A DNA stretch of 64,000 bases from Azolla caroliniana (taxonomy: Eukaryota; Plantae; Polypodiophyta), in the NCBI GenBank assembly GCA_043228905.1, contig JBHGNT010000014.1:14756001-14820000 (forward strand), in the 5' to 3' direction. The notes beneath the pieces were generated by a model that ran no database searches, had not been told where the DNA came from, and worked only from the letters and a program-made list of their open reading frames with translations. Every line of letters begins with the position of its first letter. Position 1 is the stretch's first letter. Positions 1 through 64,000 of the stretch are shown piece after piece. Both the position numbers and the translations under genes were made by a program.

Positions 1-1
1 C

Positions 2-2371
2 GGGATCGGGGCCGGTTCCGGTATCATTTTCATCTTCTTCAGCCGGTTCTGTTTCTTCACCGTCTTCGGCCGGATCCTCGAGTGCTAACCGGTCCCTTGC
101 CGGTCGGGACTGCTCCTCGTAGAGTTTATCCTCACCGGTCGACTTGGAGCTCTTCATCTTCTTCTCCGACTCCCAGTCGGCGAGTGTCTTGTCCTCCATG
201 AAGATGATATCTCGACTCCTGAACATCTTCTTGTCGACCGGGTCCCATACTCGGTAGCCGAACTCGTCGTCGCCGTAACCGAGGAATATGCATGGCCGGG
301 TCTTTGGATCTAACTTTCCTCTCCGGTCCTTTGCCACATGCACGTATGCGAGACACCCGAACACCTTCAGATGCCGGTAGGACACTTCCTTACCGGTCCA
401 CACTTTCTGCGGCGTGTCTCCATCCAGGGGTACTGAGGGTGATCTATTTATCACATACGTCGCCATCGACATTGCCTCAGCCCAAAATCCCTTGGGTAAC
501 TTCGCATGCGCCAGCATACTCCGGACCCTCTCCATTATGGTCCGGTTCATCCTCTCGGCCAGCCCGTTCAGTTCCGGCGTCTTCGGCACAGTAAACTCGA
601 GCCGGATTCCCTTCGAGCGACAGTACTCCTGGAACTGCCCCCGGTATTCCCCTCCGTTATCCGCTCGTATCACTTTCAGCTTCTTGCCGGATTCTCTTTC
701 CACTCTCGCGTGGAGTTCTTTGAAGACGGACAACACTTGGTCCTTTGTCTTCAACGGTGCCGTCCACAGCTTCCGGCTGTGATCATCAATGAATGTCACG
801 AAGTACTGGGCTCCGCCATGTGACTTCGTTTCTACCTGACACACATCAGTGTGCACCAGCTCCAAGGGTGCGCTACGTCTCGTCGGTGGCCTTGAGTGGA
901 AGGAGGTCCGGTTTTGCTTACTGGCCAGGCAATCGGTGCACTTCTCCAGATGCACATGCTTCACTGGAATGAGGTTGTCTTCTGCAAGCCTCTTCATCCC
1001 CTTCTCGCTCATGTGGCACAGTCTCTTGTGCCACAGCTCACCGGCAGTGTCGGTTGCCACGTTCAGCTCCTCCGGACATAGCCGGGAATTCATCAGGTAC
1101 AGTGTGTTGATCTTCCGGGCCCGAGCCACTATCAGGCTCCCTTTGCTGAACTTCATGACACCGTTCCGGATGCTACCCATGTAGCCTTCATCGTCTAGCC
1201 TCCCGGCCGAAATCAGGTTCAATCGAACCTCCGGAACGTGTCGAACATCCTTCAGCAGCATCTTGCATCCGGTTGATGTCATCAGCCACACGTCTCCTAT
1301 GCCGGCAATCCGGCATGTGCCTTCATTTCCCATCCGGACACAGCCGTGCTCACCGGCTGTGTAGGATGAGAAGTATTTCTTCTCCGGGGTCAGGTGGAAC
1401 GACGCTCCGGAATTGACCACCCAGGTCATCTCTACACCGGCAAGGTTCAGCTCCCTCTCTTCGGTAATGAGCATTATCTCTTCTTCACTTGCCGCGAGTG
1501 CCGTCGTTCCTTTTCGGTCCTGCCCTCGCCGATCCGGACATCTCCGGTCCGTGGCTCCCCGGTATGCACCGTTTCTCTCCGGTGACTTCTTCGAATCGGT
1601 GTCGTCGGCTCCGTTGTCCTTTCGGTAATGCCGACAATTCTTCCGGAAGTGCCCCGGCTTCCCACAGTGGAAGCATGTGGGCCTTCCTCTTGACTGCGAC
1701 CGGGTCCCCGACTTCTCCCGTCTTTGCGGACTCCGGTTCCATTGTCTTCCCCGATCCGATTCGGTAAGCAGCGCCTTCGGATCGGAAACCTGTTCCTTAT
1801 CCCTCCGACGCGCTTCTTCGTTCAAAATGCTTGTCTTTACCGTTTGTAGAGACAAGTTATCTTCGGTGCAGGAGGTGCTGAGAGTCACGACCAAGTTCTC
1901 CCAGCTTTCGGGCAATGTACACATCAGAATGATGGCTTGCATTGCATCCTCCAACGGGAACTTGATCGCCGCAAGCTGGTTCACGAATCCCATGAACGTG
2001 CTCACGTGTTCCACCATATTCTCGCCGTCCCGGTACTTGAGGTTCACTATCTTCCTCATCAGGGAGGTCCGGTTCAACGCATTCTTCCTCTCGTAGAGGC
2101 CCGACAGCTTCTTCCACATCTCATATGCGTTGGTGTCGTTCGCCACATGTTGTAGGACGCTTACATCGACATATTGCCGGATCGTCGCTACGGCTTTCCG
2201 GTTCAGGAGCTTCCACTCCGACTCTATTACTCCCTTGGGTATCTCGGCATTGTCGATCGGTTCGTACAGGTCTCGGACGATGAGAAGGTCTTCCATCTTT
2301 ATCTTCCAATCGGCGTAGTTCTGTGAGTTCAACACCATCATGCCCGGAGGCCCACTACCGCCGCCTTCCAT
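2..2371 (-). CDS. copia Gag-Pol polyprotein (partial, open to the window edge; absent from the ORF track because it has no stop in the window)
   Basis: Manual translation MEGGGSGPPGMMVLNSQNYADWKIKMEDLL.., CCHC knuckle CFHCGKPGHFRKNC, protease WVVNSGASFH, GAG-pre-integrase LWHKRLCHMSEKG, integrase VHTDV..FIDDHS..RADNGGEY..NGLAERMNRT, VFGC/KLDPK. Confidence 0.93.
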   Translation of the reverse strand, partial: MEGGGSGPPGMMVLNSQNYADWKIKMEDLLIVRDLYEPIDNAEIPKGVIESEWKLLNRKAVATIRQYVDVSVLQHVANDTNAYEMWKKLSGLYERKNALNRTSLMRKIVNLKYRDGENMVEHVSTFMGFVNQLAAIKFPLEDAMQAIILMCTLPESWENLVVTLSTSCTEDNLSLQTVKTSILNEEARRRDKEQVSDPKALLTESDRGRQWNRSPQRREKSGTRSQSRGRPTCFHCGKPGHFRKNCRHYRKDNGADDTDSKKSPERNGAYRGATDRRCPDRRGQDRKGTTALAASEEEIMLITEERELNLAGVEMTWVVNSGASFHLTPEKKYFSSYTAGEHGCVRMGNEGTCRIAGIGDVWLMTSTGCKMLLKDVRHVPEVRLNLISAGRLDDEGYMGSIRNGVMKFSKGSLIVARARKINTLYLMNSRLCPEELNVATDTAGELWHKRLCHMSEKGMKRLAEDNLIPVKHVHLEKCTDCLASKQNRTSFHSRPPTRRSAPLELVHTDVCQVETKSHGGAQYFVTFIDDHSRKLWTAPLKTKDQVLSVFKELHARVERESGKKLKVIRADNGGEYRGQFQEYCRSKGIRLEFTVPKTPELNGLAERMNRTIMERVRSMLAHAKLPKGFWAEAMSMATYVINRSPSVPLDGDTPQKVWTGKEVSYRHLKVFGCLAYVHVAKDRRGKLDPKTRPCIFLGYGDDEFGYRVWDPVDKKMFRSRDIIFMEDKTLADWESEKKMKSSKSTGEDKLYEEQSRPARDRLALEDPAEDGEETEPAEEDENDTGTGPDP

Positions 2372-2387
2372 TTTCTGTGTTACCGTC

Positions 2388-2399
2388 GCTCTGATACCA
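2388..2399 (-). promoter_or_regulatory. primer-binding site (tRNA-iMet)
   Basis: TGGTATCAGAGC on the minus strand, 3 nt from the LTR end. Confidence 0.95.
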
Positions 2400-2402
2400 A
2401 TT

Positions 2403-2666
2403 TGTTGCAAAACAGTGCTCGGCCACAACCAAGGAATAGGATTACCTCACAGAAAACAGGAAATACTAAATGCACGAAGACAATAGAGAGGAGGGTACAC
2501 AGGGTGTTTACGTGGAAAACCCTAAATGGGAAAAACCACGGGAGTCCTCAGACTCCAACTATCACTATGAACAGAGATGTACAATGGTGAAGCTACAAGG
2601 CAACAACCTTGAGTTCACTGTCTTCGCCACAGGCGGCGGTAATACACAGAGGCAACGACCTCTTCG

Positions 2667-2698
<32 letters not shown>

Positions 2699-3092
2699 GG
2701 CTGCTCTCACTTCGCATGAAAAATGAGCAACAACAAAAAACTGTTTGCCCTAAGTCATATTTATACACATATGACTTTCGGGCTATTTACAATTATAGCC
2801 TCAAGGGCCCTTGGCAAACATATTCACAAATATGTCCCCGCATCCGGATCTCTCTCTCCGGGTACATTCGTCATCCGGCTCCGTAGCCGGGGACTTCATC
2901 ATCCGGCTCCGTAACCGGGGACTTCATCATCCGGCTCCGTAGCCAGGGTCTTCATCATCCGGATCCGTATCCGGGTACTCTTCATCCGGCTTCATGCCGG
3001 GTACTCTTCATCATCCGGTTCCGTAACCGCAACCGGGCTTGCCGTCATTTATCTCCGGGGACATCCCATCCGGAGGGACCGAAATCCCAACA
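2403..3092 (-). repeat. 5' LTR of copia A (~690 bp)
   Basis: TGTTG/CAACA termini, adjacent PBS, (CT)n tract. Confidence 0.9.
2865..3030. repeat. ~28-29 bp tandem repeat in U3 of the copia A LTR
   Basis: About 6 copies of cttcatcatccggctccgtagccgggga-like units. Confidence 0.85.
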
Positions 3093-5475
3093 CTCTATTC
3101 CGATAAGGTAGTCACGATCGGTTTTGACCGCAGATATTATTCCCCATAGCTCTCTCTTTACTTGGGCATACTTCCTTTGTATTTCGGTTAACACCTTTGC
3201 ACCAAATCGGATTGCATACCAATTCTTTTCTTTGTCTTCTTGGTTTATCACCCATCCAATTCCGATTGGGCTCGTATCCATCGTCACATATATCAGGGTA
3301 CCTTTGGTGTAGTCGGCTTTTCGCAGTGCCGGAGCTTCCAATAATAGTTTCTTTAGCTTTTGAACCGCGTAGGTACGCTCATCTTCCCATTCGAATTTCT
3401 TCCTTTTCTTTAGTAATCCATACAATGGTTCAGCGACATGAGCATAATGTGGAATCCATATGTGATAGAATGCACATGCTCCCAAGAATCTTCGCACCTC
3501 TGTTTGAGACACACATTCTCCTTTCATCTCTTGAATATCGTTCACCTTGGATGGAGATGGCTTCCGGCCATAGGACCCACATAAGTGTCCTACTACCAAT
3601 ATTTCTGGTTGACCGAATGCAAACTTCTCTCCCGAAAACGTGAGATTTGCATCCTCAAGCTTTTGCAACACCTTCTCACTATCCTCTATATGATCGATGA
3701 CGAATCTTCGACAACCATCTTCATCTTTCGATTCATCCTTTTCTTCCACCAAGCATCCTTTGATCGGAATATCATCTAAGAAGGGCATTGTGATATCATG
3801 GATACAATCCCTCAACACTTTGTTCATGGCATTCACCATGTGGGCTACGGAATTTGTTGCACCTTGGGGTAAGGTGCACATCCTTACCAACCCGATCGGC
3901 GTCCTCATTGTCGTTATGTCTCTACTATCGACGGCCAATTGAAATTCATCATAGCCCGAGTAGAGATCACCAATGGAATAAATCGATCTTCCCGCGAAGG
4001 CTTCGGCAAATACATCCACACTTGGACCAATTCCGGCATTTCGGATTGTCACCTTGTTGACAGGTTGGAGATCTTGAATAAAGCATAAGGACCCGTTCTT
4101 CTTCGGCACCATAAACCATCTATTGGAGTAGGGAGCATTGGACAGCTCAAGTATTCCCATCCTAACCTTTTCCTTTAGAAGCTCAATCAACTTCGGAATG
4201 TGAGCTCTTGGAACCGTATCGGCTTGAGGTTCCAAGGTACATGCGGCACCGTAAAAATCACCATCGGCTCTATTCTCTTCGGGTCGGCACATCGGATCTC
4301 TTGTGGAGAGAAGGCAAAGGATTTCCCATGTCTCTCAAGCATTCGGCAGAACATTCTCTCCTCTTCAAGGAGAAGGAAATCTTCCTTTCGAACTTGTAGC
4401 TTTCCTTTTGTCTCTTTGGTGAAGACATGACCTATTGCCTTTGGATCCCTTAAGCTCGGATCATTAGCAACTTCCTTCATCTTCTGCCAACTATCTTCCG
4501 GTAGCGGAACCGGAATTGGCTTGATCTTCTTATCCACCATTTTATATTTTGTGTTGACTTCAGCTTCCTCCATCAAGATGCCTCAATGATATTCATCGAT
4601 GATAGCGTACATGTTGACAGAGTTAACCGAAATCACATTTTGATCGTGAGGGTAGCTCAAGTCCACGACTTCTTCGATTTTGCCGATGGTGTCGTTAAAT
4701 GAGGCTTCCTCTAGAATATGAGACACAAATTCTTCTTCTTCGATTATGCTTTCTTCTTTTAGCATCTTCTTGAAGTCTTGTATCTGACGCTTGTCCTTCT
4801 TGTTGAGTAGTGTTAGTTTACATGCGCCACTAGGTGTCACACATGTTGATTCTCCTTGTGATCCACTTATTTTGCTTCCTTGTGGGGACTTATGATTGCT
4901 CGGACTATTTGTGCCCCACGCTTCAATAGTCCGCTCTAAATATCCGAGGATTCGCCTCCAAGGCTATCTCGGTTCCTTTCGTGATTAGCCCACACCGTAA
5001 GGAATTGAACAGATCTTTGATTGTCAAGGCTCTTCACTCGCGTGAAGGCCGCTCCATTATTGAACACCTTAGTCTCCATCTGGGATGATGTAATATATGG
5101 TTGTCCTAGGATGAAGGGATGTGAAGCCAAGTCTTGCACGAAGAAGTGTTGTTCCATCTCCACATCTCCGATCATGACTTTAACATTGGGGCAAGCTCCG
5201 TATAGGTCTTCCATGGCCTTCGTTGCCGCTCGTATCTTCCATCCGTGGTTTGTGTTGATCGGCCATCTTCCTTTCTTGTAGAATTTGGTTGACATGAGGT
5301 TGATCTCCGAACCATGGTCAATCAAGGCTACCACAGTCTCTTTCTTCTCTCCAATCTTCACCGGCGTCTCTGTTGTCGCTCTTGCCCAATGAGGCCAAGA
5401 GTAATGGTTGTCCGCCATCACGTCTTCTTCCTCCTCCTCTTCCGATCTTGCCATGGTTATGGCACTTCTTTTCAC
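3093..5475 (-). pseudogene. gypsy A pol (protease, RT, RNase H), frameshifted
   Basis: ORFs 4936-5475 (aspartic protease), 4187-4576 and 3045-4292 (RT/RH) in different frames. Confidence 0.9.
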
Positions 5476-5502
5476 CGCCTCTTCATCCGATTGTTGCCGC
5501 TT

Positions 5503-7116
5503 CTACTTAATCAAGTCCACGATAGTATCGTGGAACTCCTTTTTAGCGATCCCAAGTAGCTCTCTCAAAGTAAGGTCGACATGACTGTCTAAAACCTTCT
5601 CCTCAAGGACCTTCCGCAAGTTTGTTGTTTGTTCTATGTCCGACCTTAGCTTGTAAGTCAGCGCCGCTTGTTCTTTTCCTTTCTTCACAGATTCATCGAC
5701 TTCCATCCGAGAAGGTTGGCTCGATCCACCGGGCTTCATGCTTGTTTCTCCTATCTCTTTTCGTGGCGTAGGTTGGGTTTGTCCTTCTTTCCCTGCATTC
5801 CTCGTATTGTGACACTTTGATGTGCCATCTTCTTCATCGGTTCTTTTCCTCTTCTCTTCAACAAGAGCTTCATAGTTGTCACACATAACCTCCGCAAAGC
5901 TCGTGTTATCGTCAACTGGATCCGACCATCCGGTAACTCATCGCACATTCCGGTTAGCATGTTTTAGATCCTCCAAATCTATTTTTCCTTTCTTTTTGCA
6001 CTCAAATACCGTTGGCCAAAACCCAACTCCTGGCTTGATCGTCTTTAGATTCTCTCTTCCGACTCGTATTCCCATCGATGCGGCATAGTGCATGGCTTCC
6101 ACATGCCTTGCATCTTTCTCTTCCACGATCTTTTTCAGCCCGCCCCTTCCGAACTTCACTCGTAGTGGGTTTCAGGTCTCACTCGAGTGGATCATGTTGC
6201 CATCCAAATAGACGACATTCTTGCGAATCGCGTCTTGCAAGTCAGTGCACTCCCTTCGCGAGTGCTCGAAGCTGTAGCACCACACACATCTATACACTTA
6301 TTTTCCCTTTCACCCACATCGACCTAAGTTGGCCAGCGATACTGCTTCAAACTTCTTGGAGAGCTATTCGATTATAGATTCCTCCATCGCTTTCTTGTCG
6401 AAATTGTTGATCGGCTTGTTAGAATCGATCGTCACAGGTGCCTTCCTCCACGATTGTGGATTCTCCATATCAGTTTCCTCTTGCCATTGTCGACGCTTAT
6501 CAGGACGGCTACAAGCCTTCTTCACCGTCGCCCAGTCCGCTACCAATCCATTTGGTTGTGTTTCATCCTCCAAAAAGTTACCCAATTCACGCTGATCTTT
6601 CAAATCCACTGCGTTGAGGAATAGTAGGACTTTATCTCCATCGAGAACTCGTTGATCAACACTCGGAAGTTGATTATACTTCTGGTCGAATTCGACATAT
6701 ACTCCAGGCGCACACATATTCTTCCCTTTCTTCTCGATCCAAGTCATTAGCGTATGTCGAGTCATCCGTGATGCGTCTTCAAGCATGTATTCAGCGAGAA
6801 GCGACTTTTCGAACTCCGCCCAAGTTGCATGCTCGTTTTCGATCTCCATGATGTGCTCACAGATCCCTGGTTCCACCACACATTTGAATCTAGAAATTTC
6901 TTTGAGATCATTGACATCCCTTTATTGCATCTCGTTCTGATAGGTAGCAAGAAAATCTGTGATGTTCTTGTCACCAAATAGTCCAGCTATCTCGACCGTA
7001 CGATCAACAGCTTTGTCGATTAAAGCTTCTCGATCTCTCACCTTCAGCATGTATTCCACTACGGACACCATGCCTTTCGTTAGTTCCTCACCTTGAGTTC
7101 CGCTTGTGGAAGCCAT
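5503..7116 (-). pseudogene. gypsy A gag, fragmented
   Basis: MASTSGTQGEE..FGDKNITDF.. and ORF 6364-6879; clearly homologous to gag at 24056-24550/32291-32661 (MTRH.LM.W.EKK.K.M; VD.KD..ELG..LEDETQ.NGLVADW). Confidence 0.85.
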
Positions 7117-7154
7117 CGTTGCAATTGATATCCTCCCTACCGCCTCTTTCACGT

Positions 7155-7784
7155 TGTCGAGGTTTTCCTCGCGGATGCGTGGAATGAGGCGGGACCTCAG
7201 GGGTCCTGTACCAAAGAGCAAGAGAGAAGGGACAAGAGACCCACTACGTGCGAGCGTAGATTCACAGGGACACGGCCCTTCGACACAAAGACGCGAGTGG
7301 GACAGCGACACAGAGAGACACGAATGTATGTATGTATTAACAAAGACAACAACAAGAACACGGAAGCAACAAAAACACGAAGTCGGTTACAACCGAACAG
7401 GCCGGCGAACAGATGCCGATGCCTGTTCGTAAACGCACAAAAAGACAGGAGCAAGTTGGAGGTGCTGCCGGAAGCACTCGGGCATTCCTCAGAGCAGCAC
7501 GAGCCTCCCGAAACCTACACAGAAGGAAGCTATGGAGTTTGCGAACCAGAGAGAGAGAGAGAAGCCTTCGCACGCAAACCGACAGCACTTCGTCCTCGAC
7601 GCTCCGCGATCCCCTCCCCCTTCTCGTCTCCCTCCTTTTTATAGGCAAGGAAGGAGCCGTTTCCCCTTTACTTCCTACCCACTAAATCTACCTGCCTAGC
7701 ATCTTCTATGGACAACATTCGACAAGAGCCGGTTCCTACGCTCCTGTGCACCGATTCCGCTTGTGGACGGTTTTCTTCACGACA
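7155..7784 (-). mobile_element. solo LTR (TGTCG..CGACA group) inserted into the PBS of gypsy A
   Basis: TGTCGTGAAG...CCTCGACA on the minus strand; 4-bp flanks acgt (7151-7154)/actt (7785-7788); removing it restores TGGTGAACTTG-ACGT-GAAAGAGG, matching 23992-24013. Confidence 0.85.
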
Positions 7785-7799
7785 ACTTCAAGTTCACCA
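7785..7799 (-). promoter_or_regulatory. PBS (tRNA-Trp type), disrupted
   Basis: TGGTGAACTTGA.., 8 nt from the LTR end; plant tRNA-Trp(CCA) ends ..CGTCGGGTTCACCA (from memory). Confidence 0.7.
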
Positions 7800-8688
7800 C
7801 TTGATTATGTCGTGAAAATTCGTCATTATGTGTGGATCGCAAGGCGGAACCGACGGGGTTCTAGACTAGAAGTATTTAGTGCAACACGTACAACACAAGC
7901 AAAATTCACATATAAGATGACTAGATGAGAGAAAACGTTCGTTTATTGCATAAGAAAATAGATTCTTTGTTAATTCAAGAATCTTGTTACAACGGGTCGG
8001 CGATGAAAATGAGAGATAGAATTTTTAAAGAAAGGAGCCAACAAACATGTAAGGAGTGGTCCAATATGAATACGAGAGATAATTTTTGACAAGAAAGATT
8101 GAGCAAGCCAAGCCAAGAGTTTGATATCAATATGAGAGATAATTTGTTTTGGAATCCTCGAGAAAAGAAGAAGGAAACAAAAAACTAGAGGGAAAAAATG
8201 GAACATATATCAAGTTCTTTGTTGATCCTCCTTCCCAATGTTACTTTGTATGTTCACTTTTAGTTGCATGGCCTCTAATTTTAGTTGCATGCTTCCATTT
8301 TTAGTTGCATGCCTTTTACTTTTAGTTGCATGCGACCGTCCGTATAATTCGGCCAAATGACCCAATCATCCAGAAAGTTTACCCCATGCGCAATCCGTAC
8401 GTGCGTCGCAACCAAACCATAGACGCGTCCGCGCACAAAAGTCCCAACCACGCACGCACGCGTCCTGACCGCGCGCTTGTCCAAAACTTCCACGCGGCAG
8501 TGCACGCGTACGCCCAAAACTTGCACACGCGCGTACGTCCGAAAACATCCACGTGGCCGTGCACGCACACGCACCGCGTCCCGATCGCATGCTCGTCCGA
8601 AACGTCCACGCGGCAATGCATGCGTACGCCCGAAACTTGCACATGCACTTACGTCCGAAAACGTCCACGTGGTCGTGCACACACACTA

Positions 8689-9392
8689 TGTCGTGCCTTT
8701 CGTCTCCGGATCGTTGCGTGAGTCGGGTGGGAACCCCCGAGGTTTTTGACTAGGAGGAAGAGGAATACAACTTAAGGCTAGTTATGAATAGTGGAAAGAG
8801 AAGTAAGATAGCAATCCCGTGAATCCCACGAGTTTAGTGTCTTTAAAACAATATTTAGATTATAAGAGTAATTTAGATGGCAAAATTCGTGAATCCCACG
8901 AATATATTAGATTGATCAATCCTTGTATATTAATCAACAACCTTATACATATTTCTCTCCTCCTTATATAAAGATGGAAGAGGCTAAGCATGGCTTCATG
9001 CTTTTTCACCAAAAGTGTCCATGCACACTAAACGTGCATGTGATGCTTTGTCATTTGCTAAGTATAGGGCTCATGCACGCTAGATGTGCATGAGTCAGTT
9101 TTAATGTCACGTGTAAATAAAATATTCACCCCCTAAAGAATACATGATTTTTACCTTTTAATAAAGGTATGTGTAAATAAAGGTCTTATATATATTAAAT
9201 CTATATATATAATACTAAAGATAAGTTATTATAATGGTAAAGTTGGGGTTTATCTATGTGGAGGTGCAGGGTTTGAATCCTGCCCTATGCACGTGATAAA
9301 TGTTTTGATATATTATTTATTTATTTATATGTATCTAAAATCGGATATATTATTTTATGGTTTTCACGTAGTGTGTGGAATACACTACGACA
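8689..9392 (-). mobile_element. solo LTR (TGTCG..CGACA group) nested in the tandem array
   Basis: tgtcgtg...tacgaca termini; TATATAAGGAGGAGAGAAA on the minus strand like the LTR at 17745; flanks acta/acgc (imperfect TSD). Confidence 0.75.
9224..9290 (+). other. tRNA-like A/B-box cassette, antisense to its LTR
   Basis: A-box-like TATTATAATGG at 9227, B-box-like GGTTTGAATCC at 9270. Confidence 0.55.
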
Positions 9393-9925
9393 ACGCGCGG
9401 CGTACGCATCCGTGCACTCGTCTGAAACGTCCACGCGGTAGTGCACGCGTACGCCCGAAACTTGCACACATGCGTACGTCCAAAAACGTCCACGTGGCCA
9501 AGCACGCACACATGTCGCGTACGCATCAACGCGCTCGTCTGAAACATCCACGCGGCAGTGCACGCGTATGCCCAAAACTTGCATATGCATGTATGTCCGA
9601 AAACGTCCACACGGTGTAGCCCAAGTCACCTTCAACATTCTGTGTCCCACACATTGATATAACTAATATGTTTTGGTTTCCCTTATATATCCTGGGTTCC
9701 AATGTTGTCATATCTATGTGGGATATCTCACAGTTTTGTCTTTTTTTTTTTTTCTTCAAACTTCATAGTCACATAACTTGATACTTGTTTATCCCTTTTA
9801 TGTGTAGTAAAATATGTTATGAAGCTCTTCAAGACATCTATCTTCCCATATGAATACATTAAGCTAATCTTAAATAATTGTTTTACTATTTTTTATATCG
9901 TGTGTGAAAAACCACACGACAACGC

Positions 9926-10510
9926 TAGTTCCCGATGTTGTTGTTGCGGTTGCTGCTTCTCTAAGGAGATTTGTTGAAGCTCCCCCAACAATCGTTAATT
10001 TTCTTCTTCCAATGCAAGAAACTTCTCTTTTAAGCATCGCAACTCCGAGAAAACGGATTGATATTCTTGAGCGCTAACAGTGGCCATAGTATGAGAGAAA
10101 AGAGGAATAAGATATTAGTATGAAAGGAGCAAGAAGAGAAGGAAGAGAAGGAAGGAGACCAAAATCAATTCAAACTGTCAGGAACAGTACTAAGACAGAG
10201 AAGTATTGTCAGGAACAGTACTCAAACAAAGAAAGAATTAGTACTATAAGATGAGGATTAGTACTAAGGGAGGTGTAGAACTCTTGAGAGAAGGAAAGAG
10301 GGTGAGAGAGAGAGAGAGAGAGAGAGAATGATGATAACAAAAGATATATACTATGTTAAGAGAATTATATACAATTGTAGCTAGGAGGCTTAAGACTGGC
10401 GTTGAACCGATTTGGTTCAAAATAATGCCTTGTGCCTCCTTTTATAGTGTTCTCAGGAGTACTCCTGAATCTGGAATATACATCAATTTTCTATAATATA
10501 TAGTCTAATG
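9926..10510 (-). mobile_element. possible older retroelement remnant (gag N-terminus plus LTR-like leader) hosting gypsy A
   Basis: MATVSAQEYQSVFSELRCLKEKFLALEEEN*RLLGELQQ.. from 10087; (GA)n and TATA-like segment upstream; no diagnostic domain. Confidence 0.3.
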
Positions 10511-10529
10511 GTCAAGAGCTCAACCCATG

Positions 10530-12118
10530 TAACATAAGGTCATGGTTTCGAGTCTTGCCATAACATGACAACAAGCTTAAGTCGGTTTCAACTTTGAGGC
10601 CCATTGCAAACATGGTTGATTTTACCTCGTTCGATTCAAGGATAAACATGCGGCCTTCATGAAAACTGTGAGCTACGACTCGATCGCCTCTTTCGATAAA
10701 ACACCCATCATTGTTGAATCGTTCTTGCATTCCTTGTTCAACAATCTGACCAACCGAGATTAGGTTTTTCATGATGGTAGGAACATGCAGTACGTTCTTG
10801 AGGTAGGTTTGTTTGCCATCGTTTCCAAATGGGACGTTCCTAATATGTTGTATTGGATGAGTCGTGTCATCGCTTGTCTCGACATGTATGGGACGTTCGG
10901 GTTTTCGTAATTCTCAAAACCAATCTTCATGAGACGTCATGTGGTTGGATGCTCCCGTGTCAACAAACCATATATTCTATGAGGGCATGGTGCTTGTTTC
11001 ACCTTGTGTTGCCATTGAGTGCGCTTTGTGCATCATCATGAACATTCTGCTATGATCGTTATAGTCGGAATTCGATGCGTAGTTCATGAGTTGTCGGCTC
11101 ATTGGAGTCGACACTCCTCTTCATCGTGACTGAGTTTTCCACAGTATCCGCATTTGATTGGGTTATTACGATTGCTTGGGTCGACGTGATGACTCCCCCT
11201 TCTGTCGAACTCTCTGGGATTGTTCTTGTCTGCTTGCCATTGGTGGGAGTTACGCTCTTGGGTTTGCCGACCGTGACGGCCTTGTTCGAATCGACCTCTA
11301 TTTCCACGGCCAAAATTTCTTCTATAATCCGACTAGGAGTAGAGCATTTGACTCTCTGGTGCATTGCTACTTTGTCGGGTGTGATTTTCCTCGACCATCA
11401 ATATTGACTGGAGATCGAAAAAGGTGGGAGGATTCTCACTCGTGAGAACGGTGGACCTTATTGCAATGAATCGAGGTGCCAAGAATCTAAGGCATATCTG
11501 CACCATTTCTTCATCATCATGCCAACATTGATCGACACGAGAGCATCGCACAGCTCCTTGAACTTCAAGGTGTAGGTGTTGATTGACATGTCCCTTTGTT
11601 GAATATTGTTTAGCTTCTGACGAAGTTGAAGCTTACGGGCAGCCGTATTAATCGCGAAGATCTTCTTGAGATTACTCCAAGCTTCTTTCGTCGTTTTTGT
11701 CTCTCGAATATAGCCGAGCATGTGATCATGTACGCATGATGCAAGGCAATACAACACACGGCTTGCAGCCTGCTCCCACGCTGGGTAGTTGGCGTGTGTC
11801 AGGTTGGGTTGTGTTTCATGAACTCCTTCAATATAGATCCAGTATCCTTGTCCGACAAGGTACTGATGCATCTTGTACTCCCAAGATGCGAAGTTTGTCC
11901 TGTCGAGCTTCGCCGTAGGAAGAGCGCTTCCCATCTGAGTATTCATAATGAATTCTTCTCCGTTTCTTTGGTTTGTGCGAATGTTGTGCAGTGATTAGCC
12001 GGATCTTCGTGAACGCAAACTTAAAACACACCACCCGTAGGGCAACGGGCTTGGATCAAGCTACCACGCGCTCTGATACCATGTAAAGAAAGGAGAGTGA
12101 TTGTATGTTGCGTAAGGA

Positions 12119-12170
<52 letters not shown>

Positions 12171-12385
12171 AACAGAGACAAAGAGAGAGATAGCTCTTAA
12201 CCAAGAAAACTATATATCATCATCCAACAAAATACGTCCAACACTTAACAAAATTACAAAAGGTTGGTTTAAATACCAACTAAACTAGGGCAAAGGACCT
12301 TTCTACTATTTACAAAACTAGCCTGGTATGTCCATGAGCTAGTATGAAACCTATTTCTATAGGAAGTTGAGTTCGATTCTCAACA
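10530..12385 (-). mobile_element. Ty1/copia element B, 3'-truncated (LTR, PBS, gag, protease); same family as copia C
   Basis: LTR 12082-12385 (tgtaaag..gattctcaaca), PBS 12070-12081, gag KLDRTNFASWEYKMHQYL, protease/pre-IN MKNLISVGQIVEQG. Confidence 0.9.
12121..12169. repeat. (GT)n microsatellite in the copia B LTR
   Basis: Direct reading. Confidence 0.95.
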
Positions 12386-14990
12386 AATACATACAACGCA
12401 AACTAGCTTCCTAGAAAACCGCAACATTGTTGACAATGTGGTAACTTTCTGGGAGTATTCAGCATGGGTGGAGGAGCAAGGAGTGGACCTAGTAGTAATT
12501 TAACTTGACTTCGAAAAGTATATGATAGGATCTCATGGGAATTCCTAGAAGCAATGATGGATGCCCTAGGCTTCGAGTAACAATGGATCCTTGGATTGGT
12601 TGCCTTTTACATGGATGCTTCCAGCCAGGTTTTAATGGCTGGAAGCTTGGGGAAGAGCTTTAGGATGACACGATCGGTATGCCTAGGATGCCCATTGGCC
12701 CCGTACCTATTCATTATTGTTGCAGAAGCTTTGCATTATCAGATTGTGATAGATATTGGCAAATACAAGGCCTTCCCTTACCCGAGGATGCAAGACTGAT
12801 GCTTGATACAAAATATGTTGATGATACAACAACCTACGTTAAGGGGGTTGCAAACAACTTGGACAGACTGCAAAGTGCAATAAATGAGTTTTGTAGGGTA
12901 CTAAAATAAACTAGAATAAATAAATGGGCATTTGGATTAGCAATAAGCCTATGGTAAATTGGGCTCCAGACCCTAATTTCCTATGGTTGAGGAGAGGAGA
13001 AGCTACTAGATACTTGGGTTTCAAAATCGGGATGGACATTGATCGCACGGAACACTACAATCTACTTGTGGACAAAATAAAAGCGAAGCTAATATAGTGG
13101 AATGCAAGAAAACTATCCTTTGCAACCAACTTTGTGATTGCAAATTAGGTGCTAATGGCCACAATATGGCATATTGCAGCATGTTGGATAATCGCACCCA
13201 ACTCGATGAAAGTGATAAAAAGGCTGATTAGAAATTTCTTATGGGGGGGCACAGAGGAAAAACATGCTCGTGCAAAGGTTGCATGGACCACACTCATAAA
13301 AGATAAAAGTGAAGGTGGGGTGGGACTAATAGATCCTGTGGTGCAAACGAAGGCATTGCTAGGCAAATTGGTGGTCAAGAGATTGCAACCACCTGAGACA
13401 CCTTGGAAAATTCTCTGGTGACGCTGATGGAAGATGTGGTTGCCAAGACAAGGTGGAAGTTGGCCAAGTAGTGCTTTTTGGGGGTTTGTGCCAGAAATGC
13501 AACCCAAATACTGGGGATGTACACATAGTATATGTGCTATTGGAATTATGGAGGCATGGCAAGGAATAAGAAAGGGAATCGTTTGTAAGTGGAGAAATGA
13601 TGCATATGCCCGAATGTACATGCCTATTGTTTGGAACCCGCTAATTAAAGATGTGGATAGGCTGATGATAGGACAAAAAGCAGGCTTCAAATGGGCCAAT
13701 TTAATCAATGCCCAAGGGAATAATTGGCAGATTGGAAGAGATTTCTATGTAATGATGTGGGCACTCAAAAGGCTAGAATATGGAGGATAGACAGGGGTAA
13801 ATGCATGCTAATGAGGATTACAGATACCATTGGACACAACAGGAAAATCTTGGAAGATGAAGCCATAAGTCCCTCTGAAATTGAATGGACAGGACTTATC
13901 GATGCTGAAAATTATCTAATTGGAATTAAGGGAGTGAAAGCAAGATCTAATGTTGCATGCTACTACAAAATAGAGCATAGAATGGTAATATGTGAGCAAC
14001 CAGCCTATCAAACTGAAAGGCCGATTAGGTTGCTCACAAAAAATGGAAAGGATATTATAGTTGACCCCAACCCGAGTGAGCTCAAACCAACGACAGTGTA
14101 TTCGCCGATAGAAGGGCATTCAAATCAGCTATTATGGGACCCAACGATGTATTTCTGGAGAACTCGAGGACAAATTGATGGTGCCAAGTTGGTTCAATTT
14201 TTCTGGTACAACACGAAAATCGGGAGGCAAATTATACTAAAACAATAACACAAAGATATTGTAGCTCGTAAATTTTGGATACAAGAGGGCATTAGTGAAA
14301 GGAGATTAGCTAAATTCTAGAAAAAGATATGGCATGATAGTGGGGACCGCAAGATAATGATGTGCTTATGGCTTATTGTGCATAGAGCCTTGCCACTAGC
14401 GGCGTGGGCTAAAGGCCCCAATGTAGATCCTAGATGTAGTGCATGTGGACAGCTAGAAAGCATTTCCCATTGTCTATGGGAATGTTATGAGGCAACGGTT
14501 GTATGGAGAAGGGCATTGCGATTGCTCATTTACCCTCAAATGGGGACATGCTTGTTGGAACTGTCTTGATGAGGATGTGGAGAAATTTGATAGCACATGC
14601 AAAATAATGTACAGAGGGCAAAATGGAACTATTCGATTGATCACTGATAACAGTGCACCTACAAGTAATGCCTAGAAGCAAAAAATTGGAGATCTATGGA
14701 TGTTGCTTGCACCCATTATCATATGGAACATCTGGACCGCAAGATGTACCAAGGTGTTTTCAGCAAAAAAACGGCCTCCAGGAGAATTTATTAAGCTAAT
14801 ATGGCACACATTAATACCTACATTGAGGGCCCAATATGAGCAAATTGATGGAACAGATGATGCTTCAGAATTAATGAGGCTGAATTTCAGAAAACGATGG
14901 TGTACTACACCGATAGCTGTAGAAATTGGAGTGGATATACAGTGGCAATATGTAGTACCGAGATGGTTGTTCCCCCCTCCCATTAGATGA
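12386..14990 (+). mobile_element. L1-type LINE ORF2 remnant (RT plus zf-RVT), multiply disrupted
   Basis: QTSF..NRNIVDN, LDFEK.YDRISW, LGCPLAPYLF, YVDD, RNFLWGG..KVAW..EGGVGL, LWLIVHRALP..C..C..ESISHCLWEC, IWNIWTARC. Confidence 0.9.
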
Positions 14991-15722
14991 TAGAGGGGTG
15001 TGAATGACATGAGAAACATGGAGAACAAACATGTGGGCTATTGAGTGTAACATAAATAAGTGAGGTAGCCCATATGGAAGTAGATAATGACTAAAGTTGT
15101 GTATTGTATGTCACTTTAACTAATGGAGTATATTCTTATTTGGAGAAAATCGGCAAGAAATGGCACATGAAGACGAGCAATCTTGTAATCGAGTTGCCAA
15201 CACTTAACATGGCTTTGGTAGAAGTATACCAAGAGCTAGAGAAAATTATGCAAGCAACCAAAGATATGGCGTATAATACCAAAAATGCACGAAAAGGGGC
15301 TGAACTAGCGATACAGCAATGGAGACAATCAATATCACAAGTTGAAGACTTAGAATGCCAACTTTGAGAGGCCAACGAAAAGCTCCTAGACCCACCCCTC
15401 GCCATCACGGCACTACCCCTCCCCAACAACCTCTCGAAAGAACTAGAGACACAAACGGTGAAACTCCGGCATGAGCTCTGGCAAGCACATGAAAGGGAGG
15501 TTACCCTCCAAACAGCGTTGGCGCATATATCCGAGGTTTGCGGGTTGGTTCGAGCGGGACCATTGGGGTCTCGGACCAAGGAGATTAAGAATGAGTAGCG
15601 ACTGAGGTTAGCAGCGATCGATCTCGACTGGTTACCAGAAGCCGAATACCAAGCACATGAGCTTGTAGAGTTGTATTTGTTCTGGTTCGGTCGCCTGTCT
15701 CCGGAAGATGAGCACACGGGCT

Positions 15723-16200
15723 TGTAGACACAAAGCGATAAGCACTAAAGAAAGGAGGGAAGGACGGAGCCTTCCGGACACAAATGCAAAGAATCAATCA
15801 CTAATACAAAAGGGTGGAACAACAAAAAGAACACACCAGATACAGTAATGTTAAGAAATCGATTAACACTGAGAAGATTACAAGGTTGGTCCTAGGCCAG
15901 GAACAGAACTTCAAGATCAGCAACACTCACACACAAGTGAGCCTCTGGTCGGGAGCACACGGGCTACCTACACGAGTAGAGACCTCACTCCACTTAACTG
16001 AACGAGAAGAACTAAACCCTAAAGCGCTCGATATCCTAATCCGGCAACACCTCCCCCTCCAAAATGACTGATCCCTTTTACAATCTCTCTCCCCCCTTTT
16101 ATAGCTCAAGGAGGGTTCGTTACATCAGTGGTTATGACAGTTGCTTCTGTTAGAGATCCCTTCCCCCATGATTTCCTCCCGTCGCTCACTATCATTCCTC
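15723..16200 (-). repeat. LTR-like fragment of an unrelated element; boundaries uncertain
   Basis: Minus strand CTATAAAAGGGGGAGAGAGATTGTAAAAGG, typical of an LTR TATA/R region; abrupt junction to copia RT at ~16200. Confidence 0.4.
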
Positions 16201-17909
16201 TGGGTCGGCTCACACTCTTCTGTGCCGGAGTTGGCATCCAATTTAAGGTTTCGATCAAGAGGGGTTGCCACAAATTTACACTGAGTCATCTTGAACTTGT
16301 ATAACAAGTTGAGGATGTAGTGCCATTGGGAGATCATAATGCCGGCCGGAGTCCGAATTACCTCGATGCCTAGGAAGTAATGAAGCTCCCTCATGTCCGT
16401 CATCTCGAATTTGTTGGAGAGGAGGGACTTCACCTTGTTGATGTCGACTAAATGCTCACCTCCAATAACCAGATCATGCACGTAGAGGATGATGACAATT
16501 AGGCTTCTAGAGTTGTCACGTACATAGAGGGAGTTGTCGGATTTTGACATTCGAAATCCGATTTGATGAAGATATTGCGTAATCTCGAATGCCAAGCACG
16601 CGGTGCTTGCTTGAGGCCGTAGAGTGGCTTCTTGAGTCGGCACACGACATTCAGATGAATGCGCGATTCGAAGCTTGGAGGTTGTACCATGTACACCTCC
16701 TCTTCTAATTCACCTTGGAGGAAAGCGTTCTTGACGTCCATCTGGTGGAGGTGCCACCCTTTTGCCACTGCGAGTACAATTATGGTCCACACCGTCATCA
16801 TCTTTGCCACGGGGGCAAATGTCTCTTCATAGTCGACTCCATGTGTCTCAGCGTATCCTTTCGCTACGAGTCGAGCTTTGTAACAGTTTACGGAGCCGTC
16901 GGCATTATACTTCACCTTGTAGATCCATCTGCAACCAATTGCCTACCTTCTTGTGTGGTCAGTGGGGAACGAGATCCCATGTCTCGTTCTTGGAGAGTGC
17001 TTGCATCTCCTCATTCATCGCTTCAACCCATTTGGGATCCGTTGCGGCTTCAGAAAATGTTTCCGGCTCCCGTATTGTCGCTACCTTCATCATAAAAGCG
17101 TAGTGGTATGCCATTATTATAATCGTTGTAGCCGAATCGGCTTACGGGGTTCTTTTCACGAGTGGATCGGCAGAGCTTCTTGTTTGCGGATACTATAGCT
17201 TTCTCCGCTCCATTTGTCCGGATCTCAAGGCCTTCGAACTCACTATCGAGGGAGTGAGTCAATTCATTGTCGTCGAAGTGATCGTCTTCATACTCTGGCA
17301 TTTGCGCCTTGCCTTTGTCCACCTTCGAACTCAGTCGAGATGTGCTTTGATCGCTCAGAGGCTCTTGTGGTCCACTAAGCCTTGTCGTAATTGGGCTTTC
17401 TTAGAACATGCACGTGAGTCAATCTTCGGCTTCTATCTCTATTTCGGCAGAATCTAGGTCGAGCGGAATTGAAGTCGAAGTTGTCTCTGGTGCATATCAA
17501 GATGCGGACTAGTCTAAAACGACATCTCGACTTACTCGAGATTTTCAAGTTGAGGGGTTATAGCACTTGTACCCCTTTTGCTCCAGTGAGTATCCTACGA
17601 GGAAACATTTCTCCGACTTCAGGTTGAGTTTTTTATGCTTTTCGTTCGGGATGTGCACATATGCAATGGAGCCGAATATCCAAACATGTGATAGATCCAG
17701 CTTCTTTCCAAAAAACTTCTCGTGCAGCGTTAGTTCATGCACGTTGTCGTGAAGATTTTCAGCAACAGTGTGAAAATCACGTGGAACGAGGAAAATTGAG
17801 AAGGTGTAATATGCACATGTATGGAAGGGGTGATGGTTAATGTGCACGTGTGATATGTGTTTAGGTGATCATTACACATATATATATAATAACCCTAACG
17901 CATACAATG

Positions 17910-17980
17910 AGGTGCAAGTAAAGGTTTTGAACCTTACACCTCCAAGATAGGAGGCAATAAACATACCATTAGACTACGTT
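17910..17980 (-). other. tRNA-like A/B-box cassette in the D 5' LTR (second copy ~21104-21174)
   Basis: Minus strand TAGTCTAATGG (17976-17966) ... GGTTCAAAACC (17933-17923) with aagg/cctt T-stem. Confidence 0.65.
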
Positions 17981-18568
17981 GTTTCATTCGAAAATTAATT
18001 TTGTTCATTATACATTTCACACAAAATTATTTGTACATGAGAGCTTAGATAAGGTACATGGTCATCATGCATCACATGTGATGCATGAGCGCCAAATGGC
18101 GATCATGCATCGCATGCATCTCATGCATTGTATGTATGTACTACACCCTCACATGCACATATGCATGGGGGCATCTATATAAGAAGGAGAGAAAGAGAAA
18201 GAAAAGGGGGACAATGTATACAATCAACAATAATTAATAGGTTCTAGTTATCTCGTTGGCAAGGTGTCTTCTATCTCAATTTTGAAGTTAAAGGTTCAAA
18301 CCAGGAATAGGAATTCCTACCTGTATCTATCTATCAATTTATCTTTAATACTTCTCGCTTGCGCTAGTCCTTCCGTCGTTTCGTTGCTTGCGCTAGTCCT
18401 TCCGAGGTTCCGTTATCTTGAACGATCCCATCATCAATCCTCCATAACCACTAGCGGATAAGAGGCCTGGTGCTTGTCCGCGCTTGTGACGCGCACATCA
18501 CGACGTTTGGCACATGTGTCATGCGCCACACGATATCTATTTGGTGAACCCGACGCAAAAAACACAAG

Positions 18569-20578
18569 GTGGTAATGGAGGCATCACGAATGATGGATGC
18601 AGTCTTGGATGGTTATGACTTAGAAGAGTCTATAAGAATAGAAGGTGGGCCGAGACTGATAATGCTTCCATTTATAAGGAAGTCCATTGAAATGATGTTG
18701 CAGGATGATAAGGATAGAGAGATGGATTATGTCAAGTTGGCAAGGCAAGCCGAAAGATTATATCAAGAAGTTCCGGATTGGTATGAAGCAGTTATGACAT
18801 CCAAATTCGGACCTCAACCTTTTCATGGGCTTCTCAACAATGATGAAGATGAAGATGATCGAGATATTCGTGATTATTGTCATGACGAGACATTGAACGA
18901 AGAATGTGGGCTTGTAAGAAAAGATCAAGATATTCAAGGATGCGGTTGTGAAGAGAGACGCGACGAAGAACATGGGCTTGACAAGAGACATGGATATGTT
19001 CACAGTGATCGTGAAGAGGCATTCAATGAAGAAGAAGGTTTCGAAGAGAGAGATCGACATTGACATGCCTATGGTCGTTACGAGGATCATTGCAAACTCG
19101 ACAAAGGAGAAACATGTGACAAAGAACGTGATCTTGAAGGGAGAGATTATGATTGTCATCATGAAGATCATTGCAAACGCAAGAGAAGAGAGATATGCAC
19201 GGAAGAAGGATGTGATCACGAAGAGACATGGAACGAAGAACATACATTCGAGGGGAAAGACCAAGATACTCAAGGATGCAGTCGTGAAGAGACATGTGAT
19301 GAAGAACATGGGTTCAAGGGGAAAGACCAAGATACTCGAGGATGCAATCGTGAAGAGACATCAGACAAAGAACGTGGGCTTGAAGAGAAAGATCAAGATC
19401 TACACAATTATGACAAAGACAAAGATCATTACAAACTCACAAAGAGTGCTCGAGATCTACAAAGTTATGATCGTGACAAAGATTACTATAAACACAAGAG
19501 GAGAAATCAATGTCGAGCTCTTCATGGTTGTGCTAATCAAAAAGCACTCGACAGAAGCCATGATGGTGAGAAAGGTTGGGATCGAAACTCTCATGGTTAA
19601 AATTTTGATGACAAGTATGATAGGTTTAATAAGAGCCACAAACAAGAGAAGGAGTTAGAAAAAGATGAAAACTTTACATTTAAATGTGATGACGGTGATG
19701 ATAGAAATGAAACACACGATTTAGGGCTTGACGATAGTAAGGGAGAATGCATTATTGATGGTGAGAGTGAGTGCCATGAGGTTTATAATGATAGAAAGTT
19801 GTGCACTTTCTGTGGATATGGTTATGATAGGGGTAATGATGAGGGTGAGAGTGACGAAGAGAAATCATGTGTTTTAGGTTGCCTTGGTTTTCTTCATGAT
19901 AGATTTTATAAGAGTTTCACTAGATCAAATGGTGACATTCATGAGGATATCCATTATGAAAATAGAATAGGTACTTGTGATGATGAGGATGTCCTGCAAA
20001 AATATGTCCATCTGGATGTGGAGTTACATAATCATCACACGGGCATAAGCAAGGAAAATCTAGGAAATCTTATCTGGGATGTGTATAATGATGATGTTGA
20101 TGTTGTGAGCATGTGTGGGAAGGATGGGATTAAGGTTGATAATATTGAGGATAATCTAGAAAATGCTATGATGGTTTGGGATATGTATAACAATAACGTT
20201 GGTGTTCTGAGTGTGTTTGGGAAGGATAATTTTAGGGTAGATGATATTGAATATGATGCTTATCTTGTAAAAATATATTCGGTGATCAAAGATGTCGTTA
20301 ACTCAAAGGATTATTATAATGATGATGTAAGTATAACTAACATTGAGGTTGTTATCGAAGAAGATGAGGTTGTGGTAAAATGGATGGTTATTACTTGTAA
20401 AGAAGAAAGGAAAGAAGTGATTATAAAGACAACACACAGGAAGGAAGGAAAAGATGCATCAAGATGGTGGGATGTTCAACTAAACAGAGGAGGTTGTATT
20501 GCCAACATTTCTATCTCCCATCTCAAAGAAAAGGATTGGCTAATTAGAAGAAGCACCCGGTTTTTAGATTCGTTTTAA
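18569..20578 (+). pseudogene. degraded acidic, His/Cys-rich repetitive ORF of unknown function inside element D
   Basis: ORF 18569-19063 continues past a stop with ~20-aa repeats (EEHGFKGKDQDTRGCNREET); ORF 19799-20578 is D/N-rich. Confidence 0.55.
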
Positions 20579-20599
20579 GAAGACACATCGTCAACACCC

Positions 20600-20790
20600 C
20601 AAGAAGATCGAAGAAGAAGGTTGCGTATTGGTCTGCAACAATAGCTTTGACAACCAACATAAAACGACAAGAAAGTTTGCAAGAAGGTGGTTTGGATCAT
20701 ATATAGAGCTAGACGGATCAAGGCTAGCCATACCGATTGCGGGAAAAAGACTAAAGATCTTCAAGAAAAGACAAGGTGAGGGTCCCGAAC
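20600..20790 (+). pseudogene. remnant of a gypsy integrase C-terminus
   Basis: RKFARRWFGSY/ELDGSRLAIPIAGKRLKIFKKR resembles the GPY/F region. Confidence 0.6.
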
Positions 20791-23475
20791 TCGATGATCT
20801 CAACAATGAAGATAGTAAGGCGAAACCCACAAACGTGATCAAGGTCAACGAGGACGTGGAGGAATCTCACACCGTAGCCGAAATCTCACATTCTCTTCTT
20901 GGCACGTACCAGAGGATGTGCGGTTTGGTGGAGGTGGATGTCGTGAAGATTTTCAGCAACGGTGTGAAAATCATGTGGAACGAGGAAAATCGAGAAGGTG
21001 CAATATGCACATGTATGGAAGGGGTGATGGTTAATGTGCACGTGTGATGTGTGTTTAGGTGATCATTACACATATATATATAATAACCCTAACGCATACA
21101 ATGAGGTGCAAGTAAAGGTTTTGAACCTTACACCTACAAGATAAAAGGCAATAGACATACCATTAGACTACGTTGTTTCATTTGAAAGTTAATTTTGTTC
21201 ATTGTACATTTCACACAAAATTATTTGTACATGAGAGCTTAGATAAGGTACATGTTCATCATGCATCACATGTGATGCATGAGCGCCAAATGGCGATCAT
21301 GCATCGCATGCATCTCATGCATTGTATGTATGTACTACACCCTCACATGCACATATGCATGGGGGCATCTATATAAGAAGGAGAGAAAGAGAAAGAAAAG
21401 GGGGACAATGTATACAATCAACAATAATTAATAGGTTCTAGTTATCTCCTTGGTAAGGTGTCTTCTATCTCAATTTTGAAGTTAAAGGTTCAAACCGAGA
21501 ATAGGAATTCCTACTTGTATCTATCTATCAATTTATCTTTAATACTTCTCGCTTGCACTAGTCCTTCCGTCGTTTCGTTGCTTGCGCTAGTCCTTCCGCG
21601 GTTCCGTTATCTTGAACGATCCCATCATCAATCCTCCATAACCACTAGCAGATAGAGGCCCGGTGCTTGTCCGGGCTTGTGACGCATACATCACAACGTT
21701 TGGCACGTGTGTCATGCGCCACACGACAACGCCAGATGTCGTACACCAATTCATGAGATAGATGGTCGTGTTAGCTGCTTCTACCCAATACGATTTCAAC
21801 ATATGCTTTTCGTTAAGCATAGCCCGTGCCACTTCAAGGATGTGTTGATTCTTGCGTCCGGCTACTCCATTCTGTTGTGGCGTATATCGACACGAAACTT
21901 CTCGTTGAATCCCTTCTTTTCGAAGATACGTCGTAAACTCCTCCGAGAAATATTCTTTGCCTTCATCCGATCGAAGGCACTATACGTGTCGATTCGTAGC
22001 TTTTTTGTTTTCGACTCTACTCTTGAATTTTTGGAAGTGTCCGAACACTTCCCTCTTTTGCCACATCGGGTAGATCCAAGTGTGCCTAGAGAAGTCGTCG
22101 ATAAAGGTCACGTAGTATCGGCATCCGCCGAATGTCACCGTTTAAGCCGGTCCCCATACATCAGAATGAATTACATCAAGTACGCCTTTGCTTACATTCC
22201 TCTCCTTCAGAAATGGATGCTGATGTTGCTTGCCGAATTGGCAAGCTGCACATACGCCTTCAATCTCTCTATCTTTGAAGGTCGGGAGTCCGATGAAGAC
22301 TCCTTTCGATTGCATCGCCTTGAGCTTTTGAAGGTTGATATCATCAATCCGCTTGTGCCATAACTCTATGTCAGACTCTACTTTCGTGCCTTTTGCGAAC
22401 ATGGCCGATTTCATCTCATGCGATTCGACAATGAACATCCGGCCCTCTCTTCATCCACGCGCGATGAGTCGACCCTCTTTTTTGATGAAGCAACCGCCTT
22501 GATTAAATCATACTTGCGTCCCTTGCTCAACAATTTGGCCGATGGAGACCAAATTCTTCGTAATGGTTGGTACATGCAAGACATTTTTAATGTAATTTTG
22601 CTTACCTTCTTTTCAGAATGGAACATTGCCAATGTGCCGAATCGGGTGCGTAGTGTCGTCTCCGGTTTCGACATAGCTGGGTCGGTCCGGCTCTCAAAGT
22701 TCTCAGAACCATTCTTGATGCGACGTCATATGGTTCGAGGCACCGGAATCAACGAACCATACGTCTTCCGAACCGGGGGTGCTAGTAGAACTAGAGACGG
22801 ACATAGAATTCGCTCTCTGTCTCATTACGAATAATCCACCGTAGTCTTCGTACTTAGAGTCGGCGGCGTTGTTGTGAAGATTTTCGGCAACGGTGTGAAA
22901 ATTGCGAGGAACATACAAAATGGAGTGGGGTTCTTCACACACAATATGAAACAATAATACTAAAGATACTATTTTAGATTAGTTTAATATCTTGGTACAA
23001 AAAGATGGAGGTCTTCAAGAGCTTTCGAATACACTTTACCACATAAGAAACGGACAAGTAAGTGGCAAGTTATGTGGGTATGAAGTTTGCGAAGAAGAAG
23101 AGAAAAAACAAAACTACGAGATATCCCATATAGACAAGACAAATAAGGATCCTAGAGTATATAAGCAGGGCCAAAATCTATTATTTTGTGTCTATGAGTG
23201 GATCATAGAATGTTTAAGGTGACTTCACCTAAACTAACCGGATGAATGGGTGTGACCTAACTACTTGTAAAGGTTTTGGTCGACCGGCGACCAGACGGAG
23301 ACGGCGAGACAGCAACCGACACCGGGAACGGATGGCGACGGACAGGATCGTATCGGGATTGGATTGAACTGGTCGGGACAGACGGATCTGTCGGTTGATC
23401 GTGGTGCATGGTGTTTTGAAGATTTTCGGTTTAAATAGAAGACCAAAAGCCTAGTAGTATTTTGTGTTTTAGAAG

Positions 23476-23545
23476 GGATGTGAGCAAGGCTTGAACCTTG
23501 CACCTCCAAGTTGAAAGTCAATCAACTTACCACTAAGCCAAGTCA
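23476..23545 (-). other. tRNA-like A/B-box cassette in the E 5' LTR (second copy ~49603-49672)
   Basis: Minus strand TGGCTTAGTGG (23540-23530) with D-stem GCTT/AAGT; GCAAGG-TTCAAG-CCTTGC T-arm (B box from 23497). Confidence 0.7.
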
Positions 23546-26299
23546 TATTTTCAAAAGCTTTACTTTGATAATTTTATATGTAAATTCTCATACATGAGAG
23601 CTTAGATGAGTTACATGGTTATCATGTAACACACGTAATACATGAGCGCCAAATGGCAAACATGCATCTCATGCATGTCTTGCACCCTCACAGGCATCAT
23701 GTGCATGGGGGCATCTATAAAAGAGTGGATGGAGAGGAAAAACGGGTCATGTATGAATCAAGAAATTAAGGGAAAGAAAATTTGTTATCCCATTTTTGTG
23801 ATGTATTAATCTTGTCTTTGAATCTAAAGTCAAGCGTTCTATCTTATCTCAATCTCTCTCTCTTTCAATCTATCTTAAATACTTTCTCGCTAAAGCTTGT
23901 GCAAACTTCGAATCCTTCCGGTCCAGAACCCTGGCGGTTCCGCCTCACGATCCGCGCGTAGTGATGGATCTTTCTTCACGACATAATTAAGTGGTGAACT
24001 CGACGTAAAAGAGGTGGTAGGAAGGATCAAGTCGAGGATCAACCGATACTTGGAGATGGCATCCTCAAGCAATCAAGCGGGAGAATTCGAAAGGATGATG
24101 TTAATCGTCGAACAAATGATGAGATCTCGAGACAACGATGTGAGCATGGAGAAGGACGTCAACCGTGTCGTGGAGCTCAAGGGTCAATTTGATGGAAGGA
24201 ACATTACAAAGTTCCTTGATGCATACAAAAGGGTGATGAATCAAAGGGACGTGTCTGAAGCGCATCAAATCACAAGTTTCAAGAGAGTGGTCGCCAATAA
24301 CATCCAAAGGCGGGTCATCGAGCTTCAAGAAGGGAAGACAACGTGGTCTGAGTTCGAGAGAGCAATATTATCTGAGTTTGCGACGGAAGATTTGTCGAGG
24401 ATGACTCGACATGTCTTGATGAAGTGGGTAGAGAAGAAGAATAAGAAGATGAGCGCTTCGAGGGTGTACGACGAGTTTGACCAAATGTTTCGTCGTCTCC
24501 CTGCCACAAACCAAGTGCTACTTGAGGAGGACAAGACTTTGTACTTCTTGCCCGGGGACTCCACTATATAAAAGAAGGTTGTATCATGTGCGTTCATGAC
24601 ATCATTTATAAACCCCTTATACGTATGTTTTTTACTATTTTAGAGGCCCTTTGGTAAAAAAAAAAAGATTAATAAAAATACCCCCTATTACCAATATATT
24701 TTTTGATAACCACCTATTTTAAATGCCCTTACATAGAAAATATACATGCACACATAGTTTTTAATCCAAGAAACCTAGAATGGATCTATGACCCTCTTTA
24801 CAATTGATGACTGACAAATTTGTGAAAGAAAATTAAACAGCATATGAAATTTTGTAGAAATGCTTCATCAAGTACCGCATAAATTGAAAACACAATGTGT
24901 AAAGTATATAGTAATGCACAAACAATTCAAAAACATTAGAGGTATATAATATATAAGCCACATATAAGTTCATGTCAATAGTTTATTTAAACATATGAAG
25001 AATATGAAGTGATAAAAAAGAATGTAATTTACAAAAAAATCAATCTTGAACTTGACATGCATATCTCAAAGAGCACACATGGGACAATCCAAATGCATAT
25101 CAATAATGAAATTACTAACAAATTAACATTATGTTTGGTTTAATGGATAAACTCATAAGAAGCCACTACATTATTTTTTCCCAAATACATTGATCAAACA
25201 AATGATAACATATGTTATATTTCCATTTGAAATGTAAGACATCACACTATAAAAATGAGATAAAATTAATCATTTTGTTGTTCAATGTCTACTTAAAATA
25301 CTTATTACAATAAAGGTTATCTTCATAAAGACCAACTATATAAATAGAAAACCCAAAGAAGCTTATTTTAGGTTATAAATTTCATGTAGTTTCTATCTTC
25401 AAGGTTGGACCTGTATTACAGCCATGACATCACTCTACGCCCTCTCCACATCCTTGGTTTGTTTCATACTTTCTTTTTGAATCTCAATAATATGACCTTT
25501 CAAGGAGGAGGATGCTTGTTGCTCTCTTGGTTACTCGTTTCCTTCTGAGTAGTTCATGTAAGGCATGAGGAAAAGCAAAAGTTGCATTTTTATCAAAATC
25601 AGTAACTCATAAACAGAATCATCATAAAAAATACCAGAATAGTTATTAAGGATCATTGATATAGGACTTCTATATAATTGGGTCCAAACAAAGGTCTTAT
25701 ACTTTCTTTATGACAAAACAATCCAATCTTAGCTTATGTATTTCAAATATCAATGATTTACGTTCAAAAAAAATTCTAAATTTTATCCAAAATATATTCT
25801 TTTCCAAATTTTTGGGGGTTTCAAATTTCCTGCTATATAATTCAAAAACTTATTTGAGAATAAGTCAAGTTATTAATGTTCATAACGTGGGACACAAGTA
25901 TGTACCTACACCAATGGGCCTCATATAACTCTTATATGGTTTCTATAGATGATATATCATATCTAAGGCATCCTTGGAAAAATAATGCTTCAATTTCTCA
26001 ACTTTAGTGTTACTACAAGACCATATGAGAACCATTGTATATTATCAATACATCAACCATATGTGTGCATATCCAAAACTATGAACATTTATGGTAAATA
26101 ATTATGAATAAATAGATCCACAACTATGAGGATTCATGATCAGTAATAAAAAAACAATTTTACATATTTAAGAACAACCTGGACAAAGATGTATGTTTTC
26201 TCTCTAGCGGAATTGTTTCTACCACCATCAAACAAGCAAGCAAATAAACATGGTTGGCCACCAATGACAACTAACTGTTTTAAATAATTCAATAGAAAC

Positions 26300-26593
26300 C
26301 TGGGATACAAAAAGTTGGGCCTATCCCCTCCACTCAAACAATCCTTGAGCATACGTAGATGATACTCGAGCATCTAATAATGGCAATAAAAAAAGAATCT
26401 TCATAAAAATTAGAGAAGGCTCAATCAATACCATTATAATTATGAAATTATACAGTAAACCAACGTTTATATTACCTCTCGATATATGAGTTCCCTTACA
26501 TCCTTTTTTGAAACTCTTCTTCTCTCGAATTCAAACTCCAACTTACTCATGGGTTACCTTAGCTAAGCCCTTGAAGTAATGATTTACTAAGGT
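26300..26593 (-). pseudogene. captured fragment of a plant group-D (TDY-type, MPK8/9/15-20 family) MAP kinase gene: two exons and an intron
   Basis: Exon 26593-26476 TLVNHYFKGLAKV[frameshifting deletion]PMSKLEFEFERRRVSKKDVRELIYRE; GT-AG intron 26475-26374; exon 26373-26300 MLEYHLRMLKDCLSGGDRPNFLYP then GT; matches the group-D pattern ALADPYFKGLAKVEREPS.QPI.K.EFEFERRR..K.D.RELIYREILEYHP..L.DY..G....F.YPS. Confidence 0.85.
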
Positions 26594-26899
26594 CTTCACA
26601 AAAACTAGTAAAACTTTTAGCAATCTCTTCTTGGACTCAAACTAGAATAAATACAAGCACAAACTCTACTTTCATATTCATCAAAGATGAAACAAGTTCA
26701 ATGAGAGTGTACCTTCTTTGCAAAATAATAAGTAATTATCTCTCGGCACCTAAAGATTGCAAATTCTGTGTTAAGAACATGAAATGTGTATATTTAAATA
26801 GATTACTATATTGTCTAGAATATAGTCGTTGGGTTGTCATGAAATACAACTCTTGTCAATCCGAAATCACATATTTTAACCTTGCAATCAACATTTGCA

Positions 26900-27369
26900 A
26901 GCACACGTGTGTGTTTGTGTGTGTGTGCGCGCATATGTATGCATTGTATTGTACTCCATGTTATGTATGTATGTGTGTACATATTGTATTGTATTCATTG
27001 AATTGCATGTGTATGTATTTACATATTGTATTGTAATGCATGTGTTGTATGTATGTAATGTGTGTGTGTTTGTGTGTGTGAATGTTCTATACATGTGCAT
27101 ATGTATGTATTGTATTGTATGTATGGAATGTGTGTGCGAATGTTCTATACATGTGCATATGTATGTATTATATTGTATGTATGGAATGTGTGTGTGAATG
27201 TTCTATACATGTGCATATGTATGCATTATATTGTATGTATGGAATGTGTGTATGCATGTATGTATGTGTTAGATGTGTGTGTGTGTGTATGTGTGTGTTA
27301 TATATATGTGCATATGTATGTATTGTATTGTATGTATGGAATGTGTGTATGCATGTATGTATGTGTTAG

Positions 27370-27422
<53 letters not shown>

Positions 27423-27983
27423 TGTTATATATATGTGCATATGTATGTATTGTATTGTATGTATGGAATGTGTGTATGCATGTATGTATGTGTTAGATGT
27501 GTGTGTGAGTATATGCTCTATACATGTGCAGATGCATGTATTGTATTGCATGTGTGTGTATGTATGTGTTGTTTGTGTGTGTTATATATATGTGCATATG
27601 TATGTATTGTATTGTATGTATGGAATATGTGTATGCATGTATGTATGTGTTAGATGTGTGTGTGAGTATATGCTCTATACATGTGCATATGCATGTATTG
27701 TATTGCATGTGTGTGTGTATGTGTTGTTTGTGTATGTTATATATATGTGCATATGTATGTATTGTATTGTATGTATGTATGTGTTATATATATTTGCATA
27801 CGTATGTATTGTATTGAATGTGTGTATATGTATATGTGTATGTGTTATGTGTGTGTGCGTGAGAGAGAGAGAGAGAGTATATGTTCTATACATGTGCATA
27901 TGTATGTGTTGTTTGTGTGTGTTATATATATGTGCATATGTATGTATTGTATTGCATGTGTATATATGTATATGTGTATGTGT

Positions 27984-28063
<80 letters not shown>

Positions 28064-30041
28064 TATATGTTCTATACATGTGCATATGTATGTATTGTAT
28101 TGCATGTGTGTATGTATGTGTTGTTTGTGTGTGTTATATATATGTCCATATGTATGTATTGTATTGCATTGCATGTGTATATATGTATGTGTATGTGTTG
28201 TTTGTGTGTTCTATATATGTGCATATGTATGTATTGTATTGCATGTGTATATATGTGTGTGTGTATGTGCCATGTGTGTGTGTGTGTGTGTGTTCTATAT
28301 ATGTGCATATGTTTGTATTGCATTGCATGTGTATATATGTATGTGTGTGAGAGTATATATTCTATATATGTGCATATGTATGTATGTGTTGTGTCCGTGT
28401 GTGTATTTCTTTTACATACCTGTAAATATTTTATGAACAGTAGTTGTGGCAGTAGCTACAAAGGATAGTGGCGACCAATGGCGGCACAATGAGGCGAGGT
28501 AAGGCAGCACAACAAGGCGAGTAGAGGTGGAAATGACAATACGAAGAGAACAAAGGAAGTTGCAAGGAGAGTAGAGGCAACAAAAACGAGAAGAATAGAG
28601 GTAACAACAAAGCGTAGAACAAAGGCGACAAAACCAAGAGAGTAGAGGAGGCAGCATTAGGCGGCAAAATGGGGCGGCAAAACTCAAAATTAAAAAATGT
28701 GAATGTATCAATGTTATGTTGACTATGAATGTATGTATCTATGAATGAATGAATATATGAAATTTGAATGCATGAATATATGTATACATGCATGAATATA
28801 TGTATGCTTGCATGAATGTATGTATGTATGTATATGTATATGTATATAATATACATATGTAATGTATGTATGTATGAATGAATATATATATGTATACATT
28901 GATATGTGTATATATCTAATATGTAATATGTAATGTATGTATGTATGAATGAACATATATATATGTATGCATACATATGTGTATATATCTAATATGTAAT
29001 ACGTAATGCATCTATGTATGAATGTACATATGTGTATATGCAATATGTAATGTATGTATGTATGAATGAATATATATATGTATACATACATAATATGTGT
29101 ATATATCTAATATGTAATATGTAATATGTAATGTATCTATGAATGAATGTACTTACGTGTATATGCAATATGTAATGTATGTATGTATGAATGTACATAC
29201 ATATATATGCATATATGTAATGTATGTATGTATGTATATGTATATAATGTACATATGTAATGTATGTATGAATGAATATATATATTGTGGTGTGCATGTG
29301 CACAATATTTATACATACATACGTGTATATGCAATATGCAATGCATGTATGTATATGTATATAATGTACATATGTAATGTATGTATGAATGAATATATAT
29401 ATTGTGGTGTGCATGTGCACAATATGTATACATACATATGTGTATATATCTAATGTGTAATAGGTAATGTATCTATGTATGAATGTACATACGTGTATAT
29501 ACAATATGCAATGTATGTTTGTATATGTATATAATGTATGTATGAATGAATATATATATTGTGGTGTGCATGTGCACAATATGTATACATACATATGTGT
29601 ATATATCTAATATGTAATATGTAATGTATGAATGAATATATGTACATGAGTAATGTATGAATGTAGAATGCGTATATATGTAATATGTAATGTATGTATG
29701 TGGATGTTTGTTTGTAATATGTGCGTAATATGTATGTATATATGTACATATTCTAGTTTGTATGACCCCATGTGACCTACATATATGCTGATATGTGGAA
29801 TATGTATGTATGTATGTGTATGAGTGTATGTTTGTAAAATTTATACACATATCATTGTAACCATAAACACGTATATACATGTAGCAATGTATAAATGAAT
29901 ATATGCATGTCCATGTATGAATGTACATATGTGTATGAATATGTAATGTATGTATATTTTTATGTGAATGAATATGTGCATATGTGTGTGTGTGTGTGTG
30001 TGTGTGGATGTTTGTTTGTAATATGTATGTATGTGTATGTG

Positions 30042-30077
<36 letters not shown>

Positions 30078-32050
30078 GTATGTGTGTGTATCTAATATAT
30101 GTATGTATGTGTATGTATATGTATGTATATGTATGTATAAAAGACTATATGTATGTCCATGTACAAATGTACATATGTGTATGCATATATGCATATGTCA
30201 TGTATGTATGTGTCTGCATATATGCATAGTATGTACGTATGTATGTATGTATGTATGTATGTATGTATGTATGTATGTATGTATGTATGTATGTATGTAT
30301 GTATGTATGTATGTATGTATGTATGTATGTATGTGTGTGTGTATGTGTGTATGTGTGTATGTGTGTATGTGTGTATGGATGCATGCATGCATGTATGTGT
30401 ATGCGTATATCCATATGACAATGTACATGATTCAATGTGTATGGATGTGTGATTGTCATATGTGCATAATATTTATGTACATATATGTCTAATGTATAAA
30501 TGAATATAGGTATGTTCATGTATGAATGTACAAATGTGTATGCATATGTAATGTATGTATGTATATGCATATGTCAACGTACATGATTCAATGTATATGA
30601 ATGTGCGATTGTAATATATGCATATGCAATGTATGTATGTTCATGCATAAATGTACATATATGTATATATGTATATATGTAATGTATGTATGTGTAATAG
30701 TGGTTGCATATATGTGTACATGAGTGTGTGGATGTTTATTCATAATATTTATGTATGTGTATATATATATATGTATTTATTGTAGTCGGTGATGATATAT
30801 ATGTACATATGTAATGTATGTATGCATGTGTATGGATGTCTGTTTGTAAAACTTATAACATTGCAGGCATATGTACGTATATATATGGTGATATGTGGAA
30901 CATGTATGTACATATGTAATGTATGTATGTGTATGCATATATCTATATGTCAATATACATCTTTCAATGAGTATGAATGTGTTTGTAATATGTGCATAAT
31001 ATGTATGTATATATCCAATGTATGTGTGTGTGTGTGTGGTCATATGTATGTAAATGTTTGAATGTGTATATATGTAATGTATTTATGTATGTATATTTTT
31101 GGGATATTTTCATGTTTAATATGTATATGGCTCGTATATGGATGTATGTTTGTAATATGTATGTAATATGCATGTATATATCCAATGTATGTGTAAGTAT
31201 ACATATATCTAGTGTGTGTGTGTGTGTGTAAGTATTGTGGTTCGTATGGTTCAATATAATCTATATATATGGTGATATGTGGAATATGTATGTACATATG
31301 TAATATATCTATGTATGTATCTATACATATATGTAATAATAATAATGTATGTATATATGTAATTTATGTATGTGTAAATTTGTATATTGTGTAATAGGTA
31401 TGGATTATATGCTATGTAATATCTAATTTATTTATGTGTGTGTGCACGTGTATATACATAATATACATATATGTAATATATGTAACTTGTTTGTAAATTG
31501 TAAATATGAAGATTTGTATACATATAATATGTAATCTTAGGTATTAATATGTATGTGATGTGTACATATATAATATGTAATATGTAATTTAATTTTTTGT
31601 GTTTTGTATGTATATATGCATTTGTGTATGTATATATGCAATATGTAATTTTATTGCATGTATTATGTATATATGTATGTCAATACATACATATATACAT
31701 AAAACATATGTATGTTTTTACTTTCGATGAATGGGTAAATATCCCATTTTTGTTGTAAACCAATTGTCTCATGGGCCAAATTTTGTCTTAGAAGACGTTA
31801 ATATATATTTCTTTCTTTCTTTCAATATATATGGCTGATTCTAATATGTATGCAGTATGTAATGCATGTATGTATGTGTATGTACTTATTTACATATGGT
31901 AATATATATTTGTACATATATTTATGTTTAGTCAATATGCAGGTATAAATGGGTGTAATGTACGTATATACATATTCATGGATGTAATGTTTGAATGTAG
32001 GTATATATGGATGCATGCATGTGTATGTATTTATGTATGTATATATGCTA
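26900..32050. repeat. ~5-kb complex microsatellite/minisatellite (TG, TA, TATG, GA) with higher-order units
   Basis: Direct reading; recurring tgtgcatatgtatgtattgtattg units, pure (TATG)n at ~30237-30333. Confidence 0.97.
31722..31802 (+). mobile_element. ~80-bp 3'-terminal fragment of the LINE family at 56260-57764
   Basis: Aligns with 57685-57764 (tgggtaaa..ttgttgtaaaccaat.gtctcatgggccaa..aagacgttaat). Confidence 0.8.
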
Positions 32051-32661
32051 CTCCAAATTTGAGTATTGTTTGCATAATACATTCTTTACTATCTCATTGA
32101 AATATCTAATATTTCACGGGCTTATGTAAAAAAATTTTCCAGCATAATTGATAATACCCTTATGTAAATATATATTTTCAAATCCTTATTAATACCCTTA
32201 TATATATATTATGTATCTCACTGATTAATTTAAACCCCTTTTGATGAACTCACGTGCTATCATACAAGTTTTGAGAGTGAAACCTTCGAGACTTCTTGAA
32301 AGTTGTAGATGTGAAGGATAGACAAGAATTGGGGACTCTTCTTGAAGATGAAACCCAAGCAAATGGGCTTGTGGCAGACTGGATTGCGGTGAATCGAGCA
32401 TGCAACAGGCTCGACAAGCGTTGTCAGTGGCTTCATGATATTGACTTGGCAAGGACGAGAGTAGAAAAATCAAGACCATCTAAAGAAGTAGAGACGCCTA
32501 CACAACACATCTTACACGAAAAGAAGATTGATGATGACTCGAGGACGGTGAAGGCCACTTCAAAGGAGGACAAATGTTTTAGGACATGCGTCATGTTCGA
32601 AACAACGGATGATGAAGGAGCAAGCCTAATCGAAGCTTACATTAAGGAAGATAAAGAGTGA

Positions 32662-34082
32662 GATCGACATGATGGAGGATCTAGCTACTAAAATCAACAT
32701 CGAGGAGGCGGCTATCAACAAGACAATAAGCGTCGACAACGATCATGGCCGGATTTTCTCCACACTTGTTCTAGAGACTTGGGCAGTTGCGTCCAAGAAC
32801 CAACGTGAGACCTAAGAGACAGAAGGTGTAGGCGAGGAGCGAAAGGTCGAAACGAATACATGCGACGAAGAGATAAGCATAATCAAAGCTTGCTCAATCA
32901 AGAGGGTCAATGGATACAAGGCCAATGAGATTGAAGAGATAGCCACAAAAAATGACATCGAGTCAGAGGTGGCTATGGAAGAATTAATGGCAGATGGCCG
33001 CGTCGAGGATTCCTTCACATAAGTTCCGGAGACTTGGGCAGTTGTAGAGAGCCAACGTGAGACCCAAGAGATGGAAGGTGGTAGTAAGGGGAAGGACCAA
33101 GACGGTGTGCACAACATCGAGGCGAAGATAGATATGGACGAGTCAATGGTGAATGATGGTAGTGATAAGACTTTCCCCACACTCGTTCTAGAGACTTGGG
33201 CAGTTGCGTCCGAGAACCAACAGAAGATCCAAGAGACGAAAGGTGGCAACAAGGGGGAGTTCAAATCTGATGTGAAAGATGACATCAAGACAAAGGTGTC
33301 GAAGGCAATTGACCAAAGACAAACAAATTCCTTCGCACATGTTCTAGAAACTTGGGCAATTGTGGTTCAAAGCCAACGTGAGACCCAAGAGACAGAAGAT
33401 GATGTCGGGGAAGAGAAGGTCCAAGCTGTTGCAAATAACGATGTTGGGGAGTGGCCCAAATACATATGGATCTCTCCACATTCGTTCCAGAGACTTGGGC
33501 ATTAACTGATGTAAGACCCAAGAGAAGGACAATGACGACAAAGAAGCAAGGGTTGAAGCTTATGTGTGGGAGGAAGAGGTCAAGCAAAGCATAGAGACAA
33601 AAGTTGATGCGTACAACGAAGAGTTTGAGCAAAGTATGACAAGGAATGACAATGGCCAAGCGAGCCATCAGGATCCGATGGATGTGATCAAAACATCTAG
33701 CAAAGATGCTAGTGTGAAGATTGTCGACTCTAATATGAGATTGTATCATGAAACTGGACAAAGTGAGAAATATAGAGCATGGTCGTGTAAGGATCTCAAA
33801 GTAGGCATGCACTTGAAGATACTACATGGGGTAATCAATGTCATTATTCAGATAAAGGCTTGGCGAGAAAGACACAAAACAAAAATGTGCAATGGGTCAA
33901 AGTGCTTTAAGCAAGCAGACGATCGAGATGAAGGTGGAACATGCATAAAGCCTAAAGATTTATGTTCGAAAGGAGAACAAGGGGCCATGACAACTGGTCA
34001 TGGTAAAGCAAAGAATGAGCCAATAATATGGTGGATTGGATGGCCACAATGGTTCATGCTCAAGATGGAGGAATCGTACTAA
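32662..34082 (+). pseudogene. degraded acidic repetitive ORF following gag in element E
   Basis: Five repeats with core gttctagagacttgggcagttg (VLETWAVA) at ~32768, 33023, 33185, 33341 and 33484; D/E/K-rich frames. Confidence 0.55.
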
Positions 34083-36415
34083 TCACCGTAGCCGAAATCT
34101 CTCACTCTCTCTTCTTGGCAAGTACCGGAGTACGTGCAATTTGGTGGGGGTGGATGTCGTGAAGATTTTCGGCAATGGTGTGAAAATTGCGAGGAACATA
34201 CAAAATTAAGTGTGGTTCTTCACACACGATATGAAACAATAATAGTAAAGATACTATTTTAGATTAGTTTAATATCTTGGTACAAAAAGATGGAGGTCTT
34301 CAAGAGCTTTCGAATACACTTTACCACATAAGAAACAGACAAATAAGTGGCAAGTTATGTGGGTATGAAATTTGCGAAGAAGAAGAGAAAAAACAAAACT
34401 ACGAGATATCCCACATAGACAGGACAAATAAGGATTCCAGAGTATATAAGCAGGGCCAAAATCTATTACTTTGTGTTTATGTGTGGATCATAGATGGTTT
34501 AAGTTGACTTTAGTTAAACTAACCGGATGAAAGGGTGTGACCTAACTACTTGTAAAGGTTTTGGTTGACCGGCGACCAGACGTGTCGAATATGAGTGTAT
34601 AATGACCGTATTCACACTGTCCCCTTGGATAGCCCAAGTTTGGGCTATTTCTGTAAATAGCACAAAGGGCAGTTGCCCTAGGACAGTCACTATATAAAGT
34701 GACTTTGTAACCTGTTAGTGTTGGTTGGTTGTAATTCTTGTAGTTGTTGCTATTGACAAATAAAATCCTGATTATTTGTGCCTATATATCTCTCTTTGTG
34801 TGTGCGTATCTAGTGTTAATTCGCATACGCAGGTTCTTCACCATCACAGACGTTGTCTGCTCTTCCACATTGACGGCCTTGTCCCCAACATTTGGTATCA
34901 AAGCGTTGGAGGTTCTTCAACCCACTGTCAGCCGTCATAGTACACCACACAACATTTTGTTTCCGTTTTCCTTGAAGAACAGAAAAGGGAGATGGCAAAA
35001 AAAAAAAAAAACTCACATCTCACTATGTTAAATCACAAATTGGAGTAAGCCAGTCGGCTGTACTCTATTCCTGTGATTGTAACCGCTTGAGGGGAGCTCC
35101 TTGAGCAACAACCGACCCAATCATGCTTCACTCGGCTGATCGACATTCGGGAGGATCAATTGGATCCGTCCCTCTCATTGCTGCAGTCATCTGAAGCATA
35201 ATCGACCCAAACAATCGGTTTCGTGTAATTGGTAATCGGCATACAATCGGAAGCTAACCGGGCTCACTCCGACTCGGCAACATTCGGGAAGACCACCCAG
35301 TTCTGTCCCTCAAGTTACCGGAGTCACTCCGAGCAAGTTCAACAACAAGTATCCGAAACCAAACCGACTCGGGTTCAAAACCGACTAGAACGATATTGGG
35401 TGAGCCGACCGGTTGCACCCCACTAAGGTTCGTAGTCAACTCCGAACCGAGTCTTACCAACCGAAACCGAAGTAGATGGCATCAACATCCGGCTCATTGG
35501 AGATGAGTCTAAGGAGGTTCGACAGTTCGAACTTCAACTTCTAGAAGGAACAAATGGAGGACTATCTCATAGTCAAGGGTCAGATAGACCCGATTGAGAA
35601 TGAAAATCCTCCAAAAGCATACAAGGCAAACGAGTGGCTAAACCTGGACAGAATCGTCTGCGCCACGATTCGAATGCACTTGTCGGAGTCAGTATACTTC
35701 ATAGTGCAATCATGCACGACAACGTTTGAACTTTGGAAAACACTGTCGGAAACTTATGAAAAGAAGGTTGCCGCAACGAAGATGTATCTGATCCGGCGCC
35801 TCTACAACTTGCGGATAAAGGAATCTGATTCGGTTTAGGCACACCTCAACGAGTACGAAAGCATAAGCTCCCAAATCTTGTCTCAGGGGACGACAATCGA
35901 GGATGAACTCAAAACAATGATACTCATGAGTAGTCTCCCCTCTTTGTTGTTCTCTGACCGGACAAGGCCTAACACAAGGTGTCACGGAGACACTTCACCA
36001 AAGGGTGATTACAGCATAGGATTATGACTCAACGATTACACCGACTTAAGTAGGTTACACGATTAGAGCGCCTTTGTTAATTACACGCGTAAGATATAAT
36101 AGTAATTACAGAACGGAAATCAACACAGAAGTATAAACACCATACGCTCTATTAATTATCCGCTCCGATTACAATGGGGTCCGGGCCTTTAAATAGGTTT
36201 CCGGCCCGTAGTACAAAACGGTGCCTATCGCACCTATTCGGGATCCGTCCGGATCTGGAACGGCATACCGTTTCCAGTCCGTCCGTCCATACTATGCTTA
36301 TTTACAACCATACTTAATTAATTCCTTCACTCCGTATTTTGGACTCCTTGCCGGCCGGTAACACATGGCACGCCCGTGGGACAGTACCTTGTACGTCGAA
36401 CCCTTCTCGGCCCCT

Positions 36416-39085
36416 TCATTGTTCACCCAAATTGTCCAAAATACTTTGTTCCAGAGTTTCCAATTGTTCTTCCGGTTGTGGTTGTTGCGGCTGTGCTTGC
36501 TGCTGCTGCTGTGGTTGCGGTTGGGACTGAGACTGCTCCGGCTGCTCTATAGGCGGCTGCTCCGTTTGTTTCTCTGACTCCGGCATCCCCGTTTGACTGC
36601 TTCCGGTCCGGTCTCCTTCCAGTAACGGTTCCTCATCACTGAGGTTGACCGTAACCGGTTCTCGTGCTTTCTCTTCCCGGATCCGAGACCTCTCGTAGCT
36701 TTCAAACTGGATCTGCGCCTCCAGCCTGTCGTCGTCCAGCTGAGCTACAAGTTGCCGGACTTGCCCTAGTTGGTCCTCTGCCAAGGCTTGAAAGTCTTCG
36801 GCCAGCTCATCTCTTATGCCGGTGAAGTCTTCGGAAGTCAGCATATAACAATCATCCCCCTCCTTCCGCCGGTTCTCTACGTCGGCCCGGAGCAATTGGA
36901 GTTCTGCCGCGTTCGGGGCCCACTTGGTCCACCATTTGACGGAACCGTTGTCAATCAAGCTCTTGGTCTGGTTCAACCAGGCCCGCATGATATCCTGGAT
37001 GCGACTTGCTCCCATTTGCGCTCTACTTTCCACAACTTGTCGTTCCTCCTTCAACTGATTGATGAGATTAGCCGTATCCTCCGCCTGCTCTTTGTAGCGC
37101 GTCAGCTGCCCTTGATATGTTGTTTGCAGCTTATGCAGTACCGCCGCCGCTCTTTCTTTTTCCGCCTGCTGTTGCCTGAGGAGCTCTGTCCGAACCTTCT
37201 CTGCCTCTTCCAACCGTCTTCTGGTTTCCGCTTGTTCATTAGCGTATGCCGTTGCGGTCCGATCAACTGCTTGCCGGAGCTCATCCGTCCGTTCCTTGTG
37301 CTCCGTTTGCATCCGTTTATACTCCCGGTGCAAGTGCTCAAATTCCTCCGTTTTTTGTTTGAGCTTGCCGTTGATCTGGCGATGGTTCCGGTCCTCCCGG
37401 TCCTTTAGCTGCCGGAGTTCCTCTTTCAGGCGCTCTACTTCTGTTTCGGCGTTTCTCCGGAGCCTGTCCTTCTCTTGCAGCATTTTCTCCTTCTCCTCCT
37501 TGAGCCGGTCGTACGCTTGGTGGCCTTTTCGTAAGCTCTCCTCGGCCCAGCGTAGATTCTCAGCAGTCTTTTTAAGTTCTGCCTCCGCTGCCGTCTTCAA
37601 CTCTCTTTCGCGGCTCCTCAGCGCTTCTTGGGCAGCTAGCTCATCCTTTAAGTCCGCAAGCTCTTGGGCTTGTGCCGCATTTCTCTCCGGAACGGTTTCC
37701 GTTGCCGGGGTCTGATTGCTATGTACAGGTTGATCTGACGCTTTATTCTGTACATTGCCCGAAGTCACCGGTGCTTGGACTTGTGTTGTCAAAGCCAATT
37801 GAGCCATTTCCCTTGTGACCTTGTCCAAGTCTTGTTCAAGGCTCCGGATTCTGGACCGGGCCGTCTCTAGATCTACGGTTGTGACGAGCAACCGTTCGTG
37901 GTGCGCTCTCTCCTCCGCCTCTATGTACTCGACCGCTCCGGCGATCTGCTCGCCTACCCACCGTAGCCACATGCTACTGGTGCCTTGCTGCTGTACTGGT
38001 CGGGTCGGCTCGTTCACTGTGGAATTGTCTGGCCTGAGTGCCTGTATCTGCCGTTCTGGTTCTACTCCTTGGCCGCTGTGTGTGCTGGCTGGGCTCGCCG
38101 GCTGTTGAGTTCCGGTTCTCGCCGTCTCCGGAGCCGTTGGAATGACTTCTTGTATAGAAGTCGACAAGGCCGGTTCTATACGCACCGGTTCCGGTTCCTC
38201 CCTTGCGGTTTGCTCAGGTTGAGTTGGGGGCGTTTCTTCCTTTTGCGGGTCCGAACACTCCCCCGCTGTCCCGGCGGTCCCACTTCTTGACCGTCGTTGG
38301 AGGTGCTCTACTGGCTCCTCCGTTTCCTCTTCCTGGGTAACGGCATGTATCTGTGCCGTCAAGGGTTCCGGTTCCTTCTGTCCCGGTCGCCGTATGGTTA
38401 TCTTAACGGGTCGGACCGGTGACACCTCCTCCGGTTCTGGGAGCCGTTTCTTCCCTTTCGTCGCCTTCGACGCCAGCAGCTGCTGTCGTTTGGACGCGGG
38501 CTTCGAGGTGCTTCCTTCCGATAATCTTGGCCGCTTCTTTGGCTGAACGGTCTCGACCGGCGGCGCGAGCAATGTTATCCACTGAGCTACGGCATGCCAC
38601 AGCTTCCGGCCCTCCTTGCCGTCCTTTCCTCGTACCGTGTCGATTGCCGCGCACAAACCGTCTGCAATCAACACCGGCCAATCCACCTTGATCCCTTCAT
38701 AGGTGGCTATGATCATCCCTGCCCGATTTTTTGGCATGACAGGGGGTCGGGGGTACACGTGGCCGTACTCATGGAGCACTCGAGCTATCTCCCTGAATAG
38801 CGGATCTTCGCCGCCCTACGTTCGATAGCCTTTGCCGGCTAGAGAGTACTCACCGAAATATCGGATGAGTTGCTCCGAGGTTGGGTTATCGATCTGAAAA
38901 ATACCTCCCTCCGGAAGGCCTGTTAGCGCACGGATCGCTTCCTCGGTGATGACTTCTGTGTCGAGCTCCTTGATGACCCGGTCAGCTTCTTTGTGCGGTG
39001 GTGCCTCCATGATGGTCAAGAACCCATCCAGTCCGTGTTGCCTGAGCCATTTCCTGGCCGCTTCCGACAACGTTTGTGGGTCCAT
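36416..39085 (-). pseudogene. extra sense ORF downstream of pol in gypsy G (~890 codons, one in-frame TAG at 38816-38818): globular N-terminus plus long coiled coil
   Basis: MDPQTLSE..ITEEAIRALTGLPEGG..KVDWPVLIADGL, then a P/E/T-rich linker and an E/K/R/Q heptad-rich region (ORF 36416-38779). Confidence 0.8.
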
Positions 39086-39460
39086 GTCTGCTTCGAGGTC
39101 GAGGAAAGATGGCGAGGTAGAGTGGTGATGAGAGTGAGAGCGAGAGAGAGAGAGTTCCGAACGTGGGGGTTCTCTGAGTGCAGGTTCGCGTTTGCTAAGC
39201 TTCCACCGCCTTGGTGCTTCTGTGCTTCTTGGCTCGCGAAATGAAAAGGTCTCCATGCGTTCTGCTTTTTCTCTGTGCGTCTTGGCGCCTTTTTCGAGCA
39301 TGTGCACGTCGTGTACCAATTTAGTATTAAGTAATGTGGCGGCTCTTAAATGCCCACTTCGTACCTTTTCGCTCCTTGCTTTCACATCTGTTCATACCTC
39401 GATTTTTAATGATTTCTTTTTTTTTTTTCTTTTTTTTTTCTTTTAATGACGGATGTGATC

Positions 39461-42400
39461 TTACACATCCGTAGGTCCCTTCGGACCCTTACCGTTTTCC
39501 TTACGGGTTGCTGTGTCTTCCTTCGCCTCTGCTACGGGTTCCCCGTCGTCTTTTTCTTCCATCCGTACCGTTCCCGGACAGGTTCCCGGTATAGTGCCAG
39601 TGGGCTGCATAAACGGGTTACTTGGCATCGGTCCTTTATAGGGCTTTAGTCTAAATCCGTTGACCCACTTGCCTAGCACTTCACCGGCAAGTGTCCCTAA
39701 CTGATAGGACCCGTTGTATTCCCGTGTCAGCCAATACGGGCATGTCCATCTAAACCGGAGTTTACCCGGCATCTTGCCCATCCTCGTTTGGAATACTAGC
39801 ACCGGCTTTCCGATTTCGAACATCTTTTCATTACCTTTCCGGTGACGGTCAACGAACGCTTTTCGTCGTCGTTGCTCCAGTTCCATGTGTAGGATGTTGG
39901 CTAGCCATTGCTCCTCCAGTTCGCATAGTGCTGCTAGCCGCATTTCCTCCGACTCCTTGTTCATTTAGCCGTTCCCGTAGTTGGATCCGTAAGCTTGGTA
40001 CCTGAAATTCCACCGGCATGACCGCCTCTAAGCCGAACGCTAACCGGAACGGCGTTGTCCGGATACTTGTTTTGTATGCCGTTCGGTACGCCCATAGCGC
40101 GCTATGGAGCTTTGTATCCCAGTCCGTCCGGTTTTCATTGACGATTTTGCGGAGAATGTTCTGGAGCGTTTTGTTGGTTGACTCTGCTAACCCGTTTGCT
40201 TGTGGGTAGTACGGTGTGCTCCGTTTATGGACCACGGCATAGAATGTTGTTAAGCTTTCAACTACCTGGCCGAGGAAGTGCCCTCCTTGGTCGCTGATTA
40301 ATTCAATCGGACATCCATATCGGCACCAAATGTTCTCGTACAGGAATTTTGCTATGGATGACGCGGTGTTGTCTCTCAAGGCCTTAGCCTCCACCCATTT
40401 AGTGCAATAATCTGTTGCCACGATGACATAACGATTACCCGTTCTCATTGCCGGTGGCTTGAACGGTCCGACAAAATCCAACCCCCACTTCTGGAATGGC
40501 TCTAGTGGAAGTACCGGTTGGTGTGGCATCCGTGCTTGCTCCGTAGGCTGGCCCATTCGTTGGCATAGGTCACATTCCTTAGCATACTTGACGGCGTCTT
40601 TTAACGTCGTGGGCCACCATAAGCCGCTCTGCCATACTTTCCTTGCCGTCACTTCCCCGGCATAGTGTTTTCCGGCAACCCCACAGTGTGCTTCCCGTAA
40701 GATTACTTGTTTCTCGTCACTACGGACTGCTCGTCTCCATATTCCATCTGCTCCCTTGTGGTAGAGAGTGTCCCGTAACAGACAGAAATTGCGGCTCTGC
40801 ACCGCCAGTCGTTTCCTCTCGTCCCGGTTCATTTCCTCCGATGGCAGGCCCGTGCTTAGGAACTGGTGCATGTTTGTCAGCCACCTATCTTCTGATGCCA
40901 CCGTGTCGTCCGCTGTCGTTTTCGGGGTGATACGGAATAACTCTGCATCCGGGAATTCATCCGATACTCCGTCGCCTGATTCTCCGGACTCTAACCGGCT
41001 CAGGTAGTCTGCTACGGCATGCTAGATACCGGGCCGGTGGAAGATCTCGAATTCGAACTCCTGCAACAGCAAGGTCCAACGGGCCAACTTACCGGTCAGG
41101 GACGCCTTGGACACTAAGTAAAGGAGCGCCGAGTGATCCACATGAAAGGAGAACTTCCTTCCCAATAGGTAATGACGAAACTTTGTGACACTGTAGATCA
41201 TGCCCAGGGCCTCCCGTTCCGTAGTCGAATAGTTCTTCTCCGCTTGGGACAGCTTCCGGCTGGCGTAATATACCGGCCGGTACCATTTGGGTTCCGTAAG
41301 TTGCATTAAGGCGCTGCCGATAGCGATGTCGGAAGCGTCAACGAACACATGAAATTCCTTGCTCCAATCCGGAGGCTGCACGACGGGTGCTTGCGACAAA
41401 AGTACCTTCAGGGCATTGTATGCCTTATCCTCCGTATCCGTCCATTGGAACGGTGTCCGATGTACCGCGGTGTGTAATGGTGTAGCCAAGTCAGCCTAGT
41501 GACGGAGCATCCGGCTGTGCCACCGGATCTGTCCTAAGAATCGGCTTAGTGCTTTGGCTGTTTTCGGCGCCGGTGCCCCTAGTATCGCGTTTACTTTGTC
41601 CGGGTCGACCGCAATGCCCTCCTTACTTACAATGTGTCCCAGTAAGATTCCACTTGAAACCCCAAAGATGCATTTTGCTGGGTTTAAGCTTAGCCGGTAT
41701 AACCTACACTTTTCAAGGCATAACCGTAGGTGCTGCAAATGGTCTTTTTCCCAGCTATAGACTGCAAAGTCATCCAGGAAAACCTGCATGAAGGCTGGAA
41801 TGTATTCGCCGAAGATCTCCATGATGATTTGCTGGAAAGTTGTTGGTGCCGTTTTTAGTCCGAACATCATTACTACGGCCACAAACACCCCCCATTCGGT
41901 TACGAACGTTGTCTTCTCCTGGTCGTCAGGGTGCATCCGGATTTGATTGTATCCGCTGAACCCGTCTAAAAAGCTATAAACTTCATGGCCGGCGACGGCA
42001 TCCAGTACTCCATCTGTGAACGGAAGAGGGAATGCATCCGTAATTGTGGCTGCATTTAGTTTCCTGTAATCTACACACACGCGGATTTTACCGTTCTTCT
42101 TTGGGACGACGACGATGGGGCTCAGCCACGTCGCTTTCTTTACCGGCCGGATGAAGCCCACTCTTAGGAGTTTGTCGATTTCCTCCTTCACTTTGGCGGC
42201 GTAGTTGGGGTTCATTCGGTAACGTCTTTGCGCCACTGGTTTCGCGTCCTTGCCTAAGTGGATCTGATGCTGATATAATTGAGGGTCCAGCCCTCGCATG
42301 TCTTCGTATGACCAGGCGAATACGTCGCGAAACTCCGTGAGAAGTTTGATCATCGCCGCTTTATCTTCCGGCTTCATTTCTTTGGCGATGTGTACCGGCT

Positions 42401-45332
42401 TTGATTCGTCCTTGCTTCCTAGGTTCACTTCGTCGAGCTGGGATGTTTTTACCCGTTGGGAAACGGCCATTTCCCGTTCCAACGCTTCCTGTGCTTGCCG
42501 TAATTCCCGAATCGAATCTTTGTCTGGTTCGGCTTCGGTTTCGTCCCGCTGCGGCAAGTATGGCGCTATGGCTTCAGCCACGTCAATCTCGAAGAGTGGT
42601 ACGATCTTCGGGTGTTCCTCCAAGTACTGGGCTTCTTCGTCGTCTGCCAACCCTTCAAGCATGTTCACGCATTCCGCATACAGTGGTGTGCATTCCTTAC
42701 CGTTGCTCGTCCGTGGTTGTGTTGGTACCCGGACCTTGGCTTTTCCGCGCCGGAAGGTAATCATATTTTTCCGCCAATTTTGCTTGATGTGTGCTGTTTT
42801 CAACCATGGTCTGCCCAGCAACAGTGGGTACGCGCCTTGCGCTTGTAGCTGCAGCACTACAGCCGAGATGTGAAATGTGTGACCTCCTATGGTGACTTCC
42901 AATTTCCGTATTAAGCCCGTCGGCCGTACAGAGCTCGTATCCGCCATCCGTAGCCAGAACGGACATGGCTCCCATTCATGTATACCCAAGGCATCACACG
43001 TGCGGAGACTTATTACGTTCACCCCGGAACCTCCATCGATTACTGTGCCGGGAAGTTCGTGCCCTTTGACAATAGCTGTAATCACCGGACTACTAGTGTC
43101 CACCACCGTCGGTCCCTCCTCCGGATTCGAGAAGAGGACTGGTGCCGGTGGGGCTATACCGTCTGTCATGACCGTTTTTAGTCCTTCCGTAAATCGCGGC
43201 ACGAGCTGCAAGAGTCTTCCTAATGGCAACGTGATCTGACATTCTTGCAGTGCTTGCCATGTCTCGTTTTCTGCGTGGCTACCGCCGGCACTCCCTATGG
43301 TATTCGCCTTTTGCCGTTCCGCGTCCGCGACGTTCCTTTCATTGGCTTCCTTCACCCATTCCGTCGCCTGTTTTCGTATGGCCTCTTGTGTTTCCCACTC
43401 TTTGGCCATGCCTTTCGACCGTGTGGTTACTTGCTGTACATCCGCCACTTCCGGAACCACCATATTAACTGCTGGTCGTTTATCGTAGCTCTTTGCCGGG
43501 CACTGGTTACTGTAGTGGCCTTCCTGCCTGCAGTAGTAGCAGTACTCTTTACGGGTATTGCTGGATTTAGCATTGCTGGTAGCCGGAGTCGGTCCCGTAG
43601 TGAGTGGTGCGTTCTGTGCCGGTTGGCTCCTTGGGGTTCCATGTTCCGGGTCCCTAGGGTGACCACCTTTCTTGAAATTACGTTTCTTATTATTCTTATT
43701 TTTATTTCGGTAGTCCTGTCGTGGTGGATCGTAAAATCGGCCGTAGTCCTCCTGGTGCCTTCGGTAACCAGGGGAATGGTCTCTGTCGTATTGCTCGTGT
43801 CGTCTGTTGGACTCCCGATAACGGTCCGATCGCTCATACCGGTCGTAGTTATCATGCCGATCCCCGTACCGGCCATCATTCTCTTGTCTGTCTCCGTACC
43901 AGACATCCTGTGCCGGTCGGTACCAGTTCGTTCTTTGCCAACGATCTTCATCTTCGTCTCGGCTGCTTCTTGGCTCGATCCGTCAGACGGGTGGTGCTTG
44001 TCGGTTTAGCAGGTTATACTCGCACCGGTCCGTTGTATGACTCTTGGATTGACAAATCACACACTGGGTTCACATGGTGCACTCCACTACCGAGTGTCCG
44101 GCATTCAAGCAGATTGTGCATTGAATTGCCTGCCGGAACCGGAGATCTTCATCGGTGGGTAACGCCCATTGCAGTGCTCCCAGTGTAAGCCATGAGCTTG
44201 ACTTTTCCATTTCTCTGACCCGGTCAATGACCTGGTCAATGGTGCTTCCTCGAAAGTTGATCACCGTACACACCGTGCGTAACGGTTCCCGGAGTGCGTT
44301 TAAAAATATCGTCCGTAATTCCTCCTCCGGGGGTGCACGGGCAAGCTGGCTATGCATTCGTTGGAAACGGATGACGAATTGGGGAATGCTTTCCCCTGCC
44401 TCCTGTCGGATCGTATAAAACAGGCCCACCATCGTCGTCTGGTCGACCTCCTTGTGGAAAAAATGCAAGAATTTTGCTTTTAATTCTGCAAAGGTTGTGA
44501 TGGTCGCCGGGTCCTGCGTCCGCCGCCATCGTGCCGCTGGTCCTTCCAACGTGACCCCGAATTCCGCTATCTTCGAGCGTTCTTCTTCCTCCGGTGTCAA
44601 TCGCTGGGATGCGTGATTTGCTTCCCATGTCTACTCGAAGGCATGAACATGCGCTTCCGCGTCCGGATCATCGCGATACTTTGAGTATTGGAACGGCATG
44701 TCGTCGTCCAGTATTAGGCCGCGGTTTAGTGGCGTTTGTCGATATCTTTCCGGTTTTCTCTCCTGTTCCACTTCCGGTTCTTTTTCCGGTTCTTTTTCCG
44801 GTTCTTTTTCCGGTTCCTTCACCGGCTCTTCTTCCGGTTCCTTCACCGGCTCTTTCGTTGGTGTCGGTGGCTTTGCTTCTTCCACTTCCGGTGTTGGTGG
44901 GTTGACGGCTTCCGTTTGCGGTTCCGGATAGCCCTGGTCGAACGGTTCCGGTTCTGGAGTCGGCACGGTATCCGACCCGTCGTCCTCCGGGCCGCCGGGG
45001 GTATCGTTGCTGCTCCGGTAGTTCGTGTGCACGCTGTATCCCCCTTCGGAATCCGATTCGTAGGCTGAAAAGGCTTCTGCCTCGTTTTCTCCGCTTGCCA
45101 GCGCCTCGAGGAGGCGTTCGGTTTCCCGGAGACTACTTAGACCGCTTCCGTCGTCCTGGTCGCGAGTTTGCTGTAACCGAAGAGATTCCTCCGCGACTCT
45201 CCGGATCTCGTTGGAGAATGAACGATCCGAGCGAATTTCGTGCGCTGCTTGCTGGAAAGTCTCACGCCGTCTTTGCCGTTCGGCGAGGCGTCGAGCTCGG
45301 TCTGTAACCAGGTCGTGCGTTGGTCTAGTCAT
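39461..45332 (-). pseudogene. gypsy G gag-pol (three CCHC knuckles, PR, RT, RH, IN) with point stops and one frameshift
   Basis: VIDGGSGVN; CVDYRKLN..LDGFSGYNQI..MFGLK..FLDD; VDASDIAIG..EREAL; H..H..C..C, GLDFVG, SDQG, YYPQANG. Confidence 0.95.
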
Positions 45333-48300
45333 CCATTAAGCCGTCGTTCGCTGCGAGAAAGCAGGAATCGTGGTCGCCAAAACTGTGTTGTTCTCTGATC
45401 GGACAAGGCCTAACACAAGGTGTCACGGAGACACTTCACCAAAGGGTGATTACAGCATAGGATTATGACTCAACGATTACACCGACTTAAGTAGGTTACA
45501 CGATTAGAGCGCTTTTGTTAATTACACGCGTAAGATATAATAGTAATTACAGAACGGAAATCAACACAAAAGTATAAACACCATACGCTCTATTAATTAT
45601 CCGCTCCGATTACAATGGGGTCCGGGCCTTTAAATAGGTTTCCGGCCCGTAGTACAAAACGGTGCCTATCACACCTATTCGGGATCCGTCCGGATCTGGA
45701 ACGGCATACCGTTTCCAGTCCGTCCGTCCATACTATGCTTATTTACAACCATACTTAATTAATTCCTTCACTCCATATTTTGGACTCCTTGCCGGCCGGT
45801 AACACTCTTCATGGGAAACTTTCGTTACAACCGTGTGCAATGCTTCAACAGATGCCGTTAAGTACTCCAAAGTCACGAGCGCAATCCTGACTGAAGTAGC
45901 TCGGAGAAAGTCTTTCGCCAAAGACTCAGCAGATGAAGCTTACGTAATACAAGGTTCGACCGACCGATCGAACAACCGGGGAAGAAGTTCTTCCCGACCG
46001 CCGAACAATCAGCGAAGCCGGAGCAAGTCCCATGACAACCGAATCTACAACTACTACAAGAAACCGGGACACATCAAAGCCGACTGTCGGGCACTCAAAG
46101 CAAAAACCGACAAAGCTCAGAGAGCGGATCAGAAGAGTAGCCGGCATGAGGAGGTCAACTACGTCGGCTCTTCAGCCAAAATTTTGACGACCGACCCGAA
46201 CATACTGTCCATAGAGAACCCAGTCGAATCAGAAGTTCTGCTTACGACTAAGGAATCGAGCACATGGCTCTTGGACTCGGGCGCATCGTATCATGTGACA
46301 CCTCACCAATCTCAATTTCGGCAATACTCGGACCGGCAATCCGACTCAATTCGAGTCGGAAACTTGCAACACTGTGCTATAATCGGAATCGGCACCATAG
46401 AGCTCAATCTTCCAGGAGGCTCTACACTCGTACTACACAACGTCTGACACATTCCTGAGCTTTCAAGTCCCTTGATCTCAGTCGGACAACTTGACGATGC
46501 TGGCATCCGTGCCGGATTCTCATCAGGAGGGTGGACACTCCACAAAGGGAACCTCCTGCTTGCTCGAGGACCAAAGGTACATTCCTTGTATCCTTTATAT
46601 GTCACACTCAAAGAGGGTGACTTATTTTTGGTTGATATCCCCGTGTCATCGTTATGGCACGGACGACTTGGACACCTCAGCAAGGCCGGCATAACGCACC
46701 TATCCAAAGCCGGTTACATCCTCAAACTCTCCTTCTCGGATCACCAATTCTGCGAGCATTGCCAGTACGGCAAACAGGTAGTCGCATCACATCCAACATC
46801 AGCACCGAGAGAATCAAGTCCCCTCAATTTGGTCCACTCGAATGTCTATGGCCCGATGCCACATCAGTCTCTCAGTGGTGCTTCATACTTCGTCAGTTTT
46901 ATTGACGACTCGACTTGGAAGGTGTGGGCTTAGCCCATCAGAACCAAAGATCGGGTGTTCTCGATCTTCTTCGAATGGCTTGCAATGGTCGAAAATCAAA
47001 CCGGTCGGAAACTGAAATGTCTCCGAACTGACAATGGAGGAGAATTCAAGTCTAAAGAATTCGTCAAATTCTGTCGGGAACGAGGCATTCGATGTGAATA
47101 TACGACACCCTATAGTTCGGAGCAGAACGGAATTCTTGAACGCATGAATCGGACGATTCAAGGATTCAAGAACGCATAGTATCCATGCTCCAACACTCCG
47201 GACTGTCGGATGGCTTCTGGGCGGACGCTCTACTTACAGCAGTACACATAATAAATATGTCACCAAGTAGACCTCTAGGACTTCAAATACCTCAAGAAAT
47301 ATGGACCGGCAGTAAACCGAATTATGACAAACTAAGGATCTTTAGTTGCGAGGCGTATGCTCTCATACCGAAAGACGACCGCCAGAAACTCAAACCAAGG
47401 TCAAGGAAATGTGTTTTTCTTGGATATGGACCCGACGATGAGATCGGATACTGACTCTGGGACCCCGAGCACAGACAAATCGTCCGAAGTTCGGATGTCA
47501 TGTTCAATGAGTTGTCTACGCATAAAACGGCCGAAAGGCCTATTGAAGTCCGAAGAGTAATATTTTCCGAAGTGCCAACCCTTCATGAAGGCCTAGTCCA
47601 CAACACGAGATCGGTTTCACGAGTAACCGACACCTCTCGTCCTGAATCCACCGATTCAGCAAAACCGAATGGCTCGGCTCCCAACCATCCGACATTGACA
47701 CCCGGCGCGACTAGTCCAGTTATACCTCGCAGATCCGAGAGACTGTCGCAACCTCCGGAGAGGTAATCTCCTGATGTCTTACGAAACAGGCACCCCGACA
47801 GTGGTACAAGAAGTTCGACGACTTCATCCAATTGGTCGGCTTCTGAAAGAGCGATGAGGACCACTGTCTCTTTACCAAAATAGCTCAAGACATGTCTCCC
47901 GTCTTCCTCATCATCTACGTGGACGACATGCTCCTCTCCGGCCGGCATGCCGGAGAGCTGACCGAACTCGTTCGGAAATTGCGATAGAAGTTTGCCATGA
48001 AGGACCTCGGTCCGGCGAGACACATACTTGGTATGAAAATCAATCAGCATCACGATAAACGACAACTTTTCTTGTCTCAAACCGACTACATCGGACGTGT
48101 CTTGGAACGCTTCAACATGCACTCGGCCAAGTCTACTTCGATCCCACTCCCCATTAACCTTCGGTTGTCTCAGCAAGACTGCCCGACATCCGGTCCGGAG
48201 GGGGAAGATATGAAGTCGGTACCGTATGCACCGGCAATCGGCTCCCTTATGTACGCGATGGTCGCGACACGGCCTGATATTTCTCACACCGTAGGAGTCA

Positions 48301-49298
48301 TCAACAGATTCATGCACAACCCTGGCCGATTGCACTGGAACGCAGTCAAGCATGTGTTCAGATATCTAGCTGGCACAAAAGACCACAACATTCTTTTCGG
48401 CCCGAACTCAACCTCAAGCGTAGTCGGTTACACCAACTCAGACTTCGCCAGCTATGTGGACAGTCGGAAATCAACAACCGGATACTGTTTCAAATTCGGC
48501 AATGGAGCAATCTCGTGGAAGTCGAAACTTCAGGAGTGAACAACCACCTCAACGATCGAAGCGGAATATGTAGTTGCGACCGACGCGGCAAAAGAAGCTT
48601 TATGGCTCGGTCGGCTGGCGCACACGTTCCAACAGGTCGACTCCGACTCGGCTCCAGTTGTCTACAACGACAGTTAGGGTGTTGTTGCTTTGTCAAAAAA
48701 CCCAGTTCACCACAACACCTCCAAGCATATCGACGTTCGATATCACTTCGTTTGGGACTGCATCATTTCAGGGAAAATCGGTCTGAGAAGATATCCACAA
48801 CCGATAATGTCGCAGATGGAATGATCAAGTGTCTTTCGGCGGATCGTTTCTGGTCCCTTCCGCACCAGATGGGCGTAACGAAAAATTGGTCCGGTTAAAG
48901 TCAGACACACAGCACAGGATGGTTTCAGACCACCGACATCGGTTCTCTGAGGATCGACTTTAGCTCTTCTGACCCGACCGATTCGGTCTTCTGCCTTTGG
49001 ATCTTGTCGTCTGACAAAACCGATATGTCCGATAAACCTAAGTTGTATATATACATGTAATTCTTTAGATAACCCATGTATACGCCCATTACGGGGGAGT
49101 GTCGAATACGAGTGTATAATGGCCGTATTCACATTGTCCCCTTGGATAGCCCAAGTTTGGGTTATTTCTGTAAATAGCACAAAGGGTAGTTGCCCTAGGA
49201 CAGTCACTATATAAAGTGACTTTGTAACCTGTTAGTGTTGGTTGGTTGTAATTCTTGTAGTTGTTGCTATTGACAAATAAAATCCTGATTATTTGTGC

Positions 49299-49352
<54 letters not shown>

Positions 49353-51154
49353 GTATCTAGTGTTAATTCACATACGCAGGTTCTTCACCATCACAGACGT
49401 TGTCTGCTCTTCCGCATTGACGGCCTTGTCCCCAACAAGACAGAGATGGCGAGACTGGATGGCGACGAACAGGATCGGAACAGGATCGGATTGAATTGGT
49501 TGGGACAAACGGATTGGTTGGTTGATCGCGGTGCATGGTGTTTTGAAGATTTTCGGTGTAAATAGAAGACCAAAAGCCTAGTAGTATTTTGTGTTTTAAA
49601 AGGGATGTGAGCAAGGCTTGAACCTTGCACCTCCAAGTTGAAAGTCAATCAACTTACCAGTAAGCCAAGTCATATCTTCAAAAACTTTACTTTGATCATT
49701 TTACATGTAAATTCTCATACATAAGAGCTTGAATGAGTGACATGGTTATCATGTAACACATGTAATACATGAGCGCCAAATGGCAAACATGCATCTCATG
49801 CATGTCTTGCACCCTCACAAGCATCATGTGCATGGGGGCATCTATAAAAGAGTGGATGGAGAGGAAAAACGGGTCATGTATGAATCAAGAAATTAAGGGA
49901 AAGAAAATTCGTTATCCCATTTTTGTGATGTATTAATCTTGTCTCTGAATCTAAAATCAAGCGTTCTATCTTATCTCAATCTCTCTCTCTTCCAATCTAT
50001 CTTAAATACTTTCTCGCTAAAGCTTGTGCAAACTTCGAATCCTTTCGGTCCAGAACCCAGGCGGTTCCACCTCACGATCCGCACGTAGTGACGGATCTTC
50101 ACGACAACATAATTCGTGAGTTGTCGACTAGTGGAAGCCGACTCACACATATTCTTTTGGCACTATTCTTCGCGGTGGCCGACTTTGCCGCAATATCCGC
50201 ATCCGATTGAGGTTTGTTGGCTCGAACTGGAATGGTGGCTCCCCCTTCTTCCGAAGGTTCCTCGATGACCTCCATCTTGTTGCCGTAATTGAGAGTTGTT
50301 TTCGTAAATTAGACCTTGTCCGCCTCGTCCTTGGCCGAATCGGCCTCTTCTTGCACGGTCGTGTCCTCTTCCTCCGTCTGAATGCGTGTAGAGCATGTGG
50401 CCTTTTGAGGCGTTGCTCCTTGTTCAAACATGATTTTCTTCGACCAACAAAATGGATTGAAGATCGAAGAAGGAGGGCGGATTCTCTCGCGCTAGTACGG
50501 CGGCCGCATCGCACTAAACCGTGGTGCAAGGCCGTCGAGGCATATTTGCACCATTTTGTCATCCTCCACATTGACGCTTATCAAGCCGAGTGCATCACAA
50601 AGGTCCTTGATCTTCAAGGTGTAGCTTGTGATGGAAATATCCCGTTGTTGGATGTTGTTCAACTCTTGGTGGAGTTGAAGCTTTCTCACGGTTGTGTTGG
50701 TGGCAAAGATCTTTCGTAGATTCTCCCACGCTTCCTTCAACATCTCGGCTTCTCGAATGTAGCCGAGCATGTGGTCGTGAACACATGTCACCAAGCAATA
50801 CATCATTTGGCTTGCCGCTTACTCCCAAGTTGCATAGTCGGCGTCTTTCGGGTAGGGTTAGTTTTCTTGTGCTCCCTTGATGTAACCCCAATATCCTTGG
50901 ACGACAAGGTATTGGTGCATCTTGTACTCCCAAGATGCGAAGTTGTTTCGGTCCAACTTCTCGGTAGGGAGAGAGAGTATTCCCCATTTAACTATTCATT
51001 ATCGATTAAGCTTCCTTTCTTCTTTTCCTTCTCTCTTGAACACGAGCTATGTAGTGGTACTACGATAATGATGAACCGGTTCTTGTCGAACGTTGGCGTA
51101 GAACACAACACACGCGGATGGGCTAGATCGAGCTACCAAACCACTCTGATACCA

Positions 51155-51207
51155 TGTAAAGAATCGATAGTGATTCTTGTGCAGCGGAATAGACGAGAGA
51201 TATGTGT

Positions 51208-51248
<41 letters not shown>

Positions 51249-51791
51249 AACAGGATAGATAGATTTGAACAACAATAGAATACTCAAGACGATGTATATT
51301 ACAAAGGAGATTAACCGAACTTAATATGAAGTATGAGAAGGGTGCTTTATATAGAGTCACCCTCTCTCTTCATTAAATTACAACAACCTATCTCTCTCTT
51401 GGGGAATGTGAAAACTCATAGTCATGGAGATATGTGTTGTGAGTGAGTGTGTGTGTGTGTGTATAAGAGAGAGAGAGAGAGAGAGAAACAAGATAGATAG
51501 ATTTGAACAACAATAGAATACTCAAGACGATGTATATTACAAAGGAGATTAACCAAACTTAATATGAAGTATGAGAAGGGTGCTTTATATAGAGTAACCC
51601 TCTCTCTTCATTAACTTACAACAACCACTCTCTCTCTCTTGGGGAATGTGAAAACTCATAATCATGGGGAATACGATTCTATGACACATAGTTTAATGTG
51701 TAGAGAGTGGTATGACTCTTGACTTTTGCATGCACATAGATTCTCAAAGGTGTGTTCACACGTTGTACTATGTTGAGCTTGATTCTCAACA
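51155..51791 (-). repeat. 5' LTR of copia C with an internal ~235-bp tandem duplication
   Basis: tgtaaag..gattctcaaca termini as in copia B; ~51196-51426 repeated at ~51427-51666. Confidence 0.85.
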
Positions 51792-53669
51792 CAATGTAAC
51801 TCATTACAAAAGGAATTATTTATTTCTTCGTGATTGTTACATAGGCAAGGAAAGGAAAAACGGAGATAGTATTTCAATCATTTGTTTCTAATAAGGGTTG
51901 TTGAAGTGAGCAATGGAACTATTATGGAATCTCAAAAGGTTATTAGAGTTTGATGACTCTAAAAGATGGTTATGCAATCCAACAAATCTAGTTTTATTTA
52001 GAAAAACTTGCAAAGCAATAGCAATATTACAAGGATGTTTAAGTTGCGAGAGGTAACCACTTGAACAATAAGGGTAAGGGTGTAAAGCTAATTAGGGGTG
52101 TTTCCATTACAAGGTTGATCATTGTAAAAAAACTCTTCTTATATCAAGATTTCAATATTTTAGGAAATTATTGTAGGTTGAGGGAATATATATTTCACCA
52201 TCATGCTTTAGAAATTTTCACTTGATGAAAGGATGATAATGGTTCCCTTACAGTTTGTATTTGTTCAAGGATTGCTAAGGAATATTCGGATCGAAAATCA
52301 TATTATTGAGCAAGAATTCTATGTATAAATATGCATGGTTTTGTTGGAGGTGGAATTTAGATCCAATGTTTTAATTATTCCCCATCGACAAGCTTACCCC
52401 ATGAGGGTTGCAATGGAATTTTTGGGTAGAAAGTTTGAGTGCTAGTGTGAATATGGTACAAGAAAAACTTTAACAATAATAGGATTCAAACAAGCACCTC
52501 CAATTTTTGTAAAATCTAACCCTTTCAATTGGATGACACTCATGCCAAAGCAAAGGTAGGAAAAGGGAAAAAAATTCCCCCCAAAAGAAAAGAGGAACCT
52601 ACAATGAATTCGTCCTTAGATCCTTGTTGGGACCTAGGTCTCAAAGGACATACAATAGCTTGGGTTTGAACACTAGTTCGACTTTAGTTAAGGCGAAAAC
52701 CATCTTTAAGTGGCCTATAAGAGGAAGAGAGATGAACACCTCTCTGTTGTTCGCTTAGAAGCAACAAGAGGAAGGAAGGACAATAGGAGGAGGAGAAACC
52801 GTCAAGATGACCTAACAACTACTATTGGTGCTGCTAGTTGGTGTCAATGATGGAGACACAATGCCAAACTTGTAGTTATGTGGTCTTGAGCCTAGGTTTC
52901 TGTTAAGAGTCTATTACTAATCAATAGACCAAATCAAGTAAAAAGGAAGAAAATAGATTGGATAGAAGAACCCGTTCCACCCGACCACCCCCGAGCTATG
53001 ATCTAGACATAGCCAACCTACCACCAACGTCCCATACCGCCGGATATTAGGATGACTAATACCTTGGAAGAGATAAACACGATCGTCGAGACGAAAGCCT
53101 AGCCCGCACCACCGGTGTCTACGACAGCAGCCTTCCGACGTGATGATTCCTATGAGGGTAGCTAAGCCTCATATTTATACCTTTTCCTAGGCCCCTTGAA
53201 TAGATGTGCCTTTCTAAAAGGCTCTCTATTCATTGGTTGTCTAAATCATGATAGTGCATGCACATATCATTCATTCTATCCAATCATTAGTCCCCTTTTA
53301 ATAATAGTGAACATACCCTTCACTAATGTAAATATTAGTGACCTACCCTCACCAACGTTATGTGTACATAACAGTTTCAAACACATACACCTACCTTTTC
53401 CCCCTATTAATCTCCCCCTCCCCCTCCCCCCCCACACTTTTAGGGTGTGTTCGCATGAACCAACTTGATGAGGTGACATCACAACAAGCTATTGCAACTC
53501 CTTAGTGATAAACCATCTTCCTTGGTTCGGGTTGGGGGTGGTCCCACTCATATTTCATACTGTATGTACATTTTCGTGACACCGTAGAATCACTTTCTCG
53601 GGTCTTGTTTCTAGTTGTAGAATACTTAACATACAGATTTGCTTAGTAGATGTATACTAAATACTCTAA

Positions 53670-54668
53670 AAGCATAGATTGACATATTCTCATTTGTGGG
53701 GCCTCCCCCACGAATGCTTATGAATCAGAATACGAATACAAGTAATAATATTAGTTCTTTTCTTTTTTTGAAAAAAAAAATCGTATTTCTTAACGCTAGC
53801 TAGTGAGCGAGCAACACAAAACAGTGAGCGAAGAGGCCACACCCTGCATCTTGTACTTGATTCTTACACCCTCGCCTCGCTTCCCCTTGCATCCTGTTCT
53901 CGGCCTGCAAATTAGGGTTTCGGCTGAAAACCCTAATTTCAGTTAAAACCCTAATTTCGACCATATTTCTTCTTTTCGGCTTGCATCCTCGCCTCCCCCT
54001 CATTCTCTGAGTGTCACTTACATATTATTCTCAGCCTCCAAACCTAGAGTGGTGATGAAACCCTAAATTTGGCTAAAATTAGGAGCCCTCATTAATTAAT
54101 TAATTAATTAATTATGAATTAATTAATTTTTTAGTAAATTAATTCATTATTAATGAATTAAATAATATTTTAATTCTTAAAACCCTAATTTTTTGTAAAA
54201 TTAGGAACCCTAATAAATTGATTGTTCGTGAATTAATTAATGTTTTAGTAAATTAACTCATTATTAGTGAATTATTAATATTTTAATTCTTAAAACTCTA
54301 ATTTTGGCTAACATTAAGAACCCTAATTAATTAATTAATCGTGATTTAATTAATAGTAAATTAATCCATTATTAGTTAATTAATTAATATTTTAATTTTT
54401 AAAACCCTATTTTTGGTTGAAATTAGGAACCCTAATTAATTAATTATTAATGAAATAATTAATATTTTTAGTAAATTTATTCATTATTAGTTAATTGGTT
54501 AATATTTTAGTGAATTAATTATTTTTTTAGCAAATTGATTATTTTTTATTATGTAAATTAAAAAAGAATGGTTCTGTAATATTCTTGGGGTCATTTTGTA
54601 TTCTCGAATATCACGAATATTATATATGACGAATACGAAGAATATCACGCATGGGTCAATCTATGCTT
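53670..54668. mobile_element. ~1-kb non-autonomous TIR element/MITE with an AT-rich internal tandem array
   Basis: Perfect 14-bp inverted repeat aagcatagattgac/gtcaatctatgctt; cgaata-type subterminal motifs; ~120-bp units with AAACCCTAA at 54055-54560; no clear TSD. Confidence 0.6.
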
Positions 54669-54929
54669 AGAATACATCTTCTACATATAAAATATGTTAA
54701 ATGTGTAGAATAGGAGCATAATACGTTAAATACTTCTCACATCTTAAAGTTTTTTTAGAAATATATTTTTTGGATACTTGTTAAACACGTGGAATACTTA
54801 GCATACATATGTGAAACCTTTTAAAATGGCATTTCTAAAATGGCAAAATACATGTAGAATACTTCAAAGTATTCTAATAAATGTAAAATACACGCTTTTA
54901 ATAACAATGCTTTCATCTAGAGCACAAAA

Positions 54930-55420
54930 GGAATTGAATGTACGCAAGTATGGTGGAGAGTAGTGGAAATGTTGCAACACAGTTGGCATTCTCAATATCC
55001 ATTTCCATTCAAGATTTTCATTTGGAGAGTGACAAGGTCCAAACACCAAGTGGAGAGGGTTGACATCAAGTGCATGCTTCTTTTGTATTGTTCAATTGGA
55101 AGACAATAAACATCTATTTATTCAATGCCCTATTGCACATGCTTTGGAAATATTAATCGAAAATATAACAAGTTTTGTCTATTGTTACATGATGCCTAAA
55201 CTATCACAATGGATCTTTAATCAATATTTGAAAAATGGACCAAAGGATAAGATGGAAATCATGTTCCTATTTGTAAGGTATTTAGTTTTCAACATAATTG
55301 AAATATGTACAATTCTTTCATGTTTGATGGTAGACATGGAGTAAATGTATATATTGGAAAGTTAAAAAGCGTATCTATGTGGCAATTGTGGATGTTAGAA
55401 TATGTGGGGATTGTTTAATC
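54930..55420 (+). mobile_element. old L1-type LINE 3' remnant (zf-RVT)
   Basis: CFFC..LEDNKHLFIQCPIA motif. Confidence 0.55.
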
Positions 55421-56259
55421 ATTTCATTTGTTCTCAACTTTTTTCAAGACACTACGGAATGTCCATCTACCTATGTAGTGAGGGCAACAATATTATAATG
55501 GTGGTTTTTGCATACAATCGATTTAATTATGTGGTTTATCAAGAGAGAGAATATAGAATAGAATGAGGCCAATTTTGACCTATGGGACCAAATCAAAGTA
55601 TCAACTTGTGTCGTGTCTTGGGGTCCCTAAACCTTGCCACGGTTCGTGATTGCGCCACGTTTCATGACTCAAGAACCTCGCTACGACCCTCGAATCATGG
55701 TTGAGGGGAGATTCATGTCTTGGGGTCCCTGAACCTTGCCACGGTTCGTGATTGCGTCACGTTTCACATGCCTCATTCCTAAGAAGGGGAGTTACTATTT
55801 TGTAATAAAAACTCTCAATGTGAAAATAATGCACACACATATCTGCTCACCCCTGAGTATGTCACTCACATTATCATGCTTGTCTAACAAGTTATCATGT
55901 TTCTCAAGAATTACCTTATACATCGAGCATGCAATAAGTAGGCGATATTAATCCTCCACTAGGTTTTCATTGCATACATTGCATATATTTGTGTTTGCGT
56001 GATGACTCTATGATACTACCTCAAAACCTAACTTGTGTGTGCGAGTTCGAAGAAGTGTTAATGCTCTTTGAGAGCCAAGACAACCTAAAACTGTAATGAG
56101 TTATCAAGGTAATATTTATAAACCCTTTGGACTCTCCTAAGTGTGGAAGGGTCATTGTTGTCATTTAGTTAAATAGGGAATAACTATAAACTTGAACTTA
56201 TAAACCTTATGTAAGGGATTTCCATAGAGCTAGAGCTTAAGTTTCTCTTTCTCTCTCTC

Positions 56260-57760
56260 ACCATTGGTGTAAAACAAGGTTGCTCTCTATCAACGGCTCT
56301 TTTTATGATCTACATTGATGAGATCACGGATTTCATTACTCGTAAGGGAGGTAACGGAGTAGTCCTTGGGGGTATGCAAGTTAGTATCTTGCGCTATGGA
56401 GACAACATAGTTTTGTTCTTTGAGTCTGAACATGATCTACATGTATGTATCCGTGGTTTGGGCTCCAGGGCTACCATCTTTTATGTGGATGCAATGAGAG
56501 ACCATTGGTGTCGATGTTATCACATCAACTCCAAAGAAAATCAACAATACCACATGACATTATTAGAGTTATGTTCACTTTAACCCCAATGTTAGTAGAA
56601 GCACTTTTTCAACTTGTAGTCTTTATTCATAGGATACATAGCCAACCACAAGATAGGATATCTCGTCAAGCTTTTGAGGCCTCTCAATCACTCTATGAGT
56701 CCGGATATACTAGCTCCTGGTATAGCATGATAGTGAGTTGGCTTCTTGCAAACGACCTAGACATTAATAACCTACCTCCCCTTAGGTGCAACCACGAGAT
56801 TGATAAAACTTTGATCTCTCATGAGGACCATAATAAAGTAATACACCAAGAAATATGGCAAATTTACACTCAATATAAATGGATCACCCCACTAGAGCCA
56901 CTCCCATCTAGAATGTTGTACTATAAAGAACGCTTCATGCACTTCTCTAAGTTAGGTTTTATTAAACACAACCAAAATATCTAGATACATTCTTACCAAA
57001 TGCACTAAGGGTTACCATTGGACAACTTAGAATATCATCTCACAAACTTGAGATTGAGAATGGTCATACTAATGGAGTCCCTAGAGAAGGAAGGATATGT
57101 AGATTATGTCACATAGAGATAGAGGTTGAGTACCACTTTACATGCAAGTGTCCAACTTATGCCGAGATAAGGGCAAAATAGCAAGACATACTCCGACCCT
57201 CTCCAAACTATTAGATACAGTCTCTAGATATAAAGAAATTAGGCAAATATATCGTAGAGCTAAAACAGCATAGAGAGAATAATCTAAAAAATGTTAAAAA
57301 TAACTTTAAATCTAATATTCAACAACATGTAACCAATCAAGTTTTTCAAGGACCGGGGGAGATGATGAATGTGGACACACTTGCACCACTCGGCCTCTTC
57401 CTTGATGAAGCAAAAACCAAAGAAGAACAAAACGCCCTCGGAGGTCGGGTTTCAAAGCAATTCAACGTGGTGTAGACGCAATTAAGAAAGTAAGGGTACG
57501 TGAGCTACATAGCCTAGAAGCCATGGTTGGGGTACCTTCTACATCGAGACCACGTGTCACACCCACATTGAAACCCTTTGACCTCCTGCTTCTTTTCGAG
57601 AGACTTGGATGGAAATGAAACTAGGCCTAGTACAAAATCATTTCTAGAACTCTTTTAGCTTAAGTTCTATTCTATTTATTTTATTTTCAATGATTGGGTA
57701 AAGACCCTATTTTGTTGTAAACCAATCGTCTCATGGGCCAATTTTGGCCTTACAAGACGT

Positions 57761-57764
<4 letters not shown>
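56260..57764 (+). mobile_element. 5'-truncated non-L1 LINE (RTEX-like, inferred) flanked by (CT)n
   Basis: IGVKQGCSLSTALFMIYIDE..ILRYGDNIVL; C-terminal LRISSHKLEIENG...REGRICRLC...EYHFTCKCPTYAEIR; 3' stem-loop followed by (CT)n at 57764-57821. Confidence 0.8.
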
Positions 57765-57823
<59 letters not shown>

Positions 57824-57949
57824 TAAGAAAAAAAGTCATTAATCATACAAGTTATGAGCCTAACCCTTGTAACCTTAATAACTTGTAACTACTTTAAGCA
57901 AACTAATGGAAGCTAGTCTGAGTAGGTGGCTTCTTATCTCTTCCTTCGT

Positions 57950-60460
57950 CTAAAAAAAGTGTGGAAACATGGTACAATTTATTTTATGGTTAAGCACAAA
58001 GTCTTGTATTGTAAGTGTGATTAAGTTGAAGGGTGATTTTAGAGTTTTCTTTAGTTGTTAATGAACACGCACCTAACCCGAGGGAGATTGGGAATCGCCT
58101 TGCTCAAATTGCCAACAAAAGCTTGGTAGATGGTGATACATTCGTCTACAAACTTGAAGGCGATTCTCATCAAGAACACCCAAGTAAGATGTCACCTTTG
58201 GTAAGGATGCCAAAAGATGTTGCATCGTTGTTGGTAAAACCATTGTTCAAAGCTAGTAGCGAGCTTTTCGTAAACTCCCACAATTATGTATGGGTTAAGT
58301 AAGAGGTGAAGAAGAACCACCTCCGAACCTTAATTTTGACATTCATAGTGTTGTTTTTCATATTCATGTTCCTATCACAATTTTCATTAGCAATCACGAT
58401 TAATGAGCCCTAGTGTTCACATTTGTTAAACATGTCCATTTTTTGAGGTGAAGAAGAACCACCTCTGAACCTTAATTTTGACATTCCTAGTGTTGTTTTT
58501 CATATTCATGTTCGCATCACAATTTTCATTAGCAATCACGATTAATGAGCCCTAGTTTTTACATTTGTTTAATATGTCCATTTTTTGAGGGGAAGAAGAA
58601 CCACCTCCGAACCTTATTTTTTGGCATTCCTAGTGTTGTTTTTCATATTCATGTTCCCATCACAATTTTCATTGGCAATCACAATTAATGAGCCCTAGTG
58701 TTCACATTTGTTTAACATGTCCATTTTTTGAGGGGAAGAAGAACCACCTCTGAACCTTAATTTTGACATTCCTAGTGTTGTTTTTCATATTCATGTTCCC
58801 ATCACAATTTTCATTAGCAATCGTGATTAATGAGCCCTCGTGTTAAGAGAAGCTATGTAGACGATGAACGTGTCCATTTTTTGTTTAACGGTCCATTGTT
58901 TGAATCATGATTAATCGTTTTCATAATTAACTTACATATTGTAAAGCATACACATAACTATCGATGAATACTAATTAGTATTTAAGGGTAATAACTATAT
59001 TCTCTTTCCAAGGCAATCTAGTCATAGAACAAAGCATATTAGTACATTCAAAAGATTCAAGTGTACATTTGATGAACCAATGTGTAGAGGGTCAAATGGT
59101 CAATAGGCATCACGTTGACTTTGTTTATAACCTCTCACTTGCTTGTGTCATGGATACACTTGCTACTAATTATGTATGGGTCAAACACGTAATAAGAACC
59201 ATCAAGTTGACCTTAGCTCATAACCTCATGATTGCTTCAGTCATGCATATAAAAGTTTTTTTATATGCAGACAACATGTTGCCAATTGTGTAAAGGATCA
59301 TATTAGTGAATATGACCCATTGTGTTAACCTTGGTTCATTACATCCAAACCAATTTTGTCATTTAGACAATAACAACAATTGTGTTGAGCCTTTAAACAT
59401 CTCCCATCGTGTGTGCATTAACATGACAACCACAACCATCTTGTGGAGCTCAATGTCAACCAATCGGTTGAGACTTGAAAACCTCACTAATAATCATTAT
59501 ATTGAGGTTCACTTCCAACCATCATGTGGAGTTTTCTAATAGTTTCCACCTTTCACAACACCCAAGGGCTTTCATAGTGTGGACTTTAGCTACAACACCC
59601 AACTTGAACTATCACATGGAACCATAAACAACTATGGCCTCATGGTGACCACTTGACCATATTTGTACATATGTATGAACTAAAAAATAAAGAAAATAAT
59701 CACATTACACATAGAGGTGCACACATATGACACATTAACACACACCTAGAATACATTCTTTCCAGTGCACTCACACGAACTAAAAAAGGAAAATCAAGGT
59801 AAGGCCACAAGGGGAGCTCTAACTTTTGTAGTGTTGTTGCTAGCAAGTTGAAGTTTGCATGTTGTAGGCATCCCCCATTGAGTACATGCAAACGTCTTAC
59901 ATCAAAGTCTTTAGAGAGTATAGCAATGGTAGTTGTGGCATAAGTCTAGTTGGTCATGTTTGAGTTCCACATCGTTGTTATAAGTGTTTCTCACAAAGTT
60001 GATAGGGTGATCATCTTGAATACGCATGCAATTCTTCATTGATCTTCATCTCTTCAGCCAACAACTAGGAGACAATGCCTTTGTAGGCATTTAAGTGGGT
60101 AAGAATTGACTCATATTCTTTTATATGAAGATTGTAGAGCCTTTGAATGATATATAACTTCGTCAATGCGGCTTATGAATGTATTGTGAAGTACACTTAT
60201 TTGGAGAGGTGCATACAAATGGTTGCTTTGGCTAGACGATTAAGTTTGTATCATTCTGTAGCCACTTGGCCAATGTCAATTCATTTTCGATTGAACCTAA
60301 CTATCATTTTACGACAATATAATCTTGCATTTGCTCATTCCTAGATCCATCGAATTTCCTTTGATACATGAGCATCGATTCTAACGTCTTTCCTTTTTTT
60401 GACAAACCAGAAGTTGAGTCGAGACTTGAAGGTTGAGTTACAACCAAAGGCCAATTGAGC
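57950..60460 (-). mobile_element. highly degraded Ty1/copia gag-pol remnant
   Basis: Minus-strand KLNRLAKATICMHLSK*VYFTI (~60250-60185) and ESILTHLNAYKGIVS (~60113-60070) resemble copia F gag. Confidence 0.55.
58303..58843. repeat. ~142-bp tandem repeat, ~3.8 copies
   Basis: gagg.gaagaagaaccacctc.gaacctta at ~58303, 58445, 58587 and 58729. Confidence 0.93.
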
Positions 60461-60535
60461 ATAAAGATTAAGGGGAGAATTTGATAACAATACTATTTGT
60501 TTGAGTCGCCTTGTAGGAGGGAAGCAGTTTGGATT

Positions 60536-62800
60536 TGTTAGTGAGTTAAGCAAACATCAGGAAGCAACAAGAGAATATATGTGCAATACTTAGGATAGAG
60601 AAAGATGAACAAGATGACAGTTACACACACACACACACACATAGAGAGAGAGAGAGAGAGAGAGTTTTGCTCAAGAGACACAACTTTTCATTACTTGTCG
60701 AACTTCTTTACAATGTTCAGTTACCTACTTTTATAGTGAGGTTAACTGAGTATTCACACTAGAGATACAACATGGACAGAGTGAGACTTTTATCCCAAGA
60801 AACTCCCTAGTAAAAGGACACTCTGGTTTGCATACAATGTGATGGGGTTATCTCCCCTGCAAGCTTTAATTACACTTTAAATTTAAACTACAATTTTTAT
60901 GTTACGAACTGATCGACTGGTAGCCGATTCGCTAGAGGTAAAGTTGGTTGGTATCCGAATTGGCTAGTGGCCAACTTGGTTTTTAGTTTTCGGCCTATAG
61001 GCCATCGACTCCCTTTATCGGCTGGTACTCATGTCTCCTTCTAGATAGGTGATCGGCTTCCGGCTTCCTTCACCCTTCAATCGTCTTGTGGCCTTTCGAT
61101 TCCCGGATACCCAATGACTTCCTTAGCCTTTCGACTATTCGGCTCTTAGATTGACTTTGTTGTTTCGGCTTGTCTGGTCCTGCCAATTCTCAACTTACCT
61201 TCTACCCCTTCAAATTCGGCTCTATTTCACTTGTCTGCTGATTGTAGTCCCATTTGTCCTCTTAGCGTGTCGAAGCATTGATCTAGGAGTGGCTTCATTA
61301 GGTTGTCGACGATGTTCACCTTGGTATCCACTTTTTGATCTTCGAGCCTCTTGTTTGTGACGAGCTCCTAGATATGGTGGTAGTGTGGATGTGTATTGTG
61401 CTTTTAAGTCGTAGTGCAAGATCAGCGTTGGACGGTCGATTCGACTCTTAGCCGAAAAATCAGCTGACAACCGATGCGGCCATATGGCTTCTTTGGCTGC
61501 TCTGGATATGGTTGTGTCTTCGGCCTCTATTGTCAAGATTGTGGTGAAGTTTTGAAGCTTTAACCTCCATGAGATGGCGTCGCTGCCATAGGTGAAGTCA
61601 TATCCTGACGTTCATTTGCAATTGTCAGGGTTGCCAGCATAAACGGAATCCATAAAGCCTTCGCATTCGGTCGGCTTGTCCGATCTGAAAGTCAACTGTA
61701 AATCTTTGGTATTGTGCAGGTAGTGGAATATGTTCTTTACAACTTCCAAGTGCTTCTGTCCGGGATTTGACATGTAGCGGTTGGTGACCCATACGACGTA
61801 AGCAAGGTCTGGACAAGTCTCCAGCATCACGTCCATGAGACTTCCTACGACTGATGCATAGGGTATTTGACTCATGAGCAATTTCTCCTCCTTTTTGGAT
61901 GGAGAGTATATGTCTGATAGTCGGAATGACATTGGTAGTGATGTCAATGTCGGCTTCGCATGCTCCATGTTGAAGCACTTCAGCACCTTTCGGATGTAGT
62001 CCGATTGGGAGAGCCAGAGGGTCTTCTTTCTTCCTATTTTGCTCTATCCGCATGCCCAACATATGTTGGGCTTCTCCGAGTTCCTTCATTGAGAATTTTT
62101 CATGAAGGCTCCGTTTCAACTTCTCAATTTTTGCTCTATCGCTGCTGGTGATGAGCATGTTGTCCACGTAAAGGATCAAGTAGATATGGGATTCATCGGC
62201 TAATTGTCGGATATACATACATGGGTCGGAGTCCGATCGGCAATACCCAAGTTGCTGCATGTAGGTATCGAATTTCTGATACCACATCCTAGGCGCTTGT
62301 TTCGAGCCGTAAAGGCTTTTCTTCAGTTGGCAAGATATTAACAAGGAAAATGTCGCAATGATCTCAAATGGCTTCAAAATTAATTTTCAGGACTTGAATG
62401 TAGACTTCTAGCAAAGAAATTGATGGTGAACTTCACCAAGCCTTAAAAAATGAGCTTTGCTCAACCTCAACCCTAAAAGCTCAAACTCAAGCTCTATACC
62501 AAATATTAGAGTCATGGGCTAGCTAATGATCAATGATGGATGCAAAACTAGAATCGACCCATATATGATTGATTAGAAGCAATGGGAGCATAAATATTGT
62601 GTGTGTGTGTGTGTGTGTGTGCGTGCGTGCGTGTGTGTGTGTGTGTAGGCACACAGAAAGTTATTGTAACACACTATTTGACAACTTTAGAAACATTGCA
62701 AGAAGGTGTACATATACAACTCAGGGTTAACTTAAGTCTTCTGTTAGTTTATGTATGTGGCCCATAGATAGACATATTCGCATTCGTGGGGTTTCCCATT
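60536..62800 (-). mobile_element. internally deleted Ty1/copia remnant (RT-RNase H, PBS relic, LTR-like flanks)
   Basis: LKKSLYGSKQAPRMW, LILYVDNMLI, PYASVVGSL; PBS relic gctctatacca at ~62491; PPT-like ctcccct at ~60852. Confidence 0.75.
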
Positions 62801-63232
62801 CGAATGGAAAGGAATTTATAGCAACTAACCTTAAAAGGGTTAAATATTGTCTATGTTTTGGGACCAATAATTTACCACCATGTGAATACTAAAACATCGC
62901 TGAGAGGCTCCCTTCCATTGTTCTGGGAATGAAACTAAATGCAAAGCTTCAAGAGAACAACATAATATTTATCAAACAAAGTAATCTAACATTTTATCAT
63001 TTGAAGCCTCAACTATTGCAACCATGCTTTGTGAAATGGGTCGACATTCTAAATTTTCAATAATATAAAGTGATATTTGTGGAACATTTTGATCCAACTG
63101 CTCGTCATAGGTCAACATTACACTTATTTTGCAAGCCCCACAATTTGGTAGCTATCAAAGTAAAATAAAGTCCAATAAATTTATCTGGAACTGAGTGTTG
63201 ATTGGCAAATCAAAACCATCACCCCTTTTGGA

Positions 63233-63462
63233 TGCATTCCAAACTTTAATTTTTAAGAAAATAGACTCCAATTCGTTTATCTTGTTCCGATTCACAAACC
63301 AAACAAGTAGCGGAGTTGATGTAGAATGTAATGATTTTGTAGTAAAGTGCATTCCAAACTTTAATTTTTAAGAAAATAGACTCCAATTCATTTATCTTGT
63401 TCCGATTCACAAACCAAACAAGCATCGGAGTTGATGTAGAATGTAATGATTTTGTAGTAAAG
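63233..63462. repeat. ~115-bp tandem duplication
   Basis: tgcattccaaactttaatttttaagaaaatagactcc.. at ~63233 and ~63348. Confidence 0.85.
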
Positions 63463-64000
63463 GTGGCAATTAATCAAATTCAATTTGAATCACATAATTT
63501 TCACATGTGGACCCTGCAATAAAAATCTTGGCCCTCCCTATCCCAGAAAAAGGAACAGAAACCTTTGTCTTTGATTTTGTGTGGGTTCTCTTCATCTATC
63601 TAGTCCCACCCATCCATCAATTTGTTTTGACTTGTGCATTGTGTTGGCCATGTGTAATGTAAGGTAAGAAAGGCGTTTCTCAATTGGTTTGGCCAGAATC
63701 ATATGAGATTTAGAGGAATGTAATGATTTTGTAGGAAATCTGACAATTACAAATAAATATGTGGGTAATGGTAGCACACCATAACTTATGGTAGTCTTAT
63801 GCTGTGAAGATAGTAATAATAATACACTACTACTAAACATGATAAGAAATGCGTAAAACACATTAAAAACCTGCTACAATTTACTATTTGTAATAAAATG
63901 AGAATTTCACATCCAGACTGAAACCATAATCTTTGTCTTCACATTTAAAGAAATTTGAATCAGTGAATACACACAACCACACTCTCTGCACGCCATAGAT

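Follow-up and report, generated by a model that had tools for sequence, protein, structure and literature searches.

The window, that is, the whole 64-kb stretch of Azolla caroliniana DNA that was analysed, is a nest of LTR retrotransposons, recognised from RT, RNase H, integrase and gag domains together with a repeat map; the features on which the analysis bears are collected in Table 1. Element D is 3984 bp long, and element E, once its nested inserts are subtracted, about 4.7 kb. A conserved PBS follows the LTR in both, as it does in three (L003, L004 and L012) of the related loci fetched from metagenomes, and gag homology is found in E and in the loci L003, L007 and L010. Pol is absent from D and E, while RT and RNase H domains are present in their gag-pol relative. 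Target duplications of 4 bp flank D (acgt/acgc) and, in decayed form, E (gcgt/acat).

Table 1. Features of the 64-kb window, numbered from its first letter
Feature	Position	Strand	Remarks
Gag-pol Phygy-like relative, interrupted 5' LTR 7808-9921 without cassette	3096..9921	-	
Solo LTR, distant relative of D	8689..9392	-	z 8.1 over D 116-328
Cassette, solo LTR	9227..9290	+	1 mismatch in each box; box starts 9227/9270
LTR of a second, very abundant family; TATA 10446-10440	10177..10570	-	3' end 10177 putative
Antisense box pair of the second family, A 10501 and B 10545, at the outer LTR end	10501..10560	+	
5' LTR of D; PBS 18542-18555; TATA 18176	17745..18535	+	
Cassette, D 5' LTR; A box 17976-17966, B box 17933-17923, 3' hairpin arm to about 17905	17905..17976	-	box starts 17976/17933
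3' LTR of D, PPT just before	20939..21728	+	
Cassette, D 3' LTR	21099..21170	-	box scan; box starts 21170/21127
5' LTR of E, TG..CA; then PBS 23992-24006	22870..23983	+	
Whole cassette of E 5' LTR, apparently tRNA-derived	23470..23540	-	tRNA positions 8 to about 76; 5' acceptor strand unrecognisable; box starts 23540/23497
B box, E 5' LTR cassette	23487..23497	-	3' end 1 nt short compared with most relatives
A box, E 5' LTR cassette	23530..23540	-	0 mismatches to the presumed consensus
Spacer between cassette and Pol II block, E, AT-rich and indel-rich	23541..23590	-	AT 0.80; fast-evolving; TFIIIB landing predicted, role putative
Conserved, CATG-rich Pol II promoter block, E, ending in TATA box 23716-23722	23590..23722	+	conservation
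3' LTR of E, split by nested copia	34155-34582 + 49438-50106	+	
Cassette, E 3' LTR	49597..49667	-	box scan; box starts 49667/49624

Several other features of the nest deserve mention. The interiors of D (18548-20938) and E (32250-34154) hold, in place of pol, long acidic, internally repeated and degenerate reading frames. The gag of E is broken by a large insert (~24550-32250), some 5 kb of which is microsatellite-like DNA rich in ATGT/GT, and similar simple-sequence DNA adjoins L002 and breaks the gag of L004. L003 has a single LTR with a PPT before it and a PBS and an open gag frame (about 380 codons) after it, a tandem arrangement with a common LTR. A further solo LTR, at 7155-7786, has inserted into the PBS of the gag-pol element; its target resembles ACGT and was likely duplicated over 4 bp. 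At 54058-54509 and 58303-58844 there are imperfect AT-rich tandem repeats with AAACCCTAA words and a ~142-bp tandem repeat; a degenerate stretch on the + strand (12430-15100) was judged by eye to be LINE-like, and three ORFs tested there gave no Pfam match. A search of viral contigs gave no RT relative.

The window was scanned with what we take to be the A-box and B-box consensus motifs. With at most one mismatch per box and a spacing of 40-48 nt, five pairs were found against a mean of 0.1 (maximum 2) in 100 dinucleotide shuffles made in 1-kb blocks; looser limits gave six pairs against 0.73 (maximum 4). In all five pairs the box starts lie exactly 43 nt apart. Every pair listed by an earlier sequence-only reading of this DNA was re-found in its place, together with the geometry of a type-2 Pol III promoter that it had described, an A and a B box at tRNA-like spacing. 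The sixth pair (10501/10545, 44 nt, + strand) had escaped that reading. Since the PBS, PPT and gag of D and E are on the + strand and the boxes on the - strand, the cassette is antisense in both elements; this agrees with the earlier description of boxes opposite the LTR's own promoter, within U3 and with the TATA box downstream. The orientation of the solo LTR was set by its homology to D. The LTRs at 7155 and 7808, previously reported to lack the pair, yielded none to the box scan or to a profile of the cassette. The same profile finds weak sense-strand matches (E 4e-4 to 0.15) at 18262-18303 and 21443-21496 (+), and also in L006, L007, L010, L012 and L013; in D-type LTRs they are located downstream of the TATA box and contain a B-box-like word.

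It had been proposed that the cassette is held in common by three LTR families that are otherwise divergent. This view cannot be kept. Between the B box and the TATA block, about 260 bp, D and E share 72% identity, and around the cassette the solo LTR can be aligned to D (z 8.1). The five pairs are therefore not independent and, judged by these alignments, the three kinds of LTR are relatives of Phygy-like gypsy type and share one origin, not three. The PBS of the lineage is presumably a match to tRNA-Trp. The Phygy group of non-chromovirus Ty3/gypsy elements is characterised by a 4-bp NCGN TSD and an 81% tRNA-Trp PBS (Neumann 2019, PMC6317226); the element termini and an NCGN-like TSD fit this lineage in D, E and the gag-pol relative, and so would the PBS if our assignment to tRNA-Trp holds. 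In the available part of that source Phygy is described from Physcomitrella only and without a Pol III cassette, and the window elements are assigned to it here tentatively, from these features. The LTR of the gag-pol relative (7808-9921, - strand) and that of E (22870-23983) have the first ~300 bp and the last ~70-95 bp in common, but the former has a different middle part, with tandem repeats (8444-8686 and 9400-9610) and no cassette. By this comparison, U3 blocks are exchanged as modules inside the lineage. As a related gag-pol element in the same window does without it, the cassette is not essential to the lineage.

The sixth pair belongs to another LTR family. Just past 10570 the read depth drops from tens of thousands to under 500, and loose ends at this position read like the complement of a polypurine tract in three runs, which places the pair antisense and upstream of the family's TATA box. 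The family is present in runs with three organism labels. Its A-box variants at a frequency of at least 10% fall at two degenerate positions only, and those of the B box at one position, at which the window copy stands almost alone; the A-box depth is several-fold below the B-box depth, so that some copies may lack an A box. No similarity to D or E was detected by alignment or profile, and because the D/E profile misses the 10501 cassette at E<=5, a common origin with D/E is not supported. Beyond the putative LTR end comes a T-rich leader that lacks a tRNA PBS, and what looks like a short gag start lies near 10088. A T-rich stretch without a tRNA PBS between LTR and gag is likewise known from SM-Tcn1 (PMC2864245, as far as its available part goes). 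The LTR is likely to be the 5' LTR of a Tcn1-like gypsy element, a putative family name, with pol outside the window. The family represents a second, likely independent case of a backward tRNA-type promoter.

Copies outside the window were represented by 15 metagenome loci, selected through an exact match to 26 nt of the Pol II block that lie about 100 nt off the cassette, a choice that favours well-kept copies from loci that may share one host species. L011, with only 47 nt upstream, was uninformative and left out of all alignments, and L014, in which the contig ends, was left out of alignment A1. The antisense pair was found at 43 nt in all 14 informative loci, 97-107 nt from the fetching motif; the A box is free of mismatches in 13 of them, and the B box has none in four, one in nine and two in one. 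DNA runs reveal a very abundant family in which a depth island covers the B-box half, with loose ends at its edge. The depth over the B box does not exceed that of the LTR promoter block, depth being no measure of copy number, and the variants of these runs, of which 40 of 131 rows were covered, were not used for box conservation. A run presumed to be RNA gave three contigs on the E LTR, which carry neither strand nor expression information. Two motif scans gave two phage-like coding matches and nine further matches without tRNA genes; a scan for bacterial promoters, of no relevance here, was empty.

Rates of change were compared in a set of 18 LTRs, 63-98% identical, from which the solo LTR was left out; as the sites of a small tree are not independent, all p values are indicative only. 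Positions are given in what we take to be the tRNA numbering of the cassette. In the A box the six fixed positions changed by 0.17 parsimony steps per site against 1.80 for the five degenerate ones, and all five variable sites are degenerate positions (chance 0.002-0.013). Over both boxes, fixed positions differ from degenerate ones at p=0.002, from linker plus flanks at p=0.008 and from the linker alone at p=0.08; G10, A14, G19, G53, T54, T55 and A58 are invariant in the 18 LTRs. Likelihood rates are about 0.4 for the core of the boxes, 0.45-0.82 for the linker, 0.51-0.64 for the Pol II blocks, 1.12 for the spacer and 1.23 for the sequence after the TATA box. The core boxes evolve about three times slower than the flanks (1.14; p=4e-5), with p=0.06-0.08 for core against linker. 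The whole cassette, at 0.70, is also slower than the flanks (p=2e-6), and its rate cannot be told apart from that of the Pol II blocks (p=0.66). Between positions 8 and 58 it is free of indels in all 18 LTRs, compared with 7 and 11 gap patterns in flanks of equal size. There is decay as well: C56 is T in four of the 18 aligned LTRs and in the solo LTR (5 of 19 copies), including L003 with its open gag frame, and indels at positions 59-65, the B-box end, are found in E, L013, L006 and D/L012; G10 is lost in the solo LTR. An alignment of this kind had been suggested as a check on whether boxes, spacing and stems are better kept than the flanks: boxes and spacing are, while the stems show no covariation above shuffles.

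The linker changes nearly as slowly as the boxes do, and part of the signal could therefore come from Pol II motifs on the sense strand or from RNA structure. In the extreme, the cassette would be a dead tRNA or SINE relic in U3, its apparent conservation coming from sense-strand Pol II enhancer motifs or from a slow, GC-richer block. Near-invariant CAAT and CACCTC words that overlap the cassette are examples of such sense-strand motifs, and a relic would fit with a cassette that changes at the rate of the Pol II blocks, with a core not significantly slower than the linker, with the decay of C56 and the B-box end in several lineages and with a related element that does without the cassette altogether; moreover, 'not a few' Repbase LTRs hold tRNA-like pieces according to the available text of Kojima (PMC10886601). 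What makes this explanation improbable is the pattern of change, confined in the A box to its degenerate sites with the key letters of both boxes held invariant, and the recurrence of pattern and orientation in a second family of no detectable similarity.

As to descent, C32, T33 and A37 are near-invariant in the 18 LTRs and, along with the boxes and their spacing, suggest a tRNA ancestry of the cassette. A functional tRNA gene was considered and rejected: ARAGORN reports no tRNA in the window or the 15 loci, Rfam gives no tRNA match (nor, in the window at E<=5, a 5S match), and the cloverleaf is not kept, with 60% of the cells paired in the D stem, 43% in the anticodon stem and 79% in the T stem and no covariation above shuffles. 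A SINE inserted independently with its own TSD and tail, named earlier as a finding that would speak against the proposal, has left no sign, neither a target duplication nor an A-rich tail being found in any of the 19 cassettes (the longest flanking direct repeats, 5-8 nt, are within the shuffle range, and the longest A runs measure 2-5); an ancient insertion could have lost both. Nor were free-standing copies of the cassette found outside LTRs in the window or the 15 loci (92 kb).

The conserved T-arm-like hairpin described in the sequence-only reading turned out to be another fold. An alternative 3' hairpin around the B box has 85% of its cells paired, against 31-56% in slid controls, and its pairing is kept mostly by changes that are G-U-compatible on the antisense strand; a second short hairpin is also predicted. 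These hairpins, an indel-free and conserved linker, and single-sequence folds of z -1.1 to -3.2 for eight antisense cassettes, compared with -1.5 and -0.4 for two sense strands, are what one would expect of a functional antisense Pol III RNA made from U3, which would fold into hairpins and regulate the element, for instance through small-RNA silencing for copy control or as a decoy. Such an RNA nevertheless seems unlikely. The B-box hairpin, which was picked from the very sequences on which it was tested, does not covary more than shuffles do (457 of 500 pair at least as well), the covariation term is -0.04, and the hairpin arm is decayed in both LTRs of E. The ~100-nt antisense RNA of defined end that had been envisaged is not supported by the termination signals either: in 18 cassettes the first T4 run is met at distances of 66-310 nt from the A box, without conservation (a spurious pattern match in L001 and L014 was left out of the count).

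A role in reverse transcription was also weighed, in which the genomic RNA, bearing the complement of a tRNA in its 3' U3, would base-pair with the primer tRNA at its D and T loops and so aid strand transfer. The bipartite PBS of Ty3 and the tRNA-like U3-R sequence of HIV-1 are precedents for pairing with primer tRNA, U3 is part of the genomic RNA, and the antisense orientation in U3 that such pairing needs is the one found. Cassette positions 61-72, however, bear no resemblance to the primer 3' end that the PBS predicts, the wobble-freed positions G10, G19, G53, T54 and T55 are invariant yet 11-13 and 15 vary, and the second family has no tRNA PBS after its putative LTR end; this explanation is accordingly the least likely of those considered, and we regard it as very improbable.

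The reading that we prefer is that of a backward A/B-box pair in U3, kept across copies while the fold was lost, which would serve as a TFIIIC site that opens or shields the adjacent Pol II promoter. Its probability may be put at roughly 0.45. The key box letters are conserved across copies, so binding of TFIIIC is predicted to be likely; and as the cloverleaf is not kept and the terminator distance is not fixed, a role at the level of DNA is favoured over one of RNA. One capture of a tRNA gene or SINE head would have taken place in the common ancestor of D, E and the solo LTR, and a separate one in the second family. Once bound to the A and B boxes, TFIIIC would bring TFIIIB to the AT-rich spacer that separates the cassette from the Pol II block, and the two factors beside the TATA block could hold the Pol II promoter open or shield it from silencing that spreads in from the flank. 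Antisense Pol III RNA, if any, would be a by-product running outward from the promoter and stopping at a variable T run. Against this reading speak the near-equal conservation of linker and boxes, the loss of C56 and the indels at the B-box end, and a relative that does without the cassette; in addition, TFIIIC is not known to need a fixed box spacing, and the distance from A box to TATA box varies (151-200 nt in the D/E types, 55 nt in the second family). The region upstream of the cassette has an AT content of 0.65-0.88 in all 19 cassettes, the spacer being AT-rich in any case, and a CAA lies within 20 nt near the predicted start in nine of the 19.

There are precedents for parts of this scheme. 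The pathway by which TFIIIC places TFIIIB, and the action of yeast Pol III complexes as barriers to silencing, are described in PMC13578239, and in Leishmania a gene depends on the divergent tRNA-like A/B boxes next to it (PMC4950102). In the trypanosomatids the upstream boxes of snRNA genes are likewise tRNA-like without a cloverleaf, stand head to head with the neighbour that needs them and have been proposed to keep chromatin open; there, however, the boxes stand a fixed ~104 bp from a Pol III gene, whereas in the window the neighbour is the Pol II TATA promoter of a mobile element, 55-257 bp away, and its dependence on the boxes is hypothetical. The tDNA/TFIIIC barriers of yeasts and animals also use A and B boxes as a DNA-level element that limits silencing, the role predicted for the window cassette; they are host elements serving host genes, while the window cassette is borne by a retrotransposon. 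Such barriers are stated, in the available parts of PMC13578239 and PMC9540200, not to have been described in plants.

Among retrotransposons the closest likeness is to Helenus, a group of TRIMs (also TRIMp3) of 311-1263 bp, non-coding, with a tRNA-derived part in the LTR for which an origin from a SINE within an LTR was proposed (Kojima 2024, PMC10886601). In both cases boxes A and B are conserved in tRNA-derived LTR sequence that is no functional tRNA, and the sole plant family, from Selaginella, has GGAGGT ahead of the B box, as do the window cassettes. The tRNA part of Helenus is in sense orientation in the supplement sequences, the available text giving no orientation, whereas the window cassettes are antisense and, for that reason, cannot transcribe the element; no antisense case was found among the supplement sequences compared, a minor share of that supplement. 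Helenus elements are short and non-coding, and those of the window are gag-bearing, 4-5 kb long, with LTRs of 0.4-1.1 kb and a conserved TATA block; plant and fungal Helenus members have a 5-bp TSD, and D and E one of 4 bp, decayed in E. As the short non-coding TRIM structure, the sense promoter and the 5-bp TSD are all missing, membership in Helenus was rejected.

The sequence-only reading had proposed a tRNA-type counterpart of Cassandra. Such a class has in fact been published as Helenus (PMC10886601), although the sequences compared read in the sense direction. Cassandra, a TRIM, has a Pol III promoter within a plant LTR too, in this case a 5S-derived type-1 promoter that transcribes the element itself (PMC10886601, PMC12786077); the window cassette is of type 2, points away from the element and has no Rfam match to 5S or tRNA. 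The only Pol III promoters in LTRs named in the available parts of PMC13570524 and PMC12786077 are those of Cassandra, Helenus and Ajax, all of which are directed into short elements without coding capacity and take the place of the Pol II promoter. A search of the literature that covers few subscription papers and no Repbase entries brought up no account of antisense tRNA boxes within the U3 of Pol II LTRs. As Kojima's survey is restricted to TRIMs under 1000 bp and mentions other LTRs with tRNA-like parts (PMC10886601), similar cases may sit undescribed in Repbase.

A backward, conserved Pol III promoter next to an intact Pol II promoter needs another job than transcription of the element. 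In a broader and rather doubtful extension of the preferred reading, Pol II-driven LTR retrotransposons of non-seed plants would have captured backward tRNA promoters at least twice and would use the TFIIIC/Pol III of the host as a built-in chromatin barrier or promoter opener, which would make this an anti-silencing device borne by a transposon and the first tDNA-type barrier in plants. If the TFIIIC shield is real, it would show how retrotransposons of very high abundance can remain transcribable within silenced chromatin, and thousands of natural sites, with and without intact boxes, would be at hand for the question of whether tDNA barriers work in plants.
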